Source: an uncultured Rhodospirillaceae bacterium (GTDB lineage Bacteria > Pseudomonadota > Alphaproteobacteria > Rhodospirillales > Magnetospirillaceae). Taken from it: 64,000 nucleotides of DNA. Shown piece by piece: positions 1-64,000 of this stretch; the stretch's first letter is position 1; the number at the start of each line of letters is the position of its first letter. The stretch covers positions 432-64,431 of the forward strand of contig CAIUSV010000065.1 in NCBI GenBank assembly GCA_903901915.1. The letters are read 5' to 3'. A model generated the notes under the pieces. The model searched no databases and was not told the DNA's origin. It saw only the letters and a program-made list of their open reading frames with translations. Both the position numbers and the translations under genes were made by a program.

Positions 1-1078
1 CCACCTGCGGCTTGATGTTGGTCCACAGGAAGTTCTTGAGGCCCGCCACCTGGATCTCGCTGTCGAAGTGACCGATGTTGCAGACGATGGCACGGTCCTT
101 CATGGCACGCATGTGATCGACGGTGATGACGTCGACATTGCCGGTGGTGGTGACGAAGATGTCGCCGCGCGGCGCGGCTTCTTCCATGGTCCGGACCTCG
201 TAGCCCTCCATGCAGGCCTGCAGCGCGCAGATCGGGTCGATCTCGGTGACGATGACGCGGCAGCCCTGGCTGGCCAGCGACTCGGCCGAGCCCTTGCCAA
301 CGTCGCCGAAGCCGGCGACCACCGCGACCTTGCCGGCCAGCATGACGTCGGTGGCGCGGCGGATGCCGTCAACCAGACTTTCGCGGCAGCCGTACTTGTT
401 GTCGAACTTGGACTTGGTCACCGAGTCGTTGACGTTGATCGCCGGCCACAGCAGGGTGCCCTTCTTTTCCATCTCGTAAAGACGGTGAACGCCGGTGGTG
501 GTCTCCTCGGTGACGCCGCGGATGGAGGTGCCGTTGCGGGTGTAGAAGGTCTTGTCGGTGGCCAGCGTCTTCTTGATCGAAGCGAACAGGACCTCTTCCT
601 CTTCGCAGGTCGGGTTGGACAGCACCGACAGATCCTTCTCGGCGCGCATGCCGAGGTGGATCAGCAAGGTGGCATCGCCGCCGTCGTCGAGGATCATGTT
701 GGGGCAGCCGCCGTCGGACCACTGGAAGATGCGATGGGTATAGTCCCAGTACTCTTCCAGGCTTTCGCCCTTGACCGCAAACACCGGGGTGCCGGCGGCG
801 GCGATGGCGGCGGCGGCATGATCCTGGGTCGAGAAGATGTTGCACGACGCCCAACGCACGTCGGCACCCAGCGCCTTCAGGGTCTCGATCAGCACGCCGG
901 TCTGGATGGTCATGTGCAGGCTGCCGGCAATGCGGGCGCCCTTGAGCGGCTGGCTGGGGCCGAACTCCGCGCGGGTGGCCATCAGGCCGGGCATCTCGCT
1001 CTCGGCGATGTCCAGTTCCTTGCGGCCCCAATCGGCCAGCTTGATGTCGGCAACGTGGTAATCGGTGAAGGCGGTCAT
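1..1078 (-). CDS. ahcY: Adenosylhomocysteinase (partial, runs off window start)
   Basis: Minus strand from ATG at 1078 reads [32 protein letters not shown]...GSLHMTIQT...[14 protein letters not shown], the signature AhcY motifs. Confidence 0.97.
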
Positions 1079-1151
1079 GATCGTCCCTCTGCATGGGGGT
1101 GGGATGGGCAGGCGCCTGTGTAGCAGGCCCCAACCGGAAACGCAACACGAT

Positions 1152-1167
1152 ATAAAGATATCTTTAT
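1152..1167. promoter_or_regulatory. Perfect 16-bp palindrome ATAAAGATATCTTTAT upstream of ahcY; candidate SahR-type operator
   Basis: Palindrome seen directly, 74 nt upstream of the ahcY start. ArsR-family SahR repressors are known to control ahcY/metK via palindromic operators; the assignment is inference. Confidence 0.6.
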
Positions 1168-2999
1168 GTCGGAATGTTTCCCGCCGACTGTCGCCCACCC
1201 TCGTTGAAGGTATCGATCAGCTTGGCGATCCTGGCCGAGTCCGACTGGTCCATGATGATTCGGGCCAACCGGGTGGCCTCGTTCAGATCGGTGGCGCGGA
1301 TACGGCTTTTCACCACCGGGACGTTGGAGGTCGCCATGGACAGGTCGCGGATGCCCAGCCCCAGCAGCAGCGCGGTATAGCGGGGATCACCGGCCATCTC
1401 GCCGCAGACGCAGACCGGGATGCGGGCGCGGGCCGCCGCCTCGGACGAGAACTGGATCAGCCGCAGCACCGCCGGGTGCAGCGGGTTGTACAGGTGCGCC
1501 ACCGCCTCGTCGGAACGGTCGATGGCCAGGGTGTATTGGGTCAAGTCGTTGGTGCCGATGGAGAAGAAGTCGGCGTGCCAGGCGATGGCGTCGGCCGACA
1601 GCGCCGCGCCGGGAATCTCGATCATGGCCCCCAACAACGGCGGCGGATCGGCGACGGCGACGCCCTTGGCCTTCAGGCGCTTCAGCACCCGGTTCATGAT
1701 TTCGCGGGTGGCCCGCAATTCGCCGACGGTGGCGATCATCGGGATCAGGATGCGCACCGGGCCATGCGCCGAGGCGCGCAGGATCGCGGCCAATTGCGCC
1801 TCCAGCAGATCCTGGCGGGCGAGGCCGAGGCGGATGGCGCGCAGGCCCAGCGATGGATTGGGACCGATGGTACAGCCCAGCGCCGGCGCCAGCTTGTCGC
1901 CGCCGGCGTCGAAGGTGCGCACGGTGACGGTGCGTCCACCCATGCGCTCCACCACGTCCCGCAGCACCCGGTACTGCTCGTCCTCGGACGGCACATCCTC
2001 GCGGTTCATGTAAAGGAATTCGCTGCGCAGCAGGCCGATGCCCTCGGCGCCGGACTCCAGCACCGCCGGCACCTCGGCCGGCAGTTCCATGTTGGCTTGC
2101 AACTGGATGGTCGTCCCGTCGCGGGTAATGGCCGGCACGGTTTTCAGGCGGGCCAGCACCCGTAGCGACCGCAGGAATTCGGCGCGCTTGCGGCGATAAA
2201 GCGCCAGCGTCGCCGGCAGCGGGTTGATCACCACCAGTCCGGCGGCACCGTCGACGATCACCGTCTCGCCGCCGACGACATCCTTCAGCAGCTCGGCGAC
2301 GCCCAGCACAGACGGCAGCCCCAGCGAGCGGGCCATGATCGCGGTGTGGCTTTCGGCGCCCCCCAGCACGGTAGCCAGGCCAGCCACCGTCTTGGGATCG
2401 AGCAGGGCGGTATCGGCCGGGGTCATCTCGTCGGCGACGATCACCGCGTTGCGCGGCAGGGCGGTGAACGGGCGGTAGGGGGTGTTGGTGAGATTGCGCA
2501 GCAGCCGCCGGCCGATATCGCGGATATCGGCCACCCGGGCGGCGAGATAGGCGTCTTCCATGGCCTCGAAGCCGTGGACGATCTCGTTGATCTCCTGCTG
2601 CACCGCCGCTTCGGCGTTGATCCGCTCGGCGCGGATGCGGTTTTCCACCCCGCGGATCAGGCGCGAGCCGTGCAGCATCTGACGATAGGCTTCGAGCAGA
2701 TAGCCCAGTTCCTCGCCGGCGGTACCGGCCATGCCGCCCGCCTTTTCCTGCAATTGCTCGACCTGATTGCCGGCGCGGGCGGCGGCGGCGGCAAAGCGGG
2801 CGCATTCGGCGGCGACCTTGCCGGCCGGAATACGACGCTCGGCCACCGAAATGGTCCCGGCGCAGTGCAGATAAAGAGTACCGATGGCGATGCCGCGGGT
2901 GACCCCCAGGCCATCGCGCACAATCTCGCAGTCCCCCCGGCCACCGGCCGGCGGCGGGGGTTCCGAGTCGAGACCATCGTCATCGGTCCGGGTCGTCAT
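1164..2999 (-). CDS. ptsI: PEP-protein phosphotransferase (PTS enzyme I, no GAF domain)
   Basis: 611 aa with [15 protein letters not shown] phospho-His motif, [30 protein letters not shown]. Confidence 0.96.
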
Positions 3000-3024
3000 C
3001 GCTCTCCTCGCCTGGCGCGGACGA

Positions 3025-3324
3025 TCAATCCTCGTCGAACTTGTTTTCGATCAGCGCACACAGCGCGTCCAGCAGCTCGACCGCCTGGGCGCCGCTGGCC
3101 CGCAACTCGATGGAACAGCCCGGTGCGGCGGCCAGCATCATCAGGCCCATGATCGACAGGCCGGACACCTCGGTACCGCGATGACCGACGATGACCTGGG
3201 CGTCGAAGGTGGCGGCGAGTTTAACGAATTTGGCGGCGGCACGGGCGTGCAGCCCCCGCCGGTTGGTGATGGTGGCGCCGCGCTGGATTTCACCAGCCGC
3301 GGCCTCGATGGTACCGGCGCTCAT
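3025..3324 (-). CDS. ptsH: HPr/NPr phosphocarrier protein
   Basis: GLHARAAAKFV (His15) and SIMGLMMLAA (Ser46) motifs. Confidence 0.95.
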   Translation of the reverse strand: MSAGTIEAAAGEIQRGATITNRRGLHARAAAKFVKLAATFDAQVIVGHRGTEVSGLSIMGLMMLAAAPGCSIELRASGAQAVELLDALCALIENKFDED

Positions 3325-3728
3325 CGGCGATCCTGGGTCAAAAGTTTGGAAGCGACGTTGATGTATTTACGCCCGGCCTCCTGGGCACTGGCCACCGCGT
3401 CGACCAGCGTTTCGGAGTGGCGCACGCTGGCCAGCTTGATCAGCATCGGCAGGTTGACACCGGCGATCACCTCGACCTTGGCCTTGTCCATGATGGAGAT
3501 CGCCAGATTGGACGGCGTACCGCCGAACATATCGGTCAGAACCACCACGCCGCTGCCGTCGTCGCATCGCGCCACGCTGGCCAGGATGTCGTTGCGCCGC
3601 TGCTCCATGTCGTCCTCGGGTCCGATGCATACGGCGGCGACGTTCGGCTGCGGTCCGACCACATGCTCCAGCGCGGCGACAAGTTCGTCGGCAAGCCGCC
3701 CGTGGGTGACGAGAACCAGTCCGATCAT
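3321..3728 (-). CDS. manX: PTS EIIA component, mannose/fructose family
   Basis: MIGLVLVTHG...LTDMFGGTPSN...GVNLPMLI motifs; position in the hprK-rapZ-EIIA-HPr cluster. Confidence 0.93.
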   Translation of the reverse strand: MIGLVLVTHGRLADELVAALEHVVGPQPNVAAVCIGPEDDMEQRRNDILASVARCDDGSGVVVLTDMFGGTPSNLAISIMDKAKVEVIAGVNLPMLIKLASVRHSETLVDAVASAQEAGRKYINVASKLLTQDRR

Positions 3729-3738
3729 TGAAATCCCC

Positions 3739-4665
3739 TCATCCAGATCCCCCTTCGTCGAGTTCGCGGTGTCGCAACTCGACGCGGCCGCCCCGGTCCT
3801 TCAGCCATCCGGCAATACGCTCGGCAATGGCGACCGAACGGTGGCGACCACCGGTGCAGCCGATGGCGATGGTCAGATAGCTCTTACCCTCGGCGGCGAA
3901 GCGGGGCAACAACGGTTCCAACAATCGGGTGACAGAATCCATGAAATCGGCGAATGCCGGGTCCGCGGCAACATAGTCGGCGACGGCGGCATCACGGCCC
4001 GACAGCGGCCTCAGCTCGGCCACATAGTGGGGATTGGCCAGGAATCGGGCGTCGAACACCAGATCGGCCTCGCGCGGCAGGCCGTTGCGATAGGCGAACG
4101 AGGTGACGAACACCAGCAGACCGCGATCGCTCTCCAGCCCGAAATGCCCGGCCAGCACCCGCTTGAACCGGGCGGGCGGCTGGTCGGTGGTGTCGATCAC
4201 CACGTCGGCACGGGCGCGCAGCGGCGACACCAGGGCGCGTTCGTGGCGGATACCGTCCAGCAGCGGCCGGTCCGCCGCCAGGGGATGGCGCCGCCGGGTC
4301 TCGGTGTAACGTCGGCACAGCGCATCGTCATCGCAGTCAAGAAACAGCAGGCGCACATCCAGATCGCTTTCCGCCATCAGCCGGTCGATCTCGGACAGGA
4401 CCGGCTCGACGCCGAAGTCGCGGGTGCGGATGTCCACGCCGATGGCCAGCGGCCTCGGCACGCCGTCGCCCGGGCGGACCAGACTGGCCACCAGCGACAG
4501 CGGCAGGTTGTCCACCGCCTCCCAGCCCAGATCCTCCAGCACCTTCAGCGCCAGCGTCTTGCCGGCGCCCGACATGCCGGTAACGATGACCACACGATTA
4601 CCGCCCGCGGCGGAGGGAACCGCCAGGGCCGGACGCACATCGGGAGGGACGCGATCGTTCATCAC
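3739..4665 (-). CDS. rapZ: RNase adapter RapZ (P-loop protein)
   Basis: TGMSGAGKT, AVDNLP, DARFLANPHY, IGCTGGRHRSV motifs. Confidence 0.95.
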   Translation of the reverse strand: MMNDRVPPDVRPALAVPSAAGGNRVVIVTGMSGAGKTLALKVLEDLGWEAVDNLPLSLVASLVRPGDGVPRPLAIGVDIRTRDFGVEPVLSEIDRLMAESDLDVRLLFLDCDDDALCRRYTETRRRHPLAADRPLLDGIRHERALVSPLRARADVVIDTTDQPPARFKRVLAGHFGLESDRGLLVFVTSFAYRNGLPREADLVFDARFLANPHYVAELRPLSGRDAAVADYVAADPAFADFMDSVTRLLEPLLPRFAAEGKSYLTIAIGCTGGRHRSVAIAERIAGWLKDRGGRVELRHRELDEGGSG

Positions 4666-5093
4666 ATGCGCATTATATCTCGCGTTGCCAAATGCATCGC
4701 AAGACGAACCTTCGCCGCCGCCGAAGCCTGGAACGGGGCGATCGCCAGTCGCGGTACGGAAAGTCCGAGAAATTCGGCAACGCCGGGGGCGGGCATGCGC
4801 TCGACCTCGTCGTCCGCCACCAGATCCACCACCAGGGCCAGCGGCACCCAGGCCCGATGCGCCACGGTGATGACGCCCATTCCGCGCACCTCCATCAAGC
4901 CGGCGATGCTGTCGGGAACGCGGGCAATCAGCCGCCCGGCCCGGGGCAACAGCTCGGTCTGGTCGTCGGCGACCAGTTGGGCGCCGCCATCGATCAGCCG
5001 CAGGCCCAGATCCGACTTGCCGCTGCCCGAGGGACCGCGGATCAGGACGCCATGGCCGGTGATTTCCACCGTGGTGCCGTGAACAAGAAGCAT
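4662..5093 (-). CDS. hprK: HPr kinase/phosphorylase, short alphaproteobacterial type
   Basis: VHGTTV...GPSGSGKSDLGLRLI...LVADD...GLMEVRGMG. Start placed at ATG 5093. Confidence 0.92.
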   Translation of the reverse strand: MLLVHGTTVEITGHGVLIRGPSGSGKSDLGLRLIDGGAQLVADDQTELLPRAGRLIARVPDSIAGLMEVRGMGVITVAHRAWVPLALVVDLVADDEVERMPAPGVAEFLGLSVPRLAIAPFQASAAAKVRLAMHLATRDIMRM

Positions 5094-5150
5094 GGCGGCA
5101 GGGTGGCGAGCGCCGCCCGGCAAGTCAAGCCGGATGGCGGCAAGAATCGC

Positions 5151-7001
5151 TCAGTCCCTGGCGTTCCCGCGATCCGTGGCCTGACGCGGGTCCTGGCCGA
5201 GATAAAGCGGCCACTCGCCCGCCGCCACCTCCTGAAGCGAGGTCGCCGGCTGGCCGAAGCGGTTTTGATAAACCCAGTAGCTGCTCATGACCCGCTGGAC
5301 GAACACGCGGGTTTCGCGCGACGGCAGGCTTTCCACGAACAGCAGCGGGTCGTCACCGTGATTGATCGACTGGCGCCAGCGCGCCAGATTGCCCGGACCG
5401 GCGTTGTAGGCGGCGGCCAGCATCATCAGGTTGCCGTTGACCGGCTCGTCGGCGAGCAGCTTGGCGACATAGCGCTGGCCCAGCCCCAGGTTGACCTCGG
5501 GATCGGCCAAGCGGTCGCGGCCCTGGCGCCCACCGGCCACCGAGGCGGCGGTGGCGGGCATCAACTGCATCAGGCCGGTGGCGCCGACCCCGCTGCGGGC
5601 ACGCGGGTTGAACGACGATTCCTGACGCACCAGGGCGTAGACCAGGGCCCGATCGATTTGCCAGCCGCCTTGGGGCGTCCATTCCGGCACCGGGAAGGCG
5701 GCGGCGTCATGCACGCGGCCGTTCTCGCGCGGCAACGCCCCGCCCAGGCGAACCGCCAGCGCCGGCATCTGCCCGGCGTTGGCCAGCACCAACATGGCCT
5801 GATGCACCGCCTTGCCGGTGTTGGGGTAAAGCTTGCGCAGCTCGTCCTCGGCCGCCTGACGCTCGCCGAGTTGCAGCAGCCCCAGGGCCCGCCGCGCCGC
5901 CGGTACCCGCAGCAACAGATCGGCATCGCCTTCGGTGAACGGCGGGGTTTCCCACGAGAACCGGGTTTCGTAGCCCAGCTCGGTACGGGCCAACTGGCCG
6001 TAGAAGGTGCGGGAATAGGTGGCGGCGACTTCAAGCCAGTGGTTGACCACCTCGGGACGCCGGACCACCAGATTGGCCCGCGCCGCCCAGAAGGCGGACG
6101 CGGCGGTCAGCCATTCCTGACCGTCGGGGGCGTTGACGGCCGCCTCGAAATGGCGACGCGCCATATCGGGATGGCCGCTGCGCCACAGGGCGAGACCGCT
6201 GACCCAGTGGGCGGCGGGGATCTGCTCGCCCGAGCGTTCCGCCGCGGCGACGGCCAGGGCGGCAGCCTTGTCGTCACGGCCTCCGGCGAAGTGGTCGGCC
6301 GCCACCATCAGGCGCAGCCGGTCGAATTCCAGCGCCGACAGCCCCTGGGACTCGGCGGCGGCCAGGATCGACTCGGCGCGGCTCCATTCGTCGTCGCGCA
6401 ACGCCTGACGCAGGCGGGCCTTGATCGCCCGCACCCGTGGGGCGGACTCTTCCATGTTGAAGGCGGCCTCTTCCCACCAGGCGCCATCGGCCTCGGTATC
6501 GATGCCGGTCCCCTGCAAGGCGCCGCGCACCGGCGGGTGCAACGCGCCGACACCCTTGCCCCCCTTGGTCGACAGCGCCAGCCGATGGATCGCCTCGGCC
6601 TGGGGCAGATCGGCATATTCCGCCAGCCACGCCCGCAGTTCAGGAAATTTCGGCTTGGCGCCGGGGGTAAGCAGGCGCTGGGCCAGCACATGGCCCTTCA
6701 ACAGTTCGTCGCGCAGCTTACCCAATTCGCGGTCGGCGGCGGCGAACTGGCCATGCGCCTGCAACGCCATGACCGATTTGTAGATCGCCACATCCGCGGC
6801 GGACAACGGCCGGGGCAGCGGCGCGATACGCGCCCCGCGCCCCGTTCCGGGCAGCACCGCCGCAGTCATGGCGCCTTCGGCGGCGGCCACATGAACGGCG
6901 GGCGAGGAGTCGGATTCGGGGCGGTTGGAGCCACCGGCGAAGGCCGGGGATGTCGTCGCCAGAAACGCCAGCATCACTGCCGGGAGGAGCCTGTCGCGCA
7001 A
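5151..7001 (-). CDS. Soluble lytic murein transglycosylase (Slt-like)
   Basis: Signal peptide and C-terminal SLT motifs RQESSFNP, GLMQLMP, AAYNAGPG, ETRVFVQRV. TTG start with AGGAG RBS. Confidence 0.92.
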   Translation of the reverse strand: MRDRLLPAVMLAFLATTSPAFAGGSNRPESDSSPAVHVAAAEGAMTAAVLPGTGRGARIAPLPRPLSAADVAIYKSVMALQAHGQFAAADRELGKLRDELLKGHVLAQRLLTPGAKPKFPELRAWLAEYADLPQAEAIHRLALSTKGGKGVGALHPPVRGALQGTGIDTEADGAWWEEAAFNMEESAPRVRAIKARLRQALRDDEWSRAESILAAAESQGLSALEFDRLRLMVAADHFAGGRDDKAAALAVAAAERSGEQIPAAHWVSGLALWRSGHPDMARRHFEAAVNAPDGQEWLTAASAFWAARANLVVRRPEVVNHWLEVAATYSRTFYGQLARTELGYETRFSWETPPFTEGDADLLLRVPAARRALGLLQLGERQAAEDELRKLYPNTGKAVHQAMLVLANAGQMPALAVRLGGALPRENGRVHDAAAFPVPEWTPQGGWQIDRALVYALVRQESSFNPRARSGVGATGLMQLMPATAASVAGGRQGRDRLADPEVNLGLGQRYVAKLLADEPVNGNLMMLAAAYNAGPGNLARWRQSINHGDDPLLFVESLPSRETRVFVQRVMSSYWVYQNRFGQPATSLQEVAAGEWPLYLGQDPRQATDRGNARD

Positions 7002-7232
7002 GGCTGTTCTCCTCTGGTGGTGGCCCGGAATACCCGACGAAAAAACGTCGGAACCGGGTCACTCGTGGTTATCGACAAAACCAATCACGGTCACCGGGTT
7101 TATAAATGACCCGGGCGTCGAGGCCAAGAAAAAAAAGGTCATAGTCGGACAAATTATGATAAAATGCCGATAAATATCATAGCGTTAGCCAAAATCTTTC
7201 CCGGATCGCCGCCCCGGCTCCATAATGGCGTC

Positions 7233-8159
7233 ATGATCGTATCGGCCAGCTATCGCACCGACATTCCAGCCTTTTACGGCAAGTGGTTCATCAATCGCTT
7301 TAGGGCCGGCTGGGCCAAGGTGGTCAATCCCCATGGCGGCCAGATCGCGACCATCGCGCTGCGTGGCGGGGTGGACGGCTTCGTGTTCTGGACCCGCAAC
7401 GTCGCCCCCTTCCGCGATGCCCTGAGCGAAGTCCGGGACGCCGGCCTGCCCTTCGTGGTGCAGTACACCGTCACCGGCTATCCCCGGCCGCTGGAAGCGT
7501 CGGTGGTCGAGAGCGCGCGCTCGGTCGAGCTGATCCACCAACTGGCCGAGCGCCACGGCCGGCGTTCGGTGGTGTGGCGCTATGATCCGGTGGTGATCAC
7601 CTCGCGGACCCCCGCCGCCTGGCACGAGGATAACTTCACCCGCCTGTGCGATCGCCTCGCCGGCGCGGTCGACGAGGTAACGGTGTCGTTCGCCTGCATC
7701 TACCGCAAGACCGCGCGCAACATGGCGGCGGCGGCAAGCGCCCACCGCTTTTCCTGGTCCGACCCACCGGCCGAGATCAAGCGGACGCTGTTAAGCCGGC
7801 TGGCCGGATCGGCGGCGGAACGGGGCATGACGCTAACCATCTGCTCGCAACCCGACCATGGGGCAGCGGGAACGGAACCGGCCCGCTGCGTCGATGCCCG
7901 ACGGCTGGAGGACGTCGCCGCGACCTGGGGCGCCCGGCGGGCGATCGTGGCGAAAGCCAAGGGCAATCGGCCGGGCTGTCTGTGCTGCGAAAGCCGCGAC
8001 ATCGGCGCGTACGACACCTGCCCGCACGGCTGCGCCTACTGCTACGCCGTCGACTCCCGCACGCGGGCCAAGCTGCGGTTTGGCCAACACGATCCGGCAG
8101 CCGAATTTCTGATCCCGCCAACGGGAGCGGTGCCGGAAGGCGATGCCAAGTTGTTGTGA
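7233..8159 (+). CDS. DUF1848 family protein
   Basis: MIVSASYRTDIPAFY...FWTRN...WRYDP...DIGAYDTCPHGCAYCYA. Confidence 0.85.
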   Translation: MIVSASYRTDIPAFYGKWFINRFRAGWAKVVNPHGGQIATIALRGGVDGFVFWTRNVAPFRDALSEVRDAGLPFVVQYTVTGYPRPLEASVVESARSVELIHQLAERHGRRSVVWRYDPVVITSRTPAAWHEDNFTRLCDRLAGAVDEVTVSFACIYRKTARNMAAAASAHRFSWSDPPAEIKRTLLSRLAGSAAERGMTLTICSQPDHGAAGTEPARCVDARRLEDVAATWGARRAIVAKAKGNRPGCLCCESRDIGAYDTCPHGCAYCYAVDSRTRAKLRFGQHDPAAEFLIPPTGAVPEGDAKLL

Positions 8160-8421
8160 CTCACAACTGTGCTACTGTATTCACACTAGAAAATATGGCA
8201 ACTGAGCCTACTCGCAAAAGGCGATTACATGATGTCGCCCCAATCTTGAATAGGCATACCCCGCCGATATTTAAACATTTCAACAAGTTGAGTCGCACAA
8301 CGATTTTGTGCGCCGCAACATATTGAAATTGTAACTTAATTGATACCAATGGATCTTTGCCATTTCCGAAGATGATGTTGTATATTCAGATGTCGTAGAA
8401 AACCGGAACATAGGGGGTCTC

Positions 8422-8664
8422 ATGCTGTCGTGCACGATCCATCCCGTCCCCGCCTCGGCGGAAGTCCGGTACATCAGCCGGGGGATTCGTCCGGCCGGTG
8501 GACGCCGGGTGTCCGCCGCATCCTCATTCTCCGGCAATGGCGAGCCGTCGCTGGACGAGGTGATGGGTGATCCCATGGTGCTGCGCCTGATGGCCCGCGA
8601 CGGCGTGGCCTTGGCCGCACTGCGATCGCTGATCGCCGAGGTCCGAGGCCGACTGCTGGACTAA
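8422..8664 (+). CDS. Small conserved hypothetical protein
   Basis: 80 aa with GGGGG RBS; C-terminal EPSLDEVMGDPMVLRLMARDGV pattern recalled from small alphaproteobacterial proteins. Confidence 0.6.
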   Translation: MLSCTIHPVPASAEVRYISRGIRPAGGRRVSAASSFSGNGEPSLDEVMGDPMVLRLMARDGVALAALRSLIAEVRGRLLD

Positions 8665-9128
8665 TGCACCAACACCTCGCTGAGGTGGCACTGCATTTCG
8701 CGCGGTGTCACATGGGTGAGGTCCTTGGTCACCTCGCCCACCACCATCCGCCGGGTCAGGTCCTGTAGATTCTTGCGCAACTCGCCCATCATCATGGGCG
8801 GAGCCACCAGCACCAGACGCCGGAACAGATGATCGGCGGCGGCGCGGTCGAGCCGCTCGGCCACCCGGCCGGCGAAGCGCCGCTTCTCGTCTTCCTGCCA
8901 GTCTCCCTCGTCGAAGGCGTGCCGCCCCCACCCCGCCGACTCGCCCCATCCCGCCGACGGGAAGCTACGGCCGGGACGGTCGGTGGTCATGGCCAGATTG
9001 TGGGCACGCGACGGAGCCGCCAACATATAGTCCAGCGTCGGCACGATCTCGTGGCCGGCACCGTCGCAGCGATAGAACTGAGCCCGGGTCCCATCGGCTA
9101 CGCAGATCCACGTTTCAGAGGACCGCAT
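8661..9128 (-). CDS. Host attachment protein family (bacterial eRF1-like)
   Basis: TWICVADGTRAQF...DRPGRSF...LVLVAPPMMMGELRK...KDLT; AGGAGG RBS. Confidence 0.85.
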   Translation of the reverse strand: MRSSETWICVADGTRAQFYRCDGAGHEIVPTLDYMLAAPSRAHNLAMTTDRPGRSFPSAGWGESAGWGRHAFDEGDWQEDEKRRFAGRVAERLDRAAADHLFRRLVLVAPPMMMGELRKNLQDLTRRMVVGEVTKDLTHVTPREMQCHLSEVLVH

Positions 9129-9206
9129 GATACCCTCCTCCCGTTGGCATGGCGGCGGGCGTCGGCGCGGGACCGGCGTCTTCCGCGCGTCAATGGGGCA
9201 TTATAG

Positions 9207-10787
<1,581 letters not shown>

Positions 10788-10792
10788 TCCGG

Positions 10793-11704
10793 TCACTCCG
10801 ACGGACGAAACGCCTCGACCGGGTCGTCGCTGGGATAGTGGATCAGGCCGGAGAGCACCGCCCCCATGGGAAAGCCCAGATTGATGTCGCGGGGCGGGAT
10901 CGGCGACATGAACCACTTGGCGTACAGCCGGCCGATCTCGCCGTTTTTCATCATCGCCTTGACGGTCTCGTCCACCACCGCCTTGAAGGCGGGATCGTCG
11001 CGACGCAGCATGATGGCGATGGGCTCGACGCTGAGGGCCTCGCCGACGATGGCGTAGTCGTTGGGTGACGCCGAAGCGGCGATCAGACCGGCCAAGAGAT
11101 TGTCGTCCATGACGAAGGCGTCGGCCTGGCCGGTCTCCAGCAGATGGAACGACTGGGCATGGTCGTCGCCGCGAACTTCCCGGATCGCGAACCGCCGCCC
11201 GATTTGACGCGCCTTCAGCAGTTCCACGCTGGTGCTGCCGGTGGTCGTCACCACCGTCTTGCCATCGAGCTGCGACAGGCTGGTGATGCCGGCGCTTCGC
11301 TTTACCGCCACGCGAACCGACGCCACGTAGGTGGTGGGGGCGAAGGCGACCTGCCTTTGCCGCGCCGCATTGTTGGTGGTCGAGCCGCATTCCAGATCGA
11401 TGCCGCCGTCGACGACCCTGGCGATGCGGCTCTGCGATGTCACCAACACGGTCCGAACCGCCAGATCAGCCATGTCCAACCGCGTCTTCACCGCGTCGAC
11501 GACACGGCGGCAGATGTCGAGGTGATAGCCGATCGGCCGCCCCGAGGCGTCGAAATAGGACAGGGGATACGACGCCTCCCTGACCCCGAGAACGATGGCC
11601 CCCGCCTGGCGGATCTTGTCGAACGTGCCGGCCGGAACCGACTGCGCCATTGCCGGCCCGGCAAGCAGCAAGACCAGCGCCGGAACCGCCACCCAAGCGA
11701 ACAT
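10793..11704 (-). CDS. Amino-acid ABC transporter substrate-binding protein (GltI-like), stand-alone
   Basis: Signal peptide; GVREASYPLSY, DLECGSTTNN, AFVMDD, EPIAIMLRRDD. Confidence 0.88.
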   Translation of the reverse strand: MFAWVAVPALVLLLAGPAMAQSVPAGTFDKIRQAGAIVLGVREASYPLSYFDASGRPIGYHLDICRRVVDAVKTRLDMADLAVRTVLVTSQSRIARVVDGGIDLECGSTTNNAARQRQVAFAPTTYVASVRVAVKRSAGITSLSQLDGKTVVTTTGSTSVELLKARQIGRRFAIREVRGDDHAQSFHLLETGQADAFVMDDNLLAGLIAASASPNDYAIVGEALSVEPIAIMLRRDDPAFKAVVDETVKAMMKNGEIGRLYAKWFMSPIPPRDINLGFPMGAVLSGLIHYPSDDPVEAFRPSE

Positions 11705-11855
11705 TGCGCCATGACCTCAAAGATCAACCATACCGAGCCGACAGACTAGACCATCGGGCCGATGCCTTGTCAACGCAACCGGAGGTCAGGGCAACCAGAG
11801 GTCAGGCCGGGGGAAACGGCTTGCGCCGGAGGCGGGGTTGCGCCATGGTCCGGCC

Positions 11856-13160
11856 ATGACTCCCGCCGCCCGCCTCCAGGCCGCCATCGAAGTGCTGGCC
11901 GAGATCGAAAAGTCGAGCAAGCCCGCCGATTCGGTCGCCTCGTTCTATTTCCGCAGCCGCCGCTATATCGGCGCCAAGGACCGCCGCGCCATCGCCGAGG
12001 TGGTCTGGCGGGTGCTGCGCCGACGCGCCCGCATCGACTGGTGGCTGGAGCACCTGGACCATCCCGAGCGCGACGGCGCCCGCGCCCGCGTGCTGGCCGA
12101 CATGGCGCTGGAGGGCATCCAGCCCGAGCCAGACCTGTTCCGGGGGCAGCACTCGGCCTATCCGCCCGAGCCGGGCGAGCGCCGGGTCATCGACATGATG
12201 CTGGCACTGAAGACTCCGTTTCACCGCGACATGCCGCCCCATGTGCGCGGCGAATACCCCCAATGGCTGACTCCCCGGCTGACCGCCCTGTTCGGCGAAC
12301 GGCTGGGCGACGAGATGGGTGCCATGCGCGACGAGGCCCCCCTCGACCTGCGGGTCAACGCCCTCAAGGCCAGCCGCGAGCAGGCCATGGCGGCGCTGGC
12401 GGCTGAACGCATCGTCGCCACGCCGACGCCTCATTCACCGCTGGGGCTGCGCCTCGCCGGCCGCGTTCCCCTGGTGCAGGTCCAGGCGTGGCGCGATGGC
12501 CTGGTCGAGGTCCAGGACGAAGGGTCGCAACTGGTGGCGCTGCTGACCGACGCCCGGCCGGGAATGGCGGTGGTGGATTACTGCGCCGGCGCCGGCGGCA
12601 AGACCCTGGCCCTGGCCGCCGCCATGGCCAACAAGGGCCGGCTGGTGGCCTGCGACGTCGCCGAATGGCGGGTCGACCGCGCCGGCGACCGCTTGCGCCG
12701 CGCCGGCGTCCACAACGTCACCAAGCGGGTGATCGAGGGCGAATCCGACAAATGGATCAAGCGCGCCGCCGGCAGTTTCGACCGGGTGCTGGTCGACGCG
12801 CCCTGCACCGGCACCGGCACTTGGCGCCGCAACCCCGATGCCAAATGGCAGTTGGCCGAAAACGATCTGCTGGAACTGGTCGAGCGCCAGGGGGCCATTC
12901 TGACCAGCGCGGCACGGTTGACCAAGCCGGGCGGCCGGCTGGTCTACGCCACCTGTTCGCTGCTGCCCGAGGAGAACGAGGAACGGATCGAGCGCTTCCT
13001 TGCCGTCCATCCCGACTACCGGGTGATGCCGATAACCGGGATCTGGGCGGAAACCATCGGCACCGCCTGTCCGGTGGCCGGGCCGTATCTGCGGCTGTCG
13101 CCCCTGGTTCACGGCACCGACGGCTTTTTCGCCGCGGTGATGGAGCGGGCGGCGCCCTGA
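11856..13160 (+). CDS. RsmB/NOP2/Sun family RNA m5C methyltransferase
   Basis: VQDEGSQ, DYCAGAGGKT, DAPCTGTGTWRRNP, YATCSLL, TDGFF. Confidence 0.93.
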   Translation: MTPAARLQAAIEVLAEIEKSSKPADSVASFYFRSRRYIGAKDRRAIAEVVWRVLRRRARIDWWLEHLDHPERDGARARVLADMALEGIQPEPDLFRGQHSAYPPEPGERRVIDMMLALKTPFHRDMPPHVRGEYPQWLTPRLTALFGERLGDEMGAMRDEAPLDLRVNALKASREQAMAALAAERIVATPTPHSPLGLRLAGRVPLVQVQAWRDGLVEVQDEGSQLVALLTDARPGMAVVDYCAGAGGKTLALAAAMANKGRLVACDVAEWRVDRAGDRLRRAGVHNVTKRVIEGESDKWIKRAAGSFDRVLVDAPCTGTGTWRRNPDAKWQLAENDLLELVERQGAILTSAARLTKPGGRLVYATCSLLPEENEERIERFLAVHPDYRVMPITGIWAETIGTACPVAGPYLRLSPLVHGTDGFFAAVMERAAP

Positions 13161-13164
13161 GCGC

Positions 13165-13893
13165 TCAAGCCTCCTGGGAAGACCGGCCCCGGAACCCCAT
13201 CGCGACCACATAGGTCTCGGCCGAACCCTGGCGGCTGGCCGGCGGCTTGGCGTGGCGGACGCTGGCGAAATTCGTCTTCAGCAGATCCAGCAAGGTCTTT
13301 TCGGTCCCGCCCTGGAATACCTTGGCGACAAAGGTACCGCCGGGGGTCAGCACCTCCAGGGCGAAGTCCAGCGCCACCTCGACCAAGCCGATGATGCGCA
13401 GGTGGTCGGTGGCGGGATGGCCGGTGGTGGGCGCCGCCATATCGGACAGCACCACGTCGGCGGGGCCGCCCAGCGCCTCCTTCAGCCGATCGGGGGCGTC
13501 GTCGGCGAGAAAGTCGCCCTGCAAGGTGATGGCGCCGGGGACCGGGTCCCATTCCAGGATATCGATGCCGACCACCGCCCCATTCTTGCCCCCGACCCGC
13601 TTCACCGCCACCTGAGTCCAACCGCCCGGTGCGGCACCGAGATCGACCACTTTGGCGCCGGCCTTCAGGAAATGGAAACGATCGTCCAGCTGGATCAGCT
13701 TGAAGGCGGCGCGCGACCGCCAACCCAGGCGCTTGGCCTCTTGGACATAGGGGTCGTTGAGCTGGCGTTGCAGCCACAGCGTCGACGACAGCTTGCGGCG
13801 CTTGGCGGTCTTGACCCTGACGGTCAATTGGCGCGAACCGCCCGGCGCCGACGAGCCGGTGGCGCGGTTGCCGCCGCCCTTCTTGTTGCTCAT
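13165..13893 (-). CDS. rlmE: 23S rRNA U2552 2'-O-methyltransferase
   Basis: [52 protein letters not shown]. Confidence 0.96.
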
Positions 13894-14129
13894 GGCCCAG
13901 CCCCCAGGCGCCGGGCGGTCGCTCCGCTCCCTGGGCTCCTCCGCTGACGCTCCGGGTCGCTCCCTGCGGGCCATGGCCCGCCCGGGCCTAAGGGCAACGC
14001 TCCCGCGCTCGGCTTCGCCTCGCTCATGGTCCAGCCCTCAGGTGCCGGGCGGTCGCTCCGCTCCCTGGGCTCCTCCGCTGACGCTCCGGGTCGCTCAACG
14101 CTCCCGCGCTCGGCTTCGCCTCGCTCATG
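13890..14129 (-). repeat. Composite repeat: 72-bp module A (13891-13962, 14025-14096; 3 mismatches) and 34-bp module B (13995-14028, 14096-14129; identical)
   Basis: Direct comparison of the sequence between the ppx stop and the rlmE start. Confidence 0.92.
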
Positions 14130-15114
14130 CTCCCCTCGCCTGACGGCCGTCGTCGCGCATCATGCCCAGCAACACGCCTTCGCGCACCCCGCGATCGGCG
14201 ACCCGGAGGCGGCCCAGCGGCCACAATCGGCACAGTGCCTCGAGAATGGCGCAGCCCGCCACCACCAGATCGGCACGTTCGGCCCCGATGCAGGGATGGG
14301 CGGCACGCTCGGCCGGGCTCATGGCGGCAAGACGGCGGGTGACGGCGGCGATATCGGCGAAGCCCAGTTCCAGCCCATCCACCTTCGAGCGGTCATAGCG
14401 CTCCAGCCCAAGATGCAGCGCCCCCAGGGTCGTCACCGTCCCCGAGGTCCCCAGCATCTGCACCAGATTACCGGTCATCAGCGAGCCGATGGTATGCAGG
14501 CTCTCGAACGGCCGGAAGGCGCGGCCGATCTGCTCCACCACCCCGGCGTAACCGGAATTGGACGCCAGTTCCGCCGCCCACTGCTCGGCCAGCGTGACCA
14601 CCCCGGTCGGAATCGACTGCACCCCCATCACCGTCTGACCGACGGGCGAATTGCGCACCCACACCAGTTCCGTCGAACCGCCGCCGATATCGAACACCAG
14701 CGCCCAGGGAACCAGCGGGTCCAGCAGCGAGGCACAGCCGGCCAGCGCCAGGCTGGCCTCCTCGCGCGAGGTGATGATGTCGGGCCGTAGGCCGGTGCGC
14801 TCGGTGATGCGGGCGGTGAACGCGGCGCCATTGGCGGCACGGCGGCAAGCCTCGGTGGCGACCAGACGAACCCGGCCCACCCGGTTGCGCTCCAGCTTCT
14901 CGGCACAGACGTCCAGCGCGTCGAGGGTGCGGGCCATCGCCGCCTCGGACAGCGAACCGGTGGCGCCCAGCCCCTCGCCCAGGCGGGTAACCCGCGAAAA
15001 CGCGTCGATCACCTTGAAACCGCGCGGCGTCGGGCGAGCCACCAGCATCCGGCAGTTATTGGTGCCGAGATCGAGGGCGGCATAAAGGGTTTCGGCGGAC
15101 GTGGCGACGCTCAA
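14125..15114 (-). CDS. ppx: Ppx/GppA family phosphatase (start uncertain; ORF open to 15231)
   Basis: YAALDLGTNNCRML, ATEACRRA, FDIGGGSTE, GTSGTVTT, RADLVVAG, DRGVREG. Confidence 0.92.
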   Translation of the reverse strand: MSVATSAETLYAALDLGTNNCRMLVARPTPRGFKVIDAFSRVTRLGEGLGATGSLSEAAMARTLDALDVCAEKLERNRVGRVRLVATEACRRAANGAAFTARITERTGLRPDIITSREEASLALAGCASLLDPLVPWALVFDIGGGSTELVWVRNSPVGQTVMGVQSIPTGVVTLAEQWAAELASNSGYAGVVEQIGRAFRPFESLHTIGSLMTGNLVQMLGTSGTVTTLGALHLGLERYDRSKVDGLELGFADIAAVTRRLAAMSPAERAAHPCIGAERADLVVAGCAILEALCRLWPLGRLRVADRGVREGVLLGMMRDDGRQARGA

Positions 15115-15273
15115 AGTCTGCTCTCTGACACCAGGAACGGTTGGGCGGGAGGGAAGGCGGCGGATGTTACCCCCATTGCCGCCGGGAAGGAAGCGTCGTG
15201 GCGTCAAGCCCCGGTCACCGCCGATCGGCACCGCGACAGGCGATCCACCACCGCGGCCGCTGGCGTCGGAGCG

Positions 15274-15708
15274 TTACTGCGGCGGCTTGTTGAGAGCGAC
15301 CCAGTACAGGCCGAGGTGGGCGACGGTATCGGCGAACTCGGCGAAGTTGAGCGGCTTGTTGACGAAGCTGTTGGCACCGCTCTCGTAGCTGCGCAGGCGA
15401 TCGCGCTCCTCGTCCGACGACGTCAGGATAACCACCGGCAGCAGCCGGGTGCTGGGCTCGGCGCGAATCCGCGCCAGCACGTCCAGCCCGCTGACCTTGG
15501 GCAGGTTGAGGTCAAGCAGCACCGCCACCGGCAGGTCATCCGCCTCGCGCCCGGCGAATTCGCCCGAGCGGAACAGATAGTCCAACGCCTGTTGGCCGTC
15601 CCGCACCACCATGACCTGATTGCCCAGATTGACCTTGCGCAAGGCCCGCAGCGCCAGCAACTCGTCCTGGCTGTTGTCTTCCACCATCAATATGGTCTTG
15701 AAGCTCAT
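15274..15708 (-). CDS. Single-domain response regulator (Rcp1-like)
   Basis: ILMVEDN, LLDLNLPKVSG, VVILTSS, GANSFVNKP. Confidence 0.93.
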   Translation of the reverse strand: MSFKTILMVEDNSQDELLALRALRKVNLGNQVMVVRDGQQALDYLFRSGEFAGREADDLPVAVLLDLNLPKVSGLDVLARIRAEPSTRLLPVVILTSSDEERDRLRSYESGANSFVNKPLNFAEFADTVAHLGLYWVALNKPPQ

Positions 15709-17372
15709 GCGCCAGCCTCCCCAATGGCGGTTTCCGCGACACCCGGAATGGAAAACCGGAAACAGGCCCCCTTGCCCACGGCGCCTTCCGCCTCGATGGC
15801 CCCACCATGGCGAACGACAATGCGCTTGACGGTGGACAGGCCGATGCCGATGCCGGGAAACTCGTCTTGACGATGCAGCCGCTGGAACGGCTCGAACAAT
15901 TTGGCGGCATGGGCCATGTCAAAGCCGGCGCCATTGTCGGCAACGCAGATGAAGGCCGTACCATCGATGGTCTGGCCAAACACCCGGATGATCGGCTCGG
16001 CCGTGTCGCGGGTATATTTCCAGGCGTTTTCCAGCAGATTGCGCAGCACCGCCTCGAGCATGCTGCGATCGCCCCGGACGACAAGGCCGGGTTCGATGTC
16101 CCATTGGACCCGCCGGCCCGGATCGGAACGCTCCAATTCCTTGCGGACGGTCGCCGCCAGGGCGGAAATCTCCACCGGCAAGCGTTGCAGCTGGCCACGG
16201 GTGGCGCGCGACAGGCGCAGCAGACCGTCGATCAACTCGCCCATATGCACGCCGCCCCTGACGATCTGGCCGAGGTAGTGCCGGGCCTCGTCGTCCAACT
16301 GCGAGCCGTAATCCTCGATCAGCGCCTCGCTGAAGCCGGTCATCGCCCGCAACGGCGCCCGCAGGTCGTGGGATACGGCGTAGGCGAAGCTGTCCAGTTC
16401 GCCGTTGGCGGCCAGCAGTTCGGCGGTCCGCTCGTCCACCCGGCGTTCCAGATCGCTGTTGAGGCGGCGGATCTCGTCCTCGGCGGCGCGACGGTCGGAA
16501 ATGTCGGTCTGGGTCCCGATCATGCGCACGGGCCGGCCGTCGGCGCCGCGTTCGACCACCTTGCCGCGATCGAGCACCCAGAGCCAACCGCCGTCACGGC
16601 CCATTCGGCGGTGCTCGTGATGGTAATAGGGGGCGTTATCGCCGAGGTGACGCTGGATCTCGGCAAGCATGCCGGGCAAATCGTCGGGATGGACCAGTCG
16701 GTTCCATTCCTCGTAACGCCCGTCGATCTCGCCGGGACCGTAGCCCAGCATGGCGCGCCATCGCGTCGAGAAGAACATGTCGCCGGTCGGAATCGTCCAG
16801 TCCCAGACACCCTGGCCGCTGCCTTCCAGCGCGAACTGCCAGCGCGCCTCGCTTTCGCGCAATTGCCGCGTGCGCTCCTCGACGGTGCGTTCCAGCCCCT
16901 CCTGGGTATGGCGCAGAATATCCTCGGCGGCGCGTAGCGACCGTTCCACCAGGCGGCGCTCCTCGACCTCGTTGCCGAGAGCGGCGTTGCTGGCGGCCAG
17001 TTGCGCGGCACTGGGCAGCGCCAGGGCACGGGGGAACAGCGGCCAAAGCGCCGCCGCAGTGGCGAACGAAACCGCGGCGGTCAGGCTTTTGACCACCACC
17101 TGGGCGCCGTATTCGGGATACCACAGCGTCCACAGGTCGGTGCCATGGCTGGAGGCGCACAGCAGAATGAACACGGCAAACGCCACCGCCACCCAGCGCA
17201 GGTACATGTCCTGGCGCTTGACGATGTAAGCGGCGATGGTGGCGCTGATCGAGCAGTAAGACAACGCGATGACGCTGTCGGATGCCGCCAACGACCAGAA
17301 CAGATCCTCACGCCACAACAGGCAAGTCCCGTGCGGGGCCAGCCCGGTAAGGTCGAACAAGCCACTCAGCAT
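15705..17372 (-). CDS. Membrane PAS sensor histidine kinase
   Basis: N-terminal TM helices, PAS/PAC, H-box YAVSHDLRAPL, N-box NLLENAWKY, DNGAGFD, GIGIGLS; overlaps the RR start. Confidence 0.93.
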   Translation of the reverse strand: MLSGLFDLTGLAPHGTCLLWREDLFWSLAASDSVIALSYCSISATIAAYIVKRQDMYLRWVAVAFAVFILLCASSHGTDLWTLWYPEYGAQVVVKSLTAAVSFATAAALWPLFPRALALPSAAQLAASNAALGNEVEERRLVERSLRAAEDILRHTQEGLERTVEERTRQLRESEARWQFALEGSGQGVWDWTIPTGDMFFSTRWRAMLGYGPGEIDGRYEEWNRLVHPDDLPGMLAEIQRHLGDNAPYYHHEHRRMGRDGGWLWVLDRGKVVERGADGRPVRMIGTQTDISDRRAAEDEIRRLNSDLERRVDERTAELLAANGELDSFAYAVSHDLRAPLRAMTGFSEALIEDYGSQLDDEARHYLGQIVRGGVHMGELIDGLLRLSRATRGQLQRLPVEISALAATVRKELERSDPGRRVQWDIEPGLVVRGDRSMLEAVLRNLLENAWKYTRDTAEPIIRVFGQTIDGTAFICVADNGAGFDMAHAAKLFEPFQRLHRQDEFPGIGIGLSTVKRIVVRHGGAIEAEGAVGKGACFRFSIPGVAETAIGEAGA

Positions 17373-17623
17373 CCGCCGCCTCCCTGAAGCTGGACGGCCG
17401 CCCCCGGTTGCCGATCGGGGCGTTTTCAGCGAGACGCCATTTCATCAGCATCCCTTGACGAACAGCATATACCTGATTTCTAACCGACGAAAAGCCGTTT
17501 GCTCCCACCCGCCGGAGCACCGCTTTTTCCGTATTCCAGGATTGATCGCCCAGGGGCGCTGTGATAGAAGGTGCGCCTCTCGGGGCTGCCCATGGCGGCG
17601 CACCGAACCACCGGCAGCCCTGG

Positions 17624-17697
17624 TGGGGGATCGTCTAACGGTAGGACAGCGGACTCTGACTCCGCCAGTCTAGGTTCGAATCCTAGTCCCCCAACCA
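17624..17697 (+). tRNA. tRNA-Gln(CUG)
   Basis: Cloverleaf: acceptor TGGGGGA/TCCCCCA, anticodon stem GCGGA-CTCTGAC-TCCGC, T-loop GGTTCGAATCC, encoded CCA. Confidence 0.97.
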
Positions 17698-17706
17698 ACT
17701 TTTTCC
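17653..17706 (+). repeat. att direct repeat, tRNA-proximal copy
   Basis: ACTCTGACTCCGCC...TCCCCCA[A]CCAACTTTTTCC matches 33257-33310 with one mismatch; begins at the anticodon loop. Confidence 0.95.
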
Positions 17707-17851
17707 AATAAATACAATGCGTTAGCAGATCGCTCTTGCGGTCGCATTGCCCAAAAAAAGCATTAGCAGTACATTAGCAGTGGTCCAACGCTGCTCATCG
17801 GCCATTTTGGCCGTGCTGCACCGCAATAAATTGGGCCGCTGCGAGGCGGAA

Positions 17852-19279
17852 ATGGGCAATGTTGTTCATATTCTCGATGGCGCTATAGCGCTGTACCAGC
17901 GTCTCTACATGGGGACGTTGACCTGGACGGCTCGCTACAAGATCAAGGGCCACAAAGGCTATGTGACCAAAACGACGGGCAAGCGCGATTTGGACGAGGC
18001 CAAGGAAGTCGCCCTCGAAAAGTTCTACGAACTGACTGCGGATCACCGTCGCGGCATTGCCATTCACAGCCGCACCTTCCAGCGGTCGGTCGATGCGTAC
18101 CTTGAAGACCTCGCTGCCGCTGTAGCGTCAGGGAAAAAGACGGCTCGGACACAACGCGATAACAAGGCCGTCATCGACCGCTATCTGCTGCCGTATTTCA
18201 AGAGCAAGGCCATCGACGCGATCAAGCAGGAGCACATTGAAGCGTATAAGATTTGGCGATTGAACTACTGGATCAGCGGGCCTGGTTCCAATGAGGAAAC
18301 GCGGGAATATATGCGTGCCGGCAGGCTCATCAAGGCCAAAATGCCGAAGAAGGCGCAGACGCAGCGCTCGGGTGAAATCCTCATTCTCAAGGCCATCTTC
18401 AAGGCGGCATTGAAGCGCAAATGGATTACGCGCGATCAAATCCCCGACATTGAGGAAGACCCCCGCGAGGATAATCGGCGGCCAGCATTTTCGCCCTCGG
18501 AATGGAATCGCGTGGAAGCGGCCATGGGGCCATATATAGAGAGTGCCAATGGCCCCGTGGTGCAGCATGACCGCAAGATGCTCTGTGGCTATATGCGGTT
18601 TTTGTTCGAAACTGGCCTGCGCCCAGGGAAAGAGCACCAGAAACTCAGGTGGGAAGATTGCGAACTAGTCGAGACCAAGGCTGAGTTTGGCACTCGCAAG
18701 ATCGCCCATATCCATGTCCGTGATGACACGAAGACAGGCAAACGGCTCGCGGTAAGCAGCGAGGACACATGGAGCGCCCTGCAATACATCAAGTCATTTT
18801 CGCCTTGGACCAAGCCCCGCGATCCTGTGTTCGCCGACAGAGCGACCGGCAAACCGATCAAGAGCTTCATCCATGGAATGGAAGCGCTGCTCAAGACGGT
18901 CGATTTGGTGACAAATCGGCATGGGGAAAAGTTCGCGCCATACAGTCTGCGCCATACCTATGCGACCGACCGCCTGATCAACGGCAGAGTGGATGTGTGG
19001 CTGTTGGCGAAGAACATGGGAACGAGCGTGGAGATGATCCGCAAGCACTACGGCCAGGACGAGCCGCAGCAGCGCTCGGAGGAACTGACCCACGATAAAC
19101 AGCAGCTTGATATGAAGACATGGATCGCCATGCTGACCGAGAACCCCGCGATGGCCGAAGCACTATTGCGGAAAGAGCCAGAAGGCCCGACCTTTGACCC
19201 TGATGCGCCCAAGGCCGAACCCGATCCCAATGTGCCGCGCAAGCCGAAGAGGTTCCGATTGAGCGATATGTTGGACTGA
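17852..19279 (+). CDS. Tyrosine integrase of the element
   Basis: Catalytic motifs FETGLRPGKE, DDTKTG, YSLRHTYAT, NMGTSVEMIRKHYG, plus an N-terminal arm/core-binding region. Confidence 0.93.
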   Translation: MGNVVHILDGAIALYQRLYMGTLTWTARYKIKGHKGYVTKTTGKRDLDEAKEVALEKFYELTADHRRGIAIHSRTFQRSVDAYLEDLAAAVASGKKTARTQRDNKAVIDRYLLPYFKSKAIDAIKQEHIEAYKIWRLNYWISGPGSNEETREYMRAGRLIKAKMPKKAQTQRSGEILILKAIFKAALKRKWITRDQIPDIEEDPREDNRRPAFSPSEWNRVEAAMGPYIESANGPVVQHDRKMLCGYMRFLFETGLRPGKEHQKLRWEDCELVETKAEFGTRKIAHIHVRDDTKTGKRLAVSSEDTWSALQYIKSFSPWTKPRDPVFADRATGKPIKSFIHGMEALLKTVDLVTNRHGEKFAPYSLRHTYATDRLINGRVDVWLLAKNMGTSVEMIRKHYGQDEPQQRSEELTHDKQQLDMKTWIAMLTENPAMAEALLRKEPEGPTFDPDAPKAEPDPNVPRKPKRFRLSDMLD

Positions 19280-19347
19280 TTTTGGTAAGGTGCTAACAAC
19301 TGGGTTGGGCCGGACAAAGAGCTGACGATAACAAGCGGAGGATAGTC

Positions 19348-19749
19348 ATGAAATATAATAAGCTTTGGACTAACAACAAAAAACAGATTATCCCCATGTT
19401 TGCGGACAAACGCATAGGGGATTTTCTGGAATCGGTGGATCGCTTTCTCCCTGGTTTTGTTGATGGTCTGCTAAAGACGTCGGCTGAGAGTCGCAGAGAA
19501 GGTTCCGTTGAAAGTGTAAAAAGATCAAACCTCGCCCTTTCTTGTGCATTTCTGACGGGGTGGCTTAGGACGGCTGATAAAATCAAAGTCCGTAAACTGC
19601 GCGATGGCAGAATTGATGACATGCCACTTCCGAGACTCTATTTTCTTTGGCATGAGCACAACAATGGAGCGCCTCTGGATTTCAATAAATTATGGGACGA
19701 ATCTTCGCTGACCGCTGATATTGCTGAAGCTATCGAACTAGAGGCGTGA
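19348..19749 (+). CDS. Hypothetical protein
   Basis: 133-aa ORF with GGAGG RBS; no recognised motif. Confidence 0.6.
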   Translation: MKYNKLWTNNKKQIIPMFADKRIGDFLESVDRFLPGFVDGLLKTSAESRREGSVESVKRSNLALSCAFLTGWLRTADKIKVRKLRDGRIDDMPLPRLYFLWHEHNNGAPLDFNKLWDESSLTADIAEAIELEA

Positions 19750-19904
19750 TCTTGTCGGGGGTGTGGCGATAGTCTGGAAGGAAATCTCCCCGATCTTTCG
19801 TCACGCTTTCGCGTTGCCACACGCCGTACACGCTTCAAAGCTTGGGCCCGTGTAGTGCGGCACTCATGAATCCAGCCCCGCTTGTATGGGGCTGGAAAAG
19901 CTTC

Positions 19905-20342
19905 TTACGCGAGCTTTTTGCCGAAACGACCTTTTGCGGCGGCCAACTGCTTGTCCAGTTCGCCAGCGACCACGGCCTCACGCAGCAGCGTCAAGGTCGG
20001 GACCAATTCGGCCACCGCGCCGACCTCGATGGCCGTCTTCTTGGGCTTCAATTCCAGCACCTTGTTGCCGTAGCGCACTTCCAGCATGAACGCGCCATTG
20101 GTTTCCTGCCAGTACCAGGGACGAAAGCGGATCAGCTTCTCCTGTAGGGTTTTCTCACCACCAGCGCCTTTCACCCAATGCCGACGACGAAGCTGAAAGC
20201 TTTCGCCGGTCTGCATCGCTTCCGCAGCAGCGATCTGCTGGTTGATGGCCTCGACCATCCGATTGCGCAACTGCCCTTCAGGCGTGCTGTTTGCCGTCCT
20301 GCGGGTGTTTTCCATCAGCTTCAGCTTGTCCAACGCGCTCAT
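19905..20342 (-). CDS. Conserved island protein (recalled as DUF6641-like)
   Basis: FRPWYW...LEVRYGNKVLEL...KTAIEVG...AVVAGELD pattern; GGAGG RBS. The family name is from memory and needs an HMM check. Confidence 0.7.
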   Translation of the reverse strand: MSALDKLKLMENTRRTANSTPEGQLRNRMVEAINQQIAAAEAMQTGESFQLRRRHWVKGAGGEKTLQEKLIRFRPWYWQETNGAFMLEVRYGNKVLELKPKKTAIEVGAVAELVPTLTLLREAVVAGELDKQLAAAKGRFGKKLA

Positions 20343-20361
20343 CTGCCAATCCTCCGAATGG

Positions 20362-20376
20362 GAACGTACTGTGAAC
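20362..20376 (-). promoter_or_regulatory. Alphaproteobacterial LexA box GTTC-N7-GTTC
   Basis: Plus strand GAAC-GTACTGT-GAAC, next to a minus-strand TATAAA -10, 20 nt upstream of the 20342 start. Confidence 0.75.
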
Positions 20377-20437
20377 AGTTTATAGCTAATCGAAAACCAT
20401 TCTCAACCGAAAGGTGGTCACGAATTGGAATGTCCAC

Positions 20438-20458
20438 GAACATACTTCAAGTATGTTC
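20438..20458. repeat. Palindromic site 1: GAACATAC-TTCAA-GTATGTTC
   Basis: Seen directly; exact reverse complement of site 3. Confidence 0.93.
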
Positions 20459-20526
20459 GTTGCGAGGCGATGCGGTTGAGGGCACAATTCCCCCGTGAAT
20501 GTCTGTGACAATTGGGGGGAAACTGA

Positions 20527-22155
20527 ATGTCCAATGCAGCAGCCGCGAGCTTTGATGAAGCGCTGACGCGGGTTGACACTGAGGTAAAAGCGTTTGAAGA
20601 GAAGGCTTTCGCCGAGCAGGTTTCCCAGGCCGAGAAAAACAGTGCGCTTTATGCGGCGCTGGACAAAGCCTACGCCTTTCACATGAAGTGGGGGGAGCAC
20701 CACCAGTATGCGAAGTTCCTTGCAGACAGGAAGGTGGTAGACGTTCCGCGCGGCTCAAAATCAAGCCAATTCACACCGACCATCAAGGCGTTCTTTGATC
20801 CGTCTTGGGATCAGTTCGACCCGGCAGGTGATGAGAAAAAGAAGAAAGAAAAGGCTCGTCGCCAGAAAACCATCAGCACCTATAGCGGCGTACTGGACTA
20901 CGCCGCGCATGAACGCATCAACGATGTTGTCTCTTTCCTAGCGACGGGTGGCGGCATTGAGGCTGTGCGGATCAAGTGGAAGAAAAAGCGGAGCGAACTC
21001 CCCGAAGAAATCGAGAAACGGCAGAAAGCCGCTGACGTAAAGAACCAACGCTTGGCTTTGGGCCTTGCTGGACTTCAGAAGGGAATGCAAACATCCCTTC
21101 CGTCAGATCCCCATCGCAAAGAAAGCCCCCAGTTAGCCGCGATATATTATGACGAGACTGGTGTTGCCCACTTCCTTGGACTTCCCGACCAAGATGACAG
21201 CGCCAAAGCTCTCTTGGAAAGGTTCTTGCTGTCGAACGCTGGCCCCAATAATCTCACAAAATTGTTGTCGCTTCTGAAAGCCGGTGTGGTCGCTAATGCC
21301 AAAGACGCGAATGTGCTGATCAAGAACGACAAATCTGGTTGCGAGATTCACGCATCAGCGAATAGCAGCGATACATGCGTCGTCTCCGCCAAGTTGCCAC
21401 ATCAAGACTTCCTGCCCGAGGGAACCCATTGGTTCGGCAGCAAGGCCATTCGCGGCTTGAAAAAACTGTCGCCCCTTGGAAAGTACGGCGCTCAATTCAT
21501 AATCACCGGCCCAGCCAAAATTGCTGGCATTGATGCCTCGTGGGAAATCCAGCTCACGGACTATCGGGCGGGCGTGGCGGCGATTGAGGATTGGGATTGG
21601 AACAAAGTCATCCCGGATACGCCCGGTTGCGTCCACACGGAAAATGATGACGTGATGACTATTACCTATGTTTCGACCATCGAGGACATGGCACGCATCA
21701 AGCCGATAGCTGCTTGGGACGGCGAAGTGAATGTTGACGGCGCATTTGCTGATTGGCTGCAAGCCGCTTTGGGCATCAGCAACGATGATGCTAACCAACG
21801 CTTGTTCAAAGCTATCCGCGATGAAGGCCGTCCGACAACCGCGTTTAGGATCACCGACAGCGCCTGGACAATCACTGACGAGCAAGGTGACGTTGTAACC
21901 TATGCGTTCCAAGCCCCTATAAGCAGCTCGAAATTCACCATCGAAATGGCCGTTGGCTCGAAGGACATTCTGACCGCCATTGATGCGGTCAAAGCACTTG
22001 TGGATGGGGGAACAGTGAGCATCTCACTCGTCGACAAGCTGATGCGCGTTCAGTGCAAGAAGGGCAGCGTGTTGGCTGAGGTCTTCATCCCGTCAATCGG
22101 CACTGATGGGCGGCATCAGGCTTATACCGAATTCGACCAGCCATTGACCGCATGA
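20527..22155 (+). CDS. Large hypothetical protein (542 aa)
   Basis: Long ORF in a lower-GC region with GGGGG RBS; no family recognised. Confidence 0.8.
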   Translation: MSNAAAASFDEALTRVDTEVKAFEEKAFAEQVSQAEKNSALYAALDKAYAFHMKWGEHHQYAKFLADRKVVDVPRGSKSSQFTPTIKAFFDPSWDQFDPAGDEKKKKEKARRQKTISTYSGVLDYAAHERINDVVSFLATGGGIEAVRIKWKKKRSELPEEIEKRQKAADVKNQRLALGLAGLQKGMQTSLPSDPHRKESPQLAAIYYDETGVAHFLGLPDQDDSAKALLERFLLSNAGPNNLTKLLSLLKAGVVANAKDANVLIKNDKSGCEIHASANSSDTCVVSAKLPHQDFLPEGTHWFGSKAIRGLKKLSPLGKYGAQFIITGPAKIAGIDASWEIQLTDYRAGVAAIEDWDWNKVIPDTPGCVHTENDDVMTITYVSTIEDMARIKPIAAWDGEVNVDGAFADWLQAALGISNDDANQRLFKAIRDEGRPTTAFRITDSAWTITDEQGDVVTYAFQAPISSSKFTIEMAVGSKDILTAIDAVKALVDGGTVSISLVDKLMRVQCKKGSVLAEVFIPSIGTDGRHQAYTEFDQPLTA

Positions 22156-22275
22156 AGGACGCAACATTACTGAGCTTGTTGACGGCATTGCTATGATATA
22201 CCCTTAGAAAAATTGTCAAATTTCGCCTGAACTACTTGGGCGTAATTACAGCAAAAGTGTTGGGGGAGATGCTGC

Positions 22276-23061
22276 ATGAGTTCACCTGACACCATTGGCA
22301 AACTGGGCAAGGCACATTCAGCCCTCAATGGCGGCAGTGCTAGCGCAGCTAAAACAAAATCGCTAGGTGGCGTCGTCGGAAAGATGGCGGGTCAGTCTTC
22401 CCAACTTTCCGGGACAAGTTCGGGGGCTGCCAAGGCTTCCTCCACCAGCATCGCTCTCGGCAAGATCAGCATCCCCTACACCCACCTTACTGGGGTCGGC
22501 TCCGGAACTATCAACGTGACCTCAGCCGGGATCGCGAACGGGACCAAGCTGATTTCATCCATATGTTCCGGAAAAGGGCTGAGCCTCGGCCTCGGCCTGG
22601 GTCTCGGCGCTTGGGGGCCTGCATTGATTGCGGGAACCGTTTGCGTTGCTGGGTATGGGGCCTATCGGATGTATGCCGCCAATCCAAAGGGCAAACCCCG
22701 CTCTCGGAGCAAGAGTGGTCAAGAGACCGCCACATTAGCCTCCCAGGTCGCGTCAATGGCTGATGCCGTTTTCGCCGCAGGATACGGAGCATTTAGAAAG
22801 CTGGTATCCTCTCCTGATGATGAGGCGGCCCTGGCTGCCGAGCTTGCCGCCGAAATTGCAGCCGCCGGGAAGCTAATCGCCGAGGCCAACGAAGCTGAGA
22901 AGCGTGCATTAGCCGCCGGTGCCAATGCCAAGCAGGCCATCAAGTTGGCAGCCGCCGCCAAGCGGAAGGCAAAAGCTGCATTGGACCTCCAGCACTCCAC
23001 AGAATCCAAGCTGGCGGCTACTCGGGCGCGAAAGCGGAAGGAAGCTGCCGCCAACGTGTAG
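22276..23061 (+). CDS. LG-repeat magnetosome-type membrane protein (Mms6/Mms5/MamG-like motif) with Ala/Lys-rich tail
   Basis: SGKGLSLGLGLGLGAWGPALIAG...YGAYRMY matches the Mms6/MamG/MamD signature GKGLGLGLGLGLGAWGP. Confidence 0.8.
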   Translation: MSSPDTIGKLGKAHSALNGGSASAAKTKSLGGVVGKMAGQSSQLSGTSSGAAKASSTSIALGKISIPYTHLTGVGSGTINVTSAGIANGTKLISSICSGKGLSLGLGLGLGAWGPALIAGTVCVAGYGAYRMYAANPKGKPRSRSKSGQETATLASQVASMADAVFAAGYGAFRKLVSSPDDEAALAAELAAEIAAAGKLIAEANEAEKRALAAGANAKQAIKLAAAAKRKAKAALDLQHSTESKLAATRARKRKEAAANV

Positions 23062-23321
23062 TCCATTTTCATGAAGCATTATTTCCAAAAATGCGAAAAC
23101 TCACAGCCACATCGCCCCCGCACATAGTTGCGAGCGCCTCTTACTATTAGAGCAAACCCGAACCCACAATAAATTTCTCTGGACAGATTTCGCCTCTGCT
23201 TGCGAGAATGGGGGCGTATTATGATATATGTGCATACCAGCCTATATCTCTCCGAAGGGGCTCGGGGTATCTTCAGCAGAACGGTTTGTCGCTCTGCGTC
23301 ATTGTTTAGGGAGCTGTTAGC

Positions 23322-24338
23322 ATGCTTGACCAAATGATCATGGCCAAGGTCGAGGGAACCACCCAGGCAGCTCTCCTGTCGTCGATGACCGGAAATTCCT
23401 ACACGGTCGGCCAAGTTACTGCTACTGGAAATGGAATGGGACACTGGTTGTTCCTGAACCCCGCTGGCGCTACCGCTGGAAAAGGGGCCGTCGCCCTCAA
23501 ACTGGAAGGTGCCCGTCAGGTCGCGCAGTTGTCGGGGATGGTGGGCAAGACCGTTACCATCGGAAAAGCCCCCCTCGTTGCAGATGGTGTGAGCAAATGG
23601 CTTGTGCTGTGCCCCAAAGCCGGTATCGCAGCAAAGGGCGCTGCCGTTGCTGCGGGCGCTGCCGGTGCTGGTGGTCTGACTGCTGCCGCCACCCAGGGCG
23701 GCGGGAACGGCATGATTATGATGAAGCTCGAAGGCGCAAGACAGGCCGGGCAGGTCCAGATGATGACCGGCAAGACTTTCATGGTGGCAAAGACCACTGC
23801 CGCCGGGAATGGAGCCGCCAATTGGCTATTCCTTCAGCCCGTTGGTGAAACCGCTGCTACCATGAAGGATCTGGTGGTCCTCAAGGTTCAACATGGAGCT
23901 GGGCAGATGCCATGGCTGGTCGGCAAGACCTTCGCTATTGGCGAATCTCCGATGATGGCCGGTACGACGAGCAAGTTCCTGGTTCTCAATCCTGTGACTG
24001 GTGTCGCAGCCAAGGGCGCGGCCGGAACCGCAATCGCCGCCAAGGGAGCCATGCAGACTGTGGCATTGCAGACCGCCGGTAAAACTGCTGTGGCGGGTTC
24101 GGTTGCCAAGGGTGCCGCTGCTGGCGCCGCCACCAAGGGTGCCGCCGCTGTCGGCACTCTATGGACTGGTACCGGCATGAGCTTGGGCCTTGGTTTGGGA
24201 CTCGGCGCTGCTGGTCCTGTCATCCTGGGTGGCGTCATCGCCGCAGCCGGTTACGGCATTTACCGCTACCGCAAGGCCCGGACCACCTCGGCAGCATCCG
24301 AGGTTGATGACGCGATCTCGGACGCAGTGACGGCTTAG
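23322..24338 (+). CDS. mamD: Magnetosome protein MamD (Mms7)-like
   Basis: Four roughly 40-aa internal repeats (KLEGARQ...GKT(F/V).(V/I)...WL(F/V)L.P), GTLWTGTGMSLGLGLGLGAAGP, a TM helix and the acidic tail SEVDDAISDAVTA. Confidence 0.88.
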   Translation: MLDQMIMAKVEGTTQAALLSSMTGNSYTVGQVTATGNGMGHWLFLNPAGATAGKGAVALKLEGARQVAQLSGMVGKTVTIGKAPLVADGVSKWLVLCPKAGIAAKGAAVAAGAAGAGGLTAAATQGGGNGMIMMKLEGARQAGQVQMMTGKTFMVAKTTAAGNGAANWLFLQPVGETAATMKDLVVLKVQHGAGQMPWLVGKTFAIGESPMMAGTTSKFLVLNPVTGVAAKGAAGTAIAAKGAMQTVALQTAGKTAVAGSVAKGAAAGAATKGAAAVGTLWTGTGMSLGLGLGLGAAGPVILGGVIAAAGYGIYRYRKARTTSAASEVDDAISDAVTA

Positions 24339-24416
24339 GCAAGACGATATGCTTGCCCCTTACGTGTTCACACTTCGTGCGGTGTAAGCTCAGCATGAAC
24401 AGGAGGACGTTGGTCT

Positions 24417-25220
24417 GTGACTGATGTCCCTAAAAAAGGTCGAAAGCGGGCAAGCTCCTGTTCCAATGCATCAGGTGAAATACCCTGCGCTGCTGCGTGT
24501 TCAAGCATTGCCGTGCCCCCATCGGAGCGTAAAGACAACCACGAAGAGCGTGGGGAACGAGGCACATTCATTGAAGAATGCCTCGCCCTCATGCCCAAGG
24601 TTGAAGCTGGTCTGAGTGCATACCGTTCATCAGCAATTGCCCATCTCGAAAGCCCACCAAGTAGCATCATTCGCTTCATGGCCAATGGTGCAACTGCCCA
24701 TACTCTGACGGATTTGGCATGCTTTGCGACGGCGTTTGAAGCGGCCCTACTTTATGGGGAAACGGAGGGATGGACGGATAGTCTGACCGAGGTTTCCGAG
24801 AAGAGCTTCGCCATGCTGTCACTTCATCTGGAGGTGGCTAAAGCCGGGGCGGACTGGAACTCAGATTGGGACATTGATTTAGTTGCAGACCTGATGATCG
24901 CCGCCAGCTCGCTGGACCAAATTGTGGATAAAGTGGCGGATAACTCACCACACCAATCGGGCATGAGCGTTGGCGAAGAAAGCTCCTCGGCCCATCTACA
25001 CCCCAGCCCACAGATGTCCCAGGTTCACTATCACAAGCAAGCCACCACCCTTTGGGATGGTCGGGAAAGTCTATTTCTCAAGCTTTGGAGCGTTTTGTCA
25101 CGAACAACGGCGACATGGTCGAGTGTGAAAACGAGTAAGCCTACCAGCACGGTCAAACGCCCTAAAAAAGCTAGGCGCTCGCGCGGCGAAGACGATCCGA
25201 TCCTGGAAGCTCTTCGCTAA
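24417..25220 (+). CDS. Hpt/CheA-P1-like protein lacking the phosphoacceptor His segment
   Basis: FIEECLALMPKVEAGL...IIRFMANGATAHTLTDLACFATAFE aligns by eye to CheA P1 (F.EE..ELL..LE..L...IFRAVHSIKGGAGAFGLDDLVAFAHVFE). Confidence 0.55.
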   Translation: MTDVPKKGRKRASSCSNASGEIPCAAACSSIAVPPSERKDNHEERGERGTFIEECLALMPKVEAGLSAYRSSAIAHLESPPSSIIRFMANGATAHTLTDLACFATAFEAALLYGETEGWTDSLTEVSEKSFAMLSLHLEVAKAGADWNSDWDIDLVADLMIAASSLDQIVDKVADNSPHQSGMSVGEESSSAHLHPSPQMSQVHYHKQATTLWDGRESLFLKLWSVLSRTTATWSSVKTSKPTSTVKRPKKARRSRGEDDPILEALR

Positions 25221-25242
25221 ATCAGAGGGTTGGGAGGATATT

Positions 25243-25431
25243 ATGATCACAAGCACCGTGACTGGATCGAAAATCGCTGCCGCAAGTGCTCCAGGGTTGG
25301 GCAAAGCCGCCATATTGATCTTGAGCGCCAGCATGGGTGTCGGTGTCTTGATCGGCTTGTCACTGGCGACCGCTGCGGGCGGTTTCTATGTCTGCCGCAA
25401 GTTGTCCGGTGCGGCTGAACCTGTCACATAA
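25243..25431 (+). CDS. Small single-pass membrane protein (62 aa)
   Basis: GGGAGG RBS; hydrophobic segment AAILILSASMGVGVLIGLSLATAAGGFYV followed by RK. Confidence 0.65.
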   Translation: MITSTVTGSKIAAASAPGLGKAAILILSASMGVGVLIGLSLATAAGGFYVCRKLSGAAEPVT

Positions 25432-25455
25432 TGTCACACTCATTCCACATCTAGG

Positions 25456-25794
25456 ATGCAGTGTCCCATGGATGAGGACGAATTGGCGTGGCTTGCATCA
25501 AAAATAGTGATTGCATGGTCACGCCGAAACGAGAATTCCAGCGATAAGCTCTTCGATTTGAATGAGGACATTACGCAGTCGATGCGTGCCATTCTCGGCC
25601 AAAACCCTGCGAAGCTCGCCGCAGTTCGTGGCAGCCGTACACTCAGTGAAATCGGATGCCGGAAATCACTGCCCTCCCTCGTTCATCTGTTCTTTTGCGA
25701 TTCCTGCGGAAAGATTTTCCGCAACATGGCATCAGAACTTCACCACAAGCGGTACTGTTCCCCAAGAGATGAGCAGCACCGTCAATTAGGATAA
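25456..25794 (+). CDS. Divergent, C-terminally truncated Ros/MucR-like zinc-finger protein
   Basis: LASKIVIAWSRRN...KLFDLNEDI resembles the Ros N-terminus (LTADIVAAYVSN...LPGLISDV); RKS...CDSCGKIF...HHKRYC resembles its zinc finger. Confidence 0.55.
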   Translation: MQCPMDEDELAWLASKIVIAWSRRNENSSDKLFDLNEDITQSMRAILGQNPAKLAAVRGSRTLSEIGCRKSLPSLVHLFFCDSCGKIFRNMASELHHKRYCSPRDEQHRQLG

Positions 25795-25821
25795 GAGGAT
25801 TTTCAGCGTCCTGTCCCTTGA

Positions 25822-27327
25822 TCAATGCTTTGTGGCGGTCTGGTCGATCCGCGTTATGATTTCTACCCACCGCATCCAGTCGTCGAGATTGTTTTCAAAC
25901 TCGACCAAAAGGGCAACGGAGCGACTACCATCACGACGGATTTCCTGAAATTTCTTCACCCCCAGAACCACATCCATATTCGGGCAGATAATCTTGGTGA
26001 CGGCCTTGACCTCGGCTCCATGAGTCTCGAATTTGACGCCGTGCATGGAAAGATTGATGGCAGCCGTTTCCCGCTTCTCACCATCAGCACTGATCCATTG
26101 AATTTCCATGGCTCCGGAAGGCACTGCAACACGCAATGAAAACCGTCGCTCGACCTTGACAGCTTCGCTTTCCGCGATAAGAAGCTTCCGCCGCAATTTT
26201 TCCGCGTCATCAAGGGCACCTTTGACCTTGGCGTCTATGTACTGGGAGGCAAGGTCCACCGGAACGGCTGGTTCGGCCTTGGCAGCCGCTCGTCGCCGGT
26301 AGACGATCAAAGCTCCAATAACACCGCCCACCAACAAAAGAACAATCTCCCATATGGAGGACTGACTGGTTTGCGTATCCGCAGGAGCTACGGGCTGGGG
26401 CGCAACCGGCTCAGCCATCCTTGTTTCGATGGGGGGAGAAAGCGGCTTTGGGGCGGGTTGCTCCCTCGGCTGAACCTTCGCAGCGATCTCGGGAATTGTG
26501 GTCAGGGCTATGGCGGCTCGATGCTCGTGGTCGTCCGGTAGGGCTTCCTTGACGATAGCACTGGAATGCTGCTGCAAGGCCGTCATGGCCTTCTGCAATT
26601 GCTCAACGGGATTTTCCTGAGCAGCCACCCGCATGGGCAGATATTGGGCACTCGCTGCCTTGGCCCAGGTCTTCAGATAATAGGAGGTTCCAGACAAATC
26701 CCAGATGATCAGCCGATCCCCGATCAGTTTGGCGATGCCCGGCATCTGGCCTTCGATCAGATCGATATTGCGGGCGTGGTACAAGGCACCGAGCTTTTCA
26801 AACCGCTTGCGCTTTGAGATCCCGGCATCCTTCATGTGTTGATACTGACGGTTCAGATCGTCATAGCGGGAGTCCGCTTGAACCTCCTTGCTGAGATAGC
26901 CCAGCTTGGCATCCCAAATCTCAGGCTCACCATCGGATATGATCACGGCCAGTTTCGTCGAAGGCTTCGCGTAATTCAGCAGATAGCGAAAGGGCATCTC
27001 CAAATCTGTCGCTTTGCCAACCGTTTCAATGCCGTCGATGGCCCGGTTCACGGCATTGATGTCGGTGGCGGTATCACGGTCGATGGCGAGGTGACGGTAC
27101 AGGGCTTCGTCGAACCCAACGATTTCGATCTTATACGGATTGTCGAAGGTCTTCAGGAAGGTAAGCAGCCAGGCCTTGGAGGCAAGTTTTGGATCATGCT
27201 TTCCAACCGATCCCGATTGATCGAACAAGATGATAATGTCCGGCTGTTCTTGGGCTAAAACTGGGCGAACAGGGCCAAGAACAACACTGGCAATCAGGGC
27301 GGCAGCCAGAATGATGCGAGCAAGCAT
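25822..27327 (-). CDS. Signal peptide-vWA-TM-PilZ protein
   Basis: MIDAS motif FDQSGSV and ISDGEP; TM WEIVLLLVGGVIGALIVY; PilZ motifs RRFSLR and NLSMHG. Confidence 0.8.
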   Translation of the reverse strand: MLARIILAAALIASVVLGPVRPVLAQEQPDIIILFDQSGSVGKHDPKLASKAWLLTFLKTFDNPYKIEIVGFDEALYRHLAIDRDTATDINAVNRAIDGIETVGKATDLEMPFRYLLNYAKPSTKLAVIISDGEPEIWDAKLGYLSKEVQADSRYDDLNRQYQHMKDAGISKRKRFEKLGALYHARNIDLIEGQMPGIAKLIGDRLIIWDLSGTSYYLKTWAKAASAQYLPMRVAAQENPVEQLQKAMTALQQHSSAIVKEALPDDHEHRAAIALTTIPEIAAKVQPREQPAPKPLSPPIETRMAEPVAPQPVAPADTQTSQSSIWEIVLLLVGGVIGALIVYRRRAAAKAEPAVPVDLASQYIDAKVKGALDDAEKLRRKLLIAESEAVKVERRFSLRVAVPSGAMEIQWISADGEKRETAAINLSMHGVKFETHGAEVKAVTKIICPNMDVVLGVKKFQEIRRDGSRSVALLVEFENNLDDWMRWVEIITRIDQTATKH

Positions 27328-27340
27328 GTCCGCCTCCCGT

Positions 27341-28192
27341 CTATTCTAGGTTGGACAGAATGGTCGAACGCTTCTCCGCAAGGAAGTCCTTGATCTCGGT
27401 CTCGGCCATGAGCTTCCGCTCCGAGGCGAAGGTCGAGAAATATTCATGGATGCTGTCGAATTCGGCTGTAACTTTCTCGATCAGCTGACGCCGCAAGTCC
27501 GTGACCTCGGTCTGATAGCTGCTCTCAAACCGTTCCTGAAGCCGCGATTTCTCGGACTCCGTCCACGCCATGATCTTGGACAGTGCCAATTCCTTCTGTG
27601 CGGCGACGGCCTCTTCCATCTCGGCTACTTTTTCCCGGCGGCGCTCGTCGATATCCCGATCCAACTCGGCCATCTCAGCCTCAATCTCACGCTGCCGAGC
27701 CAAGAGAGTGGTGATGCTCTCGTCGAGAGCGTCCTTTGTTCGGGTGAGGTCAGTGACATCAGAGGACAATTCAACCACATGCGTTCTCTTGCGGTCGGCC
27801 TCCTCCTGAAGGTCAGAGACTAGCTCCACCAACTTCTGCTCAACCTCGCGAAGCTCTCTCACACGGGTTTCAGCCGCAACCTTTGTCGTGATTGCAGCAT
27901 TGATTTCTGCTTGCTCAGCCGCCAGCTTCTCGGCTTTACGGGCATCCACTCCCTGCTCAAATTCACGGATAGAGGCGAGAAGCGTATCTTCTCTTGCGGC
28001 AAGCGCATTCACCCGAAGCTGAAGCTCGGCCTTCTGCCGGGTAAGCTTCCCAGCGTCATCGATACCCTGAAAGTTTATTGAACGGCTATCTTTGGGGACT
28101 GGTTTTGTCTTGTTGCGATCAGCCAGTTTGGACACGCCAACCATTACGGCCAAAAATCCACATGCTGACAGAGCGATAAGAAGTATCGGCAT
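27341..28192 (-). CDS. Membrane-anchored long coiled-coil protein
   Basis: N-terminal hydrophobic anchor MPILLIALSACGFLAVMVGV followed by E/K/R/A-rich heptads; co-oriented with the vWA gene. Confidence 0.8.
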   Translation of the reverse strand: MPILLIALSACGFLAVMVGVSKLADRNKTKPVPKDSRSINFQGIDDAGKLTRQKAELQLRVNALAAREDTLLASIREFEQGVDARKAEKLAAEQAEINAAITTKVAAETRVRELREVEQKLVELVSDLQEEADRKRTHVVELSSDVTDLTRTKDALDESITTLLARQREIEAEMAELDRDIDERRREKVAEMEEAVAAQKELALSKIMAWTESEKSRLQERFESSYQTEVTDLRRQLIEKVTAEFDSIHEYFSTFASERKLMAETEIKDFLAEKRSTILSNLE

Positions 28193-28387
28193 AATCCCCC
28201 CCCCAAATGGGCAACGGCCATAATCGCTTAGACTAGCACATCCGGTATTACCGCCCATGCCAAAAGTCGAGGACGCTGAACATGAACGATCAGGGAATTT
28301 TGCGAATGCTTGTCATGTTGAGCATCAGAAAAAGCCCTATCACGACTAGGTCCATTTCTATGCAGACTAATCTCGGCAGTTCCCCAC

Positions 28388-28408
28388 GAACATACAGCAT
28401 GTATGTTC
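28388..28408. repeat. Palindromic site 2: GAACATAC-AGCAT-GTATGTTC
   Basis: Seen directly, immediately after the stop codon at 28411. Confidence 0.93.
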
Positions 28409-28410
28409 AG

Positions 28411-28704
28411 CTACCTCGCCGCTGATAGCCGCTCAATTTCGTTCCCAACCCGACCACGCAGCGCGACGAGTCTAGTGCAATTGTCCCGTTCCATCTCGGT
28501 CGTCGCCACGGCGGCATATTTGGCCGTGATGGAAGTGAGCCGCTGCGACAGCCGCATCAGCACCAGCAGCGACGGTGGCCGCTGCCGTGCCTTGGCACAG
28601 GACATATAGCTGCGAGATTTCCCAAGCCAAAACCGCGAAAACTCGTACTGGCTCTCGACCATCCACATATCGCGCAATTCCCCATAGATGACTTCCAGCA
28701 GCAT
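28411..28704 (-). CDS. Conserved small island protein (recalled as DUF6626-like)
   Basis: IYGEL...VESQYEFSRFWLGKSRSYMS; GGGAGG RBS. The family name is from memory. Confidence 0.65.
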   Translation of the reverse strand: MLLEVIYGELRDMWMVESQYEFSRFWLGKSRSYMSCAKARQRPPSLLVLMRLSQRLTSITAKYAAVATTEMERDNCTRLVALRGRVGNEIERLSAAR

Positions 28705-29728
28705 GGCCGTTCCTCCCAAGCGTTTCCGACCAGCTATTTATCCCTGACGCTAAATACGCTTGCGGAGCAGCGCCACGCTGGACGCTGCCGCACGGAGGAG
28801 AAAATGCCATGAACAGACGGATCTATTTGCCGAGGGGGTATTGCGAGATTGGCTTTGCCAACGAGATCGTGACCATTGATCAAGCGGTCAGGCTGGCCAT
28901 ACAGTCAAGCCTGACGAAAGCAGCGCAGAAAGCCAAAGGAAATTGTTGAAGGAAATTTTACGGAAATTTTTAATTTTGGCCTGAAACCGAGCATAAATAC
29001 ATATGGCCGGAGACGGCATATCATAACGTCCATAAAACGAAGCAGGCGGCGCGATACAAATAGAGTGCCCGAAACGACAGTAGGGCAACTTCGAGACGTA
29101 AGATGGAAATCTTTAAACCCGCGCAAAAAGGATCAGTCAGCAGATTAGCACGCTGCATGACTGAAACTGCGGCCAAGGCGCGGGAGTGCGATAAAGCACA
29201 CGGATTGAGTCCCCGTAAAGGTCTCGGCGCTGATACCAGTGTTAGGTGTCGCCGTAGTTGCTTGCAATCGCATAACCGCACTGAGCGTAAAGCTCAGGAG
29301 AGACGCTTCCACAGGTAAGGAATTCGGGTGCCGCCTTAACTGAAGCGAAATAACACGGCGACGGAAAAAACCGCCCCATCTCTTCCCCCACTGTCAGGCG
29401 CTTCTTCAAGAAGTTAATCGGTAAGGACACATCTCCCTGTGTCTTCCCGTAGTCAGTCAGTGGGGGGAGAAATGTGACTCGGGAAAAAGACCCTTTGAAA
29501 AAAACAAACTGATAAACTCATTGAGTTCAATTCAAGCGATATAGCCATTCCAGCTACAAAGACACTCCAGACAGAAAGCAATCGGACTAACCAACTGATT
29601 GATAAGTTGAAATTTCAGGGATTTACGTCGAATTCACTGCTGCTTTCACCCGGAGAAATCAGACAGATGGACTTACGTCATCCAAGCTATAAATATTCAC
29701 ATAAAGGAAACCTGACAGGAGATGACAC

Positions 29729-29944
29729 ATGCGAGCTATAGAATTCATGGAGGCCGACACACCAGCCAAGACCAATGCTGACAATCTGAAGCGACAGGCC
29801 GATGCGAAGGCCGAACAGGCCAAAAAGCTCAAGCAAGCCGCTTCCGTTCAGAAGAAGCGCGAGCAAGTCAACAGCACGAGGGCCTCGTTGATGACGAAGC
29901 AGGGCGAGTTGAGCAAGCTCACGGCTTCCAGCGCCAACGCCTGA
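29729..29944 (+). CDS. Small basic coiled-coil protein (71 aa)
   Basis: AGGAG RBS; A/K/Q-rich helix. Confidence 0.65.
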   Translation: MRAIEFMEADTPAKTNADNLKRQADAKAEQAKKLKQAASVQKKREQVNSTRASLMTKQGELSKLTASSANA

Positions 29945-30085
29945 GCAAAACATAATAAAAACACAGATTTCTTATGTTTGCCGTTATCCGCTTGATTATC
30001 AACGCAGATAATCGCCGTAGCGATGTCGGCGTTTTCACTCATATAATGTTTTACCTAGTGCGATAACATTTCATTAGGTAAAGCG

Positions 30086-30655
30086 ATGAAACAGGCCAAG
30101 GTACTCAGCGAAGCGGAACTGAAGCGCGTGCTGTCCGTGATCGCCAATCAACGCCATGCAGCACGCAACCGCATAGCGGTCATGCTCAGTTTCTACGGGG
30201 GAATGCGCGTCGGAGAGATCGCCCACTTGAAGGTCGGTGACGTTCTTGATGGTGACGGTCGAGTGCGCGACCAGATCACGCTGTTGGCCAGCTATACCAA
30301 GACCGCCGAAGCAAGAGCGGTGTTCGTCAGCGGTAAGCTGCGGCGTGAGCTTGAGCGGTATGTGCTGTCGGACAACCCAATTGGGGATCGCGCCTCACCG
30401 TTCCTCGTGACGCAAAAGGCCACCGCGTTCTCGGCCAACACGCTGTGCCAGCTATTCGGACAGATTTATGCGCTGGCCGGAATTGATGGTGCGAGCAGCC
30501 ACAGTGGCAGACGCTGGTTTATCACGAATTTGGCCCATAGCGGCGTGTCCGCGAAGGTGATCATGACGCTGGCTGGCCACAAACACATGAGCACGACGCA
30601 ACGCTATATCGAGGTCAACGACCAGATGATGAAAGCTGCGGTCGAAAATCTTTAG
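30086..30655 (+). CDS. Minimal tyrosine recombinase (catalytic domain only)
   Basis: 189 aa with GGMRVGEI (R), YTKT (K), SHSGRRWF (HxxR), LAGHKHMSTTQRY (H, Y). Confidence 0.93.
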   Translation: MKQAKVLSEAELKRVLSVIANQRHAARNRIAVMLSFYGGMRVGEIAHLKVGDVLDGDGRVRDQITLLASYTKTAEARAVFVSGKLRRELERYVLSDNPIGDRASPFLVTQKATAFSANTLCQLFGQIYALAGIDGASSHSGRRWFITNLAHSGVSAKVIMTLAGHKHMSTTQRYIEVNDQMMKAAVENL

Positions 30656-30671
30656 CCGCTATGGGCTGCGC

Positions 30672-30692
30672 GAACATACTTGAAGTATGTTC
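30672..30692. repeat. Palindromic site 3: GAACATAC-TTGAA-GTATGTTC
   Basis: Seen directly, 16 nt after the recombinase stop. Confidence 0.93.
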
Positions 30693-30698
30693 ATTCGA

Positions 30699-31505
30699 TC
30701 ACGTCGGTACGAGATATTTTGTAGGCCACGTCCAGTGCGTTTTCGCAAACTCTCTCCGTGACAAGTGGCCTTTGTCATTCAAAGTTAAGCCAGGAAATTT
30801 GTTCGCAAGCCATTTCTTGGCGTGGACCATCTTTTCAATTCGATCCTTATTGCTCTTGAACAACGTCGAGTTATTTGCCCCCGACAAATCCCGTATCAGG
30901 ATGTTCTCGCACTTAAATACGCCCATGCCATTGCGAATAGCCTCAAGCGCAAACGCTCCGTCCTCCATGACCGTGCATGAACAATCAAAATACAGCTTTG
31001 TCTTCGGCCTCCGGAAGAACCACAGACCCGTCGATAAATCCCACAGCTTTGTAAACGACAGGCTGTTGTTGTAAGTATCTGGAAATTCTGACCATAGGAA
31101 ATTATAATTGTCTCCGGCATTCCTGCCGTTCATTGGCATTACAATATATATGTTTTCGTCAGTTATTTTATCCAGCTGGCAAAATATCGTTCTGCCATTT
31201 TGGCGGTCGCTCAGAATGCAGTCATTGTCCGCAAAAAACGACCACTCGTCACTTCCATCATAAAAGTCATTGAGGAGCAAATTGCGAGCGCTTGATGCGC
31301 CTATTGCATTCGGGACATTGATATAGCGAATGCGCGGGTCATCAATATACCAATCAGGCTTATACTCTTGAGCCACAATTACGATTTCAGTTATTCCGAC
31401 ATCGAGCAGCCACTCAACCTGACGACGATGGTACTCGACGCGCTTATTTTGCAGGGCCAGGTCGCTTCCCATCCAAGATATGATTCGTGCAATCATCGCT
31501 CTCAC
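30699..31505 (-). CDS. GT-A fold (family 2-like) glycosyltransferase
   Basis: EIVIVAQ...GASSARNLLL...FFADNDC (DxD) pattern; AT-rich coding sequence. Confidence 0.75.
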   Translation of the reverse strand: MRAMIARIISWMGSDLALQNKRVEYHRRQVEWLLDVGITEIVIVAQEYKPDWYIDDPRIRYINVPNAIGASSARNLLLNDFYDGSDEWSFFADNDCILSDRQNGRTIFCQLDKITDENIYIVMPMNGRNAGDNYNFLWSEFPDTYNNSLSFTKLWDLSTGLWFFRRPKTKLYFDCSCTVMEDGAFALEAIRNGMGVFKCENILIRDLSGANNSTLFKSNKDRIEKMVHAKKWLANKFPGLTLNDKGHLSRREFAKTHWTWPTKYLVPT

Positions 31506-31513
31506 CGCAATTG

Positions 31514-32866
31514 TCAGGCTAGCTTCAGCTTTGCCAAGTCTGCTTCCGGGGTCGGGCTGTTGAAGGCGGCAACCAGTCGATCAACCATATCGCCCTTCTG
31601 CTCAACGAGTTGTGCCGATGCGCGATAAACGTAGCGCAGAAACATTTCCATGCTGACATTGGTAAAGTACAGGTAGCCGGTGGGCGATAGTCGTCCCTTT
31701 TCATCCAGGGTCACAAAATCAAACATTGCCCGCACCCAATCCAGCACATCACCCTGCTTGAACAAACGGATGTTCACCGTTGACGTTCCGAGAAACCCAA
31801 ACATTCCTTTGAGCCTTTCCTCAACGCACGGGCCGCAATCGGAATTGGTTGGCGTGCAGTGAACTCGACAGTCCAACCCACAAGACGGCTCAAACCAAGC
31901 CGCATGAAGCACCTTCCGCTGAATAATGTTTGGCGGTCCCTCTCCGTAATAATTGCCCTTCGTCCCAACTGCAAAGCAGGGGTTTGACGAGTCGCAGCTG
32001 ATCGTGAACTCGTCATCATCCAGGAGTTTCCGCAAAGCCCGCTGTAGCAAGGTGAATGTCGCAACGCGCTTTATGCTGGTGACGCCAAGAATATGTATCC
32101 AGCGATGTTTGCTTTTTTTTCCCAGCAAGCCGTCATTACGCATCCGTGAGATTACACGCAAGAGCGTCTTCGTGTTTCGTGCGGCATATCCACCAAATGA
32201 CCAGCCATCAAATGCCTGATCGCCAAGCTTGTCGCGATTACAATATCTCTTCACTTCGTCGTACCAACGCATGACGCCTGTTGGGCCATCGGCCTTAAGC
32301 CCTTGTACGACATTTAGAAGGCGCATCTTCTCCGGTCTGCGGTTCCTCACCTGCCAATCAAAGTTGATTTTTGACCAGTGAAGCGCATCGTCAAATGTGC
32401 GGATTGCCTTGGCTTTTTTGCTGCTGACCGAACCGCTCGGAACATCCATCGCAATCCCGATGTCCGAAATCTCCTCCTGCCATCTCAGGATTTTTTCCCG
32501 CTTGTCGTAGTATTCCCTTGGGGACCAAAGCCCCTTGTAAACCTGAAACCCGCCGCTATCGCTCATCAACGTCGTATCAGGGCGACGGTCCCATATGCCC
32601 GGCGTTTTCTGTTTTGATTTTTCGATATTCAGTTCTGCGCCGCCTGCGCTGTATAGGGCTGCATCATAGACATATGCGCCGTCTTGACTGAGAAAGTTGA
32701 AGTCTCCGAAGCCGCTAAAGTTGTGCTTCAGAAGCACGTTTTGAACGTCATCCTTACTGGAATATTGCATATAACTGCTGTGAATTGCGGGCATGACCGT
32801 CGCATTGTCCTTGCGATAATGCCTGTAGTCAGGAGGATTGTCCCGGTCAGCGTCGAAAATATCCAT
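31514..32866 (-). CDS. tRNA-guanine transglycosylase/DpdA-like protein
   Basis: Ordered TGT motifs DSGGFQ, MDVP, VVQG, DGWSFGG, HILG, SCDSSNP. ORF is open to 33118, but the start is more likely 32866. Confidence 0.85.
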   Translation of the reverse strand: MDIFDADRDNPPDYRHYRKDNATVMPAIHSSYMQYSSKDDVQNVLLKHNFSGFGDFNFLSQDGAYVYDAALYSAGGAELNIEKSKQKTPGIWDRRPDTTLMSDSGGFQVYKGLWSPREYYDKREKILRWQEEISDIGIAMDVPSGSVSSKKAKAIRTFDDALHWSKINFDWQVRNRRPEKMRLLNVVQGLKADGPTGVMRWYDEVKRYCNRDKLGDQAFDGWSFGGYAARNTKTLLRVISRMRNDGLLGKKSKHRWIHILGVTSIKRVATFTLLQRALRKLLDDDEFTISCDSSNPCFAVGTKGNYYGEGPPNIIQRKVLHAAWFEPSCGLDCRVHCTPTNSDCGPCVEERLKGMFGFLGTSTVNIRLFKQGDVLDWVRAMFDFVTLDEKGRLSPTGYLYFTNVSMEMFLRYVYRASAQLVEQKGDMVDRLVAAFNSPTPEADLAKLKLA

Positions 32867-33004
32867 CGTGCAACTCGAATGTGGTGCGATTGAGCCGATT
32901 GAATACGTCGGAGTAAATCGTATGTACGTAGCGCCTCCGCGCAATGGGCAGGATGAGGCTACGTGGCCTTCCATTCTGAGGCAAGTAGCATGGATCGGCT
33001 CGAC

Positions 33005-33025
33005 GAACATACTTGCTGTATGTTT
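33005..33025. repeat. Palindromic site 4: GAACATAC-TTGCT-GTATGTTT
   Basis: Seen directly; one arm mismatch. Confidence 0.88.
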
Positions 33026-33256
33026 GGAGCACCGCCTGGGCCGAACCATCCAGTCAGATTTCCCATTATAGCATACGCTATCAACCGAAGAGCCGCCAAG
33101 AACAAACAACGAACTCATTGCGCCGCAGCGAGCCGCACTGGGCCTAACAGGATGAAAACATTGAGAAATACCAAGAAAAATTAGCAGTTTCGTCAGCAGT
33201 TTGATTTTTGGCTTAAATATGCTATGAAATACAATGTATTACAGCTTCACTAGCAA

Positions 33257-33310
33257 ACTCTGACTCCGCCAGTCTAGGTTCGAATCCTAGTCCCCCAGCC
33301 AACTTTTTCC
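33257..33310 (+). repeat. att direct repeat, distal copy (displaced tRNA-Gln 3' half)
   Basis: 53/54 identical to 17653-17706. Confidence 0.95.
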
Positions 33311-33557
33311 TTATAAATCAGTGACTTGCTGTCGGCTTCGGCTTTAAACCGGATTTCGCACCTTTAATCCGGACGGCGACAGCCATAGGGCGGACGGATT
33401 CGGGCGCTCACTCACCAACTACATAATGCCGGATATTTGAGACAACGGCCTGCATCTCGAACCTGTTCCAGGAGCTGGATCAGGCGCTTGTCTGGGTGCA
33501 AAGCCTGGTCCACAGAAACCGAGGAAAAGCGTAAGTTCCTGTGTAGAAAGCGGCCGC

Positions 33558-33884
33558 GTGTCCAGCTGGGAAGGCTTTGTCATCGAGGCGCTGATCGCCG
33601 CCGCGCCCGAGGGAACCGTGCCGTCCTTCTACCGTACATCGGCAGGTGCCGAGATCGATCTGCTGCTGAGCCTGCCGGGAGGCCGCTCATGGGCGGTAGA
33701 GGTCAAGCGAAGCCTCTCGCCAAAGCCGGAAAAGGGCTTCCACATCGCCTGCGCCGACCTGGGGCCGGAACGGAAGTACGTGGTCTATCCCGGCGCCGAA
33801 ACCTTCCCGGCGGGCCACGGAGTGGATGCCATCGGCCTGGGGGCGTTGTGCGCGGAGCTGACCGCCGCCAGCCCTCGCGGGTAA
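33558..33884 (+). pseudogene. C-terminal fragment of an AAA ATPase/DUF4143 (PD-(D/E)xK) protein
   Basis: SWEGFVIE...FYRTSAGAEIDLLL...WAVEVKRS; the N-terminal ATPase is missing. Confidence 0.8.
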
Positions 33885-33998
33885 GCGGCTTGAACGCAAG
33901 ATGGGGTGAGCTTCCAACTGCAGGGTTCTGACTTGGCCGCCCTCGAAACTGGACAGTGACCACGTCCAGTGATTTCAAAGGGTTGGCGACAGGACTCC

Positions 33999-34022
33999 TT
34001 GATTCCCAGTTCCCCAGTCAAC
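33999..34022 (+). repeat. Third, degenerate att copy
   Basis: TTGATTCCCAGTTCCCCAGTCAAC matches 33280-33303 at 19/24 and is followed by a similar TTATA.TTCA.TG.CTT tract. Confidence 0.65.
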
Positions 34023-34226
34023 CCCTTATATTTCAATGGCTTAGCCCCCATGGAATTCTGTTCGTCTACGAGCGGCGCCGTCCTTCACCGCAGCGACAGC
34101 CGCGGAATTTCCGTATGGCCGCAAATGCGCAGTCCCCAGCGGTCAGCCCAGGGGCGAAGCGGAGGACGCATGTCGGTTGCGGGCAAGGGCCGGCCGAATG
34201 GACGATCAGAACGATGGTCGGCACGC

Positions 34227-35462
34227 TTAGGGCGTGCCGTGCCGGAGGAGATGAACGGTAGCGCCCACGGAGCACATGACATAGGCCGTCATGAATCCGA
34301 ATGCGCCGAACGTGGCACAGCTCCCGATGATATCCGGTACGCGGAGGTCGTTCGCCAGCATGAGCAGGGTGGCTGCCAGTCCGACGGCGGCGAGGACGGC
34401 GCTGGCGACATAAGGGGTTCGATGGCGTTGGTGGGTGAGGGTGGCAAATCCGAGAAACGAGCATTGCCGGGAGAGTGAATAAAGCAGGCGCCCACCGGTG
34501 TTCAACGTTCCGAGGATGCAGCCGAAACCGCTGATCGCCACTCCGCCGAGGATGGCGGGGACGACCGACCCCAAACCCAACATATCCGCGAACACCATGA
34601 CGGGATGATCGGCTTCGGCCATGTTCAGCCCATGCGCATGAAAAGCCTGAACCACGGCGTAGGAAAAGGCGACGATGGCGGTTCCCGTCAGGATGACGGT
34701 CATCATGTTGGCCCGCGGAATCATCGTCAGCGGCGATTTCGCCTCAACCCCAAGAACGGAACAGGCCTCGAAGCCGAAAAAGCACGACATCGCCAGAATC
34801 AGGCCGGAGCCGAAGGGGCGGGCGCCGACATCGACGGGCTGAAACTGGAGGGCGTCGGCGTGGATGCCGGCGCCGAGAAAATATCGCGCGGCCATTGCGG
34901 CGATCATGCCGAGCGTCACGAATTCGACGGCCATGATCGCCCGCGTCGAGACCCTGATGTCCCGGAGGGAAATCCACCCTCCCGCCGCCGCGACCAAGCC
35001 GCCGAGAACGGCCATATCCGGGGCCGTAGGGACGAGGATGCCTGTGGACTCGCCGAACATCCCGCGAAGCCCGGCGATGGCATAGTATGGGATGCCGACG
35101 AAATAGGCGGGCAGGAAAGAGACATATCCCAGCAGCAGCATCCAGCCGGCGACAGATCCGGCGCGGGGGCCGAGCGCCTCGGTCACGAACGTATGGAGCG
35201 AACCCGGCGTTGCGATCCGACCGGCAAAAACATTGACCTGAATGGCCACCAGGATATAGGTCACCGTCGCAATGGCGAAGGCCAGACACGTTCCATCGCC
35301 GGCATCGGCGTACACGAGTGGTGTCATGACGACGATGGATGCGGAAATCCCCATGGTTCCCAGCGACCCGGCGAGAACCCCGATGAACGGGAGGCATCGT
35401 GGCCGCAATCCACAATCCGGAACGGCTGACGAAAGAGATTGCGGCATCCTGGCGTTCTCCAT
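34227..35462 (-). CDS. APC family amino-acid permease, possibly frameshifted near the 3' end
   Basis: Multi-TM protein with GSLHTFV..ALG, FFGFEACSVLGVEAKSP, RLLYSLSR, HRTPYVA. Confidence 0.8.
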   Translation of the reverse strand: MENARMPQSLSSAVPDCGLRPRCLPFIGVLAGSLGTMGISASIVVMTPLVYADAGDGTCLAFAIATVTYILVAIQVNVFAGRIATPGSLHTFVTEALGPRAGSVAGWMLLLGYVSFLPAYFVGIPYYAIAGLRGMFGESTGILVPTAPDMAVLGGLVAAAGGWISLRDIRVSTRAIMAVEFVTLGMIAAMAARYFLGAGIHADALQFQPVDVGARPFGSGLILAMSCFFGFEACSVLGVEAKSPLTMIPRANMMTVILTGTAIVAFSYAVVQAFHAHGLNMAEADHPVMVFADMLGLGSVVPAILGGVAISGFGCILGTLNTGGRLLYSLSRQCSFLGFATLTHQRHRTPYVASAVLAAVGLAATLLMLANDLRVPDIIGSCATFGAFGFMTAYVMCSVGATVHLLRHGTP

Positions 35463-35492
35463 GGTGCGCTCGCTGTGACCTGTGGTGAAGCT

Positions 35493-36461
35493 ATGGCACA
35501 CGATGGCGCCGCCGGGCAATCTCCGGGACTGCCGGTGGAGCAGGTGTGGACCCGCGCCGACGGATTCGGCAGCGGGGATATGCCGTCGCCGATGGATGGG
35601 TTGCCGGACGACCTGGGAACCGTGGCATACGCGGGAAGCGTCTTGCGGCCGGGCCTTGATCTTTTCGTATACCGGGCACGGCTTGAGGCCCCGGTAACGT
35701 TCTCGTTCAGGGTGCTGACCGGCGAACCGTATTTCTGGCTTCCCGTGGTGTTGTCCGGTCGAGGCGCCTTCCGTCATCACCGGCTGTCGGGTGAGGGCGT
35801 GGCGGGAATGACCTGGATGGCACTGCTCCGCGAACCGGATACCGACCTCTTCCATCGGCCCCGCGAAGAGATGGAGTCCGTGGAAATGATCGTCACGCCT
35901 CGCCGGCTGCGCGACATGACGCGGGGGCAGCGTTTGCCCGCCGCCGTCGAACGGTTCGCCGATGGCCGTTGCGAGCCGATGGCGGCCGGGATGCGAACGA
36001 CGGCCACGATGGGCCGTATCGCCGAACAGGTAAGATGCAATCCATACCAGGGGGCGATGGCCTCGCTGTATGCGGAGGCCAAGGCATGCGAAATCCTCGC
36101 CGAGGCGTTGAGCATCCTTGCCGATAGGGACGAGCCGGCCGACCGGGTGTCGTCGGCGCGCCGACGGGCGATGGCCGCGCGGGATATCATGGTCGCCGAC
36201 CTGTCCAATCCCCCGCGCATCGCGGACGTCGCCCGGCAGGTCGGCCTGTCGCAGCGCCAATTGGACGACGTGTTCAAGGACGTCTTCGACGCCACCCCGC
36301 TGCAGTGCCTGACGATGTGGCGGCTCGACGCGGCCCGAACCGTGTTGGCGCGGGGAGACCTGTCGGTCAAGCAGGTCGCCTACCTGATGGGCTACGCCCA
36401 TGTCAGCAGCTTCAGCTACGCCTACACCCGCCGGTTCGGCGAACCTCCCAGCTGCCGCTGA
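35493..36461 (+). CDS. AraC family transcriptional regulator (PchR/YbtA-like)
   Basis: C-terminal double HTH: PPRIADVARQVGLS...RLDAAR...LSVKQVAYLMGYAHVSSFSYAYTRRFG. Confidence 0.9.
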   Translation: MAHDGAAGQSPGLPVEQVWTRADGFGSGDMPSPMDGLPDDLGTVAYAGSVLRPGLDLFVYRARLEAPVTFSFRVLTGEPYFWLPVVLSGRGAFRHHRLSGEGVAGMTWMALLREPDTDLFHRPREEMESVEMIVTPRRLRDMTRGQRLPAAVERFADGRCEPMAAGMRTTATMGRIAEQVRCNPYQGAMASLYAEAKACEILAEALSILADRDEPADRVSSARRRAMAARDIMVADLSNPPRIADVARQVGLSQRQLDDVFKDVFDATPLQCLTMWRLDAARTVLARGDLSVKQVAYLMGYAHVSSFSYAYTRRFGEPPSCR

Positions 36462-36543
36462 CCGCCAAGTCTCCTAACATATTTTCCAAACATCGAAAGG
36501 CACGCGGCTTCCACAACCTTCCGCCGGCCGACACTCTTCGCCC

Positions 36544-37095
36544 TTGGGCATGGCGGGCGAACAGGAACGGTGGAGAAGGGTGATGGAGGAAGACGGCGAT
36601 AGCGACGTGTCCGCCATGGTGAACCGCGTTTCCTCGGCACTGGGCCGGTTCGTGGACGCCACGCGATCCGTGCCCTACCGGGGGGCGGCCGCATCGCTCT
36701 ACGTCCAGGGCAAGGTTCTGGAGCTGATGGTGGAGGTTCTGGCCGGCCCCTCCACGCCCGAGGCGCCGCCCGACGGCGTAGAGGCGGTGGACCATCGGCG
36801 CGCCTGGGCCGCGCGGGATATCATGGCCGCCAATCTGGCCGATCCCCCGCATATCGGAGAAATCGCCAAGCAGGTCGGCCTGTCGCAACGTCGTCTCAAC
36901 GAGGTCTTCAAGGATCTGTTCGGCGCCTCCGCGCTCCAATACCTGACGTATCTGCGGCTTGACGAGGCCCAAACCCTCCTGACGCGGGGGGAATTGTCGG
37001 TGAAGCAGGTCGCCCATGCGATGGGGTACGCCCATGTCAGCAGCTTCAGCTACGCCTACGCGCGCCGGTTCGGCAGGCCCCCAAGCCTGGGCTGA
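36544..37095 (+). CDS. Short AraC family regulator, paralog of the upstream gene lacking most of the sensor domain
   Basis: Near-identical HTH end: LSVKQVAHAMGYAHVSSFSYAYARRFG. Confidence 0.82.
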   Translation: MGMAGEQERWRRVMEEDGDSDVSAMVNRVSSALGRFVDATRSVPYRGAAASLYVQGKVLELMVEVLAGPSTPEAPPDGVEAVDHRRAWAARDIMAANLADPPHIGEIAKQVGLSQRRLNEVFKDLFGASALQYLTYLRLDEAQTLLTRGELSVKQVAHAMGYAHVSSFSYAYARRFGRPPSLG

Positions 37096-37343
37096 AATCC
37101 AATCCTCCTAATTCTTTTTCCAATTCTCCTATCGCGGCACCGGGGAAGCGCTGACCGCTGTCTGCTAGTAGTGCTGCTCAATGGTTGCGCCCGGGAGATT
37201 GCGGACGATGCGGCAACGTCCAGTACATACATTCGTCGGTTCCGACGATATGAAATCCGTTGTATCCCGCCGCGTTGAACGCACGGCGGAAATCCCGGCG
37301 TCGCCGCCCCCCACGGGCGATGCACTCGCAGAAGTAGAATGTC

Positions 37344-38867
37344 TTGGGCGCCGACGTTAAGGGGCTTGCCAACATATCGGACGTGATCACCAGGAACGCC
37401 GAACGCGATCCGGATGGTGAGGCGCTGCTGTCCGGCCGCCATGTGGTCACGTGGGGGCAGTTGGACCTGTGCGTCGATGACGCCACGGCCTTTCTGGACG
37501 GTCACGGCATCGGCGAGGGGGAGCCGGTGGGCATCGCCCTCGGCAACAGCGTGGAACACGTGATCCTGCTGCTGGCCCTGCTGCGCATGGGGGCGGCTCC
37601 GCTGGAGATTCCCCCGGACACGCCGCCGGACGCGATGGCTCCGGTTTTGACCGGCATGAACGTTCGCGTTCTGCTGTGCGAGTTCAGCCCCCCGGGATGT
37701 TCCGTTCCGGTGATCGTTCCCGTCCCGCCCCATTGGCGGCCCTCCCGATCCGAACGGCGGCGCCGCCACGCCCGGCGTCCCGCCGACCTGTTGGAACTGT
37801 TCATCCTTTCATCCGGAAGCACCGGCGCTCCCAAGCCGGTGCCGATGACGCAGGGTGCCCTGTTCCACCGCGTGCGGCTGGTCGAGACGGTGTATTTCCG
37901 CTGGTGGTCGCCGGAGCGTCCCGGCACCTTCCTTCTGGCCAATCCCATTGGCCACAGCGCGTTTCTGCACTGGTTCATACAACAGACGGTCATGGGCGGG
38001 CGCACCGTGCTTCTGCCCCAGTATCTCTATTCCGCCGATCTCGTCCGGGCGGTGGCGGAGTGGGACGACGCCATCCTGCGCGTGGTGCCCAATGCCTGCC
38101 GGCTGTTCCTTCGCGCCGCTTCCGTGTCCGGGCCGCTGCTGCCGGGCCTGCGGCTGCTCAATTGCACTGGGCAGCCTTTGTTCGAGCACGAGAAGCGCGA
38201 GATCCTCCGCCGCGTCACCCCCAACTTCACCGAGAGCCTCGGCGCGGCCGGATGCGGCCCGATCAGCTTCCTGGCGCCGGAGGACATGGCCGCCCACGCG
38301 GCCAGCGTCGGGCGGGTTACCCCCGGCGTCGAATTGCGTGTCCGTGGCGCGAACGGGGCGCCGTCGCCCGCCGGCTCGCTCGGCCGGCTGGAGGTGCGCA
38401 GCCCCGGCATGGCCGCGCGGTTCCTGCTCGACCGCGCCCCCGGCAACGAGACCGAAGGTTTTCACGACGGATGGTATCGCACCGGCGATGTCGGCCGGAT
38501 CGATGGCGACGGCATCCTGCATATCGCCGGGCGGGCGGCGGATCGCATCCGGCAGGGCGACGAGGAATTGTATCCGACCGAGATCGAGGCCGCCCTGAGT
38601 TCCTATCCCGGAATCACCGAGGTCGCCGTGGTGGGCTACCGGCCGCCCGGGGCCGGTTCCGATGTCGCGGTGGCCATCGTGGGCGGCCTGTCCTATGCGC
38701 ACCGTACCGACGTCGCCGCCCATTGCGCGACGCTGCTGCCGGCCGCGCGCCGGCCGCGCTGCTACCTGTTTTCGGATCGGCTGCCGCAAACGGCCACGGG
38801 CAAGGTCGATCGGCCGGCCATCCGGGACTATCTCGCCGCCAATCCCCCGTCCCTATCGTCCGCCTGA
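37344..38867 (+). CDS. AMP-dependent synthetase/acyl-CoA ligase
   Basis: LSSGSTGAPK (A3), WYRTGDVG, GRAADRI, YPTEIE, LPQTATGKVDR (A10). Confidence 0.9.
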   Translation: MGADVKGLANISDVITRNAERDPDGEALLSGRHVVTWGQLDLCVDDATAFLDGHGIGEGEPVGIALGNSVEHVILLLALLRMGAAPLEIPPDTPPDAMAPVLTGMNVRVLLCEFSPPGCSVPVIVPVPPHWRPSRSERRRRHARRPADLLELFILSSGSTGAPKPVPMTQGALFHRVRLVETVYFRWWSPERPGTFLLANPIGHSAFLHWFIQQTVMGGRTVLLPQYLYSADLVRAVAEWDDAILRVVPNACRLFLRAASVSGPLLPGLRLLNCTGQPLFEHEKREILRRVTPNFTESLGAAGCGPISFLAPEDMAAHAASVGRVTPGVELRVRGANGAPSPAGSLGRLEVRSPGMAARFLLDRAPGNETEGFHDGWYRTGDVGRIDGDGILHIAGRAADRIRQGDEELYPTEIEAALSSYPGITEVAVVGYRPPGAGSDVAVAIVGGLSYAHRTDVAAHCATLLPAARRPRCYLFSDRLPQTATGKVDRPAIRDYLAANPPSLSSA

Positions 38868-38954
38868 CGGCGGAGGGACGGGACGGAGATGGCGATGTGT
38901 CGGGGCGGTGATCGCCTCTTGGGGTGATGGATGTTGAAACGAGGGGGAATAAGG

Positions 38955-41726
38955 ATGTTCAAGGGGATCATGTCGCCGCGCCGCGCCAGGTTGCGGGCGG
39001 GAACATCGTTGCTGGCCCTGGGGATCGGCCTGGCGATGCTGCCGCAGCATCCGGCGGAGGCCGGCGCCTGCGGCAGCGGCTCCGGCTCGTCCATCGCCAC
39101 CGCCTGTACCGGCCCCTTTTCCTGGACCGGCGGAACCCTCAGCAATTCCGGCACCATCAGCGGCGCCATCACCGGCATCACCGCGAATGCCAATGTGACG
39201 ACCCTCACCAACAGCGGAACCATCTCCGCGGCCGCGGGTACGCACCTCGGCAACAATACCGGCTTTCAGTTCGCCGCGGGCCTGAGCGTGGGCAGTTCGG
39301 GAACGGTCGCGTCCATCAACAATACGGCGCTGATCAGCGTCAGCGGCAGTATCGCCAGTTCGGCCGGCTCCGACATCCTCGCCGGCCTATACCTCGACCG
39401 GGGCACGATAACCAACCTCACCAACAGCGGGACGATCCGCGCCACCGGCACCAATTCCGGCTATAGCAGCGACAACCGGATCGCCGGCGTCGTCAGCGGC
39501 ACCGGCGGCTTCTCGGGGGCGGGCGGCACCATTGGAACCCTCACCAATAGCGGCCTGATCAGCGGTACCGACATCGGCATCCTGCACTATGGCAACCCCG
39601 CCAGCTTCGGCACCCTGATCAACAATGTCGGCGGGTCGATCACCGGCGGCACCAGGACCGCTGTCGAAATCGCCGGCACCGGTTTCGGGACCATCGTCAA
39701 TTTCGGCCGGATCGGCGGCGGCGAGATCGGCATCCAGGTGGACTCCTATCAATACAGCACCGGTGCCATCGGCCTGATCGACAACAGATCGGGGGGCATC
39801 ATCACCGGCACCAAAACCGGTCTTCAGGTGAAGGCCGGATCGGTCGGTACCGTGACCAACAACGGCACCATTTCCGGTTCAGGCTCCGGCATTTTCATGA
39901 ACGGGGGGACGATCACCACCCTGACCAACAACGGCACCATTTCCGGCAATTCCGCCCTTTCCATGTCCGGCGGCACCATCTCCACCCTGACCAACAGCGG
40001 CACGATTTCCGGCAGCGTTTACGCCATCAATGTCGGCGGCGGCAGCATCAGCCCTATCACCAACAGCGGGGTGATCGACGGCAACATCCAGAACACGACG
40101 GGCAACAACCTGACGATCAACGGCGGCAGCGGGTCCAGCGTCGGCACCCTGACCGGCGGCACCATCACCAACACCAATTCCAATCTGGTGTTCGCGTCCG
40201 GAAACATTCTGCTTCAAGACTACGTCAATGTCTCGGGCCGCACCCTGTCCAACACCGGGGCAACGGTGAAGCTGACCCCGGCCTTCACCCCCACCATCGA
40301 CGGCACCTACAGCCAGACCGGCGGCGGATTGCTGATCGCCGCCACCAGTTCCTCCTCCTACGGCTCCATGAGCGTCACCGGCCCGGCCACGGTCAGCAAT
40401 TCCACCATCACCATCTCCGGCAGCGGCCTGCGGCTGGGCACCACGATGACCATCGTGCGCTCCGGAACGTCGGGAACCTATACCGGCGACACCGCCAGCG
40501 TGGTCGGATCGGCGGGCATCAGTGCCAGCCTTGCCGCGCTCGGCAACAATCTGGTGGTCTGCCTCGGCACCTGGAACGGGGCCACCTGCAGCGCCGGCAG
40601 CGGCAATGGCACCACCGACGGGGTGGGCAGCTACACCGGCAATGACAGCAAGCTGGTCAACCTATCCAACATCGTCCAATCGCTGGCGGCACCCCAGCAG
40701 GCCCAGGCGGCGGCGCAGTTGAAGCCGACGCCCCATGCCGCCACCACCCAGGCGGCCGTGCAGCCGGCCATGGAGGTGCTGGCGGTGGTGACGGCGCATG
40801 TCGACAATACCCGGCTGGCCCGTAACGACGCCGGCCAAAGCGGCATCGCCACCGGCGATTCCAGCCATGGCCTGGCCATGTGGGGCGAGGTGTTCGGCAG
40901 TACCGCCACCCAGGACCGCCGCGCCGACACGGATGGCTTCAGCGTGCTGTCGGGTGGCATGCTGGCCGGTATCGACACCGCCGTCGCCAACAACTGGCGG
41001 ATCGGCGGCGTGCTCAGCTATGCCCAGGCGCGTGTCGAGGATTCCGGCAACCTCGCCGGCAGTTCCACCCGGCTTAATTCCTACGGCCTGATCGGCTATG
41101 CCAGCTATACCGGCAATCCCTGGTACGTGGACATGTCGGCGGGCGGCATCCTGCACAAATACCAGACCACCCGCCTCTCCAACCTGGCCGGTGCCGCCGG
41201 AATCGCCAATGGCAGCCACGATGGCCAGCAGTTCATCGCCAAGGTCGAGGGCGGCTATCCCCTGACCGTCGGCCCGAAGGAGTGGAACACCACCATGACG
41301 CCGCTGGCGGCCCTGAGCTATTCCCGCCTGCACCAGGACGGCTATACCGAAACCGACACCGGCAACGGCATGGCGCTCAAGGTCAACGACAGCACCAGCC
41401 ATTCGGTGAAAAGCGACTTCGGCGCCAAGATCGAGCGCGGTTTCCACACCGGATTTGGCGAGTTTGTTCCCGACATGCGCGCGCTGTGGCGACACGAATA
41501 CATCCACACCAAGCAGGTGACCGCCGCCGACTACACCGCCGACGACAACGGCAGCGCCGCCTTCACCGCCCGGGGACCGAGCCCGGTCCAGGATTCCGCC
41601 ATCCTCGGTGTCGGTCTGACCATGGTCCGTGGCGACGACCTGACGCTGTCGGCCAAGTACGAAGTCGAACTGGCCGACCGCTTCGTCGGCCAGACCGGAC
41701 GGCTGCGGCTGCGCCAGACGTTCTGA
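38955..41726 (+). CDS. Autotransporter adhesin (G/S/T/N-rich beta-helix passenger plus C-terminal beta-barrel)
   Basis: Signal peptide, repeated TITTLTNSGTISG units, barrel ending in LRLRQTF. Confidence 0.92.
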   Translation: MFKGIMSPRRARLRAGTSLLALGIGLAMLPQHPAEAGACGSGSGSSIATACTGPFSWTGGTLSNSGTISGAITGITANANVTTLTNSGTISAAAGTHLGNNTGFQFAAGLSVGSSGTVASINNTALISVSGSIASSAGSDILAGLYLDRGTITNLTNSGTIRATGTNSGYSSDNRIAGVVSGTGGFSGAGGTIGTLTNSGLISGTDIGILHYGNPASFGTLINNVGGSITGGTRTAVEIAGTGFGTIVNFGRIGGGEIGIQVDSYQYSTGAIGLIDNRSGGIITGTKTGLQVKAGSVGTVTNNGTISGSGSGIFMNGGTITTLTNNGTISGNSALSMSGGTISTLTNSGTISGSVYAINVGGGSISPITNSGVIDGNIQNTTGNNLTINGGSGSSVGTLTGGTITNTNSNLVFASGNILLQDYVNVSGRTLSNTGATVKLTPAFTPTIDGTYSQTGGGLLIAATSSSSYGSMSVTGPATVSNSTITISGSGLRLGTTMTIVRSGTSGTYTGDTASVVGSAGISASLAALGNNLVVCLGTWNGATCSAGSGNGTTDGVGSYTGNDSKLVNLSNIVQSLAAPQQAQAAAQLKPTPHAATTQAAVQPAMEVLAVVTAHVDNTRLARNDAGQSGIATGDSSHGLAMWGEVFGSTATQDRRADTDGFSVLSGGMLAGIDTAVANNWRIGGVLSYAQARVEDSGNLAGSSTRLNSYGLIGYASYTGNPWYVDMSAGGILHKYQTTRLSNLAGAAGIANGSHDGQQFIAKVEGGYPLTVGPKEWNTTMTPLAALSYSRLHQDGYTETDTGNGMALKVNDSTSHSVKSDFGAKIERGFHTGFGEFVPDMRALWRHEYIHTKQVTAADYTADDNGSAAFTARGPSPVQDSAILGVGLTMVRGDDLTLSAKYEVELADRFVGQTGRLRLRQTF

Positions 41727-41817
41727 TCCGTATCAATCCCCTAGGGGAGGGGGCGCGGAGGGTGGCTTGAAAATGCCTCCCTTTTGTGCTGTTTCTCGAC
41801 ATCCGGAGGAGAGCGCA

Positions 41818-42273
41818 TTGAAACGCTTGGTTGGAGGGGGCGTCGCTGCGCTGTTGCCGTTCACGGCGTGGGCGGCGGAACCGCTGTGGCACAAGACCTG
41901 CACCAAGGATGGCGCCTGCTTTGTCGAGCAATTCGCGCTCGCCCAGCCGAAGAACGTGCCGGTGCTGCATGTGGGCTTCGACCTTCAGGGCGGCGATGGC
42001 AAGGCGCGGATGGTGCTGACCGCGCCGCTGGGGGTTTTGTTGGCGCCCGGCCTGCGATTGACGGTGGATGGAGCCGCGCCCATCGTCCTGCCGTTCGAGC
42101 GTTGTGGCCGCCAGGGCTGCGATGCCTCGGCGGTGCTCGACCAGACGGCGCGAACGAGATTCGAGAAAGGCAAGACGCTGATGGTGCGCTACGCCGTGTC
42201 GGACAAGGCGGCCCAGGACATCCCCATCAAGCTGGACGGGCTGGCCGATGCCTTGGCCTCGCTGTCGAAGTAG
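41818..42273 (+). CDS. Invasion-associated locus B (IalB) family protein
   Basis: WHKTC...CFVEQ...APLGVLLAPGLRLTVD...FERCGRQGC; TTG start with GGAGG RBS. Confidence 0.85.
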   Translation: MKRLVGGGVAALLPFTAWAAEPLWHKTCTKDGACFVEQFALAQPKNVPVLHVGFDLQGGDGKARMVLTAPLGVLLAPGLRLTVDGAAPIVLPFERCGRQGCDASAVLDQTARTRFEKGKTLMVRYAVSDKAAQDIPIKLDGLADALASLSK

Positions 42274-42284
42274 GGACTCGTTCC

Positions 42285-44375
42285 ATGGCACGAAAGCAAA
42301 AAGGCGCCGATGGGGACCTGAGCATTGAGGAGGCTCTGAACCGCGCTAATGCCCACTGGAACGCCGGGCAGGCCGATCAGGCCGAACTGTTCTGCCAGCG
42401 GGTGCTGGCGGCGTGGCCGGGTCAAGCCGACGCGCTGCATCTGATGGGGCTGATGGCTCACGCCTACGGCAATCTCGACCTTGCCCTTCAGCATGTGCGC
42501 CAGGCCTGTCAGGCGCCCCGCGCGCCCGCGCTGTATTTCAGCAATCTGGCCGAGATGTGCCGCCAAAGGGGCCTGCTGGCGGAGGCCGAGCAGGCCGGGC
42601 GCCGCGCCACCGCGCTCGGTCCCGATCTGGTGGCGGCGTGGAACAACCTGGGCATCGTGCTGCAAGAATCCGGCAAGCTGGGGGAAAGCGTCACCTGCCT
42701 GGAACGGGTGGTCGCCCTGCACCCCAACTCCCCGGAAGCCAACAATAACCTGGGCAATACCTGGAAGCGGCTGGGGCGGTTGGACAAGGCCGAAGCGTTC
42801 TACGGCAAGGCGCTGTCGCTCAACCCCAACTATGCCGAGGCGCACAGCAACCTTTCCAATCTGCTCGCCGAACAGGGCCAGACCGAGCGGGCAGCGGCCG
42901 AGGCGCGGCTGGCCATCGACCTCAATCCGCGACTGGGCGACGCCTACATCAACCTCGCCGCCGCCGAGATGAGCCGATACCGGTACGCCGAGGCGCTGCG
43001 CTGGCTGGACGCGCTGCTGGCCTTCGCCCCCGCCCACGGCGGCGGCTTGAGCGCGCGGGCGACGGCGTTGAAACATCTGGACCAATTGGACGAGGCGCTG
43101 GACGCGGCGCGGCGCGGGGTGGCGGCTTCGCCGGAAAACGCCGACGTCCACAATGTTCTGGGCCAGATTCTCCAGGCGCTCAACCGCTTCGACGAGGCGG
43201 AGGAATGCTTCGAGCGGGCTTTGAGACTGCCGGGCACGGCGGCGGAAAGCGCCCAGGTCAACCGCGCCACCCTGCTGATGGAGACCGGCCGCAAAGAACA
43301 GGCGATGGCCGCCTTCGACGCGGTACTGGACGCCTATCCGAACTCCGCCTCCGGCTGGTTCAACCGGGCCGATCTCAAGAAATTCAGCCCCGGCGATCCC
43401 GACATCGCCGGCATGGAGGAGCTGTTGCGGCCCGACAGCGGACAATCGTTCAAGGACCGCATGTCCATCCACTTCGCGCTTGGCAAGGCCTATATGGACG
43501 CGGGCGACGACGACCGCGCCTTCCGGCATTTGAATGAGGGCAACCGCATGAAGCGGAGCTCCATCGCCTTCGACGCCGATGCCACCGCCGAATGGATGAA
43601 AAGCATCGCCAAGACCTTCTCGCCCGCCCTGCTCAAGACGTTCAAGAGCGCCGGATGCGATTCGTCACTGCCGATCTTCGTGGTCGGCATTCCCCGTTCC
43701 GGCACCACCCTGGTGGAACAGATCCTGGCCTCTCATCCCGAGGTTCATGGAGCGGGGGAGTTGTCCGCCCTGCAACGCCTGATCGACAGCCTTGGCGATT
43801 ATCCCGGCTGCGCGGCCCGCCTGGGGGCCGAGGATTTCGCCCGTCTGGGGAGGGACTATGTCGCCCGCGTCGTAAAGCTGGCCGAAGGGCGCCCCCATGT
43901 GGTGGACAAGATGCCCGCCAACTTCCTGTATGCCGGGCTGATCCGGCTGATCCTGCCCAACGCCCGCATCGTCCATTGCCGGCGCGATCCGGTCGATACC
44001 TGCCTGTCGTGCTACACCAAGCTATTCAGCGCCGAGCAGGCCTTTGCCTACGATCTGACGGAACTGGGCCGCTTCCATCGCGGCTACCAGGATCTGACCG
44101 CCCATTGGCGCAAGACGTCGCCCAAGGACCGCTTCATCGAGGTGGATTACGAGGCGGTGGTGGACGATCTGGAGGGCCAGGCCCGCCGGCTGATCGACTT
44201 TTTGGGATTACCCTGGGACGAGGCCTGCGTCCGCTTTCACGAAAACAAGCGGGTGGTGCGTACCGCCAGCGTCAATCAGGTGCGCCAACCCATCTACAAA
44301 TCCTCGGCCGGGCGCTGGCGCAAACATGCCCGCCACCTGACGCCGCTGTTGGAGGCGCTGGGGATCGAGCCGTGA
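42285..44375 (+). CDS. TPR-containing sulfotransferase
   Basis: TPR array followed by IFVVGIPRSGTTLVEQILASH (PAPS loop), VDKMPAN, RDPVDTCLS, TASVNQVRQPIY. Confidence 0.92.
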   Translation: MARKQKGADGDLSIEEALNRANAHWNAGQADQAELFCQRVLAAWPGQADALHLMGLMAHAYGNLDLALQHVRQACQAPRAPALYFSNLAEMCRQRGLLAEAEQAGRRATALGPDLVAAWNNLGIVLQESGKLGESVTCLERVVALHPNSPEANNNLGNTWKRLGRLDKAEAFYGKALSLNPNYAEAHSNLSNLLAEQGQTERAAAEARLAIDLNPRLGDAYINLAAAEMSRYRYAEALRWLDALLAFAPAHGGGLSARATALKHLDQLDEALDAARRGVAASPENADVHNVLGQILQALNRFDEAEECFERALRLPGTAAESAQVNRATLLMETGRKEQAMAAFDAVLDAYPNSASGWFNRADLKKFSPGDPDIAGMEELLRPDSGQSFKDRMSIHFALGKAYMDAGDDDRAFRHLNEGNRMKRSSIAFDADATAEWMKSIAKTFSPALLKTFKSAGCDSSLPIFVVGIPRSGTTLVEQILASHPEVHGAGELSALQRLIDSLGDYPGCAARLGAEDFARLGRDYVARVVKLAEGRPHVVDKMPANFLYAGLIRLILPNARIVHCRRDPVDTCLSCYTKLFSAEQAFAYDLTELGRFHRGYQDLTAHWRKTSPKDRFIEVDYEAVVDDLEGQARRLIDFLGLPWDEACVRFHENKRVVRTASVNQVRQPIYKSSAGRWRKHARHLTPLLEALGIEP

Positions 44376-45517
44376 CCATCGTCGCCCAGGCCAACGCCTT
44401 GATCGAAGCCGGCAATCCCGAACAGGCCGAGGCACTGGTGGCGCCCTTGCTGGCCGGGGGGACGGGGCCGATCCCGCTATGGGCGATTCTGGCCAAAAGC
44501 CTGCGCCATCAAGGCCGCCCCCGCGAGGCGCTGACGATTCAGGAAATGCTGGCCAATGCCCTGCCGGGAAATCTGGGCTATCGCTTCGATCTGGCGGAAA
44601 CCCTGCTGCTGGTCGGCCAGTTTGACCGGGGCTGGCGCGAGTACCATCATCGCTACAGCCTCGACCACACCGCCCGCATCGCCCGCAAGGTGCAGCGGCC
44701 CCGCTGGGACGGACGACCGATTCCCGGACAGACCCTGCTGATCCACGACGAACAGGGCTTCGGCGACACCCTTCAGTTCATCCGCATGGTGGAGTGGGCC
44801 AAGGAGCGCTCTCAGGCCCGCGTGATCTTGGAGGTGACGCCGCCGCTGTTGTCCCTGGCCACGCGAGGTTTCGGCTTTGACGAGTTGGTGGCGCGCGGCA
44901 GCCTTCCCCCCGCCTTCGACGTCCATTGCGAGATGATGAGCCTGCCCATGGCCATGGGTTTCGAGTTGTCGCGACTACCGGGGCGGATGCCCTACCTGAC
45001 CCCCGATCCGGCGCGGCTTCAGAAATGGCGGAAGCGCCTGGGCAAACTGAAACCTCCGCTGGTGGCCCTGTGCTGGGCCGGACGCGACGTCCTGTACAAC
45101 GGCCAGAACCGCGCCGTCAGCCTCGCCACCCTGGCGCCGCTGGCGATGGAGGGGGTGACCTTTCTGTCCATCCAGAAAGGCCCCCAGGCGGCCGAGGCCA
45201 ACGCCCCGCCGCCGGGGATGACCCTGATAAATCTGCATGACGCGATCAAGGATTTCGAGGACACCGCGGCGATCATGAGCATCGCCGACCTGCTGATCTC
45301 CATCGACAGCGCCCCGGCCCATCTGGCCGGCGCCCTGGGGCGCCCCGCCTGGATCATGCTGGGCCACGTCGCCGATTGGCGCTGGCTGACGGACCGGGCC
45401 GATTCCCCTTGGTATCCCTCGCTGCGCCTGTTCCGCCAGCCCCAGCGTAACGACTGGGGAACGGTGGTGGCGGCGGTTGCGGGGGAATTGCGCGCACTCA
45501 AGACGCAAGGGCGATGA
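44372..45517 (+). CDS. TPR-glycosyltransferase (GT-B, family 9-like)
   Basis: EQGFGDTLQFIR, LCWAG, LSIQKG, DLLISIDSAPAHLAGALGRP, SPWYPSLRLFRQ; GTG overlaps the upstream stop. Confidence 0.88.
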   Translation: MTIVAQANALIEAGNPEQAEALVAPLLAGGTGPIPLWAILAKSLRHQGRPREALTIQEMLANALPGNLGYRFDLAETLLLVGQFDRGWREYHHRYSLDHTARIARKVQRPRWDGRPIPGQTLLIHDEQGFGDTLQFIRMVEWAKERSQARVILEVTPPLLSLATRGFGFDELVARGSLPPAFDVHCEMMSLPMAMGFELSRLPGRMPYLTPDPARLQKWRKRLGKLKPPLVALCWAGRDVLYNGQNRAVSLATLAPLAMEGVTFLSIQKGPQAAEANAPPPGMTLINLHDAIKDFEDTAAIMSIADLLISIDSAPAHLAGALGRPAWIMLGHVADWRWLTDRADSPWYPSLRLFRQPQRNDWGTVVAAVAGELRALKTQGR

Positions 45518-46326
45518 GGGTGAGGCGGGCAATTCTGGCGGTGGTGACGACGTTATGGGCGGCAGGATGCGCTGATCGCCTTGCCAATGCCGACCATCTC
45601 GCCGCGCCCGCCGGGCTGGTCCGCCGTGAAGTCAGCACCGCCACCTTCCGGCTGACCACCTATTCCCGTGACCGGGACACCGCAGCACCGGTGGTGGTCT
45701 ATATCGAGGGCGACGGGCTCGCCTGGAAATCCCGCTCCGAGCCATCGGCGGACCCGACCCCCGCCGAGGCAATGGGCCTACGGCTGGCCGCCCTCGATCC
45801 GTCGCCCAACGTGCTGTATCTGGCGCGCCCCTGCCAGTTCACCCGGAACGATTCCCGCTGCGCCCAGACCTACTGGACTGATCGCCGCTTCGCCGAGGAG
45901 GTGGTCACCGGCATGAACCAGGCCATCGATTTGGCTGCGCGCGGACGCCGCCTGCATCTGGTCGGCTATTCCGGCGGTGGCGCCATCGCCGCGCTGATCG
46001 CCGCCCGCCGCAACGACGTGGCCAGCCTGCGCACGGTGGCGGGAAACCTGGATCACGATGCGGTCAATCGCTTCCACGATGTCTCGCCGATGCGCGGCTC
46101 GCTGAACGCGATCAACCTCGCCGCCGGTCTGGCGACCTTGCCACAGGAGCATTTCGTCGGCGGCGCGGATGAGGTGGTGCCCGCCTTCGTCGCCGAGGCC
46201 TTCGTTCGCGCTGTGGGAAATGGCGATTGCGCCAAAGTCGTCCGCGTCGAGGGGGCCACTCATACCGATGGCTGGGCCAATGCGTGGCGGATAAATGCGG
46301 CGAGGGTGCCGACATGCCGCCGCTGA
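45514..46326 (+). CDS. Lipoprotein alpha/beta hydrolase
   Basis: Lipobox WAAGC, YIEGDG, nucleophile GYSGGG, GGADEVVP. Confidence 0.85.
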   Translation: MRVRRAILAVVTTLWAAGCADRLANADHLAAPAGLVRREVSTATFRLTTYSRDRDTAAPVVVYIEGDGLAWKSRSEPSADPTPAEAMGLRLAALDPSPNVLYLARPCQFTRNDSRCAQTYWTDRRFAEEVVTGMNQAIDLAARGRRLHLVGYSGGGAIAALIAARRNDVASLRTVAGNLDHDAVNRFHDVSPMRGSLNAINLAAGLATLPQEHFVGGADEVVPAFVAEAFVRAVGNGDCAKVVRVEGATHTDGWANAWRINAARVPTCRR

Positions 46327-46404
46327 CTTTCAATCGCACCGATCCGATTGGTTTAAGGGGTCTAAGTCGCCGCGGAACAGAAAAACTAGGGACAAAACCC
46401 AATT

Positions 46405-46680
46405 AACCTGTTGATCTGACATGCCTGCCGCGATTCAAGCTAAGAAACGATGGAGCTTGGATCATAGCAGGCGAATTCTGGCTGAACGATCAGCAGTGGG
46501 CATCGATTGAGCCACACCTTCCGCGTAATCGGCCTGGCACCCATCGTGTCGAAGATCGCCGAGTGTTGAGTGGCATCATCCACGTCCTCAAGTCGGGGTG
46601 CCGCTGGCAGGATTGCCCGGCGGTCTATGGCCCGCCGACCACCATCTACAACCGCTTCCATCGCTGGTCCGGCCGGTACC
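46405..46680 (+). mobile_element. IS5-family (IS427-like) transposase 5' remnant
   Basis: From 46464: (I)AGEFWLNDQQWASIEPHLP...RRVLSGIIHVLKSGCRWQDCP..YGPPTTIYNRFHRW. Start codon lost and DDE domain absent. Confidence 0.85.
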
Positions 46681-47061
46681 CCCTGGGCGGAATCGGAATG
46701 TTTGAGCGACGGCAGATTTTCGCGAGGCCATCTTGGAATTGGCTCGGATGCTCGGTCAAAAGCTGGCTCGTGATATCGCAAGCGGTCGAATCAAGCTCGA
46801 CGACGATGGCAACATCGTGGACGTGCCGCAAGAGGACGTCCAGGAAGCCAAGCCCGCCAAGGCGCGTTTACGCAAACGGGCTGCGGAGGAAGGGTGATAT
46901 CGGGCAACAATCGATCCGGTCTAAAGCTTGATTTTTCGGATCGACCCCATTTATGACTGCCGCGCAATCCTGGCTATAGGCCTCAATCTTGGCCCGCAGT
47001 CCCGTTTATCCCTGAAACCGACACTGATTGTCGGCCTGACACGATTGAATGTCGAATCAGC

Positions 47062-47475
47062 CTAGTTCCCCTCACTCACCCAGGGGATGCGGTTGACGGC
47101 GACGCCTTCGTCTTCCAGGTCGCGGGCTTCTTCGGCGGTAGCTTCGCCGTAGATGGGGCGGGCCTGGGTTTCGCCGTAATGGATGCGGCGGGCCTCTTCG
47201 GGGAAGCGTTCGCCGACATAGTCGCAACTGTCCTCGACCTTGCGCTTGAGGTCGGCCAGCACCTTGCGCATCTCGCCCAACGCCTGGGCGGCGTCGAGGG
47301 TCTTGCCCCGCGCCTTGGCCAGGCGGGGAGCCATGGGGGCCTTCTCGATGCAGGTATCGCCGCAGGCGGGGCAGACGATGCCGCCGGCGGGGGCCAAGGC
47401 GTCGAAGGTGGCGCCGTCCTTGAACCAGGCCTCGAAATGGTGCTGGTGGGCACAGCGCAATTCAAACAGGATCAT
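47062..47475 (-). CDS. DUF1178 family protein
   Basis: MILFELRCAHQHHFEAWF...CPACG...VGERFPEEARRIHYGE. Confidence 0.9.
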   Translation of the reverse strand: MILFELRCAHQHHFEAWFKDGATFDALAPAGGIVCPACGDTCIEKAPMAPRLAKARGKTLDAAQALGEMRKVLADLKRKVEDSCDYVGERFPEEARRIHYGETQARPIYGEATAEEARDLEDEGVAVNRIPWVSEGN

Positions 47476-47498
47476 GGTCGGTAGTTTCCGTTGCTCCC

Positions 47499-47549
47499 CG
47501 TGGGCGATGTCTTAACGTGGGCGATGTCTCAACGTGGGCGATATCTTAC
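47499..47549. repeat. 3 x 17-bp tandem repeat CGTGGGCGAT(G/A)TCT(T/C)A(A/C)
   Basis: Units at 47499, 47516 and 47533, between divergent genes. Confidence 0.9.
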
Positions 47550-47579
47550 AACAGGCCACGGGCGGGAGGGCAAGTGATC

Positions 47580-48113
47580 ATGGGAACCGATCCGTTCAGG
47601 ACCGATCCGTCCGGCTGGATGGTGCGTTTCGCGCCGCTGGTACGGCCGGGAGGAGCCGTGCTCGACCTCGCCTGTGGCGGCGGCCGCCACGCCCGGCTGT
47701 TCCTCGACCGCGGCCATCCGGTCACCGCGGTGGATCGCGATGTCGCCCAGGCCAGACTGGCCCACGGTGCCGAACTGATCGAAGCAGACCTGGAGGACGG
47801 CTCGCCCTGGCCGCTGCCGGGCCGGCGCTTCGCGGCGGTCGCGGTGGCCAACTATCTGTGGCGCCCGCTGTTTCCCGCCCTGCTGGCGACGCTGGAAGCC
47901 GGCGGCATACTGCTGATCGAGACCTTCGCCCGGGGCAACGAGGCGTTCGGCCGCCCGCGCGATCCCGCCCACCTGCTGGACCGGGGCGAACTTCTGCGCC
48001 TGATCGGCGACCTGACGATCGTCGCCTACGAGGACGGCATCCTGGACGGAGCCAAGGTGGTGCAGCGCGTCTGCGCCGTCAGCGGGCCGGGGCCGGCGGA
48101 GCTGCCGCGCTAG
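47580..48113 (+). CDS. Class I SAM-dependent methyltransferase
   Basis: VLDLACGGGRH, ADLE, ANYLWRP, ETFARGN. Confidence 0.88.
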   Translation: MGTDPFRTDPSGWMVRFAPLVRPGGAVLDLACGGGRHARLFLDRGHPVTAVDRDVAQARLAHGAELIEADLEDGSPWPLPGRRFAAVAVANYLWRPLFPALLATLEAGGILLIETFARGNEAFGRPRDPAHLLDRGELLRLIGDLTIVAYEDGILDGAKVVQRVCAVSGPGPAELPR

Positions 48114-48120
48114 CCCGCCC

Positions 48121-48948
48121 CTAGCGCTTCGGCACCGCGAACGGCCGGTCGTGCTCCAGGCAGGGAATCTTCTTGCGGGCATCCCCGACCTTGGCGGGAT
48201 CGATGTCGGCCATCACCCAGCCCGGCTGTTCCAGGGCATCGGCCAGGATCTCGCCCCACGGGCTGACGATCAGGGCATGGCCATAGGTCTGGCGGTTGTT
48301 GACATGCTCGCCGCACTGGGCGGGGGCGAAGACATAGCAGCCGGTCTCGATCGCCCGCGCCCGCAGCAAACTGTGCCAGTGGGCCTTGCCGGTGGTGCGG
48401 GTGAACGCCGCCGGCACCGCCAGAAAGGCGCAGCCGGACTTGGCCAGGGCGCGATACAGGTGGGGGAAACGCAGATCGTAGCAGATCGACAGCCCCAGCC
48501 GGCCCCACGGCAGATCCACCGCCACCGCCTGATCGCCGGGCTGGAAAGTGGCGGATTCCTTATAGACCTCGCCCAGACCGAGATCGACGTCGAACATGTG
48601 GATCTTGTCGTAGCGGGCGGCGATGCCGCCGTCAGGCGCCAGCACGAAGCCGCGGTTGGCGACCATGCCGCCGTCGAGCAGCACATGCAGGCTGCCGATG
48701 TGCAGCCACGCCCCGATTTCGCGTGCCAGATCGCGGAAGAACCGCAATGCCAGATGGTCTTCTTCCGGCATGGCCTTGAGCACGATATTGGAGCGGCCCC
48801 ACTCCATCATGGCGACGTTCTCGGGCATCAAGATCAGGTCGGCCCCGGCGGCGCGGGCCTCGACGGCGAGGCGGGCCGCCGCCTCGCAATTGGCCATCAG
48901 CTCGTTGGAGGCGTTGACCTGAAGGCAGGCCGCCTTGAACGTCTTCAT
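48121..48948 (-). CDS. Carbon-nitrogen hydrolase (Nit1-like)
   Basis: MPEN, YDKIHMFDV, ICYDLRFP, RAIETGCY, TYGHALIVSPWG. Confidence 0.93.
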   Translation of the reverse strand: MKTFKAACLQVNASNELMANCEAAARLAVEARAAGADLILMPENVAMMEWGRSNIVLKAMPEEDHLALRFFRDLAREIGAWLHIGSLHVLLDGGMVANRGFVLAPDGGIAARYDKIHMFDVDLGLGEVYKESATFQPGDQAVAVDLPWGRLGLSICYDLRFPHLYRALAKSGCAFLAVPAAFTRTTGKAHWHSLLRARAIETGCYVFAPAQCGEHVNNRQTYGHALIVSPWGEILADALEQPGWVMADIDPAKVGDARKKIPCLEHDRPFAVPKR

Positions 48949-49208
48949 TCGCCGCCCGCCAGCATGGGATCGAGCTTGCCGGCGCGATCGAGCTCATAAA
49001 GGTCGTCGCAGCCGCCGACATGAACGCCATCGATGAAGATCTGCGGCACCGAGCGCTTGCCGCCGGCCCGGTTGGTCATGTACTGCCGCAGGCCGTCGTC
49101 GGTGGTGACGTCGATCTCGGTATAGGTCACGCCCTTCTTGGCGAACAACTTCTTGGCGCGGACGCAATAGGGGCAGACTTCGGTGGTGTAGATCTCGATC
49201 TCGGCCAT
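48945..49208 (-). CDS. grxC: Glutaredoxin 3
   Basis: CPYC active site, SVPQIFI, GGCDDL. Confidence 0.95.
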   Translation of the reverse strand: MAEIEIYTTEVCPYCVRAKKLFAKKGVTYTEIDVTTDDGLRQYMTNRAGGKRSVPQIFIDGVHVGGCDDLYELDRAGKLDPMLAGGE

Positions 49209-49261
49209 GACCGGCTCCGGTTGTGATGTCGTGCCCTTTATAGCGCAGCTCCACCGATTTT

Positions 49262-49984
49262 CTAGCTCGTCCGCACCACGCGGCCCAGGGTCAACACATC
49301 GACATGACCGGCGCCGGCCCCCAGCAGCACCCTGGCGCACTCGCCGACGGTGGCGCCGCTGGTCAGGACGTCGTCCACCAGCACCACCCGGCGCCCCTCC
49401 AGCCGTACCCCGCCCTTGACCGTGAAGGCGCCGGCGACGTTGCGTTCGCGTCCTTCGCGGCCGAGATGTCCCTGCGGCCGGGTGCGACGGCGACGAATCA
49501 GCAGGTCGGGCGCCGCCGGAACCCCGGACAGGCGCCCCAGCGCCAGCGCCAGCACCGCCGCCTGATTGTAGCGCCGCGCCAGCAGCCGCCAGCGGTGCAG
49601 CGGCACCGGCACCAGCAGATCGGCACCGGCCAACAGTTCGGCGCCGGCACGGGCCATCCAGCGGGCGAAGGCCGGGGCGCCTTCCAAGCGGTCACCGTGC
49701 TTGAAGCGCAGGATCAACCCCCGGCTGGCGTCGTCGTAGCGAAATACCGCGCGGGCGCGGCCAAATCGCGGCGGCAGGGCGATGCAATCGCCGCACAGGG
49801 CGTCGGCGCCGGCATCGAACTCGAACGGCTGGCCGCAGACGGCGCAGTGGGGCGGCGCCAGGAACACCAGTTGCGACCAGCAGGCCGGACACAACGTACC
49901 CGGCTCGGCCACCACCGCGTGGCACGACAGACACAGCGGCGGCAACAGCGCATCCACCACGAGCCGACCGACACGCGCCAGCAT
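49262..49984 (-). CDS. comF: ComF family protein (zinc ribbon plus PRTase)
   Basis: CxxC pairs, VPVPLH..R...RRYNQA, VVLVDDVLTSGAT. Confidence 0.92.
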   Translation of the reverse strand: MLARVGRLVVDALLPPLCLSCHAVVAEPGTLCPACWSQLVFLAPPHCAVCGQPFEFDAGADALCGDCIALPPRFGRARAVFRYDDASRGLILRFKHGDRLEGAPAFARWMARAGAELLAGADLLVPVPLHRWRLLARRYNQAAVLALALGRLSGVPAAPDLLIRRRRTRPQGHLGREGRERNVAGAFTVKGGVRLEGRRVVLVDDVLTSGATVGECARVLLGAGAGHVDVLTLGRVVRTS

Positions 49985-50031
49985 TCGTCCCCCCTTTCCC
50001 GACATGGCTCGGGCATGCCATATAACCGCCC

Positions 50032-50847
50032 ATGAAAGTGTTCGATCGCTCGCTGGTGCGCAAGCACCGGGACCGCGCCGCCGCCGGTTTCGCCGCCCAC
50101 GACTTCCTGATCCGCGAGGTGGCGGAGCGGCTTGCCGACCGCCTGGATGACGTGACCCGGCGGTTTCCGCTGGCATTGGATCTTGGTTGCCACACCGGCG
50201 AGATCGCCGCCACCCTGGGCGGGCGCGGCGGCATCGAACAACTGGTGCAGTGCGACCTGTCGCCGGCCATGGCGGCGCGGGCGGCGGTCAACGGCCATCC
50301 CACCCTGGCGGTGGACGAGGAATGGCTGCCCTTCGCCCCGGCCAGCTTCGATCTGGTGATTTCCTGCCTGTCGCTGCACTGGGTCAACGACCTGCCGGGC
50401 ACGCTGGTGCAGATCCGTCGGGCGCTGAAGCCCGACGGCCTGTTCCTCGCCGCGGTGCTGGGCGCCGGCACCCTGGTGGAACTGCGCCAGTCGCTGATGG
50501 ACGCCGAACTGGCCGAGGAGGGGGGCGTCAGCCCCCGGGTCTCGCCCTTCGCCGACGTGCGCGACCTGGGGGCGCTGTTGCAACGCGCCGGCTTTGCCCT
50601 GCCGGTGGTGGACGCCGACGCCGTCACCGTCACCTATGGCGATCCCTTGCGGCTGCTGACCGACCTGCGCGGCATGGGCGAGGCCAACGCTTGTGTCGAA
50701 CAACGCAGGGGCCTCACCCGGCGGGCCACCCTGATGCAGGCGTTACAGGCCTATCAATCGGGCTTCGCCGGTGGCGACGGCCGCCTGCCCGCCACCTTCC
50801 AGGTGATGACCATGACCGGTTGGGCCCCCGCCGCCGGGCAGACATAG
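50032..50847 (+). CDS. SAM-dependent methyltransferase (BioC/NDUFAF5-like)
   Basis: ALDLGCHTG, DEEWLPF, LSLHWVNDLPG, PRVSPF. Confidence 0.9.
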   Translation: MKVFDRSLVRKHRDRAAAGFAAHDFLIREVAERLADRLDDVTRRFPLALDLGCHTGEIAATLGGRGGIEQLVQCDLSPAMAARAAVNGHPTLAVDEEWLPFAPASFDLVISCLSLHWVNDLPGTLVQIRRALKPDGLFLAAVLGAGTLVELRQSLMDAELAEEGGVSPRVSPFADVRDLGALLQRAGFALPVVDADAVTVTYGDPLRLLTDLRGMGEANACVEQRRGLTRRATLMQALQAYQSGFAGGDGRLPATFQVMTMTGWAPAAGQT

Positions 50848-50851
50848 CCCC

Positions 50852-51559
50852 ATGCGATTTCCCTTCCCCCTGGTCCGCGCCACGCTGATCCGCCGCTACA
50901 AGCGGTTCCTGGCCGACGTCCGCTTCGACTCGGGCGAGGAGGTCACCGCCCACCTCGCCAATTCCGGTGCCATGCTGGGAACCGCCGAGCCCGGCATGGA
51001 GGTCTGGCTGTCGCCGGCCGCCAATCCCGATCGCAAGCTGAAATGGACCTGGGAACTGGTGACGATCGGCGGCCATCTGGTCGGCGTCAACACCGCCCAC
51101 CCCAACGGCATCGTCGCCGAGGCGATCCGGGACGGCGCCATCCCGGAACTGGCGGGCTATGACAGCATCCGCCGCGAGGTCAAGTATGGCCGCAACTCGC
51201 GCGTCGACCTGCTGCTGGAAGCCGCCGGCCGTCCCGCCTGCTGGGTCGAGGTCAAGAACGTCCACCTCAAGCGTGGCGAATGGGCGGAATTTCCCGATGC
51301 CGTCACCCTGCGCGGCACCAAGCATCTCGGCGAACTGCGCGACCGGGTCGCCGCCGGCGACCGGGCGGTGATGGTCTATCTGGTGCAACGCGCCGATTGC
51401 ACCGGCTTCCGGCCGGCGGCGGACATCGACCCCACCTATGCCCGGACACTGGCCGAAGCGATGGGCGACGGCGTCGAAGCGATCTGTTATTGTTGCCGCT
51501 TAACCCTGGACGGCATCACTATCGGCGCTCCCCTGCCAATGACACCGCCTCGCCGGTGA
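50852..51559 (+). CDS. sfsA: DNA/RNA nuclease SfsA
   Basis: RRYKRFLADV, AHLANSGAM, VEVKNV, FPDAVTLRGTKHL. Confidence 0.95.
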   Translation: MRFPFPLVRATLIRRYKRFLADVRFDSGEEVTAHLANSGAMLGTAEPGMEVWLSPAANPDRKLKWTWELVTIGGHLVGVNTAHPNGIVAEAIRDGAIPELAGYDSIRREVKYGRNSRVDLLLEAAGRPACWVEVKNVHLKRGEWAEFPDAVTLRGTKHLGELRDRVAAGDRAVMVYLVQRADCTGFRPAADIDPTYARTLAEAMGDGVEAICYCCRLTLDGITIGAPLPMTPPRR

Positions 51560-51595
51560 TGCCGCCGGCACGCCAGACAGAACGGATCTGAATGA

Positions 51596-52402
51596 TTGAT
51601 GGAACGGGAACATAGCGAAACCTCTCATATCCGCTTGCACGGCCCCGCCGATTTCGAGGGTATGCGCCGGGCCGGGCGGCTGGCGGCGGAAACCCTGGAT
51701 TTCATCGCCCCCTATGTCGTCCCCGGCGTCACCACCGGTGAACTGGACCGGCTGTGCGCCGGCTTCATCATCGACCGTGGCGCCGTCAACGCGCCGCTGA
51801 ACTATCGCGGCTATCCCAAGTCGATCTGCACCTCGGTCAACCATGTGGTCTGCCACGGTATCCCCGGTGACCGCAAGCTGGACGACGGCGATATCATCAA
51901 TATCGACGTCACCCCCATCCTCGATGGCTGGCACGGCGACGCCAGCCGCATGTATTACGTCGGCAAGGTGGGCGTGAAGGCGTCCAAACTGGTCGAGGTC
52001 ACCTACGAATCGCTGATGCGCGCCATCGACGTGGTGCGGCCGGGCGCCACCCTCGGCGATATCGGCCACGCCATCCAAAGCTTCGTCGAGAAGCATCGCT
52101 TCTCGGTAGTCCGCGACTTTTGCGGCCACGGCCTGGGCCGGGTGTTCCACGAGCCGCCCAACGTCATGCATTACGGCCGCCCCGGCGAGGGATTGTCACT
52201 GGAAGAAGGCATGATCTTCACCATCGAGCCGATGATCAACGCCGGTCGCGCCGACACCAAGATCCTGGCCGACGGCTGGACGGCGGTAACCAAGGACAAG
52301 TCGTTGTCGGCCCAGTTCGAGCATTCCGTCGGCGTAACCGCCACCGGCTGCGAGATCTTCACCCGCTCTCCCGACGGACGCCACTGCCCGCCCTACGTCT
52401 AG
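51596..52402 (+). CDS. map: Methionine aminopeptidase type I
   Basis: SICTSVNHVVCHGIP, DASRM, FCGHGLG, FTIEPMIN, SAQFEH. Confidence 0.96.
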   Translation: MMEREHSETSHIRLHGPADFEGMRRAGRLAAETLDFIAPYVVPGVTTGELDRLCAGFIIDRGAVNAPLNYRGYPKSICTSVNHVVCHGIPGDRKLDDGDIINIDVTPILDGWHGDASRMYYVGKVGVKASKLVEVTYESLMRAIDVVRPGATLGDIGHAIQSFVEKHRFSVVRDFCGHGLGRVFHEPPNVMHYGRPGEGLSLEEGMIFTIEPMINAGRADTKILADGWTAVTKDKSLSAQFEHSVGVTATGCEIFTRSPDGRHCPPYV

Positions 52403-52557
52403 CCCGGGTGCCCGCATTTTTTCCATCGCTATGTGAACGTCGTCACACAGCGGGCTGGTCGAATGAGGTATGATCTTAGCTTCAACGCTTGGACTGACTT
52501 GTCCTGATGGGCAGCTCGGCCGGTGATCCTGGAGTTATCGGCCTGAAGGAGCCGACG

Positions 52558-53631
52558 ATGGTAGCGAATGCCACCGCCATGACCGATACCGCCACGGCGG
52601 TATTCAGAATCAACGGCACCCTTCAGGGGCCGGTCGTGGATATTCTTGGCCAGTTCCTGCCGGAATTGAAGGCACTGCCGCGCGAGCAGGCCTATGAACG
52701 CACCCTCGACGACCTCGGCCTCCTGAGCCGCTGCTTCCAGATTTTCGGCAAGGAGCGTCAGCGTTTTCGCTATGTCCTGGTGGACGAACGCCGCCGCCCG
52801 GTGACCGAGGACAATGTGCCGCTATCGTGTGGCCGCACCCTGGCGGAGGTGATCGCCATGGTGGTGCGCACCGCCGCCAAGCGCTATTTCCGCCGCACCT
52901 TGACCCCCGCAACGGCGGACGAGGCCCCCGACAGTTCGGCCGACGAGTTGTACGACGCCATCAAGGCCTATCTGCTGCACGACTGGCAGGTGCCGCTGGT
53001 TCCCGCTTATGCCGAGATGGAACCGGCGTTGGTGCGCCGGGTCGGCGCCAAGTTGCTCGACGCCCGCGAACCGGAAGCCCTGGCCCGACTGATCGCCGAC
53101 CCCGACGCCCCGGTCGTCCGCCCGACGACCATCGACACCACGTCAATTCCCGTGATGCCGTCCCTGTTCGCCCCGCTGTCGGTCAAGACCGAGCCGCCGG
53201 TGGCACGGGGCAATCCCCGCACCGTCCGCATGGAAGACATTCTGACCCCGGACGGCCAGCGCCTGCGGGCCGAGGCATTCACCCAGACCCTGCTTGACCC
53301 CGAGGTTCGCGCCGCCCTGCCCAACGCCGACCAGATCGTCAAGATCGGCGACGTGCTGCGGGGCGTCGGCGGCGCACCGGCGACCGCCCTGGTTGAGGGC
53401 CTGGGGCTGCGCCGCGACCAGCTGGCGGTGATGCTGATGGTTGCACAGGACAGCATCGGCAGCACCGTATTCGGCCGCCTGTTCGGACCACGGGCGGACC
53501 CCGAACTGGTAGGCCGTATCGTCGATCGCGCCCGGATGCGGGGATTGGGGCCGGAAACCGACGTGATCGACTGCGCCATCTTCATGCGCGGCGTGTTTGC
53601 CCGTTTCGGCCACCGCTCACGCCGCGACTGA
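52558..53631 (+). CDS. Hypothetical protein, paralog 1
   Basis: AAGGAG RBS; shares two conserved blocks with the downstream gene. Confidence 0.8.
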   Translation: MVANATAMTDTATAVFRINGTLQGPVVDILGQFLPELKALPREQAYERTLDDLGLLSRCFQIFGKERQRFRYVLVDERRRPVTEDNVPLSCGRTLAEVIAMVVRTAAKRYFRRTLTPATADEAPDSSADELYDAIKAYLLHDWQVPLVPAYAEMEPALVRRVGAKLLDAREPEALARLIADPDAPVVRPTTIDTTSIPVMPSLFAPLSVKTEPPVARGNPRTVRMEDILTPDGQRLRAEAFTQTLLDPEVRAALPNADQIVKIGDVLRGVGGAPATALVEGLGLRRDQLAVMLMVAQDSIGSTVFGRLFGPRADPELVGRIVDRARMRGLGPETDVIDCAIFMRGVFARFGHRSRRD

Positions 53632-53725
53632 CGCCGGGACGAGCGGCCACTGACACCGGTATAGCTTGGGTTTTTCACCCGTTCGCCTTACCTTTGGAGA
53701 GGTCGAGATTCGAACGGACAAGGGT

Positions 53726-54988
53726 ATGCCGCGCCTTCCTTCAGAGTCCCACGCCCAGATCGTCCGACAGATCAACCTGACCCTTGAAGGGCCGGTGGCG
53801 GAGGTCATGGCGCAACTGGTGCCTGACCTCAAGAAGCTGCCGCGCCGCGGCGTGCTGGAGCATATCCTCGACGACCCCGAACTTCTCGATCGCTGCTTCA
53901 AGGCCTTTCGCGCCAATACCGACAGGTTCCGCAGCCTGCTGGTGGACCAGCACAACGTGCCGGTGGATCAGGCCGACGCCCTGCTGGCCTGCGGCCGCAG
54001 CCTGGAAGACGTGGTCGCCATGGTGGTCCGCACCTGTGCCAAGCGCCATTTCCGCAAGCGTCTCGACGGTGACAGCCGCCCGCTGAAGGGGGGCCGGCGG
54101 CCACCGGCCAAACCCCATCACGACGGCGGCCTGATGGAACGCCTGGGGCGGCTGTTCGCCGCCGCCGAGACGACGCCGGTGCCCAAGCGGTCGCGCGGCG
54201 AAATTCTCTACGACGCCTTCCAGGAGCACCTGCGGCACGACTGGCAGGTCGGGCTGGTGCACGAATACTCCACCTTGTCGCCACAGCTGGTCCGCCGCCT
54301 GGGCAGCCGCATCCTGGACTACAAGGTCCCCGAGGACATCCGCCGGTTGAAGGAGAACCCCTCCGAGCTGCCGACGCCCTCGACCCTGCCCGAGGCCATT
54401 CCCGCCTTCCTGGGACCGGCCCAGGCCCGCGCCGACCGAAGCGGCGCGACCACCGCCAAGGACAAGCCCATCGGGGTAACGCCCACCGGCGGCGATGGTT
54501 CGGCCTCTCCCCCGGCCATGGCCCCGCCTCCCGCCGAGGCGCCGCAGGCCCCCACCAGCGACCGGCGCGCCCGTCTGGCCGAGATCCTGACCCCCGACGG
54601 CAAGCGACTGCGGGCCGCGGCCTTCACCATGGTGTTGCTGGACCCCGCCGTACGCAGCGTCCTGCCCAACGCCGAACAAACGGTGCGCATCTCCGGCCTG
54701 CTCACCGAGTTCGGCGGTCTGGCGGCCAAGATGGTGGTGGGAGAACTGGCGCTCCGGGTGGATCAGATGGCGGTTCTGGCACTGGTTCTGCACGACCAGA
54801 TGAGCGAGGACATGTTCCGCCGTTCGTTCGGCCTTCCCGGCAATCTGGACATGGTCGGCAAGTTCATCGAACGGGCCAAGGCCGCCGGCATCGGCCAGGA
54901 GACGCCGCTGTCCGAGATCGTCGCTTTCGTCCGCAAGACCTTCGGCGGCGCCAAGCCGCCGACCAAACCGCGGGCGGTGGTGATCTGA
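53726..54988 (+). CDS. Hypothetical protein, paralog 2
   Basis: Shares TL.GPV...LDD..LL.RCF...CGR.L..V.AMVVRT.AKR.FR and ILTPDG.RLRA.AFT..LLDP.VR with paralog 1. Confidence 0.8.
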   Translation: MPRLPSESHAQIVRQINLTLEGPVAEVMAQLVPDLKKLPRRGVLEHILDDPELLDRCFKAFRANTDRFRSLLVDQHNVPVDQADALLACGRSLEDVVAMVVRTCAKRHFRKRLDGDSRPLKGGRRPPAKPHHDGGLMERLGRLFAAAETTPVPKRSRGEILYDAFQEHLRHDWQVGLVHEYSTLSPQLVRRLGSRILDYKVPEDIRRLKENPSELPTPSTLPEAIPAFLGPAQARADRSGATTAKDKPIGVTPTGGDGSASPPAMAPPPAEAPQAPTSDRRARLAEILTPDGKRLRAAAFTMVLLDPAVRSVLPNAEQTVRISGLLTEFGGLAAKMVVGELALRVDQMAVLALVLHDQMSEDMFRRSFGLPGNLDMVGKFIERAKAAGIGQETPLSEIVAFVRKTFGGAKPPTKPRAVVI

Positions 54989-54995
54989 GCCGCCC

Positions 54996-55736
54996 TCAAT
55001 ACAGGTGCTGCCCGCCGGTAACGAACACTTCGGTGCCGGTGACATAGGCGAAGTCATCACCGCACAGGCGGAACACCGTGCCCGCGACATCGTCGGTGGT
55101 GCCCATGCGCTCCAGCGGGATACGCGGCACCAGCGCCTCGTAATCGGCCGAAATCATCGCGGTGCGGATCTCGCCCGGGGCGACCGCGTTGACCCTGACC
55201 CCCAGTTGCGCCATTTCCGCCGCCATCTCGCGCGTCAGCCCCGACAGCGCCGCCTTGGAGGTGGAATAGGCCGAACCGGCGAAGGGGTGAACGTAATGCC
55301 CCGCGATCGACGTGATGTTGACGATGGCCCCCTTGCCGCGATGCAGCGCGCTGGCGAAGCCACGCGCCAGCCGCAAGGGCGCGAAGAAGTTCAGCTCGAA
55401 CACATCCTTCCAGCCGTCGATGGAACCATTAAGCACCCCCAGCCGTTCGCGGTAGGGAGTCTTGAGGCTGATCCCGGCATTGTTGATCAGCGCATGCAGC
55501 GGCGCCTCGCCGAGGAAGGCGTTGGCCTGGATGACGAACGCCTCGGCGCTGGCCGGGTCGGCCAGATCGGTGACGATGTGCCGCGCCCAGTTGGGGTCGA
55601 TCATGCACGCGGCGGGAACCTCGGCCCGCGCGCAGGTGATCACCCGCCAGCCCTCGGCCAGGAAGCGCCGGGCGATGGCGTGGCCGATGCCCCGGCTGGC
55701 GCCGGTGACGACGACGGAGCGAACGCCGTCGCTCAT
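54996..55736 (-). CDS. SDR family oxidoreductase
   Basis: TGASRGIG, NNAG, YSTSK, VNAVAPG. Confidence 0.92.
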   Translation of the reverse strand: MSDGVRSVVVTGASRGIGHAIARRFLAEGWRVITCARAEVPAACMIDPNWARHIVTDLADPASAEAFVIQANAFLGEAPLHALINNAGISLKTPYRERLGVLNGSIDGWKDVFELNFFAPLRLARGFASALHRGKGAIVNITSIAGHYVHPFAGSAYSTSKAALSGLTREMAAEMAQLGVRVNAVAPGEIRTAMISADYEALVPRIPLERMGTTDDVAGTVFRLCGDDFAYVTGTEVFVTGGQHLY

Positions 55737-57502
55737 GGCCCAACCCTCTCCGGTTCCACCATCCGCAGGCTGGCATTACCCGGCCCGGCCAGGACCGACA
55801 GCCGCGCCAACAGCGGCTCGGCGGCGGCCAGGGTCCTGGCCACCACAGCCAACTGCCGCCGCTCGGCCACCGAACCGCCGGCGGCGTCGGCCAACAGCTC
55901 CCACAGCTTGCGCGGACGGGGGAAATCCACCAGTTGGATCGCCGTGTCGGGTTTCAGCCCCGCCGCCTCGCGCAGCACCGCCAGCGATTCATGCCAGCCG
56001 CCAAGGGCGTCCACCAATCCGAACGCCTTGGCGTCGGCGCCGCTCCACACCCGGCCGCGCGCCAGGGTGTCCATCCGCTCGGGCGGAATGCCGCGCCCCT
56101 CGGATGCCTTGGCGGTGAAGTCGGCGTAGATATGATCGAGCAGGGCATCGATCCGGGCCTGGGCCTGGGGCGAGAACGGCCGGTTGGCGCTCCACATGGC
56201 GGCGTTGTCGCCGCGATGCATCTCGTCCCAGCTCACCCCCAGCTTCTTCCAGAACTCCTCCATCACCAGCTTGCCGGTAAAGACGCCGATTGACCCGGTG
56301 ATGGTACCGGGCTGCGCCACGATGCGATCGGCGGCCATGGCGACGAAATAGCCGCCCGAGGCGGCAACGTTGCCCATGGAGACCACCACCGCCTTGCCCG
56401 CCTCGCGGGCGCGTTTGACCTCGTGCCAGACGGTATCCGAGGCGGTGTACGACCCGCCGGGGCTGTCCACCCGGAACAGAATGGCCTTGATCTGCTTGTC
56501 GTCCACCGCGTCACGCAACGCCTCGGCGACGGTCTGAGCGCCGAAATCGGTATCGGCGTCAAAACCGTGATGGGACTCGCCGCGATGGATGGCGCCGCTG
56601 CCGCTGATCAGAGCCACCTTGACCCCCTTGGGGTCGTCGAGATGGGCGGCGTAGTCGGCGACATCAAGGTCCTCGGCATCCTTGCCGTCGCCGGCGACGG
56701 CGGTCCAGGCCGCGTCACGGTAGCCGACACGATCCACCAGCCGCGCCGCCAGCGCCTCGTCCGCCAGGAACGGCCCCTTGCCCAGCAGCCCGCGCACCGT
56801 CTCGACCGGCAGGCCCCGCCCCTGGGCGATTCCATCGGCCATCTGCCCTGTCCACGAATCCATCAGCCGCCCGAGATTCTCGCGGTGGGCGGCGGTAAAG
56901 CCGGTCTCGGTGAACATGTCGATGGCCGATTTGTATTCATGCCGGGCCGAGAACTGGGCCTTGATGCCCAGCAGATCGAGGGTGCCCTTGATGAACGGAC
57001 TTTCCGCCATCATCCCGGTCAGGCCGACGTCACCCGACGGCTGCAGCCAGATCTGGCCGAAGGCGGAGGCAAGGTAATAATCCAGCGTGCCGGCACCGCC
57101 CTCGCCCATGGTCTCGGCAAACAGCACCGCCGGCTTGCCCGAGGCGCGAAACCGGCCGACGGCGTCGCGGATCTCCTGGCCGTCGGCAAATCCCAGCGAC
57201 GAATGACCCAGGGTGGCGAACAGGCCGACCACCCGCCGGTCGGCGGCCGCGGCATCGATCGCCTCGATCACCTGGCGCAGCGCGTAGGACCGCTCGCCGG
57301 CCAGCGCCGCCAGCGGATCGCCGTCGGGGGCCGCGCGGAACTTGGCGTCGAGATCGAGGGAAACCACCGCCCGCGCCGGCACGTCCTTTTCCGTCTTGCC
57401 GGCGACATGAACCGCCGCCCACACCCCCAGGCCGACCATCACCACGGCAACCAGACCGGTGACGGCGAACACGGCGACCAGAATTCGACCAAGACGGCGC
57501 AT
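55733..57502 (-). CDS. sppA: Signal peptide peptidase (protease IV)
   Basis: Tandem S49 domains, RVDSPGGS, MGNVAASGGY, TITGSIGV, GRVWSG. Confidence 0.93.
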   Translation of the reverse strand: MRRLGRILVAVFAVTGLVAVVMVGLGVWAAVHVAGKTEKDVPARAVVSLDLDAKFRAAPDGDPLAALAGERSYALRQVIEAIDAAAADRRVVGLFATLGHSSLGFADGQEIRDAVGRFRASGKPAVLFAETMGEGGAGTLDYYLASAFGQIWLQPSGDVGLTGMMAESPFIKGTLDLLGIKAQFSARHEYKSAIDMFTETGFTAAHRENLGRLMDSWTGQMADGIAQGRGLPVETVRGLLGKGPFLADEALAARLVDRVGYRDAAWTAVAGDGKDAEDLDVADYAAHLDDPKGVKVALISGSGAIHRGESHHGFDADTDFGAQTVAEALRDAVDDKQIKAILFRVDSPGGSYTASDTVWHEVKRAREAGKAVVVSMGNVAASGGYFVAMAADRIVAQPGTITGSIGVFTGKLVMEEFWKKLGVSWDEMHRGDNAAMWSANRPFSPQAQARIDALLDHIYADFTAKASEGRGIPPERMDTLARGRVWSGADAKAFGLVDALGGWHESLAVLREAAGLKPDTAIQLVDFPRPRKLWELLADAAGGSVAERRQLAVVARTLAAAEPLLARLSVLAGPGNASLRMVEPERVGP

Positions 57503-57644
57503 GGGGACTCCGAGGAAAGATCAGGCTCCTTCGGATGTAGTCCGCCCGCGACCAAAAGGGAAGGGCGACTAAAGCACCGCGTCCGCATTGACGCGCCCGA
57601 TGCCGCCCCCTAAATTCGCGGCCACCCCAGCAACCGGCCGGTCC

Positions 57645-58121
57645 ATGCGCCCCTTCGCCCTTTTCGCCCTCGTCCTTCTCGCCGCCATCCTGCCGGCTGG
57701 CGCCCAGGATTACGGACGCCCGGCGGCGCAAGTCGCCTTGCAGCCGTTGCCCGAGAACGCGACGCCGGACATCGACGCCCTGCTGAAGACCCACTGGCGG
57801 CCGTACTTCAATGCCGGCGGCCGCTATGGCTTCTTTCGCGATCAGGTCCGCGCCGGCCGCATCGACCTCGACGAGGACGGCCGCGCCGAATTGTTCCTGA
57901 TGATCGACACCCCCGACTGGCACTCGGACAAGGGGCAGCCCATGGTGGTGGCGCAGTGGACATCCAAGGGCTGGAGTCCCGTGGGCTGGGGTTTCGGCGA
58001 CCCCGACGGCGTTTTCGTCACCGCCCAGCGGGTGGAGGGCTGGGCCACCATCGAGACCCCGTCGCAGTGGTTGCGTTGGAACGGCGTCAGCTACCAAACC
58101 ATCGATCGCACGGGCCCCTAG
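57645..58121 (+). CDS. Secreted hypothetical protein
   Basis: Signal peptide; IDLDEDGRAELF Ca-binding-like motif. Confidence 0.7.
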   Translation: MRPFALFALVLLAAILPAGAQDYGRPAAQVALQPLPENATPDIDALLKTHWRPYFNAGGRYGFFRDQVRAGRIDLDEDGRAELFLMIDTPDWHSDKGQPMVVAQWTSKGWSPVGWGFGDPDGVFVTAQRVEGWATIETPSQWLRWNGVSYQTIDRTGP

Positions 58122-58295
58122 GATCGGTTTTGCTTGTAATTCCGCCATCATCGGCCCATTGTATTGCCGTCTTTCTACCTAACGTGCGAATCCTTACTGG
58201 GTTCCGGCGCCGAGACAGGTGTCATCGCTGGTCGAACGATCGAAACCCCGCATGAAGGCATGCGGGGCTAAACTTTGTTAATCTTGGAGACTCCC

Positions 58296-58505
58296 ATGCC
58301 GACTGGCACCGTCAAGTGGTTCAACAGCACCAAGGGTTATGGTTTCATCCAGCCCGAGGATGGCTCTGCCGACGTTTTCGTTCACATTTCCGCGGTCGAG
58401 CGTGCCGGCCTGGGCAACCTGAAGGAAGGCCAGAAGCTCTCCTTCGAGACCGAGCGCGATCCGCGCAAGGGCAAGTCCTCGGCCGTGAACCTCAAGGCCG
58501 TCTAA
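58296..58505 (+). CDS. cspA: Cold-shock protein
   Basis: [24 protein letters not shown]. 9-bp hairpin CCCCGCATG-AAGG-CATGCGGGG in the 5' region (58246-58267). Confidence 0.95.
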
Positions 58506-58528
58506 CGGTCCTGCCGGTAACGACGACG

Positions 58529-58558
58529 AAGGGGCGCGGCTTGGCTGCGCCCCTTTTT
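58529..58558 (+). terminator. Rho-independent terminator after cspA
   Basis: AAGGGGCGCGGC-TTG-GCTGCGCCCCTT followed by a T run. Confidence 0.8.
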
Positions 58559-58640
58559 CGTTGCCCGCGCGACGGCATTGCTGGCCTGGGCGGGAGGGTT
58601 CATAGTGGACGGCAAATCATCAGGACAGGGAGAGTCCGAG

Positions 58641-59075
58641 ATGCCGCCTCGTCTGATCCGTGACGTCATCAGGAACCAGACCATCCTGACCATGGCCCCC
58701 ACCGCCACCGTGCGGGCCGCCGCACGCGAGATGCAGCGATCGCGCGTCGGCGCCGTCATGGTGGTCGAGGACGGCGCTCTGGTCGGAATCTTCACCGAAC
58801 GCGACGGCCTGTTCCGCGTCCTCGCCGCGGGCCTCGATCCCGATACCACCCCGCTTTCGGCGGTGATGACCGCCAATCCCTCGACCATCACCGCCGACCG
58901 CAAGCTGGGCCATGCGCTCCACATCATGCACGACAGCGGCTTTCGCCACATACCGGTGGTCGAGCGCGGCGTGCCTGTCGGCATGGTCTCGATCCGCGAC
59001 GCGCTGGGTTCGGAACTCAGCACCTTCGAGCGCGAAGTGGTCGCCAAGGAGGGGTTGGGCGAAATTCTGGGCTGA
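58641..59075 (+). CDS. CBS domain protein
   Basis: VGAVMVV...GIFTERD...VMT..P...FRHIPVV...GMVSIRD. Confidence 0.9.
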   Translation: MPPRLIRDVIRNQTILTMAPTATVRAAAREMQRSRVGAVMVVEDGALVGIFTERDGLFRVLAAGLDPDTTPLSAVMTANPSTITADRKLGHALHIMHDSGFRHIPVVERGVPVGMVSIRDALGSELSTFEREVVAKEGLGEILG

Positions 59076-59176
59076 GGGCAAGCCCCTATCCCTTTGCCGA
59101 TTCCGGTCTTTCGTGTATGTAGGAGGTGCCTGCCCGTCCCGGCGGCGACAACACCACTTCGCGAAAGAGAACCCGC

Positions 59177-59995
59177 ATGACCGCACCCGCTCTCCTGATG
59201 GCCGGCAAGAAAGGCCTGATCATGGGCGTCGCCAACGACCGCTCCATCGCCTGGGGCATCGCCCAGGCGGCGCGCGCCCAGGGTGCTGAACTAGCCTTCA
59301 CCTTCCAGGGCGAGGCGCTGGAAAAGCGGGTCCGTCCGCTGGCGGAAAGCGTCGGCTCCACGCTGGTGCTGCCCTGCGACGTCTCCGACGAATCCTCCAT
59401 CGACGCGGTTTTCGACACGCTGCAAAAAAGCTGGGGCAAGCTCGACTTCGTCGTCCACGCCATCGGCTATTCCGACAAGGAGGAACTGCGCGGCCGTTAT
59501 GCCGACACCTCGTTGCAGAACTTCCTGACCTCCATGCATATCTCGGTGTTCTCGTTCACCTCGGTGGCGCGCCGGGCCTCGGCGATGATGCCGGACGGCG
59601 GATCGCTGCTGACGCTGACCTATTACGGCGCCGAGCGGGTGATGCCCCACTACAACGTCATGGGCGTGTGCAAGGCGGCGCTGGAGGCCAGCGTGCGCTA
59701 TCTGGCGGTGGACCTGGGCGGCCAGAACATCCGGGTCAACGCCCTGTCGGCCGGGCCGATCAAGACCCTGGCGGCATCGGGCATCGGCGACTTCCGCTAT
59801 ATCCTGAAGTGGAATCAGTACAACAGCCCCTTGAAGCGCAACGTCACCCTGGAAGACATCGGCGGCGCCGGACTTTATCTGCTGAGCGGCCTGTCGTCGG
59901 GCGTCTCGGGCGAGACCCACCATGTCGATTGCGGCTATCACGTCGTCGGCATGAAGGCGGTGGACGCCCCCGACATCACCGTCGCCAAGGACTGA
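59177..59995 (+). CDS. fabI: Enoyl-ACP reductase
   Basis: [34 protein letters not shown]. Confidence 0.96.
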
Positions 59996-59999
59996 TCGG

Positions 60000-61088
60000 T
60001 TGTCGGGCAACGGCTTCGGCCACCTGTTCCGCTTCACCACCTTCGGCGAAAGCCACGGGCCGGCGATCGGATGCGTGGTGGACGGGGTGCCGTCGCGGAT
60101 TGCGCTGGCCGAGCCCGACATCCAGGTCTGGCTCGACCGCCGCAAGCCCGGCCAGAACCGCTTCACCACCCAGCGCCAGGAAGCCGACAGCGTTCGCATC
60201 CTGTCCGGGGTGTTCGAGGGACGGACCACCGGCACCCCCATCGGTCTGCTGATCGACAACACCGACCAGCGGTCCAAGGATTACGGCGAGATCAAGGACA
60301 CCTTCCGTCCCGGCCATGCCGACTGGGTCTACCAACAGAAATACGGTATCCGCGACTATCGCGGTGGCGGGCGATCCTCGGCGCGCGAGACCGCCATGCG
60401 GGTCGCCGCCGGCGCCGTCGCCCGCAAGGTGCTGGAAGCGCTGGCGCCCGGCCTCGCCATCCGAGGCGCCATGGTCGCCTTGGGATCACACCCGGTCGAT
60501 CGCGATCGTTGGGACTGGGCGATGGTCGAGACCAACCCGTTCTGGTGCCCCGACGCCGCCGCCGCCGCCACCTGGGAGGAAACCCTCGACGGCGTCCGCA
60601 AGGCGGGGTCGTCCATTGGCGGCGTGGTCGAAGTGGTGGCATCGGGCGTGCCCGTCGGCCTGGGGGCGCCGGTCTACGACAAGCTGGATGCCGACCTGGC
60701 CAAGGCGATGATGAGCATCAACGCCGTCAAGGGCGTCGAAATCGGCGCCGGCTTCGAGGCGGCGAGGCTGTCGGGCGAGGACAACGCCGACGAGATGCGC
60801 ATCGGCGACGACGGCAAGGCGCGGTTTCTGTCCAACCGGGCCGGCGGCATCCTGGGCGGCATCTCCACCGGCCAGGACATCGTCGTCCGTCTGGCGGTCA
60901 AGCCCACCAGCTCGATCCTTACCCCCCGGCACAGCATCGACATCCACGGCAACGAGGTCGAGGTCTCGACCAAGGGCCGCCACGATCCTTGCGTCGCCAT
61001 CCGCGCCGTGCCGGTAGCCGAGGCCATGATGGCCTGCGCCCTGGCCGATCATCTGTTACGGTTCCGCGCCCAATCGGGAGGCTTCTGA
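60000..61088 (+). CDS. aroC: Chorismate synthase
   Basis: [43 protein letters not shown]. Confidence 0.97.
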
Positions 61089-61089
61089 C

Positions 61090-61554
61090 ATGACCCAGGA
61101 CCAGTTCGCCGTCCTCATGACTCCGGTGGCCGAGTTCATCGCCGGCAAGCCCATCGACCGGACGTTGGCCGACGCGCTCAACCTGCGCTTCCCCGGCGAC
61201 GGCGACGAGATGAGAGCGGTGGAAACCGCCTGCCACGCCGCCATCAAGGCCGGCTGGATGTGCTCCCAGGGGGACGGCGGCCGCCGCTTCGGCCGGGTGA
61301 TCGCACCGACACCGGCGACACACGATCTCAGCGTCGATGTGGTCGATCTCACCGAGATCGTCGGTCCGCTGCACCGCCATCCCGACGGCGAGGTCTGCTT
61401 GGTGATGCCGGTGGACGAAACCGCCAGATTCGACGGCAAGGGCCGTGGCTGGTGCGTCTATGGTCCCGCCTCGGCCCACCGCCCCACCGTCAAGGGCGGC
61501 CGCGCCCTGGTGCTTTACCTGCTGCCCGGCGGCAAGATCGAGTTCGTCGAGTAA
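61090..61554 (+). CDS. DUF4863 family cupin-like protein
   Basis: AGWMC..G....RFGRVI...SVDVV......[12 protein letters not shown]...A.FDG...GW.VYGP.SAH.PTV.GG. Confidence 0.8.
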
Positions 61555-62006
61555 AGCCGGTCCAGCAGTCCTTGCAGGATGTAGGCGGCGGCCATCTTGT
61601 CCACCACCTCGGCCCGGCGTTTGCGCGACGAGTCGGCCTCCAGCAGGGTACGGGTGACGGCGACGGTGGACAGCCGCTCGTCCCAGAAGACCACGGGCAG
61701 GTCACGCAACCGCAGCAGGTTGGCGGCGAACGCCCGTGCCGACTGGCAGCGCGGCCCTTCCCCCCCGTCCATCTCCACCGGCAGCCCCAGCACCAGCCCG
61801 CCGACACCTTGGCGGTCAACCACCGCCAACAGCGCCGCCGCGTCCTGGGTGAATTTGGTACGGCGAATGGTATCGAACGGCGTGGCGATGGTACGGCTGA
61901 CATCGCTGAGCGCCAGACCGATGGTCTTGGAGCCAAGATCAAGCCCCAGCAGCCGCTGATCGCGGGCAAGATGGGCGGCAAGGTCGGCGGGAGAAAGAAT
62001 AGGCAT
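61515..62006 (-). CDS. ruvX: Holliday junction resolvase-like YqgF/RuvX
   Basis: [36 protein letters not shown]. The 3' end overlaps the convergent gene by 40 bp. Confidence 0.93.
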
Positions 62007-62357
62007 CAGGACAACCAAGTTACGGGCGGCACTGGGGTATGTCAACGTCGGCAGCCACGCCAAGAACAGCGGTGAGTCAATGCCGGGCAAGAGCAACACA
62101 GCTATTCTGTTTCACTATTATGGAAATACCGTTTGATACCTTGCGGCCGACAGCCCGCCGTCATCGGGCGGACTGGGGCCGCGTCGAAAGAGGCGCGTTC
62201 GGAGAGACGGGAGTAGACATAAGTATAGCCCCGGCCTGTTTCGGTTCATTCCTCGCGGCGAGGCCGTTATAATTTTTCGTTTCACGGCACCCGGACGCCC
62301 CGTCGGCGAGTTGCCGCATCAAATCACGATGACCATGGAAAGATCGCGGCCAACCCA

Positions 62358-64000
62358 ATGGCATCACTCGTGCGCACAATGAAAATGATTGCGCTGGCCA
62401 TGGTCTGCACCGTCGTGGCAACGGCGACGTCATTTGACGCTCGGGCCCAGACGCGGAACGATACGAAACTCGTCTTCCTCGGAAACAAGAACATCGCTCC
62501 GATAGTATATCTTGACGAGTCCGCGCCGTCCGGCGTCGCCGTCGATATCGTCCGCGCGATGGAGAAATATCTGCGCCACCCGGTGGAAATCAGGGCGATG
62601 GATTGGCCGGAGGCACAGGCGCTGGTCGCCCGTGGCGAAGCGGACGCGCTGATTCAGATCAACAGAAACGCGGAACGCGAGAAGATATACGATTTCTCGG
62701 ATACGTTACTGGAATCGCAGTTCTCGATATTTACCGCCGCCGATAATATCGGCATATCCGGAGTATCCAGTCTTCGGGGGCTGCGGGTCGGCGTCGAGGC
62801 CGGGGGACTTCCACACCAGACACTGGAAAAGACCCCCCATATCCTGCTGCGCATTATTCCAAACTTTATCGATGGCTTCAAACTGCTGAGCGTGCACGCC
62901 CTTGACGCCGTCGTCGTCGACTACCGGGTCGGGGCCTACGTCATCGCCCGGAACAAGATCAAGAACATAAAGGTTTCCGGCGAACCCATCGCCTACTCTT
63001 ACTCGTCGATCGCCGTCAGGAAGGGAAATATCGCGCTTATCAATGATATAAACAATGCCCTTAGCGTAATGAAGCACGACGGAACCTATCAGAACATTAT
63101 AAACAGCTGGAAGCCGACAGAAGTCGTTTTCCAGACGCGCGAGCAGATATCGCGAGAGAACTACATGGCGGCGATCGTCGCCATGATATTCCTCCTGGTC
63201 ATCGCCTTGGTTTGGCTGATGACCATGAGAGGCGAGCTTGCCAAGCGCAAGCGTACCGAGGAATTGCTGGCGGAAAAGCATTCGACCTTGCGCGGGATCA
63301 TCGACAGCGCCAACGCGCTGATATTCTCGATCGACCGCCGCTACCGATACACCAGCTTCAACGCCGGTCATGCCGCCGCGATGAAGGAGCTTTACGGCGC
63401 CAGAATCGAGCTTGGCGCCACCTTGCTGGACTATATGACGGTGCCGGAGGATCGGGACACCGCCAAGCGCAACCTCGACCGGGCGCTGGCCGGCGAGATG
63501 ATCGTCGAGGAAGCCTATTCCGGCGAGGAACTCCGATCGCGGCGGTATTTCCAGGTCTCGAACAGCCCCATCCGCAGCGGCGAGGAGGTGATCGGCGTGG
63601 CGGTACTCGCCCAGGATATCACCGCACGCAAGCAGTCGGAGGAAGCGCAGCATCGACTGAACCGGGAACTGCGGGCCGTCAGCGACTGCAATCAGACATT
63701 GATGCGGGTCGAGGACGAACAGACCCTGCTCGACACCATTTGCCGGATCATTTGCGACGAGGCCGGCTACCGCATGACCTGGGTGGGCTATGCCGAGCAC
63801 GACGATGCCAAGACCATACGGCCGGTCGCCAGGGCCGGAGCCGAAACCGCCTATCTCGAACAGGCCGGGCAAAGCTGGGCCGACACCGAGCGGCAGCCCA
63901 GCCCCACCGCGACCGCCATCCGCAGCGGTGAGACCGCCTGCATCCAGGATTTCGGGGTGGTGCCGCCGTCGGCGCCGTGGCGCGACGGTGCCCTGCGGCA
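62358..64000 (+). CDS. Multi-domain sensor: periplasmic binding domain-TM-PAS-GAF (partial, runs off window end)
   Basis: Open frame from 62358 (MASLVRTMKMIAL...NIAPIVY...VAVDIV...AVRKGN...TM...IIDSANALIFSIDR...LAQDITARK...CRIICDEAGYRMTWVG). Absent from the ORF track because it has no stop in the window. Confidence 0.88.
   Translation, partial: MASLVRTMKMIALAMVCTVVATATSFDARAQTRNDTKLVFLGNKNIAPIVYLDESAPSGVAVDIVRAMEKYLRHPVEIRAMDWPEAQALVARGEADALIQINRNAEREKIYDFSDTLLESQFSIFTAADNIGISGVSSLRGLRVGVEAGGLPHQTLEKTPHILLRIIPNFIDGFKLLSVHALDAVVVDYRVGAYVIARNKIKNIKVSGEPIAYSYSSIAVRKGNIALINDINNALSVMKHDGTYQNIINSWKPTEVVFQTREQISRENYMAAIVAMIFLLVIALVWLMTMRGELAKRKRTEELLAEKHSTLRGIIDSANALIFSIDRRYRYTSFNAGHAAAMKELYGARIELGATLLDYMTVPEDRDTAKRNLDRALAGEMIVEEAYSGEELRSRRYFQVSNSPIRSGEEVIGVAVLAQDITARKQSEEAQHRLNRELRAVSDCNQTLMRVEDEQTLLDTICRIICDEAGYRMTWVGYAEHDDAKTIRPVARAGAETAYLEQAGQSWADTERQPSPTATAIRSGETACIQDFGVVPPSAPWRDGALR

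Follow-up and report, generated by a model that had tools for sequence, protein, structure and literature searches.

A mosaic hairpin repeat on ATGA start codons between ppx and rlmE of a Magnetospirillum-like bacterium, and its probable role as a ribosome relay

The ppx-rlmE junction and the anatomy of the repeat

The window analysed here is a stretch of 64,000 nucleotides from an uncultured bacterium, whose RlmE protein places it among Magnetospirillum/Paramagnetospirillum (88% identity to P. kuznetsovii). On the minus strand of this window, the 235 bases that lead from ppx to rlmE consist of two copies of a hairpin repeat of about 100 bases, with the following features:

14125..15231, minus: gene for a Ppx/GppA-family phosphatase, the upstream gene (open reading frame, 5' start unrefined; Pfam PF02541, E 7.5e-44)
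14127-14125, minus: TGA of ppx, overlapping the first ATG of the element (from the sequence)
14125..14128, minus: junction 1, ATGA, stop of ppx and start of mini-ORF 1 (sequence and chain walk)
14028..14128, minus: repeat unit 1, 101 nt (3n-1) (nhmmer 56.4 bits; covariance model 84.6 bits)
14096..14128, minus: 5' module of unit 1, 33 nt, beginning ATGAGCGAGG (exact second copy at 13995-14027)
14087..14108, minus: hairpin 1 of unit 1, columns 17-38 of alignment A1 (consensus fold and pair counts)
14040..14074, minus: hairpin 2 of unit 1, an outer helix together with an inner stem that is variable and capped by GGA(G), columns 53-88 of A1 (consensus fold and pair counts)
14035..14039, minus: Shine-Dalgarno-like GAGGG borne by unit 1, with the next ATG 7 nt on (invariant columns G86-G90)
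14024..14027, minus: junction 2, ATGA, stop of mini-ORF 1 and start of mini-ORF 2 (sequence and chain walk)
13894..14027, minus: repeat unit 2, 134 nt (3n-1) (sequence, profile match and chain walk)
13962..13994, minus: extra 33-nt module in the hairpin 1 loop of unit 2 (16-nt palindrome centred on CCATGG)
13890..13893, minus: junction 3, ATGA, stop of mini-ORF 2 and start of rlmE (sequence and chain walk)
13165..13893, minus: rlmE/ftsJ, the downstream gene, 242 aa from the ATG at 13893 (Pfam PF01728, FtsJ/RlmE, E 1.2e-56)

The 3' end of ppx reads GGGGAGCATGA and is followed by the 101-nt unit, an ATGA, the 134-nt unit, a further ATGA and rlmE (ATGAGCAACAAG...). An initial annotation of this DNA had described the gap as a chain of mini-ORFs coupled by ATGA overlaps, and the whole chain proves correct to the base: the TGA of ppx overlaps an ATG at 14128 that opens a frame of 34 aa (mini-ORF 1, 14128..14024, minus), the TGA of which overlaps the ATG at 14027 of a second frame of 45 aa (mini-ORF 2, 14027..13890, minus), and this in turn ends in a TGA overlapping the ATG of rlmE at 13893 on the same strand. 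Both peptides are as quoted there. The two modules said to be common to the mini-ORFs are also real, as repeat and pattern searches confirm, comprising a 5' module of 33-38 nt with 100/97% identity and a 3' module of 73-84 nt with 92-96% identity, for which the expectation from shuffles of the window is 0 matches.

A native Shine-Dalgarno motif, GAGGGGAG, is situated inside ppx just 5' of junction 1. Within the ATGA-type subfamily of the repeat, the 5' module seen in unit 1 serves as the head throughout the genus, and the copies of the relatives G009 and G031 begin with it as well. Hairpin 1 of unit 1 has the stem GGGAGC/GCGACC with a tandem G.A/A.G mismatch, which is present in both stems of the window copy. 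Unit 2 corresponds to unit 1 with the addition of the palindrome-bearing module, which is found at the same place in the copies of contigs C45 and C77; its length of 33 nt is a multiple of three and the frame of unit 2 is hence kept. A search of the locus against Rfam (E <= 1) returned 0 matches, and a scan for promoters and terminators returned no such site on the strand of the element.

Ahead of its start codon, the frame of rlmE continues without a stop into unit 2 as far as the ATG at 13974 in the CCATGG palindrome (13893-13974, minus), and a call of a 269-aa RlmE with 27 repeat-encoded residues would thus be possible. The orthologues, which display similar short Gly/Lys-rich N-termini directly after the ppx stop, favour the start at 13893. 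We also observed an 18-nt inverted repeat, 83% complementary, between unit 1 (14084-14101) and the 3' coding end of ppx (14191-14208), which is probably a chance pairing in GC-rich sequence.

An alignment of 20 canonical units (A1) reveals a common plan, in which a variable head (ATGAGCGA ... GAGCGCGG) is followed by hairpin 1, with a stem of 6-8 bp and a GTTGA-type loop, a conserved linker (CCGGAGCG.AGCGGAGGAGCC), and hairpin 2, where an outer helix bears an inner stem that is highly variable yet complementary and is capped by a GGAG loop. The unit is completed by CCCGGCG..TGAGGG, a spacer of 5-9 nt and ATGA. All 20 units carry the GAGGG Shine-Dalgarno motif unchanged, at a distance of 5-9 nt from the terminal ATG; the element therefore brings its own Shine-Dalgarno motif, which is a refinement of the first reading. 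A search of the locus for inverted repeats detected no terminal inverted repeats at the unit ends, and these are non-complementary in the alignment.

Both hairpins were recovered by RNAalifold from the 20-unit alignment. Over the full structure, paired cells amount to 93%, as against 79% in shuffles and 33-48% when the partners are slid, and double-change cells number 47 where 17 are expected, with none of 500 shuffles reaching the observed score. Compensatory changes are found at 8 pairs, and the pairs of the hairpin 2 inner stem change on both sides in 4-7 of the 20 copies. G-U pairs, which two of the pairs show in 6 and 5 copies, are confined to the gene-sense strand and would be A-C mismatches on the other, implying a structure formed by the mRNA strand or by the DNA strand of the same sense. 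The RNA of the window displays no extra stability over shuffled sequence (z = -0.22), so that the case for the structure is made by covariation only.

Placement on start codons and maintenance of an open frame

A BLAST search with the unit against the home genome (4.10 Mb in 93 contigs, 65.5% GC, 99.9% complete) matched about 20 loci, and an iterated nhmmer profile identified 40 units at 31 loci. The units are 32 to 143 nt long, with a mode of 98-104, and form arrays of 2 to 4 or more. For the analysis of their placement, the flanking genes were called crudely, by an open frame of 240-300 nt along with high third-position GC, and the chain was then walked from the upstream stop. At 21 of the 23 assessable canonical loci of the home genome, the next long ORF opens on an ATGA that is no more than a few bases away from the element, compared with a background of about 35% of Shine-Dalgarno-preceded ATG starts that carry A at +4 in the same genome (binomial P ~2e-8, overstated by the kinship of the copies). 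At 17 of the 23 assessable canonical loci the ATG of the element overlaps the upstream TGA, where a fraction of about 0.23 is expected with any ATGA start (P ~3e-7, which kinship likewise overstates). As the copies share descent, these counts are non-independent, and part of the frame pattern is inherited rather than re-selected. Empty ATGA overlaps in the home genome number about 302.

Both flanking genes are on the strand of the element at nearly all canonical loci, and the same is true of the relatives. The exceptions to the overlap, with an ordinary spaced stop upstream, are about six canonical loci (C89, C79:41421, C88:28104, C88:85695, C49:27832 and C68). Searches with the repeat place further copies, in the home genome and in relatives, at ATGA junctions, in gene orientation, with 3n-1 lengths and no in-frame stop; this dispersal and the ATGA ends exclude the outcomes that would have overturned the initial interpretation, namely a one-off duplication, an assembly artefact, or insertion with no preference for ATGA or frame. 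The idea that the element targets ATGA holds up in part: the distribution, with 21 of 23 downstream starts being ATGA, speaks for it, but the common denominator is the downstream start, and about a quarter of the canonical copies follow a spaced stop. Active targeting of ATGA, rather than mere survival there, would be one way to account for this distribution.

Every in-operon insert of the home genome is free of stops and either forms a perfect chain from ATGA to ATGA or is fused in frame with a neighbouring gene. The mini-ORFs comprise 11, 25, 31, 33, 34, 35, 43, 45, 48 or 72 codons, amounting to ten length classes that are all 3n-1 (32-215 nt), and a random link of such size would have a chance of about 14% of being in frame and free of stops. 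Selection for a frame that stays open at 3n-1 is clearly visible here, and the ten length classes are more independent evidence than the above P values. Thus, contig C28 carries the chain ATGA-34 aa-ATGA-34 aa-ATGA-265 aa, C66 the chain ATGA-35-35-35-..., C49 ATGA-33-ATGA-586, and C77 ATGA-48-ATGA-348. At the C45 locus two units are read through, with the inner ATG being ACG, to give ATGA-72-ATGA-201; an array of which C79 and C49 each hold a part at their ends has ATA in place of the inner ATG, and its units of 99 nt let a single frame continue to the final ATGA.

Comparable chains are seen in the complete genomes of three relatives (G009, G011 and G031), where copies with the same head give ATGA-34, -36, -37, -42 or -43 aa-ATGA-gene or in-frame fusions, mostly at loci other than those of the home genome. 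The same chains recur in three further genera (G034, G035 and G049). In G038 and G074, one orthologous copy is interrupted by an in-frame TAG once 16 codons have been read, indicating that the stop-free rule is not absolute.

The nucleotide core, and not the encoded peptide, is what the copies have in common. The linker is read as CCG GAG CGT in the window unit and as CCC GGA GCG in the C28 unit, and while two conserved internal TGAs share one frame that is never used, individual copies read either of the other two. A conserved core that is read in different frames implies that the peptide is not conserved; conservation instead concerns openness, length class, ends and base-pairing, and not amino acids. 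A Pfam search with both mini-ORF peptides of the window found no match.

Where a junction codon has been lost, the repeat becomes part of a protein. At the murE-murF junction (C49:31807-31898, L184) the terminal ATG is lost, and the ATG of the element, which overlaps the murE stop, heads a 497-aa MurF, of which about 33 N-terminal residues are repeat-encoded and the ligase domain begins at residue 60. The same dcw region has two more copies at other junctions (C49:27832 and C49:35103). Between the genes for a Fur-family regulator and an ABC ATPase (C54:3093-3176, L185) the first ATGA is mutated to ACGA, and the regulator reads through the unit, yielding a protein of 193 aa with a FUR domain that ends at residue 149 and a stop on the ATGA of the ABC ATPase gene, whose first codons (AGCGAGGCGAAGCCGA) are those of the repeat head. 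In G009, a gene of the rluB type lacks an ATG of its own and is fused to the repeat, which supplies the N-terminus of the RluB-type protein.

Dispersal, empty sites and turnover in relatives

The repeat is present in all 18 genomes of the same genus that we sampled, and the matches to a covariance model (R1) number 44, 31 and 55 in the complete genomes of three relatives. With one genome sampled per species, R1 has matches in 47 of 61 genomes of the family, distributed over 19 of 26 genera, with a maximum of 62 per genome. In 12 other genera of the order that were searched, no repeat was found beyond flanking coding sequence.

Comparison of the ppx-rlmE junction between species recovered the empty site that the initial annotation had anticipated. 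A bare ATGA is found in L001, L004, L011, L014-16, L019, L020, L030 and L082, and a TGATG overlap in L083, L084 and L086-L088, among others. G006 and G012 have a short form of 44 nt, which consists of the head and the 3' module and is again 3n-1. The junction therefore holds 0 units, the short form or 2 units depending on the species, with the double unit found in none of the relatives compared.

The GATase-rluB junction, which we compared in 14 genomes (L113-L126), is an empty ATGA in six species and takes six different filled forms in G000, G001, G006, G009, G012 and G014. These range from a tail-only form of 38 nt to two units of another mosaic class, with the G009 state being the aforementioned fusion; common to all is the 3' module, in which CCCGGCG, two variable bases and TGAGGG are followed by an A-rich spacer and ATGA. 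The coexistence of six different filled states with empty species suggests that this junction is an insertion hot spot with rapid turnover. A third locus, that of C52, is a bare ATGA in G009. Empty ATGA junctions are thus found at three loci in relatives, and the filled sites have ATGA at both ends.

The end stretch that is duplicated at filled sites is ATGAGC at the window locus (4-6 nt). Longer stretches are found at C54 (16 nt), C52 (18 nt) and C88:22004 (27 nt), the last of them being similar to the codons with which the gene natively begins in empty relatives. A target-site duplication of fixed length was ruled out by the spread from 4-6 nt at the window locus to 16-27 nt at C54, C52 and C88. 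Flanking duplications of such unequal length (4 to 27 nt) lead us to guess that the repeat spreads by microhomology-guided copying or recombination at gene starts of the ATGAGC/ATGACC type, a process that they fit better than a fixed staggered cut.

The ATGA form is accompanied by other forms of the repeat. In the home genome, mosaic sister classes were observed at C12:1-110, C28:62230-62340, C19:72078-72119, C19:70388-70438 and C77:12790-12841. These share hairpin 2 and the CCCGGCG..TGAGGG tail and have different heads, such as a GCGCGGCTTATGCCGCGG hairpin; they sit after stop codons in ordinary spacers, where they are uncoupled, and some of them adjoin terminator-like hairpins. In distant genera (G076, G036, G064 and G053) the core of hairpins 1 and 2 is kept, the head is a different hairpin, the tail is devoid of ATGA and the copies are intergenic. 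In G076 and G036 (L164-L173), this two-hairpin core is very abundant, with up to 62 matches; a further hairpin precedes it on the 5' side, its ends are neither ATG nor ATGA, and the copies lie after stop codons. The lifestyle of the core in the distant genera is a conventional REP-like one. Going by its distribution, the ATGA relay form looks like a sublineage of a wider REP/BIME-like family.

A proposed ribosome relay, rival explanations and comparable repeats

Given the observed anatomy, dispersal, empty sites, frame and length constraint, hairpin covariation and absence of peptide conservation, we posit that the ppx-rlmE spacer is probably a two-unit array of a non-autonomous mosaic hairpin repeat, which settles on ATGA starts and relays ribosomes as a chain of mini-ORFs. 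The inference originally made for the repeat is thereby supported, with the refinements given above. By this proposal, the head ATG would take over the native ribosome-binding site and overlap the upstream TGA, a stop-free 3n-1 frame would cross the two GC-rich hairpins, and the terminal ATGA after GAGGG would recreate an overlap of stop and start with whichever unit or gene follows. A ribosome that completes ppx could restart on mini-ORF 1 and melt the hairpins while translating, terminate at ATGA, restart on mini-ORF 2 and be handed on to rlmE; the Shine-Dalgarno motif of the element may also permit fresh initiation, and the mini-ORF peptide would be a throw-away product. The small frame is thus probably kept so that ribosomes pass between the genes of the operon, with translation and coupling of the mini-ORFs being predicted from the sequence. 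Under such a relay an insertion would be nearly neutral for the expression of the operon, and we propose that copies persist for this reason. As a counterpoint, the Shine-Dalgarno motif of the element itself could make the relay unnecessary.

The features that the repeat shares with REP/BIME elements of Enterobacteria and Pseudomonas (including REPINs with their RAYTs), i.e. GC-rich hairpins kept by compensatory change, mosaic modules, clusters and frequent tandem arrays, and an in-operon presence able to affect mRNA, raise the question of whether it is a purely structural repeat. Its hairpins would then act at the RNA or DNA level by stabilizing the upstream mRNA, setting operon ratios or binding a protein, and the open frames would be a by-product of GC-rich sequence and descent. 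The sister classes and the distant-genus copies, which are intergenic, uncoupled and without ATG or ATGA ends, are consistent with this. However, descent and base composition are hard put to explain ten independent length classes that are all 3n-1 and stop-free, ATGA at both ends far above background, or an orientation that is always that of the genes, with arrays that are direct, unlike the inverted pairs of REP/BIME. Furthermore, we saw no conserved GTAG head in the Magnetospirillum element, its home genome has no RAYT/Y1 transposase, and its design appears to be one for translation (ATG ... 3n-1 ... ATGA), replacing a zero-length junction and not a spacer after a stop. We therefore regard a purely structural role as improbable, although the two readings could be compatible. 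A Y1 tyrosine transposase is also at the heart of another explanation, by which the repeat is an IS200/IS605-type derivative (PATE) or a REPIN, whose two subterminal hairpins are recognized by the enzyme for insertion 3' of ATGA. This would explain the choice of ATGA mechanistically, and it agrees with the two subterminal hairpins, the fixed tetranucleotide at the left flank and right end, the absence of terminal inverted repeats, and a strand-specific structure with G-U (G-T) pairs that would suit a single-strand mechanism. Nevertheless, a search for Y1_Tnp (PF01797) had 0 matches in the 99.9%-complete home genome, while control genomes were matched, leading us to drop RAYT/PATE as the leading mechanism; the variation of the flanking duplications from 4 to 27 nt, and the common partial or short forms and tandem arrays, are also not what precise single-strand transposition predicts. 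We consider this explanation distinctly unlikely.

That the mini-ORFs encode functional micro-proteins, for instance small regulators made in step with the operon, would accord with the large number of copies that combine a start codon with a ribosome-binding site and a frame free of stops; it is largely refuted by the reading of the conserved core in two frames, which yields unrelated peptides, and it fits poorly with lengths of 11 to 72 codons, conservation that follows base-pairing and not codons, and the lack of a Pfam match, and we deem it very improbable. An even smaller chance attaches to the ppx-rlmE array being an artefact of assembly or a single tandem duplication confined to this site, as might be suspected from two adjacent near-identical units and from several contigs ending in such arrays: the 31 home loci, the many copies in complete single-contig relatives and the short forms at the same junction in two other species run counter to it, and the dispersal of the family refutes it. 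The relay of ribosomes hence remains our preferred reading of the array.

Among the repeats known from other bacteria, the mycobacterial interspersed repetitive units or MIRUs (Supply et al. 1997, Mol Microbiol 26:991; PMC12548453, PMC3184786) are of 40-100 bp and present in 40-50 copies, are co-transcribed, display tetranucleotide direct repeats at filled sites, and contain GC-rich internal inverted repeats and ORFs that overlap adjacent genes (PMC3184786). Their relay behaviour at stop/start junctions has already been described (PMC12548453, PMC3184786). Set beside the MIRUs by description, the Magnetospirillum repeat has every MIRU feature that was compared: short units in tens of copies, often in tandem; location between the genes of one operon, in the orientation of these genes; GC-rich internal inverted repeats; a small ORF that begins in overlap with the upstream stop codon and ends in overlap with the downstream start codon (-4 spacing, ATGA); and a tetranucleotide direct repeat on comparison of filled with empty sites. 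In both cases an insertion would pass with little effect on expression. It differs from MIRUs in its host phylum, the Alphaproteobacteria (in the family containing Magnetospirillum), in its conserved Shine-Dalgarno motif, in being visibly mosaic, with swappable heads and nested modules, and in being a sublineage of a wider repeat that in other genera is an ordinary intergenic REP-like one. As the host belongs to another phylum, we claim from these features that it works like a MIRU, and not that it is a member of the MIRU family. A literature search found no paper describing such a repeat in Magnetospirillum, nor a relevant "MIRU-like" one, and we accordingly present it as an apparently undescribed new family of MIRU-like kind in Alphaproteobacteria.

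Rickettsia palindromic elements (RPEs) and other repeats are known to be fused in frame to genes (PMC3184786). Like the RPEs, the Magnetospirillum element is a hairpin repeat that stays open and can join a protein, as at the MurF N-terminus, the C-terminus of the Fur-family regulator and the N-terminus of the RluB-type protein of G009. However, RPEs insert inside coding sequences, whereas this element is normally a separate mini-ORF between genes, for which fusion is exceptional and secondary, occurring on loss of a junction ATG or TGA. With MITEs it has in common a small size, a non-autonomous and dispersed nature and a short direct repeat in filled versus empty sites; it is unlike them in having no terminal inverted repeats, a strict orientation to the genes and a flanking duplication of variable length.

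As a more speculative extension, which we consider possible but doubtful, the ATGA relay could be an evolved sublineage of an old, family-wide REP-like repeat that gained an ATG head and an SD-ATGA tail and thereby entered zero-length junctions, in convergence with the actinobacterial MIRUs. This would suggest that start-codon-seeking relay repeats form a general class across phyla and have an insertion mechanism in common, possibly microhomology copying at gene starts. If true, such repeats would feed new N- and C-termini to proteins, such as MurF, the Fur-family regulator and the RluB-type protein, and might tune expression ratios within operons.

Overlapping ATGA junctions have no spare base and should hence be closed to mobile DNA. 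The present family illustrates, outside Actinobacteria, how they may be settled by an element that carries a start, a frame, a ribosome-binding site and a stop. Genetic tools exist for Magnetospirillum, making it a convenient host for testing ribosome relay by such ORFs; for MIRUs too, the transmission of ribosomes by relay ORFs is only inferred. The mini-ORFs and in-frame extensions can mislead gene callers, as with an rlmE that is 27 codons too long or the repeat-encoded ends of MurF and the Fur-family protein. The arrays are candidate VNTR markers for the typing of Magnetospirillum strains, and they break short-read assemblies: six contigs of the home genome (C14, C19, C38, C49, C66 and C79) end inside arrays of 99-104-nt units in at least 3-4 copies, and the repeat is thus a main cause of the breaks in that assembly.

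Follow-up and report, generated by a model that had tools for sequence, protein, structure and literature searches.

What might a short palindrome be doing four times within a single tRNA-integrated island, and nowhere else in the genome that carries it? The locus that raises this question lies in a 64,000-nucleotide stretch of DNA from an uncultured Rhodospirillaceae bacterium (hereafter "the window"). The original prediction saw in it an integron-like system that loads and excises cargo around a minimal tyrosine recombinase. Here we argue that the four palindromes are most likely crossover sites for DNA inversion, since a metagenome contains a nearly identical island in which the 10 kb between two of them are flipped and joined precisely at the palindrome. 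With moderate confidence, we propose a system of conservative site-specific recombination that uses the palindromes as its crossover (core) sites and in which inverted pairs with matched spacers flip the DNA. Magnetospirillum and its relatives would carry this system in a family of tRNA-integrated islands.

Four palindromes confined to one island

The motif GAACATAC-N5-GTATGTTY has four exact matches in the window, at 20438-20458 (site 1), 28388-28408 (site 2), 30672-30692 (site 3) and 33005-33025 (site 4), with a chance expectation of 0.00 (100 shuffles). Tolerating up to three mismatches adds no copy in the window, and no copy beyond these four occurs genome-wide (4,099,954 bp in 93 contigs), even when the relaxed core ACATAC-N5-GTATGT is used for the search. 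The motif is thus confined to the island, as first suspected, and is not common genome-wide. In a survey of 185,579 species genomes, the palindrome clusters examined all belong to this same island family, while the other matches are almost all singletons, in numbers close to the chance prediction.

On the plus strand, the spacers of sites 1 to 4 read TTCAA, AGCAT, TTGAA and TTGCT, in agreement with the original prediction. The sequence of sites 1 and 3 is a perfect palindrome of the form 10-N1-10 (GAACATACTT-S-AAGTATGTTC), the central base being C in the former and G in the latter, so that their orientation is told by the centre base alone. It is therefore true, but nearly trivial, that sites 1 and 3 are exact inverted copies of each other over 22 bp. 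The common spacer polarity once proposed (WTGMW) is a weak feature, limited to the centre base in sites 1 and 3 and reversed at the site 1 equivalent of two sister islands, G062 and G061. Such symmetric sites have little directionality, which counts against inversion.

Site 1 is upstream of the genes on both its sides: DUF6641 starts 95 nt away on the minus strand (20342), and a 542-aa gene starts 68 nt away on the plus strand (20527). Site 2 is found 2 nt past the DUF6626 stop codon and 129 nt upstream of a 305-aa coiled-coil gene. Site 3, the reverse complement of site 1, follows the stop codon of the recombinase gene rec189 by 16 nt, as originally noted, and that of a glycosyltransferase (GT) gene by 6 nt. 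Site 4 (GAACATACTTGCTGTATGTTT, with one arm mismatch) precedes attR by 226 nt and lies upstream of TGT, 138 nt from the probable start of that gene at 32866.

The island and its genes

All four sites are nested, as predicted, in a 15.6-kb island integrated at a tRNA-Gln gene (17624-17697, plus strand; ARAGORN and Rfam tRNA). A 59-nt direct repeat (D2, 95% identity) forms attL (17648-17706) and attR (33252-33310). The 510-aa island integrase (17747-19279, plus) is a PHROG integrase with a weak match to Pfam Phage_integrase (26.4 bits, just under the 27.1 cut-off, E 7e-6). It is followed by the 145-aa DUF6641 gene (19905-20342, minus; PF20346), a backbone gene found in every sister island, whose AF2 model (pLDDT 80) gave no fold match.

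The invertible segment (20459-30671) runs from site 1, its left end, to site 3, its right end. It holds the 542-aa gene, magnetosome-like cargo, site 2, DUF6626, a small ORF, a conserved non-coding block, a 71-aa gene and rec189. DUF6626 (28411-28704, minus; PF20331) encodes 97 aa from the ATG at 28704, and the exact product is on record. Its AF2 model (pLDDT 94.5) combines an Xre-like helix-turn-helix with a long helical hairpin, and Foldseek returned weak, non-significant matches to P22 c2, C.AhdI and HigA. Divergent from it is the small ORF (28809-28949, plus; 46 aa), which has a Shine-Dalgarno sequence and a peptide conserved in 12 islands. The next block (28990-29470) is highly conserved and non-coding, with aligned indels that are not multiples of 3, and Rfam contains no family for it. 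Upstream of rec189 lies the 71-aa Lys/Ala-rich gene (29729-29944, plus), conserved across all islands.

Beyond site 3, a second cargo (30699-32866, minus) pairs a 265-aa GT-A glycosyltransferase (30699-31496, a call taken from a protein collection) with a TGT/DpdA-like gene (31514-32866), both from weak Pfam and NCBIfam matches. The terminal segment (33032-33310, plus), which includes attR, is homologous to the sister islands and conserved in the family.

A flipped isomer in metagenomes

The original prediction regarded the sites as recombination joints and foresaw an inversion of 20.4-30.7 kb. A natural isomer of exactly this kind exists in metagenome contigs. Contig L153 (ENA ERZ18633542, two samples) is 100% identical to window positions 29795-30692, that is rec189, its 16-nt flank and the palindrome, but past the palindrome it continues with the DUF6641 flank and the start of that gene (window 20437 to 20309, reversed). 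Precisely at the palindrome, the flank of site 3 on the rec189 side thus meets the flank of site 1 on the DUF6641 side, as expected of an inversion between sites 1 and 3 (20438-30692). From the same sample, contig L157 matches window 29594 to 20449 at 99.99% and ends at the centre of site 1. Both contigs lose homology to the window in the common interval 29594-29794, so they fit a single island; as they are separate short contigs, a second, minimal sister island may also be present in that sample. The window-type junction at site 1 was found in three other samples, one of which also has the window-type junction at site 3. Over 9 kb, about 1 base separates the two isomers. Searches of metagenome contigs did not find the reciprocal joint (542-aa gene, palindrome, GT).

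Spacers and boundaries in sister islands

How do related islands treat these sites? Palindrome arms are invariant in 22 of 23 sites, while the spacers vary. In the three large islands compared (window, G062 and G061), the spacers of site 1, read towards DUF6641, and of site 3, read away from rec189, match within each island: TTGAA/TTGAA in the window, AGCAT/AGCAT in both others. The two sites are always inverted, and in G076 the two sites that flank the core, both TTGAT, are inverted too. The core is itself inverted in all three large islands with respect to the integrase-DUF6641 unit, relative to the usual order in the family.

The palindromes also mark boundaries. Of the homology-block ends between sister islands, 24% fall within 15 bp of a palindrome, vs 1-2% of the sequence. 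G062 homology starts within 2-3 bp of sites 2 and 4 (it begins at 28386 and resumes at 33002). As the original prediction anticipated, cargo between homologous sites differs: the window and G061 have magnetosome-like genes, G062 a two-partner secretion system. Two features speak against inversion: the break in homology between island lineages lies within DUF6626, about 65 nt from its 3' end, and not at the palindrome, and minimal islands carry three empty sites in tandem, about 100 bp apart. Some islands have a single site, upstream of DUF6641. A deletion remnant at this position, which DUF6641 always adjoins, indicates that it is ancestral.

A model for inversion

According to our model, inverted sites with a common central spacer recombine, and the intervening DNA flips; dif modules offer a precedent, for their inversions join sites whose spacers are identical or nearly so (PMC13141974). 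The active pair here would be sites 1 and 3, whose exchange would invert 10.2 kb, from the 542-aa gene and the magnetosome-like cargo through site 2 to the entire core with rec189, and so swap the neighbours of two fixed flanks. The window form has the cargo operon divergent from DUF6641 and rec189 convergent on the GT-TGT operon. Flipping would turn rec189 towards DUF6641 and place the cargo operon downstream of GT-TGT, in the same direction. Sites 2 (ATGCT) and 4 (TTGCT), mutually inverted with one mismatch, may be a second, weaker pair. The flip would presumably alter expression.

The exchange is probably enzyme-catalysed, and the candidate enzyme is the adjacent rec189 (30086-30655, plus), possibly with a partner. 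This 189-aa, catalytic-domain-only Xer-like tyrosine recombinase (PF00589, 86.9 bits) aligns with residues 103-274 of the XerA-type structure 4a8e and has the R, HxxR, H and Y motifs. Position is what suggests the link: the distance from the rec189 stop codon to the palindrome is 8-30 nt in five of five multi-site islands. The original assignment of the sites to this enzyme nevertheless lacks a link of specificity. The palindrome is absent after the stop codon in 9 of 11 close homologues, and G062 has two copies of rec189, 96% identical, one in an island with four sites and the other in an island with none. Identity between the copies of G065a and G065b is 94%, and the site-bearing and site-less groups are not told apart by any alignment column.

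Alternative explanations

Could the palindromes instead be operators, or architectural sites, to which a dimeric protein binds in order to regulate the promoters found at module boundaries, the inversion being a rare homologous exchange between 22-bp inverted repeats and not an evolved function? This is a possible explanation, though clearly the less probable one. Odd-centred perfect palindromes (10-N1-10) resemble TetR- or LacI-type operators. Site 1 lies in a divergent intergenic region, sites 2 and 4 are upstream of genes, and the ancestral position kept by single-site islands is upstream of DUF6641. Sister islands carry further palindromes, among them GTAGGTT-W-AACCTAC and ACTTGTCGGG-N3-CCCGACAAGT, at the same boundaries and also 50-100 bp upstream of the 71-aa/rec189 operon, in arrays of several types there and upstream of DUF6641; their centres leave too little room for the usual 6-8 bp overlap, and they look operator-like. 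Moreover, the palindromes do not covary with the recombinase, and the island encodes an Xre-like protein. Yet no binder was found among the island proteins considered: the helix-turn-helix region of DUF6626 is unchanged across palindrome types, DUF6641 has no DNA-binding fold in its AF2 model, and the small ORF does not covary with the palindromes. Site 3, placed where two genes converge on their stop codons, has no promoter to act on, and a promoter scan gave neither an excess of promoters nor one at any of the sites. Operators also leave the matched spacers of sites 1 and 3 across islands unexplained. As for homologous exchange, 22 bp does not exceed the minimum length that RecA usually requires, yet the isomers differ by just that single base or so.

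The original reading, in which sites 1/2 and 3/4 are direct repeats from which rec189 excises or captures cargo as circles, like an integron without attC, is unlikely. Variable cargo between sites 1 and 2, homology that starts next to sites 2 and 4 and the empty tandem sites of minimal islands would suit it. However, the presumed partners differ at 3/5 (sites 1/2) and 2/5 (sites 3/4) spacer positions, and the equivalents of sites 1 and 2 are inverted, not direct, in G062 and G061. The 91%-identical magnetosome-like block common to the window and G061 begins within the 542-aa gene and passes through site 2, and this gene adjoins site 1 whatever the cargo. The GT gene is an indel beside site 3 that comes and goes without a second flanking site. 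Neither a circle nor a deletion joint was seen in any metagenome contig examined; cassette loading or excision as circles is not indicated.

More doubtful still are dif-like sites for the host XerC/XerD, the island then being a chromosomal counterpart of Acinetobacter dif modules and rec189 being otherwise employed, in multimer resolution of the excised island or as an MpsA-like relaxase. Inversion between identical-spacer sites is dif-module-like (PMC13141974), the host has XerD and XerC homologues, and the inner arm bases CATA...TATG are common to the palindromes and dif. For another role of rec189, similar genes adjoin partition genes on Legionella plasmids, and the conserved non-coding block of the core recalls SGI1, where a tyrosine-recombinase-like relaxase has an adjacent oriT and sRNA (PMC6414798, PMC9299015). 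Against this, the sites are 21 bp long with identical 8-bp arms and a 5-nt spacer, not 11-6-11 with one arm for XerC and another for XerD, and the motif is missing from the rest of the genome, dif region included. The Xer-like arms of the original prediction fit this host poorly, its best dif candidate (ATGTCGCATAA-TGTATA-TTATGGCGATT) sharing just 4 bases per arm.

RNA hairpins (terminators or 3'-end stabilisers) are the least credible, for although sites 2 and 3 follow the stop codons of DUF6626 and rec189 and the palindromes can fold with their flanks into 9-11 bp hairpins at -10 to -15 kcal/mol, these energies are ordinary against shuffles (z -0.4 to -2.0), there is no U-tract, none of the four is called terminator-like, sites 1 and 4 are upstream of genes, and the recombinant joint is left unexplained.

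Comparison with known systems

In the KorA/KorB/KorC network of IncP-1 plasmids, too, short perfect palindromes of several families recur within one family of mobile elements, at promoters and where modules meet. Those palindromes are operators bound by known repressors and are not known to recombine, while the island has a recombinant joint at a site and no binder among the proteins considered. Integrons (IntI, attI, attC) resemble it in their variable cargo beside a tyrosine recombinase gene and short recombination sites, but rec189 scores 33 bits vs 265 for the integron integrase model. The island has neither attC-type imperfect hairpin sites nor an array of promoterless single-gene cassettes, and its cargo consists of multi-gene operons on both strands. 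Tyrosine invertases of the FimB/FimE type, like rec189, have about 190-200 aa, little beyond the catalytic domain, and a gene adjoining the invertible DNA; their inversions re-wire promoter-gene connections, as the island flip may too. The fim switch, however, is 314 bp long with 9-bp repeats, no promoter is established within or beside the island segment, and rec189 reaches 28.8 bits vs the NF007370 cut-off of 221.

The closest analogues are shufflons and the dif modules of Acinetobacter. Shufflons and multiple-inversion systems (R64 Rci/sfx; PMC5430464, PMC11852207) share with the island several inverse sites per locus and a tyrosine recombinase gene that adjoins the array. Their segments flip singly or grouped, and such regions break assemblies. 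Rci has about 384 aa. However, sfx sites are asymmetric and permit inversion only, while the island sites are symmetric, and shufflon segments of a few hundred bp recode the pilV 3' end, while the island segment spans 10 kb and whole operons.

The dif modules are carried by Rep_3/OrfX plasmids (PMC13141974, PMC6449649). Host XerC/XerD cut their pdif sites, which are 28 bp long, with a different arm for each enzyme and a spacer of 6 bp, whereas the island has 21-bp homotypic palindromes unlike the host dif candidate. Unlike these modules, the island is chromosomal, tRNA-integrated and equipped with its own small recombinase, and no module deletion or transfer was seen in it. In both, however, short arm-spacer-arm sites part discrete modules, backbone included; inverse sites invert when their spacers are identical or one position apart; module content varies among otherwise related elements; and the joints fall exactly in the site.

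Four Palindromic Sites in the tRNA-Gln Island

The palindrome GAACATAC-N5-GTATGTTY matches the window at 20438, 28388, 30672, and 33005 (sites S1 to S4), where shuffled sequence gives an expectation of 0.00, and tolerating up to three mismatches yields no fifth copy. When the 4.10-Mb assembly was scanned with the core loosened to ACATAC-N5-GTATGT, nothing appeared beyond S1-S4. The original prediction had counted four sites and no copy outside the island: the count is borne out, and the confinement now extends to the whole assembly. All four lie between attL (17648-17706), which is the 3′ part of tRNA-Gln, and attR (33252-33310), the two ends of an island bounded by a 59-nt direct repeat, with a G+C content of about 53% vs. 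65% in the flanks. Each 21-bp site is made of identical 8-bp arms and a 5-nt spacer, and the likeness of the four, aligned by spacer, reaches only about one base further. S1 and S3 are perfect 10-N1-10 palindromes, so their “polarity” lies in the centre base alone. A promoter and terminator scan gave no signal at S1-S4, and an Rfam search of the island returned only the tRNA.

The island opens with an integrase gene (17747-19279, plus strand) and a DUF6641 gene (19905-20342, minus strand). S1 separates the latter from a plus-strand 542-aa gene, after which the magnetosome-like genes of cargo A run up to 28258; among their products (22276-28258) are LG-repeat proteins, a MamD-like protein (PF28196), and a vWA protein. 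S2 stands between this cargo and the DUF6626 gene (28411-28704, minus strand). Divergent from DUF6626 is a previously unannotated conserved ORF of 46 aa (28809-28949, plus strand) with a strong Shine-Dalgarno sequence, whose peptide YLPRGYCEIGF...EEAV is kept in the closer islands. It is followed by a highly conserved non-coding block of about 480 bp (28990-29470), more conserved between islands than the adjoining genes and with indels that are not multiples of three. No Rfam family matched this block; its candidate identities are a structured RNA, an oriT, or an origin. Next come the 71-aa gene (29729-29944) and rec189 (30086-30655), both on the plus strand, the second encoding a 189-aa recombinase. 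S3 lies between rec189 and a glycosyltransferase gene (GT), which together with a TGT-like gene occupies the minus strand between S3 and S4, and S4 precedes a conserved terminal segment and then attR.

Searches with the exact motif matched 4 of 20 other genomes in the genus and no genome among 62 from the family's other genera. Across 185,579 species genomes there were 93 stretches with a match, for about 140 expected by chance on our own estimate (596 Gb / 4^16), and the clusters examined all belong to the Magnetospirillum/Phaeospirillum group. Scans of JGI metagenomes found no palindrome, while the 16 lone matches in viral contigs were judged to be at about chance level.

The Adjoining Recombinase

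The rec189 product matches PF00589 (Phage_integrase) over residues 5-180 with 86.9 bits (cut-off 27.1). Its motifs GMRVGE, HSGRRW, and GHKHMSTTQRY pair with GLRVSE, HQLRHS, and GHSNLSTTQIY of PDB entry 4a8e, so that the catalytic Arg, His-x-x-Arg, His/Trp, and Tyr fall where solved enzymes have them; the protein is a genuine tyrosine recombinase catalytic domain. Its alignment to XerA and XerD is confined to their C-terminal domains, the PDB alignments beginning at residue 103 or beyond and the Xer-model matches spanning only model positions of about 93-290. It does not qualify as XerA (76.7 vs. 220 bits), XerD (61 vs. 329.6), or XerC (57.4 vs. 335), nor as an integron integrase (TIGR02249, 33.2 vs. 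265; NF011946, 20.6 vs. 435) or a FimB/FimE-type invertase (NF007370, 28.8 vs. 221; NF007371, 20.9 vs. 222). It is probably not OrfX either, since the Acinetobacter matches sit on plasmids of about 110 kb that are not Rep_3/OrfX plasmids.

Homologues of rec189 occur in 28 of 83 family genomes, in up to five copies each, a far wider spread than that of the palindrome. Distant ones (45-57% identical, from five families) neither share the palindrome nor have a clear equivalent of their own, and no arm-spacer-arm site lies alongside the homologue on a Legionella plasmid. The enzyme remains the only DNA-acting candidate adjoining the sites, an assignment made by position. Alternatively, it might serve in multimer resolution, relatives on Legionella plasmids adjoining partition genes, or act as an MpsA-like relaxase on the conserved non-coding block (PMC6414798, PMC9299015).

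What else might bind the sites? The host's dif candidate, ATGTCGCATAA-TGTATA-TTATGGCGATT, differs from the palindrome, sharing only CATA/TATG with it. DUF6626 is modelled with confidence (pLDDT 94.5) as an Xre-like helix-turn-helix and, after it, a helical hairpin; its fold matches are weak. Because the helix-turn-helix region stays unchanged from one palindrome type to another, the protein more likely binds TATTTA-N10-TAAATA, an inverted repeat conserved in its divergent promoter region; located at 28730-28760 between DUF6626 and the small ORF, this repeat is likely the protein's operator. The confident model of DUF6641 has no fold match and no DNA-binding fold. For both proteins, sequence searches of the PDB returned nothing, and no literature was found.

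Palindromes in the Sister Islands

The usual backbone of the island family runs from the integrase through DUF6641 (minus), a palindrome cluster, cargo, rec189 (minus), and the 71-aa gene (minus) to a variable region, the small ORF, DUF6626 (plus), a palindrome, some 2 kb, another palindrome, and the terminal segment. In the window and in two related genomes, G061 and G062, the core is reversed relative to this order. With the arms relaxed, a site is found upstream of DUF6641 and another past the rec189 stop in each multi-site island; the DUF6626 stop is followed by a site in all but one, and islands bearing TGT have one upstream of that gene. In two minimal islands, three sites of this A type stand between rec189 and DUF6641 at spacings of about 100 bp (L016, 10188-10412; L018, 4781-5004). 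Their outer site has altered arms (TCACATAC...GTATGTGA), and a 16-bp palindrome, CTTACTTGCAAGTAAG, separates two of the three.

Could the sites simply be operators? This is the main rival to recombination, a possible but somewhat doubtful reading, and several observations favour it. Nine of 11 close rec189 homologues have no palindrome past their stop codon. In G062, the recombinase of the four-site island is 96% identical to that of a site-less island, and no alignment column splits multi-site from site-less islands. Sister islands carry other perfect palindromes (GTCGTGT-WA-ACACGAC, GTAGGTT-W-AACCTAC, ACTTGTCGGG-N3-CCCGACAAGT, and AAAAGTGCC-N5-TGCACTTTT), none of them present in this genome, which occupy equivalent structural positions and also precede the 71-aa/rec189 operon by 50-100 bp, in many cases several types together. 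Finally, several islands have a lone A-type site upstream of DUF6641, or the deletion remnant of one. Taken alone, the mismatch between rec189 and sites, the other palindromes, and the lone sites would favour operators; the metagenome contigs described below changed that reading.

In all, at least four palindrome families besides that of S1-S4 occupy these module boundaries and promoter-proximal positions in sister islands of G062, G063, G066, G067, G053, and G074 (L047, L049, and L051-L056); in the second island of G062, one palindrome includes the DUF6626 stop codon. As for a determinant of specificity, none of rec189, the 71-aa protein, DUF6626, DUF6641, the small ORF, or the integrase type co-varies with palindrome type.

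Matched Spacers and a Natural Inversion Isomer

Read towards DUF6641 for S1 and away from rec189 for S3, the two spacers are both TTGAA in the window and both AGCAT in G062 and in G061, the sites being in inverted orientation in all three. In a further genome, G076, the two core-flanking sites are both TTGAT and likewise inverted. Invariant arms with variable, pair-matched spacers are the pattern that recombination sites display. In dif modules, inversion occurs only between pdif sites whose spacers are identical or one-off (PMC13141974). Spacer differences amount to 3/5 for S1/S2, 2/5 for S3/S4, and 1/5 for S2/S4, which are inverted; by that rule, the first two pairs should not be expected to recombine, and S2/S4 might.

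A look-up of the exact rec189 protein in public assemblies led to two short metagenome contigs. L152 has the window arrangement of rec189, S3, and GT. L153, from two samples, is 100% identical to 29795-30692 and then, past the palindrome, follows 20437→20309 in reverse; its joint is GGGCTGCGC-GAACATACTTGAAGTATGTTC-GTGGACATTCC, beyond which the sequence reaches the start codon of DUF6641. A 9.3-kb contig from the same sample, L157, follows 29594→20449 with one mismatch and stops at the S1 centre. Because L153 and L157 both depart from window homology within 29594-29794, and the end of L157 is similar to the sequence that precedes the 71-aa gene, they fit one island, in the order DUF6641, site, rec189, 71-aa gene, DUF6626, S2, cargo A, 542-aa gene, site. 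To judge from these contigs, this island is the S1 × S3 inversion isomer of the window, and the 20.4-30.7 kb inversion proposed in the original prediction has found its flipped form, with one of the two joints seen.

Window-type junctions come from three other samples (ERZ27229615, ERZ27313210, and SRR8496322) and the flipped joint from ERZ18633542, so that both orientations exist among near-identical copies, which is what a generic test of site-specific inversion looks for. An assembly chimera is considered unlikely, since common assemblers finish with k-mers longer than the 21-bp repeat. At positions 1-156 of L157, the 71-aa gene has a variant N-terminus and is preceded by unrelated sequence, and a second difference therefore accompanies the inversion. 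The reciprocal joint did not turn up: exact searches for the GT protein (268, 265, and 257 aa) and for TGT (450 and 534 aa) returned only the window's own genome, and in one of the two GT relatives no palindrome separates GT from rec189. Another contig, L158 (ENA ERZ27229615 k141_111137), ends 3 nt beyond S2, where Illumina adapter sequence takes over; this may hint at a preferred DNA end or be an artefact.

The best reading is that S1-S4 are the crossover sites of a site-specific inversion system, to which we give about an even chance.

Module Boundaries and Cargo Exchange

Homology to G062 begins at 28386 and 33002, 2-3 bp from S2 and S4. In G062, apparently M. magneticum AMB-1, the four sites stand at 4,144,442, 4,145,893, 4,148,221, and 4,157,529. 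Between its S1/S2 equivalents, G062 carries as cargo a two-partner secretion system and a protein with a FliG C-terminal domain; this region (L014/L015, C1:4,148,242-4,155,783) encodes a ShlB-type POTRA protein, a 1274-aa TPS-domain exoprotein, and the FliG_C-domain protein. Three features argue against modules bounded exactly by sites: a 91% block common to the window and G061 begins inside the 542-aa gene and runs across S2; GT is an indel beside S3 without a second site; and homology between island lineages ends about 65 nt within the 3′ end of DUF6626, the last ~22 codons of which change in step with the downstream palindrome. Of 386 homology-block ends among sister islands, 94 are no more than 15 bp away from a palindrome, against 1-2% of the sequence; this enrichment is supportive only, given that the comparisons depend on one another and that the sites fall between genes. 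The cargo proteins are 92-100% identical to those of G061 (L019) and the adjacent 542-aa protein only 57%, a difference that shows recent exchange of the cargo block.

A broader proposal, which we consider unlikely, is a self-contained module-shuffling system in which the Xer-like, catalytic-domain-only recombinase acts on palindrome families A to E. The enzyme, perhaps with a small partner protein, would use interchangeable short palindromes delimiting every module; cargo operons, including the magnetosome-like genes, would be inverted, exchanged, and spread between islands, and the system would be the chromosomal equivalent of plasmid dif modules, encoded by the island itself. Integron-like cassette capture, the model of the original prediction, is not borne out and looks very improbable: an IntI-type match and attC sites are absent, the only repeats being the four perfect 21-bp palindromes, and the S1/S2 and S3/S4 spacers are unmatched.

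Significance and Comparison with Known Systems

Should the sites be active for inversion, they would form a second recombination layer within an integrated island, flipping a 10-kb operon block that includes the magnetosome-like genes and rec189 itself. The principle behind dif modules and shufflons would then reach beyond plasmids into chromosomal islands integrated at tRNA genes, and would take in both symmetric 21-bp sites and recombinases without a core-binding domain. Active sites would also account for the mixing of cargo among island copies, of which there are up to five per Magnetospirillum genome. The idea is directly testable, since these genomes apparently include that of M. magneticum AMB-1, a genetically tractable strain.

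Integrons hold single promoterless cassettes flanked by attC, whereas here the cargo is multi-gene, on both strands, and has no attC. FimB/FimE-type invertases resemble rec189 only in length and in their domain-only architecture. The Rci shufflon uses asymmetric, inversion-only sfx sites, whereas S1 and S3 are symmetric but for the centre base. A dif or pdif site is 28 bp long and resembles the host dif, with a XerC arm, a 6-bp spacer, and a distinct XerD arm, whereas the sites described here are 21 bp long with identical arms. The likeness to dif modules lies in their behaviour: there, inverted sites with identical spacers invert, leaving the joint inside the site, as in the one of two joints seen in L153.

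Follow-up and report, generated by a model that had tools for sequence, protein, structure and literature searches.

The 64,000-nt stretch of DNA analysed here (the window), from an uncultured Rhodospirillaceae bacterium, contains a low-GC integrative element of 15.6 kb at a tRNA-Gln(CUG) gene, between positions 17648 and 33310. The GC content is 0.49-0.58 inside the element versus 0.63-0.71 in the flanks, and the element sits within a 65-kb contig with syntenic flanks. A genome-wide ARAGORN search found a single copy of tRNA-Gln(CUG). Comparison of the att sites showed that the 3' end of this tRNA comes from the element (A73, not G73). The features of the element are listed in Table 1.

Table 1. 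Positions of the tRNA target, att sites, backbone genes and cargo genes in the window (MIS, magnetotaxis islet)
Feature	Coordinates	Strand	Basis or description
tRNA-Gln(CUG), integration target	17624..17697	+	ARAGORN; Rfam tRNA 63.7 bits
attL	17648..17706	+	native tRNA 5' part GCGGAC, 41-nt identical core, element-type 3' part CAACCA
Tyrosine integrase	17747..19279	+	phrog_1 87 bits; Pfam Phage_integrase 26 bits, just under 27.1-bit cut-off
DUF6641 backbone gene (phrog_31551)	19905..20342	-	kept in AMB-1, G067, G060, G064 and G061 elements
542-aa backbone gene	20527..22155	+	homologues 57-58% identical, same position, in AMB-1 and G061 elements
6-kb magnetosome accessory cassette	22265..28270		blastn borders identical in SO-1, SS-4, LM-5, XM-1 and G063; junction alignment; mosaic identity profile
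LG-repeat membrane protein, 261 aa	22276..23061	+	GLSLGLGLGLG and transmembrane segment; Ala/Lys-rich C-terminal tail
MamD-like (MamD2), 338 aa	23322..24338	+	NCBIfam MamD NF040916 408.4 bits
Conserved 267-aa cassette gene	24417..25220	+	91-98% identical across all cassette copies
Conserved 62-aa ORF	25243..25431	+	same-size gene called at equivalent place in other copies and AMB-1 MIS
Conserved 112-aa ORF	25456..25794	+	MIS counterpart 90 aa, 35% identical
McaA-like	25822..27327	-	Pfam VWA_2 28 bits; 84.5% identical to AMB-1 amb0908 (PMC9512821)
McaB-like	27341..28258	-	N-terminal membrane anchor and coiled coil; 83% identical to AMB-1 amb0907, 43% to MIS McaB
DUF6626 backbone gene (phrog_33694)	28411..28719	-	81-91% identical in AMB-1, G067 and G061 elements
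Small tyrosine recombinase, catalytic domain only, 189 aa	30086..30655	+	Pfam Phage_integrase 86.9 bits
Second cargo block	30699..33118	-	TGT/DpdA-like transglycosylase 31514-33118; GT-A-like protein 30699-31505
attR	33252..33310	+	element-type 5' part GCAAAC, 41-nt core, native tRNA 3' part CAGCCA

The element is bounded by direct repeats that are identical at 56 of 59 nucleotides and have a start-to-start spacing of 15604. The mismatches are partitioned between the two repeats such that attL has the native 5' and the element 3' part, and attR the element 5' and the native 3' part. This is the pattern of attB x attP hybrids and, together with the empty site in XM-1, where an uninterrupted tRNA-Gln directly adjoins DNA homologous to the right flank in the window, it identifies the element as a true site-specific insertion. 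The tyrosine integrase beside the tRNA gene, the repeats duplicating the 3' part of the tRNA and the deviant composition are likewise those of a tRNA-integrated element, as the initial annotation had proposed from the near-perfect att repeats and the complete-looking integrase. The 41-nt core also bounds a 16.4-kb island in AMB-1 and an 18.3-kb island in G067. The three differences in 59 nt would fit ageing of the sites as well as attB x attP hybrids. Beyond attR the DNA is variable and contains a gene fragment (DUF4143).

The integrase is full length and 94-96% identical to its homologues in G063 and G064 (95.6% amino acid identity and a dN/dS of 0.15 with G063). It probably starts at an ATG near 17852, because the homologues align from residue ~27-44. 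Its dN/dS was 0.12-0.20 with four of the five homologues compared, the exception being G061. The 542-aa backbone gene, which found no family match in family-profile searches, has a dN/dS of 0.14-0.18, and the small tyrosine recombinase, common and multi-copy in relatives, 0.09-0.14. The integrase and the backbone genes, with dN/dS values of 0.09-0.30, are thus under purifying selection. No recombination directionality factor/excisionase, relaxase, conjugation, packaging or capsid gene could be recognised within the element. Its copy in the window may still excise or transfer at present. The second cargo block matches TIGR00449 and Glycos_transf_2 weakly and has a 60% identical homologue in the AMB-1 element. 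The variable cargo slot of the element lies between the 542-aa gene and the DUF6626 gene. Related tRNA-Gln elements in AMB-1, G067, G063, G060 and G064 bear other cargo; the one in AMB-1 has the same backbone with a TpsB/TpsA cassette in the slot.

In the window this slot is filled by the 6-kb cassette, whose homology to other copies stops abruptly at both borders and whose GC content is 0.52-0.58 versus 0.65 for the genome. The LG-repeat protein, the MamD-like protein and three small conserved ORFs are encoded on one strand, the McaA-like and McaB-like proteins on the opposite strand. All seven ORFs are intact in the window and in six of the seven aligned copies; in the SO-1 copy an IS1595 insertion splits the 112-aa ORF. 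The LG-repeat protein, the second LG-repeat gene of the initial annotation, matches only the LG/transmembrane part of the MamD, Mms6 and MamG models, under their cut-offs, and is 54% identical to the LG gene beside mamD-like in the AMB-1 MIS. The 267-aa gene had no match in family searches, nor the 112-aa ORF in Pfam or NCBIfam.

The MamD-like protein scores far above the 100-bit cut-off of NF040916, a family also represented by Pfam PF28196, and the match spans model positions 1-316 of 318. As first described, it has four internal repeats; these are ~50 aa each and align to the first repeat with 25-48% identity. After them come GMSLGLGLGLG and a single hydrophobic/transmembrane helix at the C-terminus. 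The translation shows GMSLGLGLGLGAAGPVILGGVIAAAGYGIY, so that N-terminal repeats, LG repeat and single C-terminal transmembrane helix follow each other in the order that defines MamD. MamD2 is 76% identical to amb0400, the mamD-like gene of the AMB-1 MIS, and ~38% identical to the host's own MamD. Its location is not that of the canonical mamGFDC operon, which the host carries on contig C11. The ~38% identity and the location on the tRNA-Gln element show MamD2 to be a MamD-family paralogue, not canonical MamD. In the MamD tree the MamD2 sequences form a clade (support 100/97) whose sister group is the gene-cluster-resident MamD of Azospirillaceae-type magnetotactic bacteria and not Magnetospirillum MamD. 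The tree, a check that had been suggested at the outset, thus shows a MamD phylogeny that is not vertical. MamD2 has a dN of 0-0.004, the protein being 99-100% identical between copies while dS is 0.08-0.12, and it is restricted to genomes that also have canonical MamD, with the exception of one 89%-complete MAG. The initial annotation had assigned crystal shaping to MamD, which holds only in part, as MamD, which MamE cleaves, is now seen to inhibit the growth of the magnetosome membrane and not simply to shape crystals (PMC8833152). Magnetosome localisation and processing by MamE are known for AMB-1 MamD only (PMC8833152).

From its N-terminus, the McaA-like protein is predicted to have a signal/transmembrane helix and then, on the periplasmic side, a VWA domain that bears a DxSxS MIDAS; a further transmembrane helix leads to a PilZ-like domain in the cytoplasm. 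The AF2 model has helices at residues 2-17 and 326-347. With its intact MIDAS, the protein has the domains by which Wan et al. 2022 define McaA / McaA-like proteins. The MIDAS residues D36, S38 and S40 and residue S427 are invariant among 19 sequences, and R395 and R399 are kept in at least 90% of these. The identity to MIS McaA is 51% over residues 25-286 and 30% over residues 359-501, the latter aligning to MIS residues ~529-671 (the conserved C-terminal "530" region). Residues 385-501 were modelled with a pLDDT of 87.5. The best PDB fold matches to this segment are nearly all PilZ domains (MrkH, YcgR, Alg44), at E-values of only 2e-3 to 5e-2; the Alg44 PilZ domain superimposes with a TM score of 0.61-0.67 and an rmsd of 2.9 Å. 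PilZ domains, which are c-di-GMP receptors, are six-stranded beta-barrels followed by a C-terminal helix and have RxxxR and (D/N)xSxxG motifs. RRFSLR and NLSMHG correspond to the RxxxR and NxSxxG forms of these motifs and are conserved. A search with Pfam PilZ gave no match in the protein.

The McaB-like gene lies immediately upstream of the McaA-like gene on the same strand, as in mcaB-type pairs. Its start is probably at 28192, giving a protein of 283 aa; homologues in relatives were called as 283 or 267 aa. There is no second copy of the mcaAB-like genes anywhere in the host genome. The initial annotation was right on the MamD-like and LG cargo genes but missed this chain-organisation pair (PMC9512821). 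Control of chain spacing through interaction of McaB and MamK has been shown for the MIS pair only (PMC9512821). Deletion of mcaAB-like in AMB-1 gave no visible phenotype (PMC9512821), so the contribution of the cassette may be subtle or conditional.

Among the closest known systems is the MIS of Magnetospirillum magneticum AMB-1, which is also a low-GC accessory magnetosome locus outside the main island (Rioux et al. 2010, PMC2818848; Wan et al. 2022, PMC9512821). Homologues of the LG protein, mamD-like, the 62-aa ORF, the small ORF, mcaA and mcaB are all found there, and the cassette shows synteny with that part of the MIS which holds mcaAB and mamD-like. The MIS has phage genes next to it, and earlier work already suspected that it was acquired horizontally. 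However, the MIS is 22-28 kb long, rich in insertion sequences and without defined att sites or integrase, and it contains in addition mamK-, E-, L-, J-, I-, F- and Q-like genes that are absent from the window. Its mcaBA genes are divergent from mamD-like but convergent in the window, and its 776-aa McaA has lost the two PilZ motifs that the McaA-like protein retains. Only the mcaAB-like and mamD-like parts of the MIS have counterparts in the window, and the cassette corresponds to the iR2-iR3 sub-block, not the whole MIS. The McaA-like and McaB-like proteins fall into one clade with the AMB-1 pair amb0908/amb0907 and its Magnetospirillum homologues (PMC9512821), sharing domain order and mcaB-to-mcaA operon, and have the high protein identities to the AMB-1 pair given in Table 1.

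The host is magnetotactic by gene content. It shares its GTDB genus with AMB-1, XM-1 and SO-1, and its genome, a draft of 93 contigs, has canonical MamD, MamK and homologues of AMB-1 island genes on other contigs. When the region 960-1097 kb of AMB-1 (the magnetosome island and its upstream region) was compared with the whole host genome by tblastx, the only matches on the contig that holds the window (C65) were to the mcaAB-like genes and, weakly, to mamD, whereas mamAB, mms6 and mamXY homologues were placed on contigs C11, C21, C77, C74, C76, C15, C44 and C50. The same search found no mamAB core gene in the window, in agreement with the initial annotation, and the proposed genome check for mamAB and a second mamD found both on other contigs. 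The suggestion that the genes had been repurposed in a non-magnetotactic host is rejected, since the host's own MamD, MamK and other island genes are present.

Copies of the cassette occur in three GTDB genera (g1, g24, g12) with a nucleotide identity of 92-97%. The canonical mamGFDC genes are 73-77% and the flanking core genes 75-87% identical. The dS is 0.016-0.25 for five of six cassette genes tested and 0.13-0.35 for the 112-aa ORF, versus 0.40-0.68 for core genes and 0.68-0.84 for canonical mamD; these are Nei-Gojobori estimates from single genes, not a genome-wide calibration. The far lower dS of the cassette indicates recent horizontal exchange. The vehicles differ. In SO-1, LM-5 and G063 the cassette is part of a prophage, where it occupies the slot that separates TerL (GpA) from portal; SS-4 contig C72 retains only the TerL side of this slot. 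In the same prophage family the slot otherwise holds a TPS cassette (G035) or a restriction-modification and HigBA cassette (SS-4 contig C54), and IMG/VR classes two of these contigs as viral. In XM-1 the cassette is on an island with its own integrase that interrupts a radical-SAM gene, intact in the host genome. In G061 the island has the same backbone, with an integrase that is only 29% identical, and two metagenome contigs (L049 and L050) have the same backbone and cassette. Thus the first claim, that accessory magnetosome genes travel as integrative-element cargo, holds and gains strength from the other genomes, but the spreading unit is the 6-kb cassette on several vehicles rather than the 15.6-kb element as such.

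It is therefore quite probable that the locus is an integrase-inserted tRNA-Gln(CUG) element in a magnetotactic host, carrying a 6-kb cassette that is foreign to the magnetosome island and is exchanged horizontally on several vehicles. The opposite reading, in which the cassette has long lain beside the magnetosome island, is inherited vertically and stays similar through purifying selection only, follows Wan et al. 2022, who described mcaAB-like as chromosomal, close to the island, conserved in synteny and 85-100% identical in protein sequence (PMC9512821). In AMB-1, amb0907/amb0908 are indeed ~20 kb upstream of the island, with the mamD-like half absent at that locus, in SS-4 feoB is ~7 kb from cassette genes, and dN/dS is low. 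Some copies, in AMB-1 and possibly SS-4, may thus be resident and not mobile. As a general account, vertical descent is nevertheless highly improbable. In the same genome pairs, cross-genus pairs included, the cassette dS is 3-8x under that of canonical mamD and core genes; the sequences on either side show no relation from one genome to the next (tRNA-Gln island, radical-SAM-gene island, prophage slot); the GC content of the cassette is below that of the genome; and homology stops abruptly at both borders. Moreover, the cassette is missing from many magnetotactic genomes of the same genus (G060, G064, G067 and G075), and in the window, SO-1, LM-5, XM-1, G063 and G061 mcaAB-like lies within a mobile cassette together with mamD-like. 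An artefact of assembly or cross-contamination between magnetotactic cultures might be suspected from the draft state of the host genome, the origin of several cassette-bearing assemblies in the same laboratories and one assembly with a doubtful organism label. This can be almost entirely dismissed: the copies differ by 3-8% and so cannot be one and the same DNA, copies stand in defined contexts in the finished chromosomes of XM-1 and AMB-1, and the element has syntenic flanks and hybrid att sites within one contig.

Immobility of the present copy deserves more weight. The element could have delivered the cassette once and become a fixed fossil, an ordinary chromosomal locus, as the lack of detectable excisionase, relaxase, conjugation or capsid genes and the three att mismatches would allow, and the variable DNA with the DUF4143 fragment beyond attR indicates an island-rich, decaying neighbourhood. 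Yet the integrase is full length and conserved, the mismatches fall exactly where hybrid attL/attR sites predict and not as random decay, and metagenome contigs share backbone and cassette. Sister elements with other cargo at the same site in five genomes and the empty site in XM-1 point to ongoing site turnover, and a fossil is on balance unlikely. That the genes are neutral hitch-hikers or decaying pseudogenes without a magnetosome role would accord with the silent mcaAB-like deletion in AMB-1 (PMC9512821) and with a host already holding the full canonical set. Against it are the intact ORFs, the near-invariant MamD2 protein despite its synonymous divergence, the conserved MIDAS and PilZ motifs, the confinement of the cassette to canonical-MamD genomes (for MamD2, with the one incomplete MAG excepted) and the effects of the homologous MIS region on chain pattern (iR2) and crystal shape (iR3) (PMC9512821), which together leave little room for this view. 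By the ORFs, the very low MamD2 dN and the co-occurrence with canonical MamD, cassette function appears to be retained.

In the preferred reading of a horizontally exchanged cassette, a tyrosine integrase placed the element in the only tRNA-Gln(CUG) gene of the genome, within its 3' half, with the island-foreign cassette in the element's variable slot. The cassette moves among magnetotactic Rhodospirillaceae on the tRNA-Gln island family, on other integrase islands and on a temperate phage with an alternative-cargo terminase-portal slot. In a magnetosome-making cell it may supply a second set of tuning factors. The MamD paralogue would face the lumen, its model being MamD, which is cleaved by MamE and acts as a brake on the growth of membrane and crystal; the LG-repeat protein would be a likely partner. 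The VWA landmark protein and the coiled-coil magnetosome protein may act like McaA and McaB, two proteins that interact with one another and with MamK, and the modelled PilZ-like domain may couple this pair to c-di-GMP. The cassette proteins would then be expected at the magnetosome and might alter the phenotype.

Concrete vehicles are thus identified for the horizontal spread of accessory magnetosome genes. More tentatively, and with the balance somewhat against it, temperate phages and small integrative islands might shuttle a magnetosome tuning kit (MamD paralogue, LG protein and McaA-like/McaB-like with a c-di-GMP-sensing PilZ domain) across species and genera, altering crystal/membrane size and chain architecture of the recipients in a lysogenic conversion of the organelle. 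If so, the pool of mobile genes would include accessory magnetosome traits, and the AMB-1 islet would have originated as a phage-borne cassette that then decayed.

Two other kinds of island bear comparison. The 98-kb main island of AMB-1 was reportedly found by Fukuda et al. in 2006 to be excisable, with an integrase and flanking 1.1-kb repeats. There too, magnetosome genes are on an integrase-associated, repeat-bounded region, but that island is ~100 kb and has the essential mamAB core, whereas the present element is 15.6 kb, tRNA-integrated through 59-nt att sites and carries accessory genes only. In the literature searched there was no description of magnetosome genes within a prophage head-gene slot. 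Phage morons, lysogenic-conversion cassettes and tRNA islands with P4-type integrases likewise have a variable slot in a conserved backbone, and tRNA islands have the integrase beside a tRNA gene whose 3' end is duplicated. The slot cargo is similarly interchangeable here, being TPS/CDI-like, restriction-modification with toxin-antitoxin, or the magnetosome cassette; the cargo in the window, however, consists of organelle-tuning proteins instead of toxins, defence or metabolic genes.

GC content drops from 0.63-0.71 in the flanks to 0.49-0.58 between ~17.7 and 33.5 kb of the window, where a 15.6-kb integrative element (17648-33310) is found at tRNA-Gln(CUG). The initial annotation had placed magnetosome-like genes inside an element at this tRNA, and this was confirmed: the MamD-like gene (MamD2), the LG gene, the att repeats and the integrase were all found. 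A 6-kb part of the element, referred to as the cassette, constitutes its magnetosome cargo. An Rfam scan of 17-34 kb detected nothing besides tRNA-Gln. The element has no recognisable excisionase, relaxase or packaging gene, and a search of the small ORFs at 28.7-30.1 kb for an excisionase revealed none that could be recognised. A PADLOC search with the backbone and cargo ORFs, including the second cargo block at 30699-33118, gave no match.

Features of the tRNA-Gln element and its cassette, with window coordinates; dS (NG86) is between this genome and its relatives
Feature	Position	Description
tRNA-Gln(ctg)	17624-17697	sole tRNA of the window
Tyrosine integrase	17747-19279	directly after the tRNA; phrog_1 87 bits; Pfam Phage_integrase 26 bits, just under the cut-off of 27.1 bits
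133-aa ORF		among the element's other ORFs
DUF6641 gene		element
542-aa protein		element; no assigned function
Cassette	22265-28270	seven genes; cargo of the element
LG gene	22276-23061	cassette; dS 0.13-0.22
MamD2	23322-24338	cassette; MamD-family protein; dS 0.083-0.117, dN 0-0.004
267-aa gene	24417-25220	cassette; dS 0.016-0.107
112-aa ORF	25456-25794	cassette; dS 0.13-0.35
McaA-like	25822-27327	cassette; 84.5% identical to amb0908; dS 0.11-0.25
McaB-like	27341-28258	cassette; 83% identical to amb0907; dS 0.095-0.21
DUF6626 gene		element
Stretch of ~1.3 kb		element, after DUF6626; without convincing ORFs
Tyrosine recombinase		element; 189 aa, catalytic domain only
GT-A-like gene and TGT/DpdA-like transglycosylase	30699-33118	second cargo block; TIGR00449 match to the TGT-like gene weak
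Palindrome, four copies	20437-20459, 28387-28409, 30671-30693, 33004-33026	CGAACATAC-N5-GTATGTT(C)
Repeat of tRNA-Gln 3' part	33252-33310	59 nt, 56/59 identical; start-to-start spacing 15604
DUF4143 fragment	33558-33884	108 aa, just right of attR; matches only the C-terminal end of DUF4143

The insertion at tRNA-Gln is genuine. The left flank (window 9-15 kb) shows synteny beside tRNA-Gln in AMB-1 (G062), XM-1 (G066) and the related genomes G067 and G063, and its homologous pieces lie on separate contigs of the draft SS-4 assembly (G074). The XM-1 site is empty, because the homologue of the right flank (33329-33405) lies within ~25 nt after its tRNA. The tRNA in all relatives reads GCGGAC-core-CAGCCA around an identical 41-nt core; attL here reads GCGGAC-core-CAACCA and attR reads GCAAAC-core-CAGCCA. 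Such a reciprocal pattern is the one expected from recombination between a native attB and the attP of the element, not from random decay. The discriminator base A73 of the genome's sole tRNA-Gln(CUG) is supplied by the element (17694-17697); G73 is present in every relative examined and in the displaced native copy at attR (33298-33301).

Islands with the same 41-nt core at their ends are present in AMB-1 (16.4 kb) and G067 (18.3 kb), and related integrases with 67-96% amino-acid identity occupy the tRNA-Gln site in G063, G060, G064, AMB-1 and G067. The dN/dS of the integrase is 0.12-0.20 against four of five homologues and 0.46 against the 29%-identical integrase of G061; the range for DUF6641, DUF6626, the 542-aa gene and the small recombinase is 0.09-0.30. 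The AMB-1 element has retained this backbone, consisting of these five genes and a TGT-like gene (60% identical to the one here, at the same position), and in the slot equivalent to that of the cassette it carries a TpsB/TpsA two-partner secretion (TPS) cassette and a FliG_C-domain protein. The four copies of the palindrome are the only ones in the 4.1-Mb genome, with 0.01 expected in the window. The backbone of the cassette-less AMB-1 element also has four copies, in corresponding places, and the G061 element has two; the palindrome is absent from the prophage and XM-1 contexts of the cassette. Being a backbone feature that is kept without the cassette and missing around it elsewhere, the palindrome was rejected as a cassette recombination site or cassette end; it may rather serve the island backbone as an operator or recombination site. 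To the right, the element abuts another variable region, since the adjoining 8.7 kb have almost no homologue in five relatives.

The cassette has sharp boundaries. Homology runs from 22265 to 28270 in SO-1, SS-4, LM-5, XM-1 and G063 with 94-95% identity overall (blastn), and the flanks beyond these points are unrelated. Identity along the cassette is mosaic (0.75 to 1.00 in 250-bp windows), as would be expected if variants recombine. The SO-1 copy has a private IS1595-family transposase insertion (L014 7480-8274) that splits the 112-aa ORF, and the LM-5 (L017) and XM-1 copies have a 435-bp insertion at the position of window 25806. In LM-1-type genomes the cassette is rearranged: an inverted mcaB/mcaA-like block separates the LG gene from the mamD-like gene. 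In GCA_042466075.1, a genome of this type, a gene for a large serine recombinase is ~5 kb away from the rearranged cassette.

The cassette genes belong to known families, those of the MamD-like protein of the AMB-1 magnetotaxis islet and of McaA-like and McaB-like. MamD2 is 76% identical to amb0400, the mamD-like gene of the islet (PMC2818848), and ~38% identical to the host's own MamD. The McaA-like and McaB-like proteins have counterparts in amb0908 (mcaA-like) and amb0907 (mcaB-like) of Wan et al. 2022 (PMC9512821); their identity to McaA and McaB of the islet itself is lower, 51% (30% in the C-terminal domain) and 43%, respectively. Counterparts of the LG gene (54%), a 62-aa ORF and the 112-aa ORF (35%) lie beside amb0400. 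Because its MamD-like, mcaAB-like, LG and small-ORF genes all have islet counterparts, the cassette corresponds to islet regions iR2 (chain positioning) and iR3 (crystal shape). It is without the mamK-, E-, L-, J-, F- and Q-like genes of the islet. A Ros/MucR assignment suggested for the 112-aa ORF was unsupported by Pfam or NCBIfam, and a promoter and terminator scan of the cassette gave no excess over the shuffled control.

It has long been asked how magnetosome genes pass from one lineage to another, and horizontal transfer has been inferred from phylogeny and island features. To our knowledge, the discrete vehicles of such transfer have rarely been pinned down. This locus supplies candidates for accessory magnetosome genes: a tRNA-Gln element with reconstructable attB and attP, a second integrase island and a prophage cargo slot. 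The same 6-kb cassette is present in all three vehicle types and across three GTDB genera. The prophage setting is seen in SO-1 and LM-5, where the cassette separates the large terminase (GpA_ATPase, GpA_nuclease) from the portal (Phage_portal_2), with capsid, decoration protein and a primase/helicase module adjacent. The same terminase-cassette-portal layout is found in G063 by DNA homology to LM-5, and contig C72 of SS-4 retains only the terminase side next to the cassette. Although they come from hosts of different genera, the G063 and LM-5 prophage flanks share 96% identity across 13.5 kb. Related prophages, with terminases 95-96% identical, carry other cargo in the terminase-portal slot: a 6.5-kb TpsB/TpsA cassette in G035 (L088 9000-15700), and 4 kb with a methyltransferase/restriction gene and HigBA in SS-4 contig C54. 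The TPS cassette of the G035 prophage is 86.6% identical over 2.5 kb to that of the AMB-1 tRNA-Gln element (L042 6200-13800; AMB-1 4.148-4.156 Mb); thus at least two types of cargo are common to the island and prophage families, which draw on one pool. IMG/VR classes two of the cassette contigs, one of them from SO-1, as viral; a search of INPHARED phage genomes with McaA-like gave no match.

The XM-1 cassette lies in a 17-kb low-GC island (L036/L037; 1,614.5-1,631.6 kb) with its own integrase (31% identical) and a homologue of the small recombinase. An AmmeMemoRadiSam-type radical-SAM gene, intact in the genome of the window (contig C79, ~24660), is split by this island in the region of its CxxxCxxC motif, and GCCAGAA is repeated at the two junctions. 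In G061 the cassette sits on the same backbone as here, with the 29%-identical integrase, which is beside an EF-G gene. AMB-1 has only the mcaAB-like half left, ~20 kb upstream of the main magnetosome island, and its islet borders on a lambda-like tail gene. That the islet was acquired through phage is a hypothesis of Rioux 2010 (PMC2818848) and Wan 2022 (PMC9512821), and the locus offers an origin for it. No description of the cassette inside prophage or tRNA-island slots was found in the literature searched. What appears to be new is the grouping of these genes in a compact cassette on defined mobile elements, a temperate phage among them. The earlier proposal that accessory magnetosome genes travel as cargo of an integrative element is thus supported, and is extended to other islands and prophages with the same cassette.

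The similarity of the mca-like genes has another published explanation. Wan et al. attributed their 85-100% protein identity to purifying selection (PMC9512821). The nucleotide identity with this genome is 92-97% for the cassette, 73-77% for canonical mamGFDC and 75-87% for core genes, and the cassette values span g1 (SO-1, SS-4, XM-1, G063, G061), g24 (LM-5, BB-1) and g12 (two MAGs). Synonymous divergence is 0.016-0.35 in the cassette, 0.68-0.84 in canonical mamD and 0.40-0.68 in three core genes (window 9.1-13.3 kb) compared over the same genome pairs, including the cross-genus LM-5. Because the synonymous sites are little diverged, recent common ancestry of the cassette is needed besides purifying selection. 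This is clear evidence of recent exchange between genera, and it revises the view of the mca-like genes as conserved chromosomal island neighbours kept similar by selection alone. Vertical descent, named beforehand as a refuting condition, is at odds with the MamD tree (IQ-TREE): the MamD2 clade (14 rows; support 100/97) is separate from canonical Magnetospirillum MamD (100/100) and has branch lengths <=0.03 across genera. Its sister (100/99) consists of MamDs of other alphaproteobacterial and unclassified magnetotactic bacteria, in which MamD and McaA-like are inside the magnetosome gene cluster, beside feoAB, mamXZ, mamF or mamOMKE. The G061 MamD2 is 100% identical to the one here. Its source (L016, CACVCF010000268.1) is labelled 'Terasakiella sp. 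PR1', has contigs named MCP1_ and is placed in the GTDB genus of AMB-1 and the window; as the organism label looks wrong, this copy is not to be counted as a transfer into Terasakiella.

The fallback offered by the initial annotation, a non-magnetotactic host with repurposed genes, was rejected. The host genome (4.10 Mb, 93 contigs, 99.9% complete) carries another MamD on C11 (392 bits), within a mamGFDC-like region, MamK on C77 (544 bits), and homologues of the AMB-1 island on C11, C21, C77, C74, C76, C15, C44 and C50; the host is magnetotactic. On C65, the contig with the element, matches to the AMB-1 island region are confined to 974.8-977.3 kb (amb0907, amb0908), apart from a weak one at mamD. 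In finished relatives a long distance separates the tRNA-Gln site from the main island, as measured to mamD: 4.16 vs 1.01 Mb in AMB-1, 1.57 vs 2.32 in XM-1 and 3.44 vs 0.50 in G067. The canonical MamD of the host (C11:1264-2211) is unusually divergent, with 73-78% amino-acid identity to all other Magnetospirillum-group MamDs (L057-L062), and that of LM-5 (g24) is nearly identical to that of AMB-1 (g1). The history of the main island is also at odds with genome taxonomy.

In AMB-1, MamD is a lumen-facing protein with a C-terminal anchor that restrains magnetosome membrane growth until cleavage by MamE (PMC8833152). McaA, a VWA landmark protein, is curvature-localised, and McaB is a marker of magnetosomes that contain crystals; the two bind each other and MamK, the McaA-McaB contact being made via the McaA '530 region' (PMC9512821). 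In McaA-like the MIDAS residues D36, S38 and S40 are invariant in 19 homologues, and residues 359-501 align with the 530 region. A fold search with the whole protein gave only VWA domains and the C-terminal domain was therefore modelled on its own. The model of residues 385-501 (window 25822-26175) has a six-stranded barrel and a helix (pLDDT 87.5), and its best PDB fold matches are nearly all PilZ: Alg44 (TM 0.61-0.67, rmsd 2.9 Å), MrkH, YcgR and BcsA, with weak E-values of 2e-3 to 5e-2. The c-di-GMP motifs of PilZ (RxxxR, (D/N)xSxxG) are conserved across the McaA-like clade as RRFSLR and N-x-S-x-x-G. In contrast, the experimentally studied islet McaA (L009) has lost them and reads EFQFLLF and DVALQG. 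McaA-like is thus predicted to have a PilZ-like domain, an assignment made from fold and motifs only, with no Pfam PilZ HMM match even at E<=5. The domain appears to be new: neither mca paper mentions PilZ or c-di-GMP, and no McaA-c-di-GMP link was found in the literature searched.

By analogy with AMB-1, in cells that already make magnetosomes the cassette would provide a second level at which crystal or membrane size and the organisation of the chain are controlled, possibly one that responds to c-di-GMP. Binding of c-di-GMP by the PilZ-like domain, if true, would tie organelle positioning to second-messenger signalling. Deletion of mcaAB-like in AMB-1 gave no phenotype under laboratory conditions (PMC9512821). 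Retention of cassette function is supported by the extreme protein conservation of MamD2, the intact ORFs and the co-occurrence with canonical MamD. Every genome with the cassette also encodes canonical MamD, except for one 89%-complete MAG; because the genomes are related, this co-occurrence is not a statistical test. The ORFs are intact in six of the seven aligned copies, the seventh being that of SO-1 with its IS1595 insertion.
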